Notes: generated from the sequence alone by a model not told the origin. Counted from the first letter of the stretch, positions 1-64,000 are shown. The stretch is 64,000 nt of DNA from Azolla caroliniana (GCA_043228905.1 JBHGNT010000014.1:2542001-2606000); one strand, 5' to 3'. Numbers and translations: made by a program.

Positions 1-503
1 TTTGGACGAAGAATAGCATGGGTCGGTTGTGGATTCGACGTACAAGGTACTGTCCCACGGGTGTGCCATGTGTTACCGGCCGGCAAAGGAGTCCAGAGTG
101 GGAAACGGAGAGCTAATTAAGTAGTAGGAATGTGGTTGTAATTAAGCTATGAGTGTGGACGGACGGACCAGAAACGGTATGCCGTTCTTGATCCGGACCG
201 ATCCCGAACAGGTGCGGAGGGCACCGTTTTGTAATAAAGACCGGAAACCTATTTAAAGGCTCGGATACAATGTAATAGTTAGCGGTTAATTAATGAAAGC
301 TTAAGCATTGTTATATCTTTGTGTTAATTGCCGTTCTGTCTTAATTGTTATATCTTACGCGTGTTATGAAGATGATCCTAATAAGTAACTTGATTAAGTC
401 GGATTAAGCGTTGAAGTCTAATCCGGTTGCCGTAACACCCTTTGGTGAAGTGTCTCCCGTAGACACCCTGTGTTAGGCCATTGTCTGGCCCGAAGAGTTA
501 ACA
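1..503 (+). mobile_element. Probable 3' part of an LTR (cut by the window edge) inserted into the integrase 3' region of gypsy G1
   Basis: Has a TATA-like CTATTTAAAG at about 249 and ends in ...GTTAACA at 503. The G1 integrase C-terminal peptide (minus strand, ...GDWVLVYDSSLDN) runs up to about 504 and stops there. The other end is not visible. Confidence 0.4.
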
Positions 504-802
504 GTAGTGTTATGCTAATTATCAAGGCTGCTATCATAGACTAGTACCCAATCTCCTTCAATTTTTCTTAGACAAAGACGGTGCTTTTTATCAAAATTTT
601 CCTTGTTCCTTAATCGAGCCTCATGTAACCGTTCTATTGCTAACTTGACATCTTTGGGTCCCCGTTCTAATTGTTAGATCCTTGTGCCTAGCAAGTCTTC
701 TCGACTCATCTCCTCTTGCCATGGCAACGCCGTCCATGAGGCAACACTTTGCTCGATAGGCATTATTGGTTTTTGCCCTAATATGAGCTCGGCCGGCATA
801 TA

Positions 803-1858
803 TCATGTAGTCATGCTATGTGTAGTTCTATTGACCCACAATGCATATGGTAATAATCGTGGCCAATCCCCCATCATCCCATCGCAAGCCTTTGCTAGAG
901 CTTTTACAATCGGGCTATGTCCCCGCGCCACCTTTCCATTTGTCTCTGGGTTGTATGCCATGGTGAGTAATAATTTGACGCCTATCCTTGAGAAAAACTC
1001 TTTAGCTTCATTTGGATCTAATTCTCCTCTATCAGCTACTATTTTGTTGACACATTTGTATCGACCAATAACATCTTCAAGGAGAAACTTGCAAACCGCC
1101 GAAGTTGTTTTATTCCTTAGTGCCCGACCTTCTACTTGGTTGGTGAGATCCTCTCTTGCTAGCACAAGGTATCTCATTTGCCACAATCCCATTGGCATAA
1201 CCACTATGTCTACCATCCACTTATAGTGCATTGATAATGAATATGTCGGATGAAGTTCATCCCTATGTTGAACATTCGAGTATAATTGGCATTGCGCACA
1301 TGTGTCAACATAGCTTGCTGCATCTTTGTAAACACTCAACCACCAATACTTCTCCTTGAGCTTTGCAGAAGTTGCCCATATAACTCGATGACCTACCCAC
1401 ACACTATCATGAAATTCAGAAAATAGTGTTTGTTGATCTTGTTTCTTGCACACCACTCGAAGTGGAGTTCCATTCTTCCTCTTTGGAAACTTCCATAGAT
1501 GTCCTTCTTTGAGGAAGAACTTGTAGGCCTTCTTCCTAATTCGGTAGAGGTCTTCCTTTGACCATGATTCATCCTTTGTAAGAGAGCTTAAGTACTTTCC
1601 AATTTTGATGAATTCACCCTCATAATCTTTTACTTTAAACACCGCCAGCACCCGAGCACAAGAAACCGTAAAGAAGTTTAGGCCAACATCCTCTTTATCG
1701 GAGCGCGGATCTTCTTCACCCTCGTACCTTGCCCTTGACAACATATCGGCCACCACATTATGCTTCCCAGTTATATGTCGAAGCTCGGGGTTCAACGACT
1801 TGATATAGGCAATCCATCGTAGCATAGCAATATCAGGTGTAGCACAACCGGATATCAT
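803..1858 (-). pseudogene. G1 integrase
   Basis: Shows RWIAYI/ADMLSR at the RH end, an H-H-C-C zinc motif (FHDS..GH..CAQC) and a D-D-E-type core (VDIV, ADRG, NGKVARGH). Confidence 0.88.
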
Positions 1859-1859
1859 C

Positions 1860-3472
1860 CCGAGAATAGGTAGTCAATCGGTTTCGATTATGACTTCCGT
1901 TCCGATAAGGTAGTCACTATCAGTTTTAAACCATAGCTCTCTCTTTACTTGGGCGTACTTTCTTTGTCTTTCGGTCAACACCTTTGCACCAAATTGGATT
2001 GCATACCGTTTTTGTCTTTGTCTTCTTGGTTAATCACCCATCCAATTCCGGTTGGGCTCGTATCCACTGTCACATATATCGGGGTACCTTCGGTGTAGTC
2101 GGCTTTGCGCAATATTGGAGCTCCAATAATAGTTTCTTCAACTTTTGAGCCACGTAGGTATGCTCGTCTTCCCATTCAAAATTCTTCCTTTTCTTTAGTA
2201 GTCCATACAATGGTTCAGCGACATGGGCATAGTGTGGAATCCATATGTGGTAGAACGCACATGCTCCCAAGAATCTTCTCACCTCAGTTTGGGACTCACA
2301 CTCCTCTTTCATCTCTTGGATAGCATTCACCTTGGATGGAGATGGTTTCCGGCCATAAGATCCACACAAGTGTCCTACTACCAATATTTCTGGTTAACCG
2401 AATGTTGACTTCTCTCCCGAAAATGTGAGATTTGCATCTTCAAGCTTTTGCAACACCTTCTCGCTATCCTTTATATGATCGATGACGAATCTTCGGCAAC
2501 CATTTTCATCTTTTTCTTCCGCCAAGCATCCTTTGATCGGAATGTCATCTAAGAAGGGCATTGTGATATCAGGAATACAATCCTTTAACACTTTGTTCAT
2601 GGCATTCACCATGTGGGCTACGGAGTTTGTCGCACCTTGGGGTAAGGTGCACATCTTTACCAACCTTATCGGTGTCCTCATTGTTGTAATGTCTCTACTA
2701 TCGACTGAAATTTGAAATTGGTCATAGCCCGAGTAGAGATCACCAATGGAATAGATCGATCTTCCCATGAAGGCTACGCTTGGACCAATTCCGGAATTTC
2801 AGATTGTCACCTTGTTGACGGGTTGGAGATCTTGAATAAAGCGTAAGGACCCGTTCTTCTTCGGCACCGTAAACCATCTATTGGAGTAGGGAGCATTGGA
2901 CGGCTCAAGAATTACCATCCTAACCTTTTCCTTTAGAAGCTCAATCAACTTCGGAATGTGAGCTCTTGGAACCGGTATCGGCTTGATGTTCCAAGGTACA
3001 TGCGGCACTGTAAATATCACCATCGGCTCATCATCTTCGGGTCGGCACATCCTATTTCTTGTGGAGAGAAGGCAAATGTTTTCCCATGTCTCTCAAGCAT
3101 CATCCGAAACCTTTCTTCTGAATCTTCAGGGAGAAGGAAGTCATCCTTCCCAACTTGGAGTTTCTCTCTTGATTCATCGGTGAAGGTATGTCTTATCCCT
3201 TTTGGGTCTCTGAGACTTGCATCCTTGGTAACTTCTTTCATCCTTTGCCAACTATCCTCCGGTAACGGAATAGCTACCGGCTTGACCTTCTTATCTATTG
3301 ATTTATATTTTGTGTTTACTTTGACCAACTCCTTCATGACCCCTTGTCGGCATTCATTGATGGCGGTATACATGTTGATGGAGTTGACTTGAATCGTATG
3401 TTGCTCATGAGGGCTCAAGTCCACGATACTCTCTATTTCTCCGATTGTATCGTTAAATGAGGCTTCCTCCAT
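1860..3472 (-). pseudogene. G1 reverse transcriptase and RNase H, frameshifted
   Basis: The ORF fragments carry WFTVPKKNGSLRFIQDLQPVN, DLYSGYDQ, LPQGATNS, FLDDIPIKG, RRFLG and VTVDTSPTGIGWVI. Confidence 0.88.
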
Positions 3473-3683
3473 GACCCATGATATGTTGTCTTCTTCTTCA
3501 AATATTCCTTGATCTTTTAACCAATGTTAAAAGTTTTGAACATTGCACTTCTCTCTCTCTTTGAGTGTAGTCATCCCACACGCACCGTTAGGTGCTAAAT
3601 ATAGTTTTCCTTCTTGCTTCTTTCTTCTTTTCGGGGACTTACTTTTTCTCGGACTATCTTTGCCCATTCTTCAATAGTCCGTG

Positions 3684-4520
3684 TTAAAAATCCGATGCCT
3701 CATCTCCGAGGCTATCTCGGTTCCTCTCATGATTAGCTCGCACAGTCAAGAATTGAACCAACTTTTGACCATCAAGACTCTTCACCCGAGCGAATGTTGC
3801 TCCATTATCGAACACCTTAGTCTCTATCCTGGATGATGTTATGTAGGGTTGCCCAAGAATCACCGAATGGGAAGCCGAATCTTGCACAAAAAAGTGTTGG
3901 TCAATCTCTACATCCCCGATTGTGACTTGAATGTTGGGACATGCTCCATAAAGATCTTCGGTTGCCTTCGTCACCGTACGAATCTTCCATCCATGGTTCG
4001 TGTTGATAGGCCATCTTCCCTTCTTGTAGAAATCCATCGACATGAGGTTAATCTCTGATCCGTGGTCTATAAGAGCCATAACCGTCTCTTTCTTCTCTCC
4101 AATCTTCACCGGAGTTTTTGTTGTCACTCTCACCCAATGGGGTCGTGTATGATGATTGTCCACTAGATCTTCTTCTTTCTCTTCCGTTCTTGCCATAGTT
4201 ATGGAATTGGTTGTCACCTTTGTCGAAATTCCCTCATCCTCATCCGCTTGTTGTCTTTTACGTTTGATTAGATCGACGATGGTCTCATGGAACTCCTTTG
4301 CAATTCCAAGTAGTTCTCTCAATGTAAGGTCAATACGGCTATCAAGCACTCTTTCTTCAAGAACCTTTCTTAAGTTAGTTGTTTGTTCAATATCCGACCT
4401 TAATTCGTATGGTGGCGTTGATCTATCCTTCCCCTTCTTGACATTCTCTTCAATGGGTTGATTCGGTTCCTCGGCTCTCTTGTTTGAGCTTCCATCTTCT
4501 TGACGTGTGGTCTTGATCAT
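3684..4520 (-). pseudogene. G1 aspartic protease fragment
   Basis: Contains the ALIDHGSEINLM active-site motif and a downstream ILGQP motif. Confidence 0.85.
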
Positions 4521-4699
4521 CTCTTCCTTCTTCTTAAAGCTTCTTGTGTCATGTTTCTTAGAAGGGCCTTCATCTAGATCCTTCCTCTTCTACTTCTCAT
4601 CCACAAACACTTTGTGGGTTTCACATATGACCTCTTTGGAGATCGTGTTGTTATCAACTGGATCCGCCCACCCGGTAAGGTCTCGTACATGAAGGTTGG

Positions 4700-5104
4700 C
4701 TAGCTTTGCATCATCTGAATTAATCTTCCCTTTTTTTTGTATTTGAGGACGGTTGGCCAAAACCCCATTCCTAGTTTAATCATTCCAAGCTTCTCCTTCC
4801 CAATTCTTATACCGAAGGATGTGGCATACTGTATAGCTTCGACGTGGCTCGCATCAACCTCATCCATGATTTTCTTTAGACCCCTCCTACCGAAATTCAC
4901 TTGCAAGGGCTTTTGAGTCTCACTTGAGTGTATAATGTTGCCTTCCATGTAGACGAGGTTTTGTCGAATTGCCTCGTGAAGGCTACCACAATCTTTCCTT
5001 GCATGATCAACACTATCACACCATACACATTTATATGGGTCTTTCCCCTTCGGTCCTCGACGACTCATATTAGCTAATGAAAACGCTTCGAATTTTCGTG
5101 CCAA
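4700..5104 (-). pseudogene. G1 Gag zinc-knuckle fragment
   Basis: CVWCDSVDHARKDC matches the CX2CX4HX4C nucleocapsid motif. Confidence 0.8.
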
Positions 5105-5225
5105 CTCTTCAATAAAAGAGTTCCATTGCTCTTTCAGTCGGCTCGCTTTTTTTTCTCATCTCAGTTGCTATTGGAGCCTTCCTTCTTTGTACTACCGATC
5201 CTGCCATGTCGGAATCATCTAGCCA

Positions 5226-5834
5226 TCAACCACATGCTCTTCTTACCGCAACCCAATCTGTTATGAGACCATTGGGTTGTGCTTCGTCCTCGAATAGACT
5301 ACCTAGTTCTCGTCCATCTTTTGCATCCACCACCTTTAAGAAGTACAAAACTTTATATCCTTCGAGAAGTGTTTGGTCGGTTCTTGGGAGACGGTTGTAC
5401 ATTTGGTCAAATTCGTTGTACACTCCCGATGTGTTCATGTTCTTCCCCTTCTTCTTGATCCACTTCATCAACGTATGACGAGTCATCCTCGACGCATCTT
5501 CAAGCATATATTCAGCCAAAAGAGCCCTTTCAAATCCCACCCATGTTGTTTGGGCGGCTTGAATCTCCCTTATACGGCCTTGTAACCCAATTGCTACGAT
5601 ACGCTTGAAGCTTGATATTTCCTTCTCTTTGATGACATCACGTTGTTGCATCTCTATCTTGTATGTAGCGAGAAATTCCGTAATGTTTCTTCCACCAAAT
5701 TGTCCCGCTATCTCAACGGTTCCATCGATGGCCTTGTCTAAGCTTGCATCATTATCTCGAGCTCTCATCATATGCTCGACAATAGCCACCAACTTTGCCA
5801 CTTCATCAACTTGGGTGTTTGTCGAAGAAGCCAT
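5226..5834 (-). pseudogene. G1 Gag N-terminal (capsid-like) fragment
   Basis: The ORF starts just downstream of the PBS. GQFGGRNITEFLATYKIEM...WVGFERALLAEY aligns by eye with the family X Gag N-terminus. Confidence 0.75.
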
Positions 5835-5878
5835 CTTCTAACCTTCTATTTCAAGCACTTGATCCTTCCTACCACCTC

Positions 5879-5910
5879 TTCACGTCAGGTTCACCACGCT
5901 CACCGCACCT
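5879..5910 (-). promoter_or_regulatory. Tandem overlapping primer-binding sites of G1: tRNA-Phe (LTR-proximal) and tRNA-Trp
   Basis: On the plus strand, TTCACGTCAGGTTCACCA (5879-5896) matches the plant tRNA-Trp 3' end with 1 mismatch. CCACGCTCACCGCACCT (5894-5910) matches the plant tRNA-Phe 3' end with a terminal mismatch. tRNA sequences are from recall. Confidence 0.75.
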
Positions 5911-5916
5911 TAAAAA

Positions 5917-6634
5917 TGTCACTAAGTTTCGCGTGCCTGTGACGCTCGAACGGGACCGCCAGGGCCTTGGACCGGGGAGACAAAAGTAGTGAGGAAGTGG
6001 AAGATCAAGACAAAGACATGGGCAATTTATACACAAGTTAGATTTAATATCACGATTTTGGTGGTTATTTTTTTACATAGAATCCATTTCATGATTAATA
6101 AAAAAACGGCTATGAATCAAAATGGGTTTTCGTTTTCTTTGGAATTGCTAAGCTTGACACCACAATTTTGGTGGTTTTTACAATAATCGGTTATGAAATA
6201 ATCAAAGGCTAAAATAATCTAGCGAAGGCGAGTCTAGTGGGCTCCGAGCTTGACTACTTCCGACGGCTATGTTGCCTCGATTCAGAGTAGCCCTCGTGCC
6301 ACTACAACCTCCCTTCTGCAACGGGCCACCGAGTTGACTACCCCCGAGATGTCGAAGAAGTTGACGTATAAGGAATCCAAGCCCTAAAATATCTCGAGTA
6401 AGAAGTATAATAGAGGCAAAACTCTCAAACTCTCAAACCCTAAAATCCTAACTCCTCTAGTATGTTGAGGAGAAAAGATGAAAAGTAGAAAGAAGAAGCT
6501 CTCAAACCCTAACCCTAGAAGGAAAAGAAGAAGGAGAAAAGGAAGCTACCAAACCCTAACCCTAGAAGAAGAGGAGAAGATGAAACCCTAGTGGTATACC
6601 CCTAGAAGACAAAATGGGCGACCCCATAATAAGT
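5917..6634 (-). repeat. G1 5' LTR, partial
   Basis: Begins TGTCAC next to the PBS. Its CGCGTGC..GGGACC..CTTGGAC..GGGA motif resembles the family X LTR end, and it contains AAACCCTAA telo-box-like repeats. Confidence 0.65.
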
Positions 6635-8004
6635 TGTTGAGCAGCAAGCTCAACAGGATCCGGATCGGCTGAATAAGGCCGAGCGAATCGGCATCCGAAA
6701 GGATGAACCGGATCGGTGAGCCGGTGAGCTGGGGAGTCGGTTAGCCAGATCAAGCAATAACCGGAAGCCTAGTAGCAGCCTAGACTATTAGGTAGTTAAT
6801 GTCTCGTAGTTAGTGTCAGACGCTCATGTGAGCATTGAAGTACACTGTACTTCTATCAGTCCTCTTAGGACTTGTATAGATAGTGTTGTTGAGCACGTTG
6901 TATTTACAGAGAATTTTACAGAGTTATTGATAATAGATTTAAGTTGTTCTGCTCTTTCTCTGTCTCTCCTGCATACCTTCTATGTGTTAATCTCTCTCTC
7001 TCTCTCTCTCTCTCTCTGTTGCTATCTGGCTAAGCCGGTTGTCTAAAGCTTCCACACCTTCGTTTTTACATGGTATCAGAGCGAGGTTTGAGAACCTCTA
7101 CAGCCAACATCAGCATCTGAAGACGAACCCTAAGACCCGGTAAGAACAGAAAGAGAAGTGATGGACAGAAGAATGGCTAGCTCGCTCCCGGTGGAGAAGC
7201 TCGACAGATCCAACTACGCATCTTGGTCATACAAGATGCTCCACTACCTGCTTGGGCATGGTTACTGGAGCTATGTCGTGTTGTCCGCCGGAATAGTAAC
7301 CGATGGACAAGAGCGTAGGAATAAGAAATAATATAAGATCATAATGCATGTAACAGTTCACGCAGGAAGCGTGAACGGCTAGATAGACCCTGCGTATATA
7401 AAGGGCAGAAAACCTCGGATAGAAGGAGCGTGTAATTTTGGGAATGTAAAGAAACGTATCATAATAGAATTCCATCTTCTCTGAAAGTCTGTGTATAGTT
7501 ACGTCTAATCCACTGTGTGTCTAGAATACCTGAGCGTGTAAGAACGTAAGTGTAACCCTTGCTAAGGAGTCGGTTGTAGCCATCTCCCTTATATGTTGAT
7601 AGGTTACAGGGAGCATTCCCCTACGCATTACGCATAGACGCCTATTCGTTGTTCCACAACCACTTGGAGGTCTAGGTCGACGGACTGACCACGGACCGTG
7701 TTCCTAATCGCCAACACTTTGGGCACGCTTGGTGATCTATGTCTTCTCATAGACGAGCAATGACGAATGGATGTTTAGCCGCAGATGCCCCAAAGAACCA
7801 ACACGACAAGCCCGGCCAATAACAAGGTCCGTCACACGCCAGGCAGAAGAACGCGCACGGCAAAAGCCTTGCCTCAGCAACCTCAGTACTACTTGTCGTG
7901 ATTACAAAGGTGATTCTTCGCTCTCCAAATACCTCGACGAGACGCGAGGACTACACTCACCACAGCCACCCTGTGGTCTTTCCCGACCCGCTGTAGCCCC
8001 TAGC

Positions 8005-11000
8005 ATGGCCTTTGCCTACCCCCTCTTTAACGGCGAAACCGACGCCGCAACTCATATTCGCATGTTCCTTAATGTCTAGAATGCGAACCACATGGCGCAG
8101 AGCCTTTCGGAGGCGGTAGCACACCAGTAAAAAATGACGGAGTTTGGGTTAACATTGGATGGGCGAGCGGCGTTTTGGCATTCACAAATGGATTTACCAG
8201 CAATAACAACCTTTGATCAGTTGTAGTCCGCTTTCTTGCGGTTCTTCCATCGAAGGGTTCCACAACGCGAAATCCTTGGACAGTCCTATACGATTAAGCA
8301 ACTGCCGACCGAGACAATAGCAGACTTTAGCTTACGTTTCCAAAATTTACGGCGGAAACTAGAACAGAGCCCCGCGGAGGACGAGGCTCAAGAAACATTT
8401 CTACCAGCATTACGCCGACCCATCTGGGCAACGCTCAACAACAATAGTGTGAAAGGGGAAACAGCGGATATGGTCATTGAATGAGCGTTACAGCTCGAGT
8501 TGGACGAGGAGGAGGAAAGGTTTTCTATGTCCTCCTTACGACAAGTGTTACCCCAAGACGAGGAACGCCAGTTTCGTCAAGCAATCCAGTGCACGATTTG
8601 CTTGAACTCGGGGCATTCCGCAGTGGAGTGCAATATGCGAATCCACGGCCCAATCTGCCACTTGAGGGCTCACACAATCGACCAATGCGAATACAATATG
8701 TTGAACAAAGCCACTCCTGCAATCCGCAGCATGGACACCCAGCATCCACCACACCAGACTGAACAAAGGAGGCAAGAAGACCGACCACGGTATAGGGATC
8801 GCAACCCACAGGATGACCGGCACCACCGGAATCGCCGAAATCACAACGATTCCGAGGAGGACGAACCAGAGGATGAGGATTATCGTGGACATCCGAGTTA
8901 TGCTAAAGGGGGTCGGCACTACGAGAATTACCGGCCGACAAACAAATGGGGCGGCTTCAATGGTTATCGTGGTAAGTCGCGGCAATATCGAGATCACCGG
9001 CGTTACAACGAAAGCTCAGGAGATGAGCGACACCAGGAACAACGACGAGACCAACAGCAACCACCGCGTACGTTCCGACAGACGAGGCCAGACCTCGAGG
9101 AGCAAGTAGCACTAGGGGAGCGGCACACACCACCAGGATCCGAGAAGGGTGAATCAAGCATCCATTGTTTTATTTGTCACCAGCCTGGACATTATGCCAC
9201 GCAATTCCCAACACGCAAGGGAAAGGGGCCCGCAATCAATACGATTACGGCGGAAGTGCAGCAAGTCACGACATGCTAGCAAACAAAAACGGTTGATTGG
9301 GCTACGCAAGACGAGATAAGCCGACAAGCCCAAGCATGGGTGGCAAAAGCAAACGCAACCAATACGGAGCGCATGCGGAAGGAGTCCGCGAATGCGAGGG
9401 AGCGAGCAAAGGACGAAAGACCGGTCCCGGACCCCATTTGGCAGGCGTTATCGGGCTGTGAGATAATGTTAACCATGGAGAAACTGTTGCAGCTAGTCCC
9501 ACGCTTCCGCCAGACCATGGAAGAACAAGTGACAGGCATACCCGGGGTGAGTGTCGCTACAAACCTTACAGACATTAGCAACGGACCGCCGGTAGTGGAT
9601 CAGCACAACCCGGCTATTACATTAATATTACACGAACAGGAAATTCCTGGATGCGTAATCGACGGCAGCTCAGGCGTCAATGTAATTAGCACGAAAACTT
9701 GCAAGCAGTTAGGCATTTCAGAATGGGAGGCTTGCCCATTCTGGCTCCGAATGGCAGATACCCGCTCAGTACGACCATTGGGGTTAATTTGCAAAATAGG
9801 CATTATCGTGGGCGGACATCGCTTCGACATCTCGGTGATCGTCCTCGCCTTGGATGCCCCAGGGGCGTACCCAATGCTTCTGGGCAGAGCATGGCTTCGG
9901 GCAGCAAATATCAAGCAGAGCTGGCAACACAAGTGTATCAATTTCCGACACGGACGCACCAAGGTTCGCGTACCTACGGAAGGAAGCACGCCACAACCCA
10001 AGGGTATAACACCATTATACGCAGAAGATATAAAAATGTTGGCTGGGGTGGAGGATGCAGAATTAGAGGCATACCTAGATGAGCACCCACGGATCATTCC
10101 ACTGTTCGAAATCTACATCATCGCAACCGCGGCAGGATATGCCACGGGCACTATTCTCCACGACTAGGCTTATGAACCAAACCCAGAGTCCATATTGGAA
10201 CTTAGCAGAGCACGGGCGGCATTCGAAAGGGAAATGGAGATTTCACGACGAGTCACCGCTTCTGCCCTGGAAGAAGTAAATGTGGGTACGGAATCGGAGC
10301 CCCGTCTCCTCTCCATCGCAAAGGAATTAAGGCCGAACCAGAGAAACATGATGATCACACTACTCACGGAATATAAGGATGTGTTCGCTTGGGCTCACGA
10401 GGATATGATGGGGTTAGATCCCAAGTTCTATCAGCATAAGATCAATTTAGCAACCGACGCGAAACCCGTCCAGCAGCGCCGCTACCGCATGAACCCGAAC
10501 TACGCGACCCGCGTGAAAGAAGAAATTGACAAGCTCCTGAAGGCGGGGTTCATACGACCAGTTAAACAAGCGACATGGTTAAGCCCGATAGTGGTCATTC
10601 CAAAGAAAAACGGCAAAATATGGGTATGCGTAGATTACGGAAAATTAAACGCCGTAACCGTTACGGACGCATTTCCCTTACCCTTCACCGATAGCGTACT
10701 GGACGTCGTCGCAGGACATGAGATGTACAGTTTTTTAGATGGCTTCAGTAGCTATAACCAGGTATGCATGCATCCCGAGGACCAAGAAAAGATGGCATTT
10801 GTCACGGACTGGGGAGTATATGTGGCAGTCGTCATGATGTTCGGGCTAAAGACGGCGCCAACAACATTTCAACGGACAATTATGGAGATCTTTGGGGAAT
10901 ACATTCCGGCGTTCATGCAAGTTTTTTTAGAAGACTTTGCGGTATATGGGAGAACAATAGACCATTTTACGCACTTACAACTGTGCCTGGAACGTTGCCG

Positions 11001-12005
11001 CACCACATGCTTAAGCCTGAATCCCGCGAAATGTGCTTTCGGCGTGACCAACGGGACTCTCCTAGGCCATATAGTCAGCAAGGAGGGAATAGCGGTTGCT
11101 CCGAACAAGATTTCCGCGATTACGCAAGCCAAAACTCCGACAAATGCCAAATTGCTCAGCCGGTTTTTAGGACAAATACGGTGGCATAGTCAGATGATAC
11201 GGTATTTGGTGGACTTCGCCACACCGTTACATGTTGTCGTACATCGGACTCCTTTCCAATGGACTGCAACGGAGGATAAGGCCTATGAGGCACTTAAGAT
11301 AATGCTCACAGAGGCCCCCGTCGTACAACCACAAGTTTGGGCGAAGCCATTCCACGTGTTCGTCGACGCCTCAGACATAGCAATAGGAAGAGCACTAATG
11401 CAGCTCACCAAACCAAACTGGTACCAGCCAGTATACTACGCTAGTTGCAAATTATCAACAACAGAGCATAACTATTCCACAACGGAGCGGGAGGCGCTAG
11501 GGATGATCTATAGCACCAATAAATTCTGGCATTATTTACTAGGAAGGAAATTCACGTTCCACGTGGATCATTCGGCGCTGCTGTATTTGGTGGAGAAACA
11601 AGCCTTGACGGGGAAATTGACGCGGTGGATGTTGCTGCTCCAAGAATTTGATTTCGTAATCCAGCACCGACTAGGGACGCAACACGCAGTGGCAGATTTT
11701 TTGAGCAGACTCGAGAATGGAGAAACAGTACAGAAAGATGACAACAATTTTCCGGACGCCGACATCCTACGGGTAGCAGCACTAGCAGAAAGAACGGAAT
11801 CGACCTTTCAAGACCAATGGCTTATGGAAATGACGTACTTTTTTACTACGGGACTGCCTCCACCACAATTACGCACGGACAAGAAGAAACGACTAGCCGT
11901 CCGAAGCCGTCACTTTTGCCTGGTCTAAGGCGTTTTATATCACACAGGAAGTGACGGCATTTGGCGACGTGGGGTACGTCAGGATGAGAAGGAAGCAGTT
12001 TTATG
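8005..12005 (+). pseudogene. Gypsy B gag-pol (Gag with Zn knuckles, PR, RT, RH, start of INT)
   Basis: Motifs include CTICLNSGHSAVEC, VIDGSSGVN, VCVDYGKLN, LDGFSSYNQ, FGLKTAPTTFQR, FLEDF and VDASDIAIG. The integrase breaks off after GVLYHTGSDGIWRRGVR at about 12005. Confidence 0.9.
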
Positions 12006-12897
12006 AGGCTGGACGGCAAAGAGAGTTGGCAAGGGTCGGTGTTGGGGCAAGGATTGCAGAGGCGTACGCAGCTCTCGAGGCGATGCTCGAGGAAGAGGAA
12101 AGATCGAGGTTGCAAGCCGAGACCGAGGAGACGGATTTGCCCCACGCGATGGCGGAAAACCGATACCACGGTACCACGGGAGAGGGTGTGGAACATAACG
12201 CCCTCTCGACGTGCGGAGAATTGCCGACCGAGGACAAGGTTGGGAGCGAAGAAGAGCCCTCCACACGGATTCCGGAGACTCCGGTGGTCGAGCCCGTGTG
12301 CCGACATGAGACCGGAGAGAAGGAAGGGGCCGACGAGGAGTCCTGGCATGATGCCAGCGAAGAGGGATGGGAAACGGCCTGCGAGGAGGCCAAGGACGGA
12401 GGCGGCATGAAAAGATCGGCATTCCGATACGGATGGAGCGTAATCCGGTCGTGGATCGTTCGATCGGGGCCGGATTCAACATGAAGGTGCCGATACGAGA
12501 GAGGGTGCGGGACGAGCCGCCCTCTTTTACATGGGGAGAAAGACCGACCGAGCGAAGGTCGGGAATTGGAAGGGAAGTGATCAAGGGTTCAGAACGAGTC
12601 TGGAGAGGTCGGCATCAGAGCCGAAACTCCGGACATTGGAGAACCAAGCCCAGGCGGGGCTTGGTTGATCACAGACCAGATGCTTCTCACCGAACGTGCT
12701 TGGGACCGGTACCCCGAACGAGTGTCCGCAAATCATTGCGGGGCGGAAACACCATGTCTTATCCGGAGACTCAGGCAACCGGCAACGAGAGCCGGCATGA
12801 GCCCCAAAGAGATGGGAGATGGAGGCGGGTACGCGAGAAGGAGAGCAACGACGAGTTCGGGAGAAGTACAAGGGATGAAGAGGAGAACGAAGACCGG

Positions 12898-15800
12898 TGT
12901 CGCGTAGTTACGCGCGTGCGTGTGGAAGGGGCGGGACCACGGGGGTCTTGGACTAGGGAGAAGAGGAGAAAGGTTAAGACAACGAATGGAAGATTAGCTC
13001 ATAGCTCAAGGGGAGAAGAGAACGCATATGACATTATGATAGAAGAAGAAGATGCAATCAAGATACTCAACAAGAAGTTCTATTAAGAAATGAATGATTA
13101 CAACAAATGGTGGCCGCCATGGCCGCACCAAACGACTACTCGAAACCCTAACCCTAACCCTAACGCTTGACCTACGTGGTATACCTCGCACACTCAAAAT
13201 AGGCAACCCCCACAATGGTGCCTTCTCTCTCCTTTTATAGCACAAGGAGGGAAGACCGCTTCCAAAGGTGAGACTAAAATATCCCCTTACATTCAAAGGG
13301 GATATTTGCCTTGATTTGGGGGAGGGTGAGATTGATGGCCCCTTAACTCCCACCTCCTCACAAACAACTAGGTAAATATGTACCGCATAGTACCTCTCTC
13401 TCTCTCTCTCTCTCTCTCGCGTAGATGTGCGTACTACCACATCACCTTTATACCTTTATTACTATTACAAATACATTATGTACGTGTGCAACGTTGCACA
13501 TCGCTCTTTGGCTCTCGTTGCTCGGGTTTCCGCTTGTGGACAAAAATCTTCACGACATCCGCCCCCACCTAACCGCACATCCTCCGGTATGTGCCAAAAA
13601 AGAGGGGAGAGAACACGAGATTTTCGGCCACGACGACCGGCCGAGTCCTTAGTGTCCTCGTGGGCCCGCCCGAATTTGTCTTCCACTTCGAGCAAGACCA
13701 CCCCGTCCACACGAACCGCCGCCGCCTTCCGGCCCACCATCCTTGCCGAATGGTCTCGAACCGTTGGCGTCGTCCGATCCGCCACACTCGATGATGTTCG
13801 CCAAGTCGTTGCCTCCACCCGATCCGCCACGTCCATCGTGGGTCCTTGAACCACCGACTACATCCGACCCGCCATATCCGATGCCCGTGCTTTCCTCCCC
13901 GTTCGGTCCTCCTGAACGTCGTCGCCGACCCGGTTGCTCTTCCTTTGTCCGCCTCGTATATCCTCCGGATGCGCTCCCGGTCGCATGCCGGATTCCGCCC
14001 TTTGCGTGCCGCACCCCTCGGCGTGCCGACTCTCTCTGCTCCGCGCTTGCCTTCCGTAGGCTTTCCCCGTATGTCGATGTTGCCCTCCGAATGCGTGCTC
14101 TTGCTTCGGTCCTTCGATGACCCCATCACGCGTTTTTCGTTTTCCCCTTTTTCGTCGTGCTCTCTCGTAGTAGAGCGTATCATCATCCCGACCTCCGTGT
14201 CGGTGTCCCTCGAGGCTCTCGTTATCGCCTCGCCTCGACTTGCGCCCTCTTGGCCCGCTTGGCTTTGTATGCCCTCCGGGAAGCCGCCGCGCTTTCTCTT
14301 CCCGGTATGTACCCCGTTGTCCTCCGCGCATCTCCTCCGTTTTCCTAGATACGACTCTCCGCTCATGCCGATCGCGCTCGGCCCATGCCGTCGATCTTGG
14401 TGTTTCACCGCACCGTCCTTCGTCCCGCGCTTGCCTCTCGAAGGCTTGACCCGACCGTCATCGTCGGTCAATCGTTGTCGCCCATCCGCCGTATGCATGC
14501 TTGTGTCTTGGCCCTCCACCGGCCGTATTGCATGTGTGTCGTGTCGTGCTTCCGCCGTAGACACGACCTCCGCGTCGGTCTCCAACTCCTCGCTGCCACC
14601 CACCGCTTCTTCGTTCTCCTTTCGATCCGCGACCGCCGATGCCTCACGGGTAGGTGTGGAGGGTTCCTCCCATTCTCGGTTCACCACCGAGTCCTCGCCT
14701 CTCAAAGGCTCAATCGGTCCACCGTTTTCGGTCACTCGTTGACGCTCTCTCGGATGCATGCTCGTTCTTGGGCCCTTCACCGACCATAGTGCATGCTTCG
14801 TGTTACGCCCTTCATCTGCCGTAGACCCGACCTCCGCGTCGGCCCCTTCTTCCTTTGTCACCGTAACCCGTTCCGACCCGAGCTCGCCATCTTGGACCCG
14901 CTCGTCCATCATCTCATACCGGATACCCGCTCCGATAACTTTGTCCGCTTCGGCCTCCGACTCCTCGCCGCCACCCGCCGTCTCTCCAGTCTCACGTTGA
15001 TCCGCAACCGCTGAAGTCTCTAGAATGGGTGTGGAAGTTCCCTCTCGCTCTCGGTCTTCTAGCAAACCGTGATCACCGTGCCCACTAGGCCTCCTTCTCG
15101 CTCTCACCGGCTCCCACCGTAACCGTACCCGGCTGGCTACGAATCGATCAAACAATCCCTGTCTTGCCGGCTTCCTTCGGTTCGTGCTCGGTTGACCGGC
15201 CCCCACTTCACTCTTCTTCCGCTCCGCCTCCCGGCCGGGTCGGATTATCGACCGGCTCATCTTTCGGTCGGGTCGGTTCCCGACTCGCTCCTTGATGCTG
15301 CTCCGGACCTCTCCTTCGGTCTTTTCGCACATGCCCACTCCGGGCCTCTCATCCTCACGGCCACCGCCCATCTCCCCGGTCTTATGTCCACGCTCGGGCG
15401 CAACCGCCGAAGTCTCTAGCCCCGGTGTCGAGGGATCTCGCCTCCGTCCGCTACAAACCTCCTCTTCGTCATTTCGGTTGCCCGCCTTGCCGCCGCCACC
15501 GTCCATCTCTCTAGGTCTCACACCGGCTCTCGGGCCGGTTGCCGGAGTCACTAGGACCGGTGTGTGGAAGGTCGCGGCACCGCCGCTCATCTCCTCTTCT
15601 TCCTCGGTTTCGCAAGCCTCGAGTATGCTTGCGAAATCCTCGTAGAACGTTTCGGGCAACCGCGTCCCGAAACTTTCGCCCACTCTCGAAGTGGCGTCCA
15701 TTGCTCCGTAGATATCGGCCTCATCCATGGCCGTCCTCTTTCCACAAGTCGAGAGGGTCGCTCGCTCCGCACCCTCTCCCACATCGTCGCCGTGGTCGTC

Positions 15801-17628
15801 CGCCTTGCCGCCGCCACCGTTCATTACCCTAAGTCTCACGCGGGCACTCGGGCCGGCCGCCGGGGTCTCTTGAACCGGTGCGTGTAAGGTAGCAACGCTG
15901 CCGCTCGTCGATGCTATGCCCGTAGCCACCTCCATTCGGACATCGTCGTCCGTGGCTACCCCGCCTCCGTATATGCAAGCATTAATTATGCTTGCCGCCT
16001 CCTCTTCCACGGTCTCCTTACCGTTGTCTCGGTTGCCCGCCTTGCCGCCGCCACCGTCCGTCACTCTACGTCCCACACCAGCTCTCGGGCCGGTTGCCGG
16101 AGTCTCTAGGCCCGGTGTGCGTAAGGTCGCGGCACCGCCGCTTGTCTCCTCCTCCCTCGATGTTTTGGGCCGCCATGTCCCGAATCCGTAGTCACCGGCC
16201 TCCATGGCCGTCCATTCACCGCAAGACAAGAGAGTCGCTCTTTTCGCACCCTCTCCCATGTCACCATCGTACGCTCTCCCGGCCTCCGTATAGGCCCCGT
16301 CTTCTACGTCTAGGGAGGCTTCTTCCTCCGCATCCTCTGATCGCTTCCGGCCCGTCTCCATAACAAGCCCTTCTTCGGCTCCGATTTTCGCCTTCACAAG
16401 CTCGCATGCCTCCTGTATTAGCACCTCTAGGTCGAGCTCCTCCGAACCGTTTTGCGTTGAGCTCTCTTCCGGCGGTAGTGCGTACCCACTCACTGCTCTC
16501 TCTTCTTCGTCGCTCGCGGGCCATGTTGTGGCCGGCCGCCTCGCATCATGTTGTCGGCACCCCCACCGATCGAACTCATGCCGACCTCTTCCTTCCAGTT
16601 CCGTGTACCCGTACGCCTCCAATAGAGCTCCCTCAAAGGACTCCCATGACTCGTGAGCTCCTCGTAGCTCCTTGACGTCCTTGTGCACCAATACGGCCGC
16701 CACTCGCGGAAAATACTCTAGTCGCATCGCCTCGTCCACGCCCCCTTTCGCCATCTCAGCCTTGTAGGCTCCCAAAATTTTTAGGACCTCATTCCCATTG
16801 AACCGGCCGACTCGATCGACCACCCTTTCGACGACTTGTTGAGCCGCATCTCGCTTCGCCATCTTCCGTCCGGCTTCCATCACGATCTTTGCCATCATCT
16901 CCTCGAAGTCAAAGTCTTCTTCCATCTCCATGCTCCCTTGCCTCCCTTCACGTCGGGTTCACCAAAGATGTCGCGTAGTTACGCGCGTGCGTGTGGAAGG
17001 GGCGGGACCACGGGGGTCTTGGACTAGGGAGAAGAGGAGAAAGGTTAAGACAACGAATGGAAGATTAGCTCATAGCTCAAGGTGAGAAGAGAACGCATAT
17101 GACATTATGATAGGAGAAGAAGATGCAATCAAGATACTCAACAAGCAGTTCTATTAAGAAATGAATGATTACAACAAATGGTGGCCGCCATGGCCGCACC
17201 AAACGACTACTCGAAACCCTAACCCTAACCCTAACGCTTGACCTACGTGGTATACCTCGCACACTCAAAATAGGCAACCCCCACAATGGTGCCTTCTCTC
17301 TCCTTTTATAGCACAAGGAGGGAAGACCGCTTCCAAAGGTGAGACTAAAATATCCCCTTACATTCAAAGGGGATATTTGCCTTGATTTGGGGGAGGGTGA
17401 GATTGATGGCCCCTTAACTCCCACCTCCTCACAAACAACTAGGTAAATATGTACCGCATAGTACCTCTCTCTCTCTCTCTCTCTCTCTCGCATGGATGTG
17501 CGTACTACCACATCACCTTTATACCTTTATTACTATTACAAATACATTATGTACGTGTGCAACGTTGCACATCGCTCTTTGGCTCTCGTTGCTCGGGTTT
17601 CCTCTTGTGGACAAAAATCTTCACGACA
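12898..17628 (-). mobile_element. Complete non-autonomous LTR retroelement X1 (Gag-like ORF only)
   Basis: The 660-bp LTRs at 12898-13557 and 16969-17628 differ at about 6 positions by eye. The 4-bp TSD CCGG is at 12894-12897 and 17629-17632, the tRNA-Trp PBS at 16947-16964 and the PPT at 13558-13569. Confidence 0.93.
13569..16931 (-). CDS. 1120-aa Gag-capsid-like protein with a long repetitive acidic/basic tail
   Basis: A single ORF fills almost the whole PBS-to-PPT interval. Its N-terminal ~110 aa align with G1 Gag. No PR, RT, RH, INT or CCHC motif was seen. Confidence 0.75.
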   Translation of the reverse strand: MEMEEDFDFEEMMAKIVMEAGRKMAKRDAAQQVVERVVDRVGRFNGNEVLKILGAYKAEMAKGGVDEAMRLEYFPRVAAVLVHKDVKELRGAHESWESFEGALLEAYGYTELEGRGRHEFDRWGCRQHDARRPATTWPASDEEERAVSGYALPPEESSTQNGSEELDLEVLIQEACELVKAKIGAEEGLVMETGRKRSEDAEEEASLDVEDGAYTEAGRAYDGDMGEGAKRATLLSCGEWTAMEAGDYGFGTWRPKTSREEETSGGAATLRTPGLETPATGPRAGVGRRVTDGGGGKAGNRDNGKETVEEEAASIINACIYGGGVATDDDVRMEVATGIASTSGSVATLHAPVQETPAAGPSARVRLRVMNGGGGKADDHGDDVGEGAERATLSTCGKRTAMDEADIYGAMDATSRVGESFGTRLPETFYEDFASILEACETEEEEEMSGGAATFHTPVLVTPATGPRAGVRPREMDGGGGKAGNRNDEEEVCSGRRRDPSTPGLETSAVAPERGHKTGEMGGGREDERPGVGMCEKTEGEVRSSIKERVGNRPDRKMSRSIIRPGREAERKKSEVGAGQPSTNRRKPARQGLFDRFVASRVRLRWEPVRARRRPSGHGDHGLLEDREREGTSTPILETSAVADQRETGETAGGGEESEAEADKVIGAGIRYEMMDERVQDGELGSERVTVTKEEGADAEVGSTADEGRNTKHALWSVKGPRTSMHPRERQRVTENGGPIEPLRGEDSVVNREWEEPSTPTREASAVADRKENEEAVGGSEELETDAEVVSTAEARHDTHAIRPVEGQDTSMHTADGRQRLTDDDGRVKPSRGKRGTKDGAVKHQDRRHGPSAIGMSGESYLGKRRRCAEDNGVHTGKRKRGGFPEGIQSQAGQEGASRGEAITRASRDTDTEVGMMIRSTTREHDEKGENEKRVMGSSKDRSKSTHSEGNIDIRGKPTEGKRGAERVGTPRGAARKGRNPACDRERIRRIYEADKGRATGSATTFRRTERGGKHGHRIWRVGCSRWFKDPRWTWRIGWRQRLGEHHRVWRIGRRQRFETIRQGWWAGRRRRFVWTGWSCSKWKTNSGGPTRTLRTRPVVVAENLVFSPLFFGTYRRMCG

Positions 17629-19668
17629 CCGGTCCTACGGAGATCCTCACACCGATCCGGTTGTCGGCCTGAGTGCTGGCATGAGTCCTATAGGAGAGGT
17701 CGGTGGCGACAGGAGAACGGGACCCGGCAATCCGAAGAATGACGAACGGACCCGAACAAGAACCGGGCGGAGCGAGCTCCCGGATAACCATTCCGGGAGG
17801 GAGGAAGAGACCAGGCCTACGAAGAGGCCAAGGACACGGTACGTCAGTACCACGGGAGAGGGTGCCGAGCAAACCGCCCTCTCGGCATGAAAGGCAAAGA
17901 ACTACGGATGGGCAGTCCCACGAAGATCCTCACACCGATCCGGCCTATAGGAGAGGTTGGTGGCGGCAAGTGAACGTGATCGGACGACAGAAAGCAGAGA
18001 AGGAAGGTATCAGGCCGGCAAAGCGGCTACGAACCGAAAGACCTACCGGCAAGGTCACGGGCGTAAGGAAGTCCGGTCCTACGGATCCCCACACCAGACC
18101 GGAGACCCCGGCAGTTCAGCCAACATGGCAACGTGAGACCTAGGGAGAAGGCTGGTGGCAGCGGGAAACGAGACCCGACTACGCGGAAGACACGAGGAGA
18201 GTCCGGGAGGGACTCAAACAAAAGACACCCGAATTTCGGCAAGCAACGAAACGAAGACCGGTCCTATGGGACCCTCACACCGATCCGGAGACTCCGGTAG
18301 TTCGGCCAACGTGGCAACGAGAGACCTAGGGAGAAGGATGGTGGCGGCAGGGAATGGGACCCGGCGACACGAGATAGCGGATTGGGAGTCGGTAAGACAG
18401 GGCGGACGAAGTGCGAAACCCTTACCGGCCGGTAACGGTTTCGGAAGGAACCGATAGGGGCAAACACGGGGAGGTGTGTCGGGGCCAGAAAGGCACACCC
18501 GGGACGGAACAAGAGTCTTGCAAGTGGCCATTGCGGGCCAGATCGAAGCGTGACTACAGGATGGAGTGCGGCACAAGCAGTGCCAAACAACGGACGAGGG
18601 TATGCGGCAAACGGAGGCGCTAGAGCGGAAAGGCGAGCGCGAAGACGGGTTGCATGGTTCGGAGGTAGCACGTAGATGGCCAGAGGAGGATCCTCCACAC
18701 CGTTTCGGAGGCCTTGGCGGTTCGAGCCGACGTGGCAACGTAAGACCATGGAGAAGGAAGGTAGCGGCGAGAGGACGAAGGCAACGCGAAACATGGGACG
18801 GCAATCAGGACAACACGAATGATCGACAAAGGCCAAGCGGGCCACTACAGGCATTCCTCAAGCGGAGGACATCAGGCATACGGCGAAGAGCGGGGCATGC
18901 ATACGGCTGAACAAGGGCCAGCGGAAGTACGCGTACTACGGAGATCGCGGCGAACGACCCATCGACGGGTCGAACGAGCCTACGGGGAGGTAAGCGCGAA
19001 GGAAGAACCGAAGCTGACGATTCAAACCGGCAGCAAGCCGGGATGTGGATTACGGTTGACTGGTTTCCTCACCGGCCGAAATCTCTCACCCTTCACCGGA
19101 TTTGGCACGTACCGGTGGTCGTGCGGTTTGGTGGGGGCGGATGTCGTGAAGAATTTCGGCAAGAAGCGGAAACCGGGAAATATTGGCTACGTCGACGGGG
19201 TGCAGCATATGCGCTCACCCTTGTACATTAAGTGTGAATAATGAGGGCGCCTTTATGACGCCGAAGAGTAGTCAAGTCGGGACAGAGAATCCCATGTAAG
19301 TCGGGATTTATCCCACATTGTAACGCATCTCCCTCCTTGTTCTATAAAAGGAAGGGAGCGCCTCTTGTGAAGGGGTTGCCCATTTTGTATTAGTAGGGTA
19401 TACCGTTAGACGGAAAGACGTTCTCTCTTTCTCTCTCTCTCTCTTGTTTTAGGGTTTCTTCTTCTTGCTCTCCTCTGCTTCTTCTTCTTCTTCGTCCTTC
19501 TGTGCGTCGAGCCTTGGCATCTAGCGTTCCAGTTTTCTGTCTTGTACTCTATGCAAGACCCCGCTCGGCGCAACAAGCCCGAGAGCTCCCCAACCGGCGG
19601 CTTGGCAGTAGACAACGGTTGTATCTCATGCGGCCTAGGTCCGGCTAGAAGTCAATGTTGAATCTCGT

Positions 19669-21193
19669 TGTCTTGTAAATACATATACATTTGGTTGTGC
19701 ATATTCGGGTCTCTATTGGTGTGCGTGTGCGTGTCTTAGTGTTTCTTTCTGGCTTATGTACATGTTCGTGCGAGAGTCAATGTTGCGTGCCTGCTCTCTC
19801 TCTCTCTCTCCCTTCGGTTGCTTCCGGTGTGCTCCTAGGGTGCCCTGGGAAAGGTGAAGCACGATTTCCTACACTCCGTTGTTGCGAAAATACGACGAGG
19901 ATACGCGAACTTGAGGCAGGATCCCGGGGCCTCCGACCAGAGGATAACGACATTCGTGCATTTATATTTTTAACAATTAACGGAAAGAAGAAATTTAATA
20001 ATTTTCATTAACAAAGGAAAAAGAAATTACAATATGTCCCAAGATTGGGATTTAGAAGTTTTAGATTTACTAAGATTAATAGAAAAGAAAAATTAGGGGT
20101 TTTGGTAGATATGGCTTCCGTAGGGAAAATTAGGATTAGGTTATATGAGTATTATGGCTTCCGTAGGGAAGATTAGGGTTTTTGAGTGTTATGGCTTCCG
20201 TAGGGAATTTAGGAATTATTAGAGTTATGGCTTCCCTAAGATAAGGGAGCTAAGAAGGAAAAGAAAAATAATATAATAGATGGAGAGCCTGAGTGTAAGA
20301 AGAAAAATGGAATATATATAGAGTTCTCCCTTGATCATAGCCTTTCCACTTTTTGTTGCATGGCCTCTACTTTTAGTTGCCTAGCTTTTTCTTTTAGTTG
20401 CATCTATTTTTAGTTGCATGGCTTTTTCTTTTAGTTGCATGTGACCGTCCACATGACCTTTACTTTTTGCATGCACTCCAACTTTAGTTGCTTGCGTCCA
20501 CATGGCCTTTACTTTAGTTCTCTTCACTTTACTTTAGTTTGTTGGATGATCCAATCTTTCGTCTGTAGCTGATTCCATTTTTTGCTTGTCGGCCGGTTCC
20601 GGTTCCAATTTTGTTTGCCAGCCGGTTCTGGTTCTGATTTGCTTGCCAGTTCCGGTTTTGCTTGCCGGCCGGTTTCCGGTTTGCATACCGGTTCTGGTTC
20701 CGGTTTTGCTTACCGGCCGGTTTCCAATTCCGGTTTGCTTGCCGGTTCCGGTTCCGATTTTGCTTATCGGCCTGTTTCCAATTTGCATACCGGCTAGTTT
20801 CCGGATTTGCTTACCGGACCCGTTTTCCAGATTTGCTTACCGGCCAGTTTCCGAATTTGTTTACCGGCCGGTTTCCGATTTTAGGGAATTTGGCCACCAT
20901 CCTCCATCAAGACAAAGTGGCCAAAGTGCTCTTAGCACAAATGAAAAATGAGGGAGCTCAAGGTGCTTATATAGCCAGGGCCTTAACTTTCCTATCTATG
21001 TGGGATAGTTTTAATTTCCCTATCTTCTCAAACTTTATTTTCACATAACTTGATATGTATTTCTCCATTTTGTATATAGTAAAATACGTTTTGAAGCTCT
21101 TGAGTATATCCATCTTTCTATAGTAAGCTACTAATCTAATCTATAATAATTATTTCATTATTTTTTACATAGTGTGTGAAGATTCACACGACA
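19669..21193. mobile_element. Solo LTR Y (about 1.5 kb) inserted in the 3' LTR of Z
   Basis: Ends are TGTC...GACA with a 4-bp TSD TCGT at 19665-19668 and 21194-21197. Removing it restores a contiguous X-type LTR end. Confidence 0.75.
20586..20880. repeat. CCGG-rich degenerate minisatellite inside Y
   Basis: Repeated units of the type TTTGCTTACCGGCCGGTTTCCGG. Confidence 0.85.
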
Positions 21194-21434
21194 TCGTCAC
21201 TCCCTAGTCCAAGACCCCCGTGGTCCCGCCTTTCTCCATGCACGCGCGTAACAACGCGACAACGTAAGTGTAACCCTTGCTAAGGAGTCGGTTGTAGCTG
21301 TCTCCCTTATACGTTGATAGGTTACAGGGAACATTCCCCTATGCATTACGCATAGACGCATATTCATTGTTCCACAACCACTTGGAGGTCTAAGTCGAAG
21401 GACTGACCGCGGACCGTGTTCCTAATTGGCAACA

Positions 21435-24400
21435 TGTCGACAGAGCTAACGACACAGCACTTGATGCGGCACACAAGGACTTCCCAGTGTGGGAACAAGC
21501 AACAAGCAGAGTGATGTACTACTTTGCGTCCAGTGTCAGAGACCAGTTGTTGAGCCATGTCCGAGATGCCAAGACGCCAAAAGAAGCTTGGGGAAACCTG
21601 AAGAAGGTTCTCACGGCAAGCACTATGGCCCGGAAGCTGCAACTCCGACAAGAGTTGAGCAATATCCGACAGAAGGACATGTCGGTAGCTGATTACACAA
21701 CCCGAATCAAAGAAATCTATGACTCACTTGCCTCTATCAACGTCATTGTAGAGGAAGATGAGATGGTGCAGATCTGTCTTAGGGGCCTAGAGTCTAAGTT
21801 CAGAGCGCTCCGAACGGCGGTGTGTACAAGGGAGAATACGCCGTCATTTTTTGACTTACAGTCGATGCTCCTTATAGAGGAGAACCACGTTGGTGCGTCA
21901 ACAAGTGCACCCATCGACAGCTGGATGTTGTACACGGAGGCGGATTGGCCCCGTGGGCGTGGTGTATGAGGCGGGTCGGCTCGCAATGGTAGCGGCCGTC
22001 AAGAGCAGGACCGAAGGCATAGAGAACGTGCCGACAGCAATTCCGAACCCTCCTCAAGCAGGGGGAGTCAAGGCGGCGCCGGAGGCCGGCAAGCAAAGGT
22101 TGACACGGAATGCTGGTATTGTGGTAAAAAGGGCCACAGAGAAAGCGAGTGATGAAAGAAGCGCGCCGATTTGGATAGATCCGGATCCGGCAAGGCTGGC
22201 AGAGAGAATCGGCAATACTCACACTACGCAGAAGGATCGGGAGGATCCAAAACCAGAAAAGTCGGTAAAGGGCCAGCCTTGGTGATGAAACACGAGGCTA
22301 ACTCGATGAAGAAGACCACTTCCAAATCGGAGGAAGTGTGGTATGTTGTTTCCGGTGTGTCGAATCACATGATGAGCCACAGAGAGTAGTTCTCTTTCCT
22401 GGAGAAACAGGAACAACCGGGAGTCATCAAAACCGGAGACGACACTCCTCACCCAATCGCGCATGTCGGAGAAGTCCCTTTGAGCCATGTTATACAAAGG
22501 GGGAAGTTGATGAACTTTTTACACGTTCCGACTATTACGAAGAACCTGGTGTCAGTCGGTCAAATCGTTCACCAGGGGATGCAGGTGTAGTTTATGCACC
22601 TTGGGTGCTTCATTGAGGAAGAGAGCCAAATTATTGCGCAAGGGCGCAGAGATGGGAGAATGTTCATCCTCGACACCAATGACGTCGGCACCGCTTTGTT
22701 CGCCAAAGGACAAAAGATTGAATCGGATATTGATCTTTGGCACAAGCAGATCGGCCATGTCAATTACCGGAGGTTTCAAGGCTTGCAAACGAAACAAGTT
22801 GTTTTCGGTTTGCCGAAGTTCAGTGGCCGGAAGGCCCAAATATGTGAAGCCTACCAACTCGGGAAGCAACACCGGTTTTCATTCCCCACCGAACGAAACC
22901 GTAGTCGTAACAAGCTCGACCTTATTCATTCGGATGTACGGGGACCGTCACAGAACGTTAGTCTTGGCGGGAGTCGATACTTCGTCTCCTTCATTGACGA
23001 CTACAGCCAGCACACATGGATCTACCTCATTGAGTGGAAGAGTGAAGTCTTCGAGTGCTTCTGGAACCTGCAAAGCCTAGTTGAATGGGAAACTGAGAGG
23101 AAGATCAAGTGCCTGCGGTCGGATGGCGGAAAAGAATATTTTTCCGGCCAATTCAATAGTTATCTGCAGCAAAAAGGAATTTGGAGAGAGTTCAACTACA
23201 TATACACACCGGAGCAAAACGGTGTGGCCGAGAGGAAGAACCGGTTGATTATTGACGCGGCAAGGACGATGCTGGGGGAGAAGAGCATGCCCAAATTCTA
23301 CTGGGCTGAGGCAATCCAGACGACCGTCTATATCCAAAACCGGATCGGTGACAAGGTGTCCGCGCATGAGCTGTATTTCGGGCGCAAGCCAAATTTGAGA
23401 CACCTTCAGATATTCGGTAGCATTGCATATGTGCATGTGCCAGATGAGAAGCGGAGGAAGTTGGATGTAAAGTCAGAGAAATGCATCCTAGTCGGTTACT
23501 CGCATGAGCAAAAGGGTTATAAGTGTTATAACCCCCGAACAAAGCAGGTCCGAGTTAGCCGGGATGTTGAGTTTGATGAGATGGCATCATGGTATGCCTT
23601 ACCGGCTCCGACTTCTGACCCCGACCCGATACTGGAGGATGAGGCTAGTGAGCTTGAACCGGTCCAATTAGAAGGCGAAGGGTTCGAGACTCTAGATGTG
23701 AGTCTGGAATAGTTTCGGTTGAGCGGGCCGAACAAGCGACTGGGTCAGACAGACCAGTCGGAAGATGAACCGGTGAGTATTGGAGACTCTACCGTGTTCC
23801 CCCCGCGCAAGGAACCGAGGAGAAGGTTCACGCACAAGGAAAAGGGGAAGAGGAGCACGAAATCGGAAATGGTGAGTCGGATCAGAGTGGATCCGACTCC
23901 GAGAAAGAAGAAGGCAGATCTTCGGCACCGAAGACCGAACCGGCCAAGAAGGGCCTCAAACCGGGTAACGATAAGTTACGTTGGTCTTCCAGCCAGAAGA
24001 ACCTCGTGAAGCAATATGGGTAAAATGAGTACATGGCCCATCACTATGTGTACATGACCAAGGTGGCGGAATTGTGTGAGCCGGAGATCTACGCAGAAGC
24101 GGCAAAGGACGCAAATTGGCATGTCGCTATGGAGGAAGAAATGCAGGCACTTGATGCCAACGACACATGGGACCTAGTTGACCCTCCCCGGCACTGTAAA
24201 CCGATCGGATGTAAGTGGGTGTACAAGGTAAAGCACAATGCTGACAGTTCGTTTAACCGGTACAAGGTCGGGTTAGTGGCGAAGGGATACACAGACCCAC
24301 GGAATTGACTACGACGAGACCTTCGCTCCGGTAGCGAAGATGACGACAGTTCGTGTGGTGCTGGCGGTTGTTGCGGCAAGGGGGTGGCATCTTCACCAAA

Positions 24401-25590
24401 TGGACGTGAAGAATGCATTTCTTCAAGGCGATCTTGAAGAAGAGGTCTTTATGACCCAACCCCCCGATTTCTAGTCGGAGATGAACAAGTCAGCGGTATG
24501 CCGGCTGAAGAAGTCACTTTATGGCCTGAAGCAAGCCACCCAAGCTTGGAATGCGAAGATCACGCACCGGTTGCGTAAGATGGGGTTTGCGGCCTCCAAG
24601 TCCGACTCTTCGTTGTTCATCCGGCAAGGTCCGGACGGTCCGGTTTGCATCTTGTTGTATGTTGATGATCTAGTCATCACCGGACCCGGACTCGATGAAA
24701 TCAGCCGAGTCAAGTCCCAGCTGTTGGACGCATTTGAGATGAAGGACCTGGGCGACCTTCACTATTTCCTTGGGATAGAGGTGATCCGAACCCCCAACGG
24801 CATATTGCTCTCACAAAGACACTATGTGTTGAATATGTTGTACAAGTTCGGTATGATGGAATGCCGACCGATCTCCACACCCCTGGACCGGAACCAGAAA
24901 CTCCGTCTCGACTCCAAACCGGCCTGCGATGAGAAGCGGTTCTGACAAATCGTCGGAAGCCTTATATATTTGACAATCACCCGACCCAACATCAGTTATC
25001 CGGTCGGCGTGATCAGCCAATATATGCAGAAGCCAACCGTGGAGAACCTTCTGTGCACGCATCAAATTTTGCAATATGTGAGCGGCACGAAGGACCAGGG
25101 ATTGTTATACCCGCATAGTATAACTGAAGAGCTAGTCGGCTACACCAATGCCGATTGGGTCGGCGATGCATCGAATCGCCGATCCACCTCCGGCTACATG
25201 TTTTCCCTTAGTAGCGCGGCTGTTGCGTGGTGCAACAAAAAGCAGCCAACAGTGGCCCTTTCGAGCACTTAGGCTGAATACCGGGGCGCTACCGTTGCCA
25301 CCTGTGAAGCCATTTGGCTTCGGCGACTGCTGCAAGACCTACGGATCGAGGTGCTGACCCCGATCCTGATCTACTGTGACAAAATAAGCAACATGTAGCT
25401 CGCTAACAACCCCGTATTCCATGCTCGCACAAAGCACATAGAAGTGCACTACCACTTCGTGCGTGAGTGTGTCCTGAGCGGTGAAGTCGAACTTTGGTAT
25501 GTTCATACGGATCGGCAAGTTGCCGACATCTTCACCAAACCGCTCGGGTCGGACAAGTTGCAACAGTTCACCAAAATGCTTGGTGTTTAG
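21435..25590 (+). pseudogene. Copia A gag-pol remainder (Gag, PR, INT, RT, RH) with stops and frameshifts
   Basis: Motifs include the CWYCGKKGH knuckle, HSDV..SDGGKEY..NGVAER (integrase), KSLYGLKQA, LYVDDL and RSTSGY..ADIFTK. Confidence 0.92.
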
Positions 25591-25608
25591 CATCTCGACA
25601 TGCCACAC

Positions 25609-26179
25609 TTTTGCTTTCAATTAGGGCTTCTTCTTCTTTTTTATTAACTTCACAGACAACTCTCTCTTATTCATATCAGCAACTAGAAACAAACTTCTCA
25701 GATCTCTGTACTGTTCTAATTTTCTTTATGAGCAACTCGACTCTGATACCATGTTACAAAGGCATTATGGTTCTTCTGTGTGCACAACGGATCGTGATGT
25801 GTTGGATTGTTTAGTGCTCAAGACAAAAAGGGGAAGGGGAAGGAGACTTACCGTTGCACAGTCCAAAAGCTTCTACTTCATTACACGCAGAGCTCAACTC
25901 GCTCTCGTCAATTTTCTGTTTTTCTGTTCTTAAAACTCTTTGCACTAATCTCACTCTTCTACACTTCTACTTCTACTTACTACACTTACTTTTTACCTAA
26001 GTACATAAGTGACTTATATATGCAACTAATTAGCTGTCTGTAGCTAAATAGTTGTGCATAGCTAAATAGTTGTTTCACCTTTATGTCCACTAGTAGCTAA
26101 TTAGCTAATAGCTACTATAGCTTATTTCTCAATAAGCATCACATACCTTTGTTGAGCTTGCTTCTCAACAATTTTGACA
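25609..26179 (-). mobile_element. 5' LTR, Met-i PBS and short leader of another LTR element; the rest is deleted
   Basis: CTCTGATACCA at 25741-25751 is a reverse PBS, followed by TGTTAC at 25752. The LTR ends at about 26170-26179, where the Penelope-like peptide breaks off. Confidence 0.6.
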
Positions 26180-26529
26180 TCTAAAAGGGAGTTATTGTAT
26201 GAACAAATAGATCTAAAGCCTATTGGGTTCTTATGGAGTTTCGGGAAGAAATAGATATTACAGACTTGGTACCCTTTCGAGGGTTTATGTAGTATGTAGT
26301 TGATTTTTATGGTGGATAAGGTACCTAGATGGTTGTTAAGAATGCTTTTCAATCTATATGATAACTCCTCAAGTGGATAGTGGGAGACTACTTTATAGGT
26401 ATTAGCATCGGAAAGGTGTTCTATAGCTTTGTTATAGTATGTGTCCTTGTTAAGAACACAAACTCCAACGTTTTTGTCGGCATGCAAGATTATGATTCTA
26501 TTGTTATTCTTAAGAGATTGTAAGGCTAG
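26180..26529 (-). pseudogene. Penelope-like element ORF, second part (pre-RT region)
   Basis: The peptide LQSLKNNNRIIILHADKNVGVCVLNKDTY...LSDANTY...YFFPKLHKNPIGFRSICS resembles the PLE DKG and PKxHK..RPIxS motifs. Confidence 0.8.
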
Positions 26530-26581
26530 TGTCGTGACTTGAGAATAGGAGAGAGAAAAATTAAGATGACAATAGAAGGTA

Positions 26582-26613
<32 letters not shown>

Positions 26614-26985
26614 ACACTAGAAATGGAAAGAGAGTTTATATTATAAGAGAGCAAGGATTACAAAGAGTAGGCTAAGGGGCTACAAACTGGTGTTAAACCA
26701 AATGAGTTGTGATGAATGAATAGACACCTATTTATAGGTCCTTATGGAGTATTCTAGAATGTTCTAGAATATTTTAGATATTTATGATATTTAATATAAT
26801 AATGGAATATCCTAGAATGTTCTTGAATACTCTAGAATGTTCTAGAATATTCTAAATATCTTGTAATAACTAATAATACATTTATCATAACTATGCATCA
26901 TATATGTTAGTATAATGGTTAAAGGTCTAACATATAGACCAAGACATCTTAGGCTCGAATCCTTGTAAGGCCAAAATGTATGTCG

Positions 26986-28723
26986 TCATGACATTATCCC
27001 CCCTTTTCGACGACGATTTCCACGAGTCGGAAGACAAGATTTCGGACTTGGCTTATGGGGATATTTGTTGTGAAATGCGGCAACCATTTTGGAGGCATTA
27101 GCAAGATTCTCAAGAGGTTCCCATGTTCGATCATTAGGTGTATAACCTAACCAGTCAACCAAATAATACATGTTGTTGCGAACGATCTTGGAGTCGAGAA
27201 TGGCAGCAACTTCATATTCGGAGCCATCCGAAACTTCGATTGGAGGTCGGGGAGATGTAAGACGGCCTGGAATAGAGTTGGTTGTGTACGGCTCCAAAAG
27301 TGAAACATGGAAGACCGGGTGAAGATGCATATGAGGGGGAAGATCAAGGCGAAATGCCACATCATTGATCTTACCAGATATCACATATGGGCCAAAACAT
27401 TGATAATCCAATTTGCTGCAAGGTCAGGTTGTTTTAATGTGACCTTGTAAAAGCCATACTCAATCTCCCACTTGAAACGTAGTCGATGAATCACGTCGAT
27501 GACGGTTGGCAACCTTCTTTTGAGTGTTTTGAGCATCACATAAATGGTGCATAAGGATATCTTGAACTTCTTGGAGTCGAGTGAGCCGATCTTCAGCAGT
27601 CGGGTTTGTCGGGAGTTCGAGATGTTCAAGCATAGTCCAACGAGGATGGTACCCAATGTTTGCAAAAAATGGGGAATATCCAGTAGAAGAATGTTATGAG
27701 TTGTTGTAAGCAAATTCCGCCAAATGTAATAGATCAACCCAATCATCTTGTTGATAGTTGATAAAACAATGAAGATATTGTTCTATTGTTTGGTTGGTGC
27801 GCTCACTCTGTCCGTTAGTTTCTAGATGGTGGCCGGAAGAGAGTTTACAAGAAGTATGTAAGAGTTTGAACATGTGTCGCCAAAATTTTGAGATGAACTG
27901 GGGACCCCAATCACTGATAATATCATCAGGAAGACCATGATGCCAAAACACCTCTCGCATGAGTAACTCGGCTGTCTCTTGGCTCGTAATGGCCTTGGTG
28001 CAGGGAAGAAAATGTGTCATCTTGGTAAAACGATCTACTACCGTGAGAATAGAATCAAAACCCTTGGAAGGTGGTAGATCCGTAATGAAGTCCAATGAAA
28101 TAGATTTCCATGGACTCTCAGGAATAGGCATTGGCTGTAATAAGCCATATGGATGATGTCGAGGTTTTTTGGATCGACAACATGTATCACAACTACGAAC
28201 ATAATCCGTAACAAAATGGCGAAGTCGTGGCCATCAATACCTTCGAGAAATTAATGTCAAAGTCTTGTGGATGCCGAAATGTCTAGCCATTGGTGTGTCA
28301 TGACATTGTTGCAAGACTTGGAGTCGAGAATGACCATCAGGCACATATAGGAGATTTTGTCAAAAAAGTAATCCATCATGCCAATTGAACTAGTTGTAGT
28401 CTTGACGAGGATTTTGAGATTGTGAACAAGAAGCATGATCTGGGATAATATGGTTCAGAATATCTTGGGCGAATTCATCAGTCTCAATATGCTCCCGAAT
28501 GGAGTCCAGAAGACTTGAACCCCCAAGTGTGTCTATAGCATGAAAAGCCATTAGTCATAGACGGTCGGGACCCAAGAGGATTTGCTTCTGACTTTCGAAT
28601 GTGGCCTCTCCTGGTTGAAGTTCCATATATGAACGCCGAGATAAAGCATCTACTTTTCCTTGTTGCATCCCAGGGCGATATAGAATTATGAAGTCAAAAT
28701 GAGTTAAAAACTGCGCCCAACGA
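26986..28723 (-). pseudogene. C integrase and chromodomain
   Basis: Motifs include PWKSISLDFITDLP, NGQSERTNQ, GPY and the chromodomain YEVAAILDSK..YYLVDWLGY..TWEP. Confidence 0.92.
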
Positions 28724-31700
28724 TGTCGTGAAGATTTTCATCCATAGGAGGAAATCGGGGTGGAATGAGCAAATCGGTGGTGTGTAACATGTGCACGTGT
28801 ATACTAGGAAATGGTGTGTAGAAAGAAGAGGGGAATTTTATCCCACATTGTAAGGTCCCTCCCTCCTTGGGCTATAAAAGGAAGGGAGGGGTCACTTATG
28901 AGGGGTTGCCTATTTGGAGGGAGAGAGGCATACCACTTAGGTCGAAGGTTTCCTATTCGGTTTTAGGGTTTCGGTTAGGGTTTTCTTCTTGGGTTTCCTT
29001 GAGGGTTTTACTATACCTCGCTACTTGCTTATCCTTCTAGGGTTTTTCTCTTAGTTTGGTGCGGTCCATGCGGCCACCATCGTTGTAATCAATCGTTCGT
29101 TTTAATATATCTTGTTGTGGATCTTGCTCCCATCTATTTTGGTCTATGCTTACGTGCTACTCTTCATCTTCTCATCCGGTGTTTAGTTTCCATTTCTCAT
29201 ATCTTATTCTTTCTCCTCTACTCCCTAGTCCAAGACCCCCGTGGTCCCGCCCCTTCTACACGCACGCGCATAACAACGCGACATCTTTGGTGAACCCGAC
29301 ATGAAGGGCGACAAGGGAGCATGGAGATGGAAGAAGACTTCGACTTCGAGGAGATGATGGCAAAGATCGTGATGGAAGCCGGACGGAAGAAGGCGAAGCG
29401 AGATACGGCTCAACAAGCCATCAAAAGGGTGGTCGATCGAGTCGGCCGGTTCAATGGGAACGAGGTCCCAAAAAATTTGGGAGCCTACAAGACCGAGATG
29501 GCAAAAGGGGGCGTGGACGAGGCGATGCGACTAGAGTATTTTCCTCGAGTGGCGGCCGTATCGGTGCACAAGGAGTTCAAGGAGCTACGAGAAGCTCACG
29601 AGTCATGGGAGTCCTTTGAGGGAGCTCTATTGGACGCATACGGATACGCGAAACCGGAGTGGGTATGCCGGCAACCCGATGGGGAGCGGTCGACAACAAC
29701 ACGGCCCGCGAGCGGCGGGGAAGAGAGAGCGGCGAGTGAGTACGCATTACCGCCGGAAGAGAGCTCAACGCAAAACGGTTCGGAGGAGCTCGACCTAGAG
29801 GTGCTAATAGGGGAGGCATGCGAGCTTGTGAAGGAGAAAATCGGAGCCGAAGAAGGGCTTGTCATGGAGTCGGGTCGGAGGCGATCGGAGGATGCGGAGG
29901 AAGAAGCCTCCCTAGACGTAGAAGACAGGGCCTATACGGAGGCTGGGAGAGTGTACGACGGCAACATAGGAGAGGGTGCAGAGCAAGCGACCCTCTTGCC
30001 TTGCGGTGAAGGGACGGCCATGGAGGCCGGTAACTACAGATTCGGGACATGGTGGCCCAAAACATCGAGTGGGGAGGAGACAAGCGGCGGTGCCGTGACC
30101 TTACACACACTGGTCCTAGAGGCTCCGGCGGTCGGCCCGAGTGCCGGCATGAGACCTAGAGCGACGGGCGGTGGCGGTGGCAAAGCAGGAAACCGAGACG
30201 AGGACGAGGACGAGGAGGTAGCAAGCATAACCGAGGCTTGCGTAACCAGGGACGAGATAGCCACGGACCACGGCGTCCGAACGAAGGTGGCTACAAACAT
30301 GGCATCGGCGAGTGATGGTACCGACACTTTTCCCACACCTATTCTAGAGACTTCGGCGGTCGGCCCCAAGAGCCCACATGAGACCAGAGAGACGGAAGGT
30401 GGCGGCGGCAAAGCGGACAATCGAAACAACGACAAGGAAGGTCATAGCGGATGGAGGAGAGACCCCTCGACACCGAGACCGGAGACTACGGCGGTTGCGC
30501 TCGAATGCCAACATAAGACCGGAGAGAAGGACAGTGGCCGTGAGGAGGCATGGCCCGGAGCAAACACGTGTGAAGATGAGGATGCGAGGCCCAGAACGGG
30601 CATATACAAGAGGACCGACGGAGAGGTTGGGAACGGCAAGGAGGAGAGAGTCGGGAACCGACCCGAATGGAATATGAACCGGTCGATAATCCGACACGAC
30701 CGGAAGACGAGGCGGAAGAAGATTGGAGCAGGGTCCGGTCAACCGGGCCCGAACCGAAGAAGAGCCGTGAAGACCGGATTTGTTTGGACAAACATGTACC
30801 GGCCAATTACAATCACAGAAGGGAGCCAACCAAACCGGAACTCAATCGGCCGAGACCGATCCAGGCGAAGGCTAAGTCGGCATGATTGGAGGTCGAGGCG
30901 AACGAGCCACAACACCCGGTGGGAACCAGTGAGCGCGAGAAGGAGGCCAAGCATGCGCGAGGATTACAACTCAGTGGGAGGCCAAGAGCGAGAGGAGCAC
31001 TCCACATCTATCCTTGAGACTTTGGCGATTGCGGATCAATGTAAGACCAAAGAGACGGCGGGTGGCGGCGACGAGTCAGAAGCCGGAATGGACAAGGATA
31101 ACGGAACGGGTATCTGATACGGGATGATGGACGAGCGGGCCCAAGACGATAAGCCAGGGTCGGAAGGGGATACGGCAACGAAGGGAGAAGAGGCCGACGC
31201 GGAGGTCGGGACTACGACAAGAGAAGCGTGTAACACGAAGCATACATTACGACGTAGGACGGAGCGTGCACTACGGCCGGCGAAGGGCCAAGAAGCAAGT
31301 GTGCATTCGGAGGAGCCGCAACGAGTGACCGACGATGACGGTCAGAGGAAGCCTTCAAGAGGCGAGCGCAAGACGACGGACGGTGCGACGAGATGCCAAG
31401 ATCGACGGAACGAGACGGGCGTGATCGGCATGAACGAAGGATTGTGTCTGGGAAAACGGAGGGGATGCGCGGAGAACAACGGGGTACACACCGGGAAGAG
31501 AAAACGCGGTGGCTTCCTGGAGGGCATGCAAGGCCAAGCGGGCCAAGAGGGCGAAAGTCGAGGCGAGGCAGTACCGAGAGCCTCGAGGGACACCAACACG
31601 AAGGTCGGGATGACGGTACGCTCTACGGCGAGAGAGCACGGCGGGCAAAGGAGAAGCAAGGAACGCGGAATGGGGTCGCCTAAGGGCCAAAGAATGAACG

Positions 31701-33080
31701 TGTATTCGGGGGACAACATCGGCGCGCAGGAAGAGCTTACAGAAGGCAAGCGCGGAGCAGGAAGAGTCGACACACGGAGGTGTTCGACACGCAGAGACGA
31801 TAAAACCAAAGGAGCAGCACGCAAAGGGCGGAAACTGGAGTGCGATTGGAGAGATCCGGAGCGCATCCGGAGGACATACGAGGCGGACCAAGAGGGTGTA
31901 CCTCGGGGCGAAGCGGCAACATCGGAGGTTGCGGAGGACACCGAAGATGAGAGCACCGATGCGGATGTCGGGGAAGCAACGCACCTTTTCGAAAGGGTAC
32001 GCGGAGCAAAGCGGAGTGCAAGACGTGCAATGTGGCCGCGTAAGGGCCGAGCGACGAGCACGAGGATGGTCGATGATGAAGTTTGGCGTGCGACAGTGCC
32101 GAGTCGAGGAAGCAGTCGAGGCAAGACAAGCATGGACGAGGAGGAGCACATGGTGCAATGTCCGGCAAACAATCGGGAAGAACGAGGATTCGGCCCAAGG
32201 TCGCAGGTGGAAAACGAAGGAAGCCGAAGAAAGGTGTGCAAAGGTCGGGTCTGGCGAATCGGGCGGAGATAGTGGTTCGGCGAACTCCGTCGAGTATGGT
32301 GGATCAAATGGAGCCGACGGTTCGAGAGCATACGACGGATATGGCGGACCGGGAGGCTACGGTGGTCCATGTGGGACGGATGGGCTTGCTCGAAGTAGAA
32401 GACGAAGTCGGGCAAAGCTGACAAAGACGCTAAGGACTCGGTTGACCGCCATGGCCAAAAATCCTACCTCTTTCCCCTTCTTGGCACATACCGGTGGATG
32501 TGCGGTTTGGTGGGGGCGGATGTCGTGAAGATTTTCATCCATAGGAGGAAACCGGGGTGGAATGAGCAAATCGGTGGTGTGTAACATGTGCACGTGTATA
32601 CTAGGAAATGGTGTGTAGAAAGAAGAGGGGAATTTTATCCCACATTGTAAGGTCCCTCCCTCCTTGGGCTATAAAAGGAAGGGAGGGGTCACTTATGAGG
32701 GGTTGCCTATTTGGAGGGAGAGAGGCATACCACTTAGGTCGAAGGTTTCCTATTCGGTTTTAGGGTTTCGGTTAGGGTTTTCTTCTTGGGTTTCCTTGAG
32801 GGTTTTACTATACCTCGCTACTTGCTTATCCTTCTAGGGTTTTTCTCTTAGTTTGGTGCGGTCCATGCAGCCACCATCGTTGTAATCAATCGTTCGTTTT
32901 AATATATCTTGTTGTGGATCTTGCTCCCATCTATTTTGGTCTATGCTTACGTGCTACTCTTCATCTTCTCATCCGATGTTTAGTTTCCATTTCTCATATC
33001 TTATTCTTTCTCCTCTACTCCCTAGTCCAAGATCCCCGTGGTCCCACCCCTTCTACATGCACGCGCGTAACAACGCGACA
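28724..33080 (+). mobile_element. Complete non-autonomous LTR retroelement X2
   Basis: The 560-bp LTRs at 28724-29283 and 32521-33080 differ at about 7 positions by eye. The 4-bp TSD ACGA is at 28720-28723 and 33081-33084, the Trp PBS TGGTGAACCCGAC at 29288, and the PPT GGTGGGGGCGGA precedes 32521. Confidence 0.93.
29321..32272 (+). pseudogene. X2 Gag-like ORF (about 983 codons) with a single in-frame TGA at 31115-31117
   Basis: ORFs 29321-31117 and 31124-32272 share one frame. X1 has Arg at the stop position (GIRYEMMDER versus GI*YGMMDER). Confidence 0.8.
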
Positions 33081-36000
33081 ACGAGCTTGTCGACGATTCA
33101 AGACTCGAGCACTTTGGAAGTACGTTAGATTTTTGTGATCATTATAGACAATGATTTGTTGAGACAAACCCTCCAAAAAGTGATGGCATTGTTGAAAAGA
33201 ATCCACAATGGCAAGAAGCTCTTTGTCGTGAATCTCATAGTTTATTTCTGCAGCTTCGAATTTCCATGAATGCAAAGCCACAGGGTGCAGTTGGCCATCA
33301 TTGCTAATTTGGGATAATACGCTTCCTAGTGTGAAGTCCAATGCATCAGCTTCCAGTATAAAGCGTTTCAATGGATCAACATGCATCAAAATTGGTGCGG
33401 ATGTAAATGCTTGCTTTAATCCTTCAAATGCAGAGTTTGCATTTATACTCCACACAAATGGTTGATTCTTCTGTGTCAGTTGAGTGAGGGGCAATACGAT
33501 CTTTGAATAATCTTTGATGAGCTTGCGATAAAACTTTGCGAACCCTAAAAACATTGTACATCTCTCACAGACTATGGTGTTTGCCAATCCAAAACTGTTT
33601 GAACCTTTGCTGGATCCATAGAGATGCCATGTGAAGAGACTATGTACCCCAAAAATTCCACTTGACGCTGGTCAAAACTACACTTCTCCAATTTTGCATA
33701 GAGACCATATTCACACAACCGTTGTAAAGCTTGTCGAACGTGTATATCATGATCCTCTTGAGTTTTTGAGATCAAGATATCATCCAGGTAAATTATGACG
33801 AAAATATCGAGGAAATCTCGAAAAATGTCATTCGCCATATGTTGGAAAACTACCGGTGCATTCATGAGACCAAATGGCATCACTATATACTCAAAATGGC
33901 CATAGTGAGTATGGAAAGCAGTCTTCCATTCATCCCCAAGACGAATTCGAACAAGATTGTAAGCACCTCGAAGATCTAACTTTGTGAAATACTTAGCTTC
34001 ATTGAGGCGTTCCAGAAGGCTCGAAATCAATGGTAGAGCATATCGGTTTCGAATAGTTACTTTATTCAATCCTCGATAATCCACGACCAGACGAAGCGAA
34101 CCATCTTTCTTCTTAACGAAAAATATAGGTGCGCCGGCAGGAGATCTTGAATGTTGGATAAACCCATTCGCCAAGTTCTCATCAATATATTCCCAAAGAA
34201 CCTCTAACTCCGTGGGTGAAAGGTTATAAATTCGCCCCCATGGAGGCTCTTTTCCGGGATGCAAATCAATCGGGCAATCATATGGTCGATGCTCTGGTAG
34301 TCTATTGGCCTTTCCCTTATCAAACACATCGGAGAATTCTATATATTTCTTCGGTAGTTGGACCCCTGATTCTTGTGAGCTCGATGTGGGAGTTGTTAAA
34401 ACTGCGAACACCAACATGTCTTCCTTCCGTCCTTCCTCGCGTAATTGATGTATAGAGATTGTCAAAATCTTTTGGAATGTCATATCCTTTGTTGGAGTTT
34501 TAAGAGGTTTAGACTGTATTGTGACCTCTTCAATGGTTCTTTTTCTCCAATCAATAGTTGGGTTATGTAGCTCAAACCATGGAAGACCAAGAACTAGGGA
34601 GTGCTCTGGACTACTAATGATGTTGAATGAGATGACACTAGCCAAATTGCCTAGGACTACATGAATTGGTTCAGACTCTTCGACTATATCACCTGATGCT
34701 ATGGGGCGTCTATCAATGACTCCGACTGACACTGGGCTTGGGAGCTTATGCAACTGAATATTATGCATTACAGCAAACTCACGATCCATGAAACAAGAGT
34801 TGGCTCCAGAGTCTAAGAGGGTAGAAGTTGGGACTCGATGGCACCTAGATGTGTTAAGCTCAACTTGTGCAGAGAAAACTCGACTAACTTGACCGGATGA
34901 AATGGAACCACAACTAGGGACGGACGTTACATGCCTAGGGCTATCCAACCAAATGGCTCCGATTTTGGCCGGACTTACTCATTTAACACATCATCTAATT
35001 GGCTCAAGACATCAAATGTATTTTTATGACAGGGACTACTAGGCCTACTTGGGTTACGAGAAGGCAGGGCAGAAATTGAGATGGGATTGTCATGAGCACT
35101 TACTTGGTTAACTTTTCATCATGGTGTATGTGGACGATTCACAGCAATATGCCCTGGACCACCACAATAGAGGCATAGACGATTCACTCGCTGTCGTTGC
35201 TTTTCAGCATCCGATAATGGTCCTCGACGTCGTGTTGTCTCAATTTCCATTGGAGTAGGGCCTTCCACCACACTTGACTTTGATACTTGGGGTGGAGTTG
35301 CAACCACCGAAGCATATGTTTCTGTTGGTCGGAAGCGTAACATTTGTTGGCGCTCAGAACGCCGCTCAAATAAGTGATTGTCACATCGCACGGCCCAACT
35401 TACTACTTCAGTAAGAGATTTTGGATCATCATGGAAGGTAAGAAGTAAATCCTTCACATCATTGTGCAGACCTTGAAGAAATTGGTCCATTAATGCCGCC
35501 TCGTCCCATGGAATATCACATGCTAGAAGGCGAAAATCTGCAACATAAGCGGAAGCAGGATGATCTCCTTGTCGTAATCGCCGAATTTTGTTTATTGTAG
35601 TCCTCATAATATCAGTGTTTCCAAAGTTGGCTTGGAACTCATTAATAAACCCTTCAAAATCTTCTAATAATGGTGAGTGCTTCTCTAGGAGTGGTGCAAA
35701 CTACGCTAATGCGGTACTCGTTAACAAGGTACCAACTAGACCCACACTAGCAACATCAGTTGGGTAACGGCTAGGATGCAATTTAATCACAAGCCGTACC
35801 TGATTTAAAAATCCACGAAATTGAGACCTTGTACCATCAAACTTGGCCGGCAGACTAATCTTGGGTCCCTTCGGCGAGGTTTGAACTTCCGCCACTTGTC
35901 GTTGCAATATAGTAGTCTCCAATTGATGCACCCATTGAGATCATTCTTCATATTGTTGTACTTTCTCAGCACTTACTTGTTGTAGCTCTCCCAGCAATCT

Positions 36001-36093
36001 TTGATTTTCATGCTCTAGTGCCACGAATTTGGTTGTTAGCATTTCGAGCTCGGAGAGAACACGCATATATTCTTGCTTGCTGACAGACTCCAT
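33081..36093 (-). pseudogene. C gag, protease, RT and RNase H
   Basis: Motifs include PAKFDGTRSQFRGF, CLYCGGPGH, LLDSGANSCF, FVKKKDGSLRLVVDYRGLN, YLDDIL and NYEIHDKELLAIV. Confidence 0.92.
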
Positions 36094-36234
36094 AGTTGCG
36101 ATAGAAAATTGCTAGATTTGCCTGAATAAGGTTAAGATAAGAAGAAGTTGGAGAAGAAGAAAAGAGTTAGATTTTGTTCAAACTGTCGTGACTTGAGAAT
36201 AGGAGAGAGAAAAATAAGATGACAATAGAAGGTA

Positions 36235-36270
<36 letters not shown>

Positions 36271-36572
36271 ACTAGAAATGGAAAGAGAGTTTATATTATA
36301 ATAGAGCAAGGATTACAAAGAGTAGGCTAAGGGGCTACAAACTGTTGTTGAACCGAATGAGTTGTGATGAATGAATAGACACCTATTTATAGGTCCTTAT
36401 GGAGTATTCTAGACTGTTCTAGAATATTCTAAATATCTTGTAATAACTAATAATACATATATATCATAACTATACATCATATATGTTAGTATAATGGTTA
36501 AAGGTCTAACATATAGACCAAGACGTTTTGGGCTCGAATCCTTGTAAGGCCAAAATGTATGTCGTCATGACA

Positions 36573-36982
36573 GCTAGTGCTAAGTGGGGTGCAATCCTTG
36601 GGGGTTCAAATTTGAGTGTATGAAGTGTGTTCCTAAAGATAGTTTGGTGTTTAGCTATAATTTTTTCTAGGGGAGTGTACTTAGTAGGAGATTGCCAACT
36701 AGGGTTAGGTAGCCTAAAGGGATTTAGGGGGGGATTATCCACAACTTTGAAAAAATGTTTAAGCCGAAGGGTCCTACTTAGGCTATCAAATTCTTTAAAT
36801 AGGGTAGGAGATGGTGGTGGAAAAGATGGAAGGATGTGTTTCAAACCTAGGTTAAGGACTTGTGTCTCATGTTTAGAGAGGGAATAATCAGACCGGTTGT
36901 GGATCCTACTATTCATTATGGGTTTCCTAAGTAAACGGGTCCAAAATTTATCATGGGGTTTCCTACTATGGGTCTTTTTCAC
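36573..36982 (-). pseudogene. Penelope-like element ORF, first part
   Basis: NRSDYSLSKHETQVLNLGLKH...RTLRLKHFF resembles PLE N-termini. It joins in frame to 26524 when chromovirus C and one TSD copy are removed. Confidence 0.75.
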
Positions 36983-37264
36983 ATATGGGGAAGGGAAATT
37001 TAGATGTATGACGTCCTAACCACATGAAAGTATCTAATGTAGAAGTAGGCCTATCTAGAAGGTATAAGAGATGTTTCGCAAGATGTATGGCGTGCCGAAA
37101 CTATTTACTATCCCGTTTGGCACGCCTTGCTACACATTTTTTGTCCTAACATTATTACATGGGAAAGGTTGTAGTTTCGAGGGAAGGGGGTGATTATTAT
37201 GAGTGGGGATAGATTTTTTTTATAGGAGATTTCATATATATGTGGGCGATTATTATGAGTGGGG

Positions 37265-38256
37265 ATATGTCAAAACTCCAAGAATGTACGACACTCTCCA
37301 CAACAGAGGCCGAATACATAGTTGTGTCTAAAGCAGCAAAAGAAGTTATCTGGCTACAACGATTGATGGCCGACTTTTCGGCTGAAAGTCAAATCGTCCA
37401 ACTTGCTTCGGCCTTGCATTGCGACTCATAGAGCACAATTCACCTTGCGCAAAACCTCGTTTATCATCCAAAGACAAAGCACATATAGGTGAGGTATCAT
37501 CATATTTGAGAGCTTGTCATCGACAAGAAGCTCGAAGTCCGAAAATTTGATACCAAGGTGAACATCGTAGATTGCCTAAGAAAGCCGCTCCCATATCACT
37601 ACTTTAGAGCACTAAGGACGCAAATGGGATTGTGCAAGCTAAAGAAAACAAGATAGCAAAATTGAAAGAAGGAAAAGAAAGGTTGAATGACCCGATGTAG
37701 TTGAATAAGGTCAAGGGACAAATGAGCTAAATCAAGCATTGGCCGACGAGCCAAAAGGCTGAATGACTGAAAGGGCCGAAGGGCCAAAGGACCGAAGGAG
37801 CTGACTCGACCACTCTCGATTCTGATAAGTCTTTCATAGCTTGTTAATTGTTTAAATTGTATTGTATTTAAGTTTACGAGGGAGATTACCCCTAGATTAT
37901 TGTAACAATATGAGTAGTCCTTTTACGAGGGAGTTTGTTGGCCTAAAAGTCCTACTTATGACCGTTGAGACTCTAGTGTGAAATTTCCCTTGGAGTTAGG
38001 GCTTAGTTCCCTCTTGTATAACTAAGAGGAATTCCTCCTTGTACAATATGACGAATGTTAATACAAATCTTCTCTTTGCCATAACTGTGTAATTGTCTTT
38101 CTCTGTATACTTTCTATATATGTTTTATTCTTGATACTACATAGATCCTCCCGCTTACTCTAAATCTTGCTTGTTCCTCAACAAGATCCATACTTGCTTC
38201 CGCACAAGCATATTCTAGTCGACCACATAGGACCAAAGACACAAATAGTTCTAACA
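37265..38256 (+). mobile_element. Copia 3' relic: RNase H, PPT and LTR
   Basis: The peptide LSTTEAEYIV..KEVIWL..HCDS..KTKHI is present, followed by GAGGGAGTT and then TGTTGG (37936) to CTAACA (38256). Confidence 0.7.
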
Positions 38257-38295
38257 TTGAGGCTCCAAACGTCTATGTCCTCCTGGTCTTTGCAT

Positions 38296-38359
38296 CCTCC
38301 CTAGTCAAAGAACCCCATGGTTCCACTCGAGTAACACATGCACGCGCGTTTACACAACA
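38296..38359 (+). repeat. Degenerate relic of a family X LTR 3' end
   Basis: CTCCCTAGTCAAAGAACCCCATGGTTCC...CATGCACGCGCGTTTACACAACA resembles the X sequence CTCCCTAGTCCAAGACCCCCGTGGTCCC...CACGCGCGTAACAACGCGACA. Confidence 0.6.
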
Positions 38360-38869
38360 ACGGCCACCAAGATCCTTGCCCCGAAAAGGACACCATTCGA
38401 CATACAAATACCATGTAACAAATTTCTAACATATACAGTATACTTTTATGACATGTATACAATCACATATGTGTATACATATGACCAAATATGTATATAT
38501 AAAAGAATCATTGATGAAACATAAACCAATGAATGATGTAATCAATTATCAATATATGTAATTGAGGCACGTTGCCGCTGCGCACACTCAACATCCAAAA
38601 AATAAGAGTGAATATAATCTACAATTAATGTTTTGACCACTTGCACATACGACACACATTGCATATCAAACACATGGCAATTGCGGTATTCACATCATAC
38701 GCATACATAACATACGTATATTTTATACGAAACAAACTATTACCAATACAACACAATTGAATAATCTACATTTTAACGTATCGAATTAAACATGATTGAG
38801 AATAGGAGAAGAAAGAATAGGATAAAAAATATATATTATTAATAAAATAAGGAAATAGCAAAGTTCCTC

Positions 38870-39516
38870 TGTTGGTAACTTTCTAAATCAATGCTCAAAC
38901 GAACATCAATCAACAACCATCTGAAAGAAACCAACATCAACAAAAGAAACATTAGAAAGTCCCTCTAATACCATATGTTAGAGATTATTTATAATATAAG
39001 CATAAGATAAGAAATAGATGATAGATACTCAAGAGAAAGAGAGAGAAAGAAGGTGTCAATACACTTAACCACCCCCAAGCAAAGGGATCTAGAGGAACTT
39101 GAGCCTTGATCGACATCCCATACCATCGGCATGGCATCGAGTCGTACCTGATATTGGCACGCTCTCGCCACAAGCATCTATTCACCACAAGGTCACAGTC
39201 TCCACATAGTTGAATAATGTCTTAATGAGGATAGCTAGGCCTCATATTTATAGCAAGACCTAAACCCCCCATGCAATTTCACACTTGGCCCTTATGGGTT
39301 GTCTCAATACATAGGATTAAAAGTAAGCCTCCCTTCTTTACACTCTCGATTACCCCTAACAATTTTATCCTCGTGTGTAGAATATTACGATGAAAACTAC
39401 CACGAGATAAATTATGGTCATGCTCGTAACAGTTACATCTCTCTTTTATGCTTTCTATTGCTTACAACCAAGATCCCTAATATTTTGGTAGGGATGCCAC
39501 ATATTGATCCCTAAAT
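38870..39516. mobile_element. Possible old solo LTR
   Basis: Starts TGTTGG and is flanked on both sides by TTCCTC, with an internal TATTTATAG. The right terminus is degenerate. Confidence 0.4.
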
Positions 39517-39658
39517 TCCTCTTACATGTGTAAGGCTTGTCAATATCATATAACCGAACTACCCTATCTTCACATGTTTAGTCCATTTATAGCCTACACC
39601 TAAACTTGGATGATAGTTAATGAAAGGTGGCTAGTTAAAATTAGAAGACACGCACACA

Positions 39659-39671
39659 TGTGAGTGAGTGA

Positions 39672-39727
<56 letters not shown>
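39659..39727. repeat. (TGAG)n/(TG)n microsatellite
   Basis: Seen directly. Confidence 0.95.
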
Positions 39728-39734
<7 letters not shown>

Positions 39735-42560
39735 AGAGAATGTGCTTTTGTATTAATCTCATAGAGTTGTGCATCATGTGACATGTTATCCACGAAGTTA
39801 AGACATAGAAGAGTTTTATATCATTGCCTAAATGGAATATTAAACTCATTGTTGTACTTTATGCATTACATGTGGGCACGGTCAACATTAGAACATTTTC
39901 ACGTATGCAAAGATAAGATTCTCTAAGGTATGTCATAAAAAGATGATTGAAAACATACTGTTTATTATCAATAACATTGATGTTATGTATGTTAAATTTG
40001 GAGTGACACCTACCTGAAACATTACATCTATCATTAGCAATAGCCCTTGGTTTAGCTCAAACCAAACCAAACCCTTAATACATGGTTTAACGGTTTGTAG
40101 GTTTCAAAATAATTAAATGGTTTGGGTTGGTTTGAAAATATTATAAAATGGTTTACTCTCGTTTCAATTGTGAATAAATGATTTGGTTTTAGTTCAATTT
40201 GGTTCTCAAACTAAGGTTTATCAATTTAAGTGGCTTGATTTAATGGTTTGTGGGGTTTTACTTAATTTTTATTTCTTTAATGGTATTATGTTTAATTATT
40301 TAATTAATTTATGTTTTTTTTTCGCTTAGATTTGTAATAAAATCTTCATTTGGTTTCAACTTTTCCTTAAAACAATTTAGTTTCACCTTTCCCTAGTTTA
40401 AACAATCTGGTTTAAATAGCTTGGTAGCTCTTAAAGGTTTTATTTGGTTTTTATTGCGTATACATGATTTGTTATGGTTTAGGTAAATTTCAAAGACAAG
40501 ACACCAAACTAATCGAAACCCAATTGGGCCCATACCTATCTGAATATTGAAAGTGATAACTCTAAACAAATAGGTTATTGCATCAAGACAACCTTACAAT
40601 GCAAACTTCTATAAACTTCTCTAGGGGCTCTCAATGCTTTACAATATGATGAAAGTGTACGCTTGAACCTTTCATGCACACGAAAACTATGTATCTCTTT
40701 TGTGCTTGGTGAGACTTCCCAACCAAGACTAGCACTCTCATTTAGGTTTCATGATGGAGTATCTAACGATGATTTAGGTTTCTTTTTTATTTCATATCAT
40801 AAATGTTGGTAGGGTTCTTTCACTTTGTGTTATGATCTATCCAAGGTGCAACTTATCCAATATCCAACTAGCTGCTTTACTTGCAAACAAGAAGTATGCA
40901 AATCATGTGGTGCATTGTGTTTTGAATGAATCGATATAAATATAGTAGCCATACATTCCTTGTGCATGCAATCTAAAGTCAATTTGTTAGGTTTGTGACA
41001 TTTATTTCATTTGTCATTTCATCATATTCCTCTCGATAATATTTATTTTATTTGGTCTAACTTCTTTTCTTCTCATGATTGCATTGCACGAAACCAAAAA
41101 CACGTAGGTTATATATGGTAAAAAAACAATAGTTTTAGTTGTAAATTTCAGGCCATTAACATGTGGGCATGCGATAGAGATTTAATGTCTATTGTCTAAA
41201 CTTGTGTGTCTCCTTGTGGAGTAAGTGGGGGGCACTCTCTATTCTACTCAACATTCATATTATAATTGAAGTTTTCTCAAAAGTGGAATGCCTCATGAAG
41301 TTGTTGGCGCACAATCCAAACAAGTAATAAAATTATTCAGATGATATGCTCCCCAAGTTGTGTGTGGGCCCAAAGATAATGTGTATTATGATGTTAAAAG
41401 CCTTTGAAAAGTGATGCCCCATGCTTATGACAATAAGTGATCATCCCTTTCTTAAACAAGTTGCTTTCTAATAACCAGCATGTCATTATGTTTTTCGAAC
41501 AAACAAGGTAGGAGTGCTTACTATATATCAATGTGGTTTCCATATAATCTCTTGTTTAAATAACTTTAATCAACAATAGATCACCAAGTCAAATTTTCTT
41601 TCGATGATGAGTGTAAATCAAAAGAAAAAGAAATCAAACTATATAAAATTTATTAAAGTAATCTTCACTTTCGATGAAAATGTGGACATATGACCTTTTT
41701 TTTTTTGATTTAGATATGTATAAACTTTGAGTTGATTAACATGTCATGTTTGATTGCTTGGTCAACTGAAAGTCGAACTAATTTGCTTTAAAATGAAAAT
41801 TGTATTATGATTAATATAGTTGGCATGTTTGACAAAAATGCTCAGATTCATTACTATTTGATTAATAGTCCAAATCATCAAACTTTTGGATCAACAATCC
41901 ATTTGTTGGTTATAGATCAATTCAATTGACTTTGTTGCTCTAACTCAATGGGCTCACATTGGATGTTGCATCAACAAATGTCAATGTTGGCACTCAAGTC
42001 AAGAATGAACACAATGCATGTAGTTAGGTAGAACAAATTTGGCATGGGTCGACAACCCAATGTAGTAAGAAGTATTAACACCTTTTTTTTACCCAAACGA
42101 CCATAATACCACAACAATATACTTTCCCCATTCAAAGATTCGGCATAAAGCATTACATACACAATTATATCAAGGCATCCCAATAATATGTGAATCACAT
42201 GAATAACTCTAACCTGCCCATGGTTACGAGGTGTCAAATGTTCGGCGACAACTTTGAGAAGTAGCAATCACCTATAAACAAGTGACACTTCCCCAAGATA
42301 TATTGAATTAAAGCAACTGTCATGCATCAAACGTGGCAAGATGCGAAAGTACGAGCGCATGTATGTATGACGAAACATTCGCGGCACCACGAAGCCATCG
42401 GGGTCATCGATAGTGGGCACCTTCAAACATTATTGCGAGCAAACATCAACCTTCTTGCAAGGTCAAACACAGTCACACCGTTGATGCCAAACATAGACAC
42501 CCATCTGACGATGATGTATAGCTATAACCTTTTTCCTAATGCCAAACCAACGTTAGATGC

Positions 42561-42686
42561 TTGACTATGAAACCCAACAAGTGGCTAGTGTCTTGACTAT
42601 GATGAGACCCAACAAGTGGCAAGTTTCTTGACTATGATGAAACCCAACAAGAGGTGAGCGTTTGACTATGAACCCAAACAACTGGC
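42561..42686. repeat. Four ~32-35 bp tandem repeats upstream of the MACPF gene
   Basis: Unit is TTGACTATGA(TGA)AACCCAACAAGTGGC. Confidence 0.8.
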
Positions 42687-43286
42687 GACGACTAGTACCC
42701 ACCCCAAGACAATCATTGGATGGTACGATACAACAAAAAGAGAGGCACAAACTGCTTGACTAAAGGTTCTGTTCTGCTTTTAGCAGTAGAGGCAATGTTA
42801 CTATTTACTCTCGAGTGGGGACGACAGCAACACATCTGGCGGCTTGCTTTGAACACATCGAGTGTAACTTGACTACACAGGGGGGTCAAGATCGAGGAGC
42901 AGAGGATGGACGAATTCTTCTTCAACATGAGCATGCTAGTGAGTGATTTGATGATGAATGAATGAATGAATGAGTGAGGATGGGATGGGATGGATGGATG
43001 GGCCCCTGAGAGATATTTTCCAAGCTAAAAGAAATGTTGAAAAGTCTTGAAAGCTCCCTTGAAAAGCAAAGAATGCATGACTTGGTATAAAGGCAGGCAA
43101 GGCTACTACTACCAGTCAAGGAGAGAGAGAGAGAGAGAAGAGACAGAGAAAAGAAGCCATATCCACTCACTCATGCATGATTCATTAGATAGAGAAAGTG
43201 TAGACATTTTCTAAGTTTTGGGTTATCTTCTGCAGCTGTGTTAGGGTTACAGAGAAAACACAGAGGAGAGAAGGAGGCAGAGAAAG

Positions 43287-43317
<31 letters not shown>

Positions 43318-43343
43318 GGGAGAGAAAACTCTGCCAAGCTTCC

Positions 43344-46300
43344 ATGGCTTCTGCTTCCCAAAACGAAGCTTTCAGAATCGCCCAAAAGGCTATCCAAGCT
43401 TTAGGATGCGGATACGATGTGAGCCATGATTTATGGCTCAAGTCCTGCAAAAATCACGGGTCTCTGATAGAAATAGAAGATAATGGACCCGCTCAAGACC
43501 TCGTTTTACCGGGGAATATTGTTCTTTCAGGCGTTCCCTCTTCTGTCAAGTGCGACAAAGGAGATCGAACCAGATTCACTTCTGATGTTCTTTCATTCAA
43601 CGAGGTGGGATTTTAACCTACTTTCATTTTAAAACCCCCATTCATATATTGGTTCAGTCTTCTCATCTCTTCTTTTTTCTTGTTGTCTCTTCTTTTGTGT
43701 AGATGTCTGAGCATTTCAACCAGAATTTGTCTATAACAGGGAAGATCCCTCTTGGCCTCTTCAATTCTTCTTTCCATTTTAGTGGTTCTTGGCAGAAAGA
43801 TGCGTCGAGTGTAAAAGCACTTGCTTTTGATGAGGTATTCATCAGTCTTTACAGTGTTCAGTTACCGAGAACTCAGCTTTGCTTGAAGGAAGAAGTAAGA
43901 GCTTCACTGCCTTCTTCTTGGGATCCAGCTGCGTTAGCCAGGTACAAACTGTTTTGAGGATAATGAGTAAAAAAAACGCTGGTTAGGCCTTGTTTTTTGA
44001 GGAGAATTATGTAAAACGATGCTAATTAAACCATGTATTTGGAGGATAAACAGTAAAATTACGCATATTGATGTAAGTTATGCTATATTTTGGAGGGTAA
44101 TGGGTAAAATGATGCATTACTAAGGCAAGCAAATGGTTTTGAGGACAAATAAGTATGCTGGTGTATTATAAGCAATGGTTTTGAGGGTAATGGGTAAGGT
44201 GATGCGATAGGGAGATAAGCTGAAACATTTTGGAGGATAAATGAGTAGAACGGTGTGTTAGCATATGAAGCTACAGTGTCGTTGAGGATAAACGAATAAA
44301 ATTATGCATTAGAGATAAGAACCAACAAGGCCTCTGCTTACCAGCTATCTAATCACGCATTTGTATCTCACAATTAATATACATACATATGTATATACAC
44401 ACACACATATACTCACACACACACACACACATGCATGTGTGTGTAATAAACAGATGGAAATCTTGGCCAATAATTCCGAAATCCATAGCAAATCCCAATT
44501 AATGCTAGCATACTGTTCCAGCATATTCTTTGAAAGACCATTTTATGTGATTTATAGTAGCTGGGAATTTAGCACTTCAAAAAAAATGGGAAAGCATATG
44601 TATGCTACATATAAATGCAGCATGTTAAGCTTTTGTTCTATAGATGTAATAGAACTGGTCATAGAAATAGGATTCTCCTTCATTGTTTCAAGAGTCCAAT
44701 GATTTAGCATGAATGATGTAGTAGATTGACAGGAGATGACTGATTTCGGCAGGCCTTCCATAATTTTCTATGCTATTATTATTGTAGTTTTCCTGATATT
44801 ATTTATCCTTTGAGATTGAGTTTTAACTCACAGATATCGTCTTTCCTCAATGTTGTTTTTTATGACTTCACCATTCATATCACTTCTATTGTTCAAGTTA
44901 TGAATTCTCCTCATCACTTCTAGTATTGATTTCATTGATGCCATGTTTTGATTGAGTTCTAGCACAGAAACTAGCATACATCTCGTGTTTGATTGCAAGC
45001 GTTCTCTCTATATTGAATTATTTTTAGACTTCATCAAGGTTATCTGAAAATGAAATTGACTGGAATTGAAGTGTGGAGATCAACTATGAGCGTTGCACAC
45101 GTCTCGACTTAGTTTTAGTTTTGATGTCTAGCAAATCATTCAAAACTTTTTCCTTCCATACCTTATCCTTTGTAATTTAAAATATTGAGTGTGCTCGCAT
45201 GCATGCATGAATTTCACTACTTGTACAATGATTATCTCATATTGCTAGTCTTATTTTGCAGTTTTGTGGAGAAGTATGGTACACATATCATTGTTGGGGT
45301 GACCATTGGAGGAAAAGATGCACTTTATTTAAAACAAAACCGATCCTCGTCCTCCTCAACAGTTAAAATTCAAAATATTCTAAAAGAGAAAGCAAAGGAA
45401 AGATTCTCATCCATAGAAGGCAGGGCTTCTGGAGAGAAAAACAATTTAGTGAAGGTATCATCTTTCAGACACAAGCACATTTTTGCAGTTTATATTTTCT
45501 GTGTTTTTATATGTAATCTCCTATAATGATGTCCTTCTGGCCCATACATGCAACCTGTTGATCTTGTGTTGGTATCTATATAGCTATATATCTATCAAAG
45601 GAAGAAAGAAAGATATATTAATGCCTTTGAAGAGTCCAAAATGGCCTATAAGACCAAACAAGAGATTACATGTTAAGTTGCCATCTTATCTTTAAGATCA
45701 ACAAACCAAAATAGATCTAACTGAATAAAACGAAAGTAAAAGTAGAAGTGACTAAAAAATCTTGTTTTTGATACGTGTAAGATTTTCAAGTTAGGTAGAT
45801 TGTCATTTCTGTCTTCAAAAGATCTCCACATGGGTTGATCAGAATGGAGAGATCTCTGAAGCAAGGGAAGCACTGGCTATGGCGGGAGATAATGAACTTT
45901 ATTTGTTGATGAAAAGGGTAGCGAGATTGTGGTCCACAAGGCCGGGTTCTATCGGCGAATTGCTAGTACTTGATCTCTTGCATCCCCTTTGCAAGCACTA
46001 TGGGGCATGTGGACCTCCATGTACCTTGGTCTCTGTATGAATCTATCATCTGAAAAGTGCATGAAAGGATCTTTGTAGTAGCCCATCTTTGGGGGAAGTG
46101 GTGTGAGCCAAGTCCTTTGGGTATAAAGCTGCTGTAGATCTTGCCTCAATACCTGATTTCTTTCATCATTTGGGAGAGGTGTACAACATCAAAAGGGTGG
46201 CAAGCTCTTGATGTCGAGGCCATTGTGGTTGAACTACTGCATGATCTGTGAGTTCCATGACCCGTCTACATGTTCTGTTGTTGCCTTTGCTTCAATGCTT

Positions 46301-49183
46301 CAAATGTATTGTGTGTAATTTTTGGATGTGACATGATTCAAATCTGGTTGATGAGATACACTATCTGGAAAAATGCTACCATCATGAGGTGGATCCTTTG
46401 CTACATACTGTTCATGTCAACTTCATGACTAGTGGATACTCTATGTGTTTGGAGCCCAGATGGATTTACCTTGCATGAGGGCAGGGGTGATGATGATGTC
46501 AAATCATCATACTTTGGTATGGGGCTGTTGGAGGTATGTACGGAAGACCGATTGTGATCAATGAGATGAGGCCTAGTCCATGATGAGCATTGAGCATGGG
46601 TTCTCTCACTTTTATGGCGAGCATTGAGATGCTATGGTGTAAACCACCAAGCCAATATACACACATGTGCGCACACACGGATTTGATTGTTGTCTTTGGA
46701 TGTCAAATGTCACCCATGAGACCAGAAATATTACATTTCACGTAATACATGTTAAAGTGATTAGCGACTCTCAATGTTCAAGAACTTTTACCAATGAATG
46801 ATGCAATCAAGAGTGCACATTGTGAAACGCACACAGAGATTTTATTTTCTTCGGAGGTCAAATATGACCTATGAGACCAAAAATATTACATTTCACGTAA
46901 TACATGTGAAAGTGAGTAGCGACTTTCGATGTTCAAGAAACTTTACCAATGAACGTTGCAATCGAGAGTGCACACTGTGATATCTGCTTGATAATTGGTT
47001 TTGTCATCACATGTTGCCTAAAGCTTGTTTTGTTTAAGCTTTGGTTTACATCATCGTCATAGGTTTTGGTGGATTAGTCTTATTGTGCTGATATTCCATA
47101 CAAGAAGTTTTTTTAGCTATGAACATCAAGGTTAAAACTTTTGGAATCTTATATAAACTTAGCATCAATAATCAAGATGAATATATAAAAACCTTCATGT
47201 GTTTCATAGAAATTGCCGCCAAGATTGATAATTGATTTCTTCCCTCTCACTATCATAGTCACAAATACATAGCTAAGAATGTTATTACATCTTCTAATGA
47301 TCAGGATTAATCATTCTCATTTACAGGAGGGTGACAAACTGTCATGGATCAACGACTTTCCAATAAATCAGTTAACGCTTGACAGTGATGTATGTATCTA
47401 TCGTAATCTATGTGTATGTTTTCTTCCTTCTATCTTGGAATATAATAAATTAAGGAGTTCATGAAGGTCTCATTATACACAGGATATCACAATAGTTTTT
47501 AAGCGGAAGGGTGGGCTGGACAGTTCTCAAAGTCACAATGAATGGCTTCAAACAGTGCCTCAAGCTCCAGATGTTCTATCTATGAAATTTGTCTCCATAA
47601 CTAGTCTCTTGAATGGGGTCACAGGAACTGGTTTTCTGAGTCATGCAATAAACCTTTATCTACGTTGTATGAAACTTCATTTCAAAGTTGTTTTGAATAT
47701 TTGCATTAGTAGTACTGCTGTTTATGTATGTCCTAAACATAGACGAATGTTTTTGCACAGATAAACCACCAATAGAAGACCTTCGGAACTTTTTAGAGTT
47801 TCAATCACCGAAAGAATGGGCTCCAGCATTTGGAGACCTTCCACTTGGGCCTCCAAGGAAACAACAAGGGAACCCTTCTCTTCAGTTCAGATTGTTAGGA
47901 CCAAAGCTTCAAATCAACACAACCCCAGTAAGTATTTTGATAACCCCTTGGGTGCGGGTTGATTTTTGAAATCATGTAATCAAAGTGGATATGAAATGGT
48001 GAAATCAACTATTGTTCAGCTGATTGTATATTGTTAGGGTTATAACTCTCACATGATGCCTGGTGAATGTTGGATCCACTGTATATTTACTCATTCTTTG
48101 ATTTATTTACCTCCTTATTGTTTTCAGAAGCCTAGATTTGGAGAAAAGCTTTTGCAAAGCCTAAATATAAGGAGTTATTGAGTTAAAATAGTGTGAAGGA
48201 AAACAATTTAGAGAAGCATATCAATATATTTGCTGTGATGAATATTTTTTGTAGGATTAGATGTTTCAGATCCATTGTCCACATGTGGCTTTTGAAAAAA
48301 ACGCAAATACATGGCTGTCACTGCTTTTCTTTGTTTTTGTTTCAAATGTTATAAAGCAGCAAATGCATTGCATTGGTTGTGCACTTAATATCTTGTTTCC
48401 AAAAATCCATCGTGTACATTTCTCAGCGAATATTTTAATGTGATTTGTTTTTGCATATTTTCATAGGTCATCATAAAGAAGCGTCCAGTCACAGGAATGA
48501 GATTGTATCTAGAAGGTGTAAAAGGCAACAGGCTAGCAATCCATCTCCAGTATCTGACTGTGTTGCCACAAATACTTCAACCCTTATGGGATGATGAAAA
48601 AGAAGACAAAGGCAAGCAAGGTGGAGAAGAGGAATGGGTAGGGCCAGAGGAAGGATTTAGCCGCTATTTTGAGCCGGTGATGTGGAAGAGCTTTTCACAT
48701 GTGTGCACTGCACCGATTCAAATTGCTGATCCATGGGATGGCGAATCAAAGGCCCCGGCATCAATAGTAACTGGTGCCCAACTCTATGTAGAAGAGCATT
48801 CATCGAAGAAGGTTCTTTTCCTCAAATTACACTATTCGAAAATCCCAAAGGCCAGGATCCGAAAATCTGATTGGGAACACACCCCATCATCGCAACAAAA
48901 ATCGGGGATATTTAGCTCACTATTGAGTGGAAATTTCTCTACTCAACAAGCACCATCGGTGACTAAGCCGATCCTAGTGAACTCAGCCATCTATCCTGAT
49001 GGGCCGCCTGCTAGTAAAAGCCATGCTCCCAAGCTCTTGAAACTAGTGGATACGAGTGAGATGACACGAGGTCCCCTTGACCAACCTGGACATTGGCTTG
49101 TCACTGGGGCAAAGCTCAATGCTGAGAGTGGTAAAATTGGTGTGCATGTTAGATATTCGCTCCTAATCTACGACAATGAATGA
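43344..49183 (+). CDS. Plant MACPF-domain protein (NSL1/CAD1-like group), 7 exons, about 607 aa
   Basis: GT-AG exons at 43344-43604, 43703-43941, 45262-45454, 47327-47389, 47483-47666, 47761-47927 and 48467-49183 splice in frame (1824 nt). Motifs include ALGCGYD, CDKGDRTR, WDPAALA, YGTHIIVGVTIGGKD, LYLRYKPPIEDL..FLEFQ and RGPLDQPGHWLVTGAKL. Confidence 0.92.
43950..44330. repeat. Degenerate ~45-50 bp tandem repeat in MACPF intron 2
   Basis: TTTTG(G)AGG(A/G)TAATG(A/G)GTAAA recurs about 8 times. Confidence 0.65.
46668..46980. repeat. About 155-bp tandem duplication in MACPF intron 3
   Basis: Two copies of ATGAGACCA.AAATATTACATTTCACGTAATACATGT...GAGTGCACA.TGTGA. Confidence 0.85.
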
Positions 49184-50110
49184 GAAGAGAAAATGCATTT
49201 TACTATTACAATTATTTTTACGGATTGCAATATCTCTTCACCTCCGGGTGTGCGCTTCTATGTATAGATATTATCATACACAAGATGACTTCGAAACGAA
49301 AAAGGGAGGATAAGCTCTTAGTTACTGGTGTTTGCTTGTCGATTACCATCCTACACATTGTAATTTAACCTGCTTTATTTAAGATTTTGTCGATGAAATG
49401 GAACAGAATGAGCGTAGAAGTGATCAATGATTAATACAAATTGTTGTACTATATACTTGACTATGAATCTGTAGACAATTTTTTGGTTCAAGGCTATTGT
49501 TATTAGCCTTTTTGTGTATGTCTGAAACATGAGATTCAGTTGTGTCAATGGGATGTTGGAAGTTGTCATCTTTAAATTCAATATGGTAATAGTTTTCCCA
49601 AACTGAGAAATCACATCAGGCTTTGTCTGCTTCTTTGAATTCATGATTTTTTATTCAAACAAATCTGAAGATACTTCATTATTTTTCAAAATTTGAACAG
49701 TCACTTTGTGTGAAATTGGATCATGTTTAGCCTGGTCAGTTATGGAGATTGTTTTGTCATCAACACAATACTTCTTTCAAGGTTTAGCATTACATGCATT
49801 GCTTGCGATGAACGTGAAGTTGTGAAATTATTTAACTTTTGAATTTAGCATTTAAGATAGTGTACGACGGAGTAGTAAATGCAACGAAATCAAGATTCTT
49901 GAAAGTGATGAAAAGCATAGTTTCATCAAGAAACATAACATTTTTTCAATGTATAGGTGACAATGTATTTTCTCTTTCTATCCTGCCCTTGTTAGGCTTA
50001 TCACCATGAAACACTTTTGAGGAGCTTACATTTGGCCCTTGTTTGAGTATAGGTGTTACAATGTATTTTCTCTTTCTATCCCTCTCAATGATTCGAGCGG
50101 GATGTAAACA

Positions 50111-50112
<2 letters not shown>

Positions 50113-50165
<53 letters not shown>
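50113..50165. repeat. (CA)n microsatellite
   Basis: Seen directly. Confidence 0.95.
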
Positions 50166-50167
<2 letters not shown>

Positions 50168-50977
50168 ATGTACTCATGCACATATATACATACATATTTT
50201 ATACACCTCTTAGTTATGACCTTGTTATATCTCCTAAAAACCGTTTCCATTGTAGTCCATCCAATTTGTATGCAAGAAAGGCTACATGATAATCAAGGGT
50301 ATACATTTTTTTTAAACTACTTAAAAAGGATAAGCAATCAAATGGGGCAGGGTGGTCTAGAACAACAATTCGAAAAACATATTTCAAAAGTATGAATACA
50401 ACTAGTATTTCCAGGTAATTATTAAAATGATTAGATCCACTCAAAGACATACTTGTACGCCCTCAAAATAACACTTTTCCAAATTTCCAGAAACGGCAAT
50501 ATTGAGAAGTTGTTGCTTATATATCTAACTAATGTAGACAAGCTTCTAATGAGTTTGCAACAAGAAGCCGATGCGTTATAACATGTCTCCTTTGTCCAAA
50601 CATAAATGATCGATTCCGCACTTGTAAATCTTCAGTTGGATTCCAATTGGGAGTAAAAAATAAGAACTCTATTCGCACTCAATAAACCCTCCACGACACA
50701 CTTTTAACTCATAAGCTAATATCGAGTATTCTGTGAGCTGGGTTACTACCATTGGGTTGGGTTATTGGTGAGAGTCACAAGGGCAAAGATGGGTTAATTA
50801 GTGACAAAGGCTGGTCAGAGCCAAGTTACTAGCAAGGCGTGTAATTTTTTGTATAATGATTTGACGGTGCATATTGCACACACCCTTCGAAACGTGCCGT
50901 CCATCGCCATGCCTCTTTATGATTTGGTAGCAAATAGTCACAAACATACATACATACATGCATACATGCATAACACA

Positions 50978-51008
<31 letters not shown>

Positions 51009-53489
51009 CCCATGTTGTTGCGACGTTTCTATTTGCTACCAAATAATAATTAGGCTTGGTGAGGAAATCGTGGAGACAGACGGTGCAGGACATGTTTGGA
51101 ATAGTGCGTGCGATCTGCACCGTTCGATCTCTATCTATTAAAAGCACGTGCTTAAAACCTAACCAGGGCCTTGATGCCATTTGATTACCTAACTCGGGCA
51201 ATGTAATTATCTAAGCCTAACTCGGACTATACGTACCTAACCCAGACTTCACGTGCCTAACCCAAGCACTGTAATTCTCTAAGCCTAACCTAGGTTCTAG
51301 GTACTTAACTCGGGCCTTGTAATCCTGTAAACCTAACTCGGGTTGAGCACATAACCCGGACCTTCTGACCTAACATGGGCCCAACTTTAGCATTATTAAA
51401 ACCTTGCATAAATCCTTTTTCCCCTATTTTTGAAAATTTGAAACCTACATAAATCCTTCACCCCCACCTACACCCACATCTAAACCAAAAACCTCTACCT
51501 ATAACTAGTAAATACTTTCTTCCACCACTCCATTTGTATATATCTTTGTTTTTCAAATCAAATAGCTTTGGACCTCTTTATGCCCACAGAGATACATAAC
51601 CTCATACATTCTTGATTAACAAAAAACATAAATGAGGTAAAACCGAGAAAGAAAGAAATATTAACGTCTTTTGAGAGAGAGAGAGAGAGAGAGATAAAGG
51701 GGACCATTGCTTCCTCGCAGATGCAATCAATTGTGATTTAATTCTACATTTAAGGATGCAATTGATTGTACGTTAATCCCCATATCTTGTGTCTTGGATT
51801 GCTATGAAATGAAATCCTCTAATGCCTCCGCATCTTCACAATCTCTACTGCTTCCCAAATGATGACTTCTTTTGGAATGATAGTAGGTCATTGATGAGTA
51901 TTTAACATCAAATTTCACATTAGATCTTTTGTATACATCTTTTGCATTGAGACCATTCTTGCTACGCTTTTCAGCTCCACTTATAGAACATTGATACCTT
52001 TAGGAAACCATCAACCTATACACTTGTCAGATTTTATAATCATTCCAAACACACAATCTATAGCTACCTAGAATCCCCATTTGAACAGTTTGGTCAAGTG
52101 TTTGAAAGCCCTATTATTAATGTTCATCTTTATCAATATGTTGAGTCTCATATTGGGATTTACAACCTTATCTTTATCAATATGTTGTGTTCTTCTTCTT
52201 CCCCATCTCCTTCTTCTTATTCTCTATCTTCTTCATCTTCAAATATCCATAACTTGCTGATCTTCCATGTTTAATCCATCTTTCTTGTGAAGGTCCTCTT
52301 TTGATGCAAAGGTAGAAAAAAATGTATAACATTGTTGATTGATGCATTTAGATTCATTCATAAAATACGTGATAGTCATTGAAGGTTTTAATGAATGCAT
52401 TCTATTTTCAGCAATGGCAGCAAGGTTTATTTACGAAGGAGGAAAAAACCCACAATTCAAGATGGATGGAGGCCCAAGACATTATGGTGGGGGCAAAGGC
52501 TTTAGAAAGTGTAGACATCGCGACAGATGTTGATGTGACTCCAATAGGTAAGGGTTTAGATTAGGCCAATTAATACAAAATGTTTTGTTGTAATGCATAT
52601 TATACATTGTCGCCACTACGAAATCAGGTGGAGTTGACACCCTCTCAATGTTCAACTGTGTTTGAGATTTGATGGGGATCAAATGTCGAGTATGCATAGT
52701 TGGCATTAGGACCGTGCTTCCAAGAGGGTTGAAGATACTGGAAGGGGAGGAGGTATTGGAAGGTAGTCCTAGATACTTCAACAACTACGAACGAGAGAGA
52801 TCAATCAAACGATTTTTCAATGCTAATTTAAAATATAATTGAGCTCGCCTATCCCACTTAAGAACAATAAAGAAAAAAACACTTGAGTAATACAGTGCAA
52901 TCCCTAATGATCTCCGATCCTGCATAGAGGCAGATTTTTTACAAAACCTTACACGCCACGAGATCGAGAAATATGATTTTACAAAAGAGAAGCGAATGGA
53001 GAAGATTAAGGCCAAGATTGCAAAAGGTTACAATTCTTATGTAAGTATTGTATTTTGGGTTGATGTATTTTTAATAATACTCATCGAACTAATGATACAT
53101 TGCCAATTTCATACCTTGCAGTGTAGGGTTCAAAAGGTGCAAATGGACAAAGAAGATGGGAACATCTCAACTGCTAGTGGGCATAAGACACATCCTGACT
53201 TGGAAGCATACCCCCCGATTAGAGTGAAAATCCCAATGAGATGGCCAAAGTTGGACCCGACCTTATGTGTACGAATTCCATTTGAGTCAAAGGAAGATTA
53301 TGAAAATGTCAGTTATGTTTAGATTGCGTATGGGAAAGTCATTAGATCCTTATCCATGTCAAATGGAAAGACATTCACTAGGTATTCTAGTTGTACATTC
53401 TGGTTTAGTGCCCTAGCAATCAACATTCAAAGGGTATTCTCATGTTGTAATATTATGTCGTAAAACAGATTCCAACTTTTTTGTAGAAG

Positions 53490-54020
53490 GTTGGATTTGT
53501 CTGTTTACATCGGGGAAGGTGTATTGCAATCAATGTACACCCACAGACAGATGGCGTCGACATGGTCCATGAATGTCTTTCATATGTGGATGGACCCAAC
53601 CACAACACATATTCGGCAAATATTGGATAGTCGATCCACTTTGGGTTCAACTATACAAGCAAACCAATAAGGTCAACGACATCCTTGGACAAGTGCCTGA
53701 ACACGATTTTGTATTCATACCCATAGTGCATGAAGGGCATTGGGTCCTTTGGGTAAAGATGCGACATGCACCAACTGGTTTACATGCATACAAGGTAACA
53801 AGTCTAGTTGTATTTATCGACCCTATGAATAATCCCGCTACTAGGGGATTGAAGTGTTTGGCAGAAATGGCTTGTAGACCATCACATCATACCCGAGAAT
53901 TGATATACTGAAATCCATCTCCCAACTCAGCCCAACGGGATAGATTGCGGATATTATGTAATGCAGACAATTCGAATGTTTGTCGAAGAGTTTGCTTATG
54001 GACTCAAATCACCAAACTTT
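53490..54020 (+). pseudogene. Ulp1-like (C48) cysteine protease fragment, probably carried by a transposon
   Basis: FIPIVHEGHWVLWV...VVFIDPMN is followed, after a frameshift, by TQPNGIDCGYYVM at about 53925-53963. This gives the His-Asp-Gln-Cys order of C48 proteases. Confidence 0.7.
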
Positions 54021-55299
54021 GTAAGTATATTATAATTTCAGTTTTTTATAGTCATCCTCGATTGTTGGTTCATATACATCCTATTTGGCAGGGGTTTGAG
54101 CACTAGTAAGATGATGATGACGTCTACCTCCTACACGTTACGATCGCTAAGTGGGCATGACGTGTTTTGGATCTTTGAACTTGTAACCTCATCCTGTTTT
54201 TTGTCATCCTCTATATGGCTTGTACATGTTGTGGGTTTACCCCTCGACATTCTAATTGGGTTACTTATAATAGCCACAAGAAATTCTTGGATATGTCAAA
54301 TATTGGTTCTTGTGTCAAAGCCATATGGGGCGTGTAAACAAACTTGTTTTGCCATTTTGGGCTTCTGAATGCCTTGTGGGTATTGTAAATTTCTGGCACG
54401 TAATTTTGCCCACAATATATTGTATTTTACACAATACAAAGCAACACTTTTTGATAAATTATTGTATATTGTATACGCCATAAACAATCAATCAAACATG
54501 TTGCTTCTTTCAATATTACACCATAATTGGGCAAATAGATATGTCAATAATAGTGCAACAAGAAATTGAAATTTGATGTTAGATATATCTGGTAGATTTG
54601 TTATATATTGTCACCTAACCCGGGAAAGTAATGTCTGCACCTAACCCAGGAAAAAAACATTTGTCTGCACCTAACCCGGGAAAGTAATGTTTGTTTACCT
54701 AACCTAGGAAAAAAGTATATTGTTTGCACCTAATCCGGGATCAATTTAATGGATCCATTCACCTAACCCAGGGTCAAATTCGATCCAACTATGTTCAATG
54801 ATTCTGTTTTAATGTTCAAAAACAACCACCTCCATCAAACAATTATATGTTACTGATACAGAAGTAATTAACTCTACTAGAGCTACCATAATCACATGAA
54901 TTGAATCAGACGATTATAATTGCTCTGATGATCATATTGATCCACATTATCATATTACTCTCGTTTACACATTGTTCTTGTTAATGCTTTGCTCTCATTT
55001 CGAACTTGCGAACATGGATGATTCATGTGGGTTAGCTTATGAAACACAATTTATATTTGAGATAGAAATCGAATTGGAGGATTCATTGTCAGATTCAGAA
55101 ACTTCGATTGAATCAATTGATGGCCAAGGGTCCAACGATGTCGACATCGATGATGACTTGGATCCTGTCATGTTTTGTTCGCCAAGGTATTTTGCATTTA
55201 ATGAAGGTACGTATGACTTAATGGTTAAAGATTTATTAGGACACGTAAAGGTTACGATAGAATCTTTAATAGAGACCACAAAGGGTGCACCTCTCACGA

Positions 55300-55726
55300 T
55301 CTTAGCATGGAGGCACATGAAGGCTCAACTCAATTCGGGCTCCCATTATATGCAGCCGTTGCATCAAATGCCATGGGAATAGGGATCCCACTATGGTATA
55401 TGATTTGTAGTTTTGATAAGGGCTCAAATCATGAGCAAGTGGCATTAGAAACTTGCTTGAAAGTCATATTTGCTAAGATGCCTAGGGTAAGGTCAAATGC
55501 GACAGTCATTGATAAATCTGTTGGGAATTCAATCCGTCCGGATGGGATCCGAACAGGACGGATCCGGAAGGTATCCGATTGGAACTGGATCCAGGGACAT
55601 ATCAGTAAAAATGTTTCTAGTGTGCATGTCATGGCCAAATTTGGAAATAGTCCTAAAGTCATATAAGTATAAATATGACTTAGGGCAATCACTTTATGTG
55701 TGTGTCAATATATTGTTGTACAGAGG

Positions 55727-55769
<43 letters not shown>

Positions 55770-56999
55770 CAAAAAGCCTTTTTGTTGTAACTGCCGGTTG
55801 GCGAAGGTATAGAGCTCGAGGTCGTTGCCTCTAAGTCTCTTCTTGTACCCTTCTTCTCATAGTGATAGTTGGAGTCTGTGGGCTCCCGTGGTTTTTCCCA
55901 TTTAGGGTTTTCCATGTAAACATCCTATGTCCTCTCTGTTGTCTATGTAAGTGTATTAATCACCATTTCTGTTTTGTTCTTCCATTAAGTTTAAGACTCG
56001 GTTGTTGCCGAGCGCTATTCCATACAAAATCTTGGACATCATATAATGTCATATCTAATGTAATTTCTCAAGACCATGAATCTTGGATTGTAGCAAATAG
56101 TGAAAGCTCACAAACACATTGTCGTCTTTAATTGTGTCAGTTCCATGCTAAAAAATCATGGGTTGACAGCTTGTTGCCCAAAGTGAGTGTTGCTGAAAGA
56201 AACCTTCTCTATCAAAGGATGTGCCAACTCATGCATTGCATTAGTGAATCATCCTTCAATGCTATGTGTGAGGAGGTAAGGCAAGAATACTCAAACAAAC
56301 TTGGAGTTTGGCAATATATCGAAGGTGGATGGTGTGGACAAACTTGTGTTTGGAGGAGTCTATGGCCCAAGTTTGGTAGACTATTCAATTATGGACATGT
56401 TGACACTACCAATCTTGTGGAGAGACATTGGTAATTTCTCAAGTACATTGCCTTAAGAGGAAGAATAAATCGGTCGATTACTGATCTTGTGCATGTCTTA
56501 ATCGGGGACAGTGTCTCTGGCACTTGCATCAGTGGGACCATGGTGGAATGGTACATGCAACGACAAGAGATACGTGAGAGTGGTAGATTCCAACCCCATG
56601 CAAATTGTAAGGATCAAAGGTCAAGACTTAAAGAGGTTGAGAGGATACTAGAAAGATATGTGACTGATAGCAACTCAACACATATTGTGGATGAGGCCCG
56701 ATATTGGTTTCGAATATTGAGCATGACCACTCCCACTGTATGGTACAATGTCTCGCTCCAATGTTCATATTGTGATTGCCAAGACTTTGCAAGTAAATGT
56801 AAGCATTTGCTTGCCATTTGGATGATCGTTGAGAGACATACGCCATCGTTATGTGGATCATTACCATTTATAGATCATGTAGCCCAAATGCGAATGGATG
56901 ATGCCACAATGGATAGAAAACTAGAGTTGACACAAGAAGCAGAAGTTGAGATGAATGTAGAAGTTGACGAAAGGGAAGAAATAAAGTTAGAAGTACATC
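55300..56999 (+). pseudogene. Mutator-like (MULE) transposase remnant with SWIM zinc finger
   Basis: Motifs include VIDKSW (restored across the solo LTR), LCQFHAKKSW, DTTNLVERHW and CDCQDFASKCKHL. It is cut at 57000 by copia E. Confidence 0.8.
55519..56026 (+). mobile_element. Solo LTR (508 bp) inside the MULE transposase
   Basis: Ends are TG...CA with a 5-bp TSD AAATC at 55514-55518 and 56027-56031. Removing it restores the IDKSWTS frame. Confidence 0.88.
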
Positions 57000-57721
57000 T
57001 GTTGAGCGAGCAAGCTCAACCGGATTCGGATCAGTTGAATAAGCCTGAGCCGGATTGGCATCCGGAAGGATGAGCCGGATCGGTATCCGGAAACAACTGG
57101 TCGGATCAGGAAGCCGGATTCGAGCGGGAACCGAAAGCCTAGAAGTAGCCTAGACTACTAGGTAATCATTGTCACGTAGTTAGTGTCAGTCGCACTTGTG
57201 AGCATTGAAGTACCTGTCAGTACTTCTGTCAGTCGTTTATGGACTTGTATAAATAGTGTTGTTTAGCACGTTGTATCTACAGTGTTTTAGAGTTATTTTT
57301 TTGAATATAGTTTTATGTTCTGCTCTCTCTGTCTCCTCTGTGTTTGAAGCTTTTCCATTAAACCTTCATCTCATTTTCTGTTGCTATCCGGCTGAGCCAA
57401 TTCTGTCTGACGCTTCTGCACATTAACATTCACATGGTATCAGAGCGTGAGGGTTGAGAACCTCTGCAATCGACGCTTGCTTTCGTAGACGAACCCTAAC
57501 AACAACAGACAGAGAGAAGATATGGATAGAGGAATGGCGAGTTCACTTCCAACAGAGAAGCTCGATCGGAGCAACTACGCGTCCTGGTCATATAAAATGC
57601 ACCAATACCTACTGGGGCATGGATATTGGAGCTTCGTGGAAGGAACAAATGAAGTAGCACCGGAGCCGTCACACAAAGACTTCCAGGTATGGGAGCAAGG
57701 AGCGAGTCGGGTACTGTACTG

Positions 57722-57994
57722 TGACGGGAACCCAACGCTCCTTATGCGCAACGCTCGGCCACAACCGAGCTTAGAATGATACACAGAAAATGGGAAATAA
57801 ATGCACGACACAAAGAAGAGGAAGATACACAGGAGGTTTACGTGGAAAACCCCAAACTAGGGGAAAAACCACGGCAGCCCACAGGCTGCAAACTGTCACT
57901 ATGTAAGAATGTACAATCGTGAGTTCACTGAGGCAACGACCTCGTGCTCACAGATCTTCGCCACAGACGACGGTTACAACAGAGGCAACGACCT

Positions 57995-58049
<55 letters not shown>

Positions 58050-61000
58050 TGCCCCAACAAGTGAATAACAACAACAACAACAGTTACTAAAAGTTTGCCC
58101 TAAGTCATATTTATACTAATATGACTTTTCGGCTATTTACAAATATAGCCTTGATGAACTCTCAGAAAACATATTTACGAATATGTCTCTTCATCCGGTT
58201 CATACCGGGTCTGCACCATCCGGCTCTCCGTAGCCGGGTACTCCTCATCGGGTCTTCACCGGGTCAGTATCATCCGGATCTCCGTAGCCGGGTACGCCTC
58301 ATCCGGTCTTCACCGGGTTTGTATCATCCGGCTCTCCGTAGCTGGGTACTCCTCATCCGGTCTTCACCGGGTCTGTATCATCCGGCTCTCCGTAGCCGGG
58401 TCCTCCTCATACGGTTTCGGCCTCGGCCGAGTTCGTTCATCGGCACTGTTCTTCTCCCTTCCCATCCGGAGGGACCTGTCTTCCAACAAACTCCCCCTTT
58501 ACTCCGGCATGGGGTGTCTTACCAGTCCGATCCTCTTCCGGCATGCGTCCAGCTTGTCGGGAGTCAGCACTTTGGTCAGCATATCTGACCCGTTCTCGGC
58601 CGTGTGGATCTTCGTCAGTGCGAACTCCTGGTCATCTACTCTTTCCCGGATCCAGTGATACCTTCGTTGGATATGCTTCGTCCGAGAATGGTAGGCCACA
58701 TTCTTAGCAAGATGGATGGCACTTTGACTGTCGCAATAGAGTCGGTATTCCTCTTGCCGGATACCGAGCTCTCCGATGAAGTCCTTCATCCATAATATTT
58801 CCTTGCCGGCTTCCACAGCCGCCATGTACTCTGCCTCTGAGGTTGACAATGCAACCGTCTTCTGCAACCTCGACTGCCACGAAATAGCTCCCCCTACATA
58901 TGTCATTACATACCCGGATGTAGATCGGCTGGTATCCACATCAGCCGACATGTCCGAATCGGTAAAACCGTCAAGTTGAGGTTTTCCGGAGCCGAATCGG
59001 AGACACATATTTGAGGTGCCCTTCAAATACCGGAGTATCCATTTGACCGCGTTCCATTGCTCCTTGCCGGGATTGCTCATGAACCGGCTCACCACTCCGA
59101 CTGCGTATCCTATATCTGGTCGGGTACACACCATTGCGTACATCAAGCTCCCGACGGCAGAGGCATATGGTATCTTCATCATATCTGCCTTCTCTGCTTT
59201 CGTCTTCGGGCTTTGCTTACCGGATAGCCTGCAGTTTGCCGGAAGTGTCGATCCGACCGGTTTCGCTTCTAACATGTTGAACCGGTGAAGCACCTTTGTC
59301 ACGTACTTCTCCTGTGACAACCATAATTGCTTCGCTGACCGGTCCCGAATGATATGTATCCCCAGCATCTGTCTTGCCGGACCCAAGTCTTTCATTGAGA
59401 AGGTCTGGTTGAGAGCCTTCTTCAACATCTGTATTTTGACTTGGTCACGTCCGACGATCAACATGTCATCCACGTATAGAAGGAGTATCAGGAAGTTGCC
59501 TCCTTCAAACCTCTTCACAAACACGCAGTGATCGGGCTGCGTCTTGTGGTACCCTTGATCGGTCATGAAGGAATCGAACTTCCGGTACCATTGCCGGGGA
59601 GCCTGCTTCAACCCGTAGAGGCTCTTCTTCAACCGGCATACCAGGTGCTCCTTCCCTTTCTCCACAAATCCTTCTAGTTGCTGCATGTAGATCTCCTCTT
59701 CGAGGTCGCCGTGAAGGAACGCCGTCTTCACGTCTAGCTGCTCTACCTCGAGGTCCATGCTTGCCGCTATACTCAGCACCGTCCGGATGGAGGTCATCTT
59801 TACTACCGGGCAAATATCTCGTCGAAGTCCACGCCCTTCTTTTGTTGGAACCCCTTCACCACGATCCTGGCTTTGTATCTCGGGGGGTTTCCGGCATCTC
59901 CCGGTTTCAACTTGTACACCCACTTGTTTTGGAGTGCCCGCTTTCCTTTCGGCAACTCCACAAATTCATACGTATGGTTCTCATGCAGGGAATCCATCTC
60001 ATCCTGCATGGCACTTAACCATTTTCGGCTGTGGGTGTCTTCCTTCGCTTCTTCGAAGCTTTCCGACTCCCCCTCATCGGTCAGCAGAACATGCTCTGCA
60101 TTCGGAAATCTCCGGGGGGCCCTTCTCTCTCTGAGAGGATATCTACGTCTTCGGGCTTCGGTAACCAGCTCCTCCATTTGCTCTTCATCCGAATCCGATT
60201 CGGGGTCTTGGCTGGTTCCGGTCTTAGCTTCCTCTACTTCTTCTTCTGCCTGTTCGGTATCCTCACCATAACCGGCTGGTCCCTCGAGTGCTAACCGGTC
60301 TCTTGCCGGTTGGGTCTGCTCATCGTAGAGTCGATCCTTACCGGTCGACTCGGAGTTCATTATCTTCTTCTCCGACTCCCAGTCGGCGAGCGTCTTGTTC
60401 TCCATGAAGATAATATCTCGACTCCAGAATACCTTCTTGTCGACCGGGTCCCACACTCGGTAGCCGAACTTATCGTCACCGTAATCGAGGAATATGCATG
60501 GCCGGGTCTTTGGATCTAACTTTCCTCTCTGGTCCTTAGCTACATGCATGTACGCGAGACACCCGAACACCTTCAGATGCCGGTAGGATACTTCCTTACC
60601 GGTCCACACTCTCTGTGGCGTGTCTCCGTCCAAGGGTACTGAGGGTGATCTATTTATCACGTATGTCGCCGTCAACAGTGCCTCAGCCCAAAACTTCTTG
60701 GGTAGTTTTGCATGCGCTAGCATACTCCGGACCCTCTCCATTATGGTCTGGTTCATCCTCTCGGCCAGTCCGTTTAGTTCCGGCGTCTTCGGCACGGTAA
60801 ATTCGAGCCGGATTCCCTTCGAGCGGCAGTACTCCTCGAATTGCCCCCGGTACTCTCCTCCGTTATCTGCTCGAACCGCCTTCAGCTTCCGGCCGGTTTC
60901 TCTTTCCACTCTCGCGTGGAGCTCTTTGAAGACAGATAACACCTGATCCTTCGTCTTCAACGGTGTGGCCCACAGCTTCCGGCTGTGGTCATCTATGAAC

Positions 61001-62844
61001 GTCACGAAGTACTGCGCTCCGGCGTGTGACTTCGTGTCTACCTGACACACATCCGTATGCACCAACTCCAGTGGTGCATTACGTCTCATCGGTGGCCTTG
61101 GTCGGAAGGAGGTCCGGTTTTTCTTACCGGCCAAACAATCAGTGCACTTCTCCAAGTGCACGTTCTTCACTGGAATGAGGTTGTCGTCTGCAAGCCTCTT
61201 CATCCCCTTCTCGCTCATATGACACAGCCTCTTGTGCCACAACTCACCGCCAGTGTCGGATGCCACGTTCACTTCTTCCGGACATAGTCGGGCATTCATC
61301 AGGTACAGTGTGTTTACCTTCCGGGCCCGAGTCACAATCAGGCTCCCTTTGCTGAACTTCATGACACCGTTCCGGATGCTACCCGTGTAGCCCTCATCAT
61401 CTAGCCGACCGACTGATATTAGGTTCAGGAACTTCCGGAACTTGTCGGACATCCTTCAGCAACAACTTGCATCCGGTTGGTGTTGTCAGCCACACGTCTC
61501 CTATGCCGACAATTCGGCATGTACCTTCATTCCCCATCCGGACACAACCGTGATCACCGGCTGAGTAGGATGAGAAGCATTTCCGGTCCGGGGTAAGGTG
61601 GAACGATGCTACGGAGTCTACCACCCAGGTCATCTCGTTGCCGGCAAGGTTTATCTCACTCTCCTCGGTGATGAGCATCAACTCCTCTTCACTTGCCGCG
61701 ATTGCCGTCGTTCCCTTCCGGTCCGGCCCCCTCCGGTCTTTACCGTTCCGGTCCGGGGTTTGCTTCGAATCGGTACCGTTGGTTTCCTTGTCTTTACGGA
61801 AATGCCGACAGTTCTTTTGGAAGTGTCCCGGCTTGCCGCAATAGAAGCAAGTAGGCCTCCCCCTTGACTTTGACCGTGTCCCCGACTTCTCCCAGTTCTG
61901 GGGACTACGATTTCTATGTCTTTTGCGTTCCGATTCCGTAAGGAGCGCTTTGGAGTCGGAGCTCGTATCTTTATCCTTCCGATGCGCCTCCTCATCTAGC
62001 AAGCTCGACTTTGCTCTTGCTAGGGATAACCGTTTTCCTTCCGGCCCGGCGTTGCCCAAACTGACAACCAACATCTCCAAGCTATCCGGGAGGGAACCGA
62101 GCAGGAGTAGCACTAGTACCTCATCGGCGAGAGGTACTTCCAATGATGTTGCCTGTTGTATCAGCCCCTGGAAGGCATTCATGTGCTCCGCCATGCTGGA
62201 GCCATCTTGGTACCGGAGTCTTACTAGCTTCCGGAATACCGAAACTTGATTAACAACATTTTTGTTTTGAAACATTATGCCGATCTTCTCCCAGAGCTCA
62301 TGAGCCTTGCTCTCTTCATTGAAGTTGTTGTACATGCTCATGTCGATGAAGCACCGTATGTACGCCGTTGTCTTCATGTGCATCACCTCCCATATCGCGG
62401 CATCGATTTTGTCCGGTCTCTTGTCCCCAAACTGAACCGGCAGCCAGAGGTCTTTAACCACGAGCATGTCCCTCATCTTCGACTTCCACACTAAATAGTT
62501 GGAGCTGGTGAGCTTGAACATGCCGCCAAACGATTCGTCCATTTTCTGTGTCGAACCTTGCTCTGATACCACTTGACGGGAACCCAACGCACCTTATGCG
62601 CAACGCTCGGCCACAACCGAGCTTAGAATGATACACAGAAAACGGGAAATAAATGCACGACACAAAGAAGAGGAAGATACACAGGAGGTTTACGTGGAAA
62701 ACCCCAAACTAGGGGAAAAACCACGGCAGCCCACAGGCTGCAAACTGTCACTATGTAAGAATGTACAATAGTGAGTTCACTGAGGCAACGACCTCGTGCT
62801 CACAGATCTTCGCCACAGGCGGCGGTTACAACAGAGGCAACGAC

Positions 62845-62901
<57 letters not shown>

Positions 62902-63243
62902 TGCCCCAACAAATGAATAACAACAACAACAGTTACTAAAAGTTTGCCCTAAGTCATATTTATACTAATATGACTTTTCGGCTATTTACAAATATAGCCT
63001 TGATGAACTCTCAGAAAACATATTTACGAATATGTCTCTTCATCCGGTTCATACCGGGTCTGCACCATCCGGCTCTCCGTAGCCGGGTACTCCTCATCGG
63101 GTCTTCACCGGGTCAATATCATCCGGCTCTCCGTAGCCGGGTCCTCCTCATACGGTTTCGGCCGAGGCATATCGGCCGAGGCCGAGTTTGTTCATCGGCA
63201 CTGTTCTTCTCCCTTCCCATCCGGAGGGACCTGTCTTCCAACA
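57722..63243 (-). mobile_element. Full-length Ty1/copia element F (Tnt1/Tork-like)
   Basis: The LTRs are at 57722-58488 and 62574-63243, with a 5-bp TSD TACTG at 57717-57721 and 63244-63248. The Met-i PBS is at 62560-62571 and the PPT at about 58489-58500. Confidence 0.95.
58499..62542 (-). pseudogene. Copia F gag-pol with two frameshifts (about 61420 and 59820)
   Basis: Motifs include CFYCGKPGHFQKNC, WVVDS, HTDV..ADNGGEY..NGLAER, LYGLKQAPRQW, LYVDDML and YCDSQSAIHLAKN. Confidence 0.93.
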
Positions 63244-64000
63244 TACTGTCTCGCATCCGGTGTGCATGATCAAATGCTCAACTACATCAAGGATGCAAAG
63301 ATACCGAAGGAGGCCTGGGGAAATCTGAGGAAGATTTTCGTCGCGAGTACCACAACCCGTAAGTTGCAACTCCAGCAAGAGCTGAACAACACCGGGAAAG
63401 AGACATGTTAGTTACGAATTACACCACCAAGATAAAGGAGATTTGCAACGCACTCGGGTCCATCAACGTGATGGTGGACGAAGACGAGATGGTACAAATC
63501 TACCTCGGTGGTCTTGCGCAAAGGTACGGGCCAATCCGGACAACGATCTGCACCCGGGAGAAACCACCGTCCTTCTTCGACTTGCAATCGATGTTGATGG
63601 TCGAAGAAAACCACGCGAGTGGGTCAAGGACCACTCAATCGGATGGCCGGATGCTGTACACGGAGACAGATCGGCCCCATGGATGTGGTGGACGAGGTGG
63701 GTTGGCACGCAATGGAGGTGGCCGACAAGAGCAGGACTGGAGGCACAGAGGTTGTGTTGACAACAATTCCGGACCCTCCACAATCAGGAGGAGTCAAAGC
63801 GGCGTCGGGAACTGGCAAGGAAAGGCCAACACAAAATGCTAGTACTGTGGCAAAAAGGGCCATAGAGAAAGTGAGTGCTAGAAGAAGTGCACCGATTCAG
63901 ACAAATCCGGATCCGGCAAAACCGGTCAAGAGAACCGGCAAAGCTCGCACTACGAGGAAGGATCAGAAGGATTCGGAACCGGGAAAACCGGTAAAGGGCC

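Follow-up and report, generated by a model that had tools for sequence, protein, structure and literature searches.

What keeps a reading frame open in a retrotransposon that has lost its enzymes, and even half of its capsid, is the question raised by two LTR elements of Azolla caroliniana. They lie in a stretch of 64,000 nucleotides (GCA_043228905.1, JBHGNT010000014.1:2542001-2606000; hereafter the window), for which a preliminary description had proposed a recently active, pol-less family encoding a Gag capsid fused to a long repetitive tail. The features of the two elements, X1 and X2, and of their relatives are as follows (positions are counted from the first letter of the window).

803..5896, minus strand: decayed autonomous-type relative, of a candidate helper lineage, with a similar LTR end and primer-binding site (PBS), a homologous capsid and pol domains
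5229-5837, minus strand: capsid of this relative
5879-5896, minus strand: PBS of this relative
12006..19952, plus strand: X0, an older decayed relative invaded by X1 (outer limits approximate)
12006-12897 and 17633-19141, plus strand: tail pieces of X0, then its polypurine tract (PPT) and, from 19142, its 3' LTR
12894..12897 (second copy 17629-17632), no strand: X1 target-site duplication (TSD), CCGG, 4 bp, NCGN type
12898..17628, minus strand: X1, complete non-autonomous LTR retrotransposon, 4731 bp
12898..13557, minus strand: X1 3' LTR, TG..CA, pairing with the 5' LTR
13558..13569, minus strand: X1 G-rich PPT-like site
13569..16931, minus strand: X1 ORF, 1120 aa
13572..16560, minus strand: X1 repetitive, predicted disordered tail, with a basic last fifth and a W/R-rich end
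near 16565, minus strand: X1 in-frame deletion of 222 nt, removing most of the capsid C-lobe
16602..16931, minus strand: X1 capsid N-lobe, aa 1-110, the sole confidently folded part of the predicted structure
16947..16964, minus strand: X1 PBS, 18 nt, the same site as in the element at 803-5896
16969..17628, minus strand: X1 5' LTR, 660 bp, TG..CA, 6 mismatches/660 against the 3' LTR
28720..28723 (second copy 33081-33084), no strand: X2 TSD, ACGA, 4 bp, NCGN type
28724..33080, plus strand: X2, complete LTR element, 4357 bp, within a chromovirus at its RNase H region
28724..29283, plus strand: X2 5' LTR, 560 bp, TG..CA, 7 mismatches/560 against the 3' LTR
29288..29305, plus strand: X2 PBS
29321..32518, plus strand: X2 frame common with X1, interrupted by three stops
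near 29657, plus strand: X2 in-frame deletion of 249 nt, removing most of the capsid C-lobe
32509..32520, plus strand: X2 G-rich PPT-like site
32521..33080, plus strand: X2 3' LTR, TG..CA

Both copies are complete, and the LTR identity of about 99% that had been estimated by eye agreed with the mismatch counts above; TSDs, PBSs and PPT-like sites were all found. The empty site of X1 agreed with a sister repeat of X0, the older element that hosts it, and that of X2 was confirmed at the RNase H end of a chromovirus; the ∼11 kb separating the two copies consist of the older relative, a copia element and the chromovirus. The first ATG lies 15 nt past the 18-nt PBS in both elements, as first described. 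An ORF reaching the PPT was found in X1, whose stop codon lies 11 nt before the 3' LTR, but not in X2: the frame shared with X1 holds three stops (TGA at 31115, TAG at 32270 and TAG at 32396) instead of the single one reported, and the coding capacity of X2 as it stands is 598 aa.

The absence of a CCHC knuckle and of pol motifs was confirmed. No tblastn match to X1 or X2 was obtained from eight pol/gag-pol stretches of the window, Pfam returned no family for either ORF at E<=0.05, and no CCHC knuckle was found in either copy; protease, reverse transcriptase (RT), RNase H and integrase were absent from both by Pfam and by tblastn within the window. The element at 803-5896 carries a CCHC knuckle, DUF4100, protease, RT motifs and an integrase, and its capsid matched that of X1 with 27% identity over 114 aa (E 1e-12, within-window search). 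The pol-less RNAs of X1 and X2 are likely copied by an autonomous helper. The PBS of both copies is probably that of tRNA-Trp. In the Phygy clade of non-chromovirus Ty3/gypsy elements, as characterized from 186 elements, the 4-bp NCGN TSD occurs in 100% and the Trp PBS in 81%, and the elements are 7.7-10 kb long with an interior filled by a polyprotein (Neumann et al. 2019, PMC6317226). Both TSDs are of the NCGN type, and a Trp PBS would fit the 81% usage of this clade. The Gag of X1 and X2 is also homologous to that of the window's DUF4100-bearing autonomous-type element, as well as to polyproteins of ferns and liverworts (the named knuckle-bearing relatives are from a fern and a liverwort). 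On the other hand, X1 and X2 are only 4.4-4.7 kb long and contain neither pol nor knuckle. Judged from their sequences, they are derivatives of the Phygy Ty3/gypsy lineage and not members of it, tied to it via TSD, Gag and probably PBS; an RT-based placement is impossible because they have no pol. The position of X2 inside a chromovirus resembles the nesting of Phygy within Tcn1 chromoviruses reported for moss (PMC6911290).

The first ∼110 aa had been described as Gag-like. The structure comparison supports this as far as a capsid N-lobe is concerned; a whole capsid is not present, since most of the C-lobe is gone in both copies. In a whole-capsid relative (L001), the N-terminal 211 aa were predicted with confidence to fold into two helical lobes (pLDDT 86.5). 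This model aligned with dArc1 over 159 residues (Z 9.8, rmsd 8.6), and its lobes separately with those of Arc (N-lobe: Z 8.9, rmsd 1.9, 69 aligned; C-lobe: Z 8.4, rmsd 3.1, 81 aligned); they correspond to the lobes of Arc, Ty3, copia and retroviral capsids. By this predicted model, L001 has the two-lobe retroelement capsid fold of Arc, Ty3 and copia, and Atlas scored Retrotrans_gag at 0.94 for it. Foldseek gave no match to the L001 capsid at E<=0.001 (best E 0.21), a sequence search of solved structures gave nothing below E 0.1, and Pfam over 28 members of the capsid alignment gave a single weak Ty3_capsid match (E 0.002). The model of X1 was confident only at aa 5-110, and 990 of its 1120 residues had pLDDT <50; the tail is predicted to be disordered.

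The C-lobe deletions of X1 (222 nt) and X2 (249 nt) differ in their left break point, and no contig piece bridged the X1 junction among the pieces listed. To see how common such losses are, one may turn to the 32 proteins scanned, 3 autonomous-type and 29 tail-bearing. Both lobes were found in 18 of the latter, only the N-lobe in 4 and only the C-lobe in 7, although three of these seven are known as protein calls alone and could be gene-calling artefacts; none of the 29 had a knuckle. Lobe deletions were confirmed at the DNA level in two relatives (L005 and L019), and these, like those of X1 and X2, are in frame. In four proteins the same tail is joined to a helper-like capsid, with ∼60% identity to the autonomous-type Gag of the window vs 24-31% for six others. 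Thus, the capsid lobes appear from these comparisons to be dispensable: subfamilies without the N-lobe or with a swapped capsid still read to near the PPT. The suggestion that the capsid co-assembles with helper particles is weakened, as X1 and X2 each lack half of it.

The recent, Gag-only, non-autonomous family that had been proposed was supported, and its copy number is high. In each of four runs, 7,092-10,032 contigs were placed on X1, and a metagenome scan using a short peptide pattern fetched 37 family loci; the contigs are probably collapsed repeats. Among the small indels of contigs placed on X1 (12 of 19 displayed), 11 of 12 lay in LTRs. No relatives of the family were found in viral contigs. 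Nine of 11 PBS-to-LTR regions, falling into five subfamilies, are a single open ORF of 618-1419 aa that ends 11-107 nt before the LTR. This count leaves out one locus with a PPT match and no LTR start after it (L032) and the outer, duplicate PBS of another (L024). In X1 and the five open subfamilies the stop thus keeps within 11-107 nt of the 3' LTR, despite a tail length varying from ∼430 to 1220 aa. The other two regions (L034 and L035) are frameshifted throughout; with assembly coverage of 35 and 25 and ∼97% similarity, these non-coding copies seem to have multiplied too. An open frame is therefore an advantage at most and not a requirement.

Is the frame then maintained by selection, or open by accident? 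In five pair comparisons, 28 of 31 ORF indels were multiples of three, vs 6 of 34 in LTR pairs. Indels were counted in nucleotide alignments if flanked by >=20 nt at 65% identity, and the five pairs (X1-L001, X2-L007a, L005-L007b, L015-L017b and L019-L021) were picked from 19 to limit sequence reuse, whereas the LTR pairs of the control do reuse sequences. For X1-X2 alone, 6 of 10 indels were multiples of three and the remainder formed compensating sets. New stops were also fewer than expected when the observed substitutions were re-placed at sites of the same trinucleotide: none was observed in six pairs of open ORFs (5.7-11.5 expected), 3 in X1-X2 (10.9 expected) and 2 in X2-L007a (6.9 expected), and the remaining two frames mostly agreed with this null. 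It should be noted that the ORFs of the pair tests were partly chosen as open, so that P values are overstated; the 9/11 count is independent of that choice. As far as comparison of copies can tell, the reading frame is under selection, and the frame-preserving bias envisaged in the preliminary description was found. It is very improbable that no selection acts and that base composition, repeats of 3n length and the choice of open ORFs suffice, even though the tails are T-poor (11-18%) and the choice was indeed made: read in its other frames, the same DNA is interrupted by 19-44 stops, the context-matched null predicts 6-12 new stops per pair, and loci fetched by nothing more than a short peptide pattern still gave the open regions counted above. 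High GC content as the cause was rejected on the same evidence, and because relatives at 46-50% GC are open too (ORF GC ranges from 46 to 63% across the family), whereas the other two sense frames of X1 are closed by 44 and 32 stops. An antisense ORF was also considered and rejected; the reverse frames are interrupted by stops, and constraint was not consistently seen in them.

Selection on the encoded protein gave a different picture. In a pairwise codon model, four disjoint pairs (2104 codons) gave a pooled tail dN/dS of 0.90 (0.79-1.02). The value was 1.0 (0.86-1.21) for the GC-rich pairs of X1's subfamily and about 0.95-1.0 for X1-X2; mild constraint was seen in low-GC pairs (0.70, 0.58-0.90). 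Whole capsids gave 0.35 (0.26-0.53) and the lone C-lobe of L005 gave 0.55 (0.35-0.85), whereas X1's N-lobe gave 0.85-0.9 with wide intervals and, for X1-X2, no third-position excess (7/8/10). In a context-matched test, none of eight tail comparisons showed an excess of synonymous changes or a shortage of changes in charge or hydrophobicity, and three of six capsid comparisons showed a synonymous excess. A tail dN/dS of about 1 had been named beforehand as an outcome speaking against coding constraint, and it is what the X1/X2 subfamily shows. The proposed constraint on the tail thus stands for the frame and not for the protein: the tail protein is, by these substitution patterns, hardly under selection. 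Whole-capsid subfamilies would still make a selected capsid, whereas a later and more parasitic stage would have been reached in X1 and X2. The literature searched describes neither frame-only selection in an LTR element nor any non-autonomous derivative of Phygy; the family may be listed under a library name in Repbase, in the element files of REXdb or in supplements of genome papers, which lay outside this search.

If the amino-acid sequence matters little, the protein may still matter as a tether. Either lobe would stick to the helper lattice, the disordered tail would be a linker of any sequence, and a basic, W/R-rich C-terminus would take over the binding of the element's RNA from the lost knuckle, so that the frame must stay open. 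We consider this the main alternative, though less likely than not. The named tail repeats, TP(G/I/V)LET(S/P)A, DGGGGKA(G/D)NR, GEGAERATL and WRIG, are present in X1 and X2, and are dispersed; Tandem Repeats Finder detected no array within either ORF. In all of eight ORFs the tail carries a net positive charge over its last fifth (+5 to +33), 17 of 29 proteins have a W/R-rich motif ahead of the stop, with some ORFs ending directly behind it, and no listed protein lacks both lobes, though the searches required capsid or tail similarity. Residual constraint on the lone C-lobe and on low-GC tails points the same way. Foamy-virus and Ty1 Gag, with their basic, knuckle-free RNA-binding ends, offer a precedent. 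However, charge-changing substitutions are not depleted in tails, C-terminal dN/dS ranges from 0.58 to 1.41 (none significant, low power), and the X1-X2 N-lobe shows no sign of protein constraint within its wide interval (dN/dS 0.88). Moreover, the DNA of the W/R motif is kept past stops in L017b and L021, its first and third codon positions are equally variable (13/21 each) and its +1 frame is open as well; the W/R-rich end may be an RNA motif instead of a protein motif.

Another possibility is that only whole-capsid masters are selected, and that X1, X2 and other half-capsid elements merely travel along, with an open frame passed on to them through frequent recombination. Between X1 and X2, divergence is 7% in the capsid part but ∼19% in the tail, a sign of mosaic ancestry; the helper-like capsids joined to the same tail and the three stops of X2 also fit. 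Nevertheless, we regard this as improbable, since it leaves 1-3.5 kb open behind the masters' capsid unexplained, the X2-type deletion is seen again in P0011 and P0075, two diverged proteins, and several contigs show it as loose ends, and all DNA-checked lobe deletions are in frame.

A stop behind the capsid would be harmless to the capsid, yet 1-3.5 kb stay open, even with half a capsid; translation to the end is therefore the simplest reading. The most likely explanation, to which we would give an even chance, is that the frame is kept open from the PBS to near the PPT because passage of ribosomes along the whole RNA, and not the protein, favours survival or packaging. Against it stand the frameshifted L034 and L035 that seem to have multiplied, the mild constraint on low-GC tails, the value of the lone C-lobe of L005, the frequent W/R-rich motif before the stop and the stronger conservation of half-capsids than of tails at the protein level (5 of 7 pairs, p<0.05). 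Transcription of the element RNA would start in the 5' LTR and translation would continue to the RNA's end, and the helper would provide the particle, an integrase preferring NCGN and the reverse transcriptase. RNAs with an early stop would be ribosome-free over 2-4 kb and copied less often, perhaps because they are degraded, silenced or handed over less well from translation to helper Gag. More tentatively, the long ORF could be a decoy, a ribosome runway of 2-4 kb grown from repeats and open for translation alone, by which RNAs without enzymes, and even without a capsid, slip past the RNA surveillance of the host and get into helper particles. In Ty1, some translation, and not stable Gag, was suggested to be needed for RNA stability, and Gag was suggested to pick up translating RNA in trans (Doh et al., PMC3945221). 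This link of translation to RNA stability and packaging in trans is the likeness to our family, the difference being that Ty1 is autonomous and copia-type. Plain nonsense-mediated decay (NMD) is disfavoured as the route, because long 3' UTRs were reported not to predict NMD in moss (PMC6009662, PMC6173133) and Copia was described as an indirect NMD target (PMC3962487). For EVADE, silencing linked to translation has been described (PMC8892269).

The usual reading of Gag-only elements is that they retain a useful capsid; in this family, the frame persists longer than either the capsid or the amino-acid sequence, so that a transposon's need for translation can be told apart from its need for protein. 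Its hundreds of natural variants could serve to study how plants distinguish parasitic RNA from their normal RNA, and it is a model for the origin and persistence of long, disordered ORFs without Pfam domains. There is also a warning for annotation: domain-based transposon tools miss the family, which is called as hypothetical proteins of 600-1400 aa.

Among known systems, TR-GAG elements are similar in being non-autonomous, with intact LTRs, PBS and PPT, a single Gag ORF and none of the four enzymes. TR-GAG1 was described as copia-type (UBN2), with 433 aa, a zinc finger, a Leu PBS, a 5-bp TSD and a length <4 kb (Chaparro et al. 2015, PMC4350172). X1 and X2 are Ty3-type, exceed 4 kb, have 4-bp TSDs, no knuckle and half a capsid where a complete one would be expected, and their family has a near-neutral tail of 430-1220 aa. 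Some relatives of X1 and X2 are shorter than 4 kb. A 2026 survey treats the labels of non-autonomous elements as a continuum (PMC13570524). The structure comparison also found Drt2 (PDB 9rxy), a truncated-Gag restriction factor. The p22 protein is another such factor. Both resemble half-capsid X1 and X2 in being single-lobe Gag products, but they are inhibitors, whereas X1 and X2 are themselves mobile. Defective viral RNAs are alike as helper-dependent deletion derivatives with coding-dependent accumulation. For a clover yellow mosaic virus defective RNA, White et al. in 1991 and 1992 reportedly tied accumulation to coding capacity, and defective interfering RNAs of mouse hepatitis virus keep a fused open frame; some coronavirus defective RNAs are reported to need no long ORF. 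These RNAs are cytoplasmic and mutation-tested, whereas X1 and X2 are integrating retroelements whose likeness is read from evolution. At that evolutionary level, the signature of a translation-dependent defective RNA, a frame kept while the encoded sequence is unconstrained, is present in the family. If the decoy reading is true, these elements would be to genomes what translation-dependent defective RNAs are to viruses, and would show in nature that a frame can be under selection while its protein is not.

CG density reached 108 per kb in the ORF region of X1 (13560-16960), a non-autonomous LTR element on the minus strand, compared with 18 per kb at 37-56 kb of the window, and the CpG observed/expected ratio of the GC-rich tails was 1.2-1.3. 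Because the insertion sites of this lineage are of the 4-bp NCGN type, such GC-rich, CpG-dense tails may serve as landing pads for relatives; X1 itself was inserted within such a tail. A solitary X-family LTR 3' end at 21199-21261, followed by ACGT, is another NCGN case.

Elements were nested many layers deep at 6635-25600. Within this region, a copia element appears to be interrupted in gag by a gypsy element, which contains X1, its older decayed relative X0 and an AT-rich stretch. The interrupting element and a copia element with a 54-nt repeat near 58191-58481 are located as follows:

near 7279-7716, LTR of the interrupting gypsy element
21261-21434, partial copy of that LTR
57722-63247, minus strand, copia element with LTRs about 97% alike

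The W/R-rich end of the tail (13640-13830, minus strand, and relatives) is a run of NGG triplets, across which the +1 frame is likewise open and encodes a Gly-rich peptide. This run could act as an RNA G-tract signal close to the polypurine tract.

Among the metagenome loci, L034 and L035 (∼97% alike, from two samples) represent a high-coverage non-coding derivative in which gag and tail are frameshifted. In L005, L007, L017 and L034, the 3' LTR is followed by a second primer-binding site (PBS), an arrangement of head-to-tail or LTR-sharing tandem elements; two different subfamilies are joined in L017. In the protein relative P0121 (1518 aa), the post-capsid region recurs as an in-frame duplicate late in the tail.

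The LTRs contain telomere-like AAACCCT/AACCCT repeats (13147-13166), and a long CT run lies at 13394-13418. The spacing between LTR end and PBS was 2-5 nt in the non-autonomous elements, whereas it was ∼20 nt (5897-5916) in the autonomous-type element, a decayed relative.
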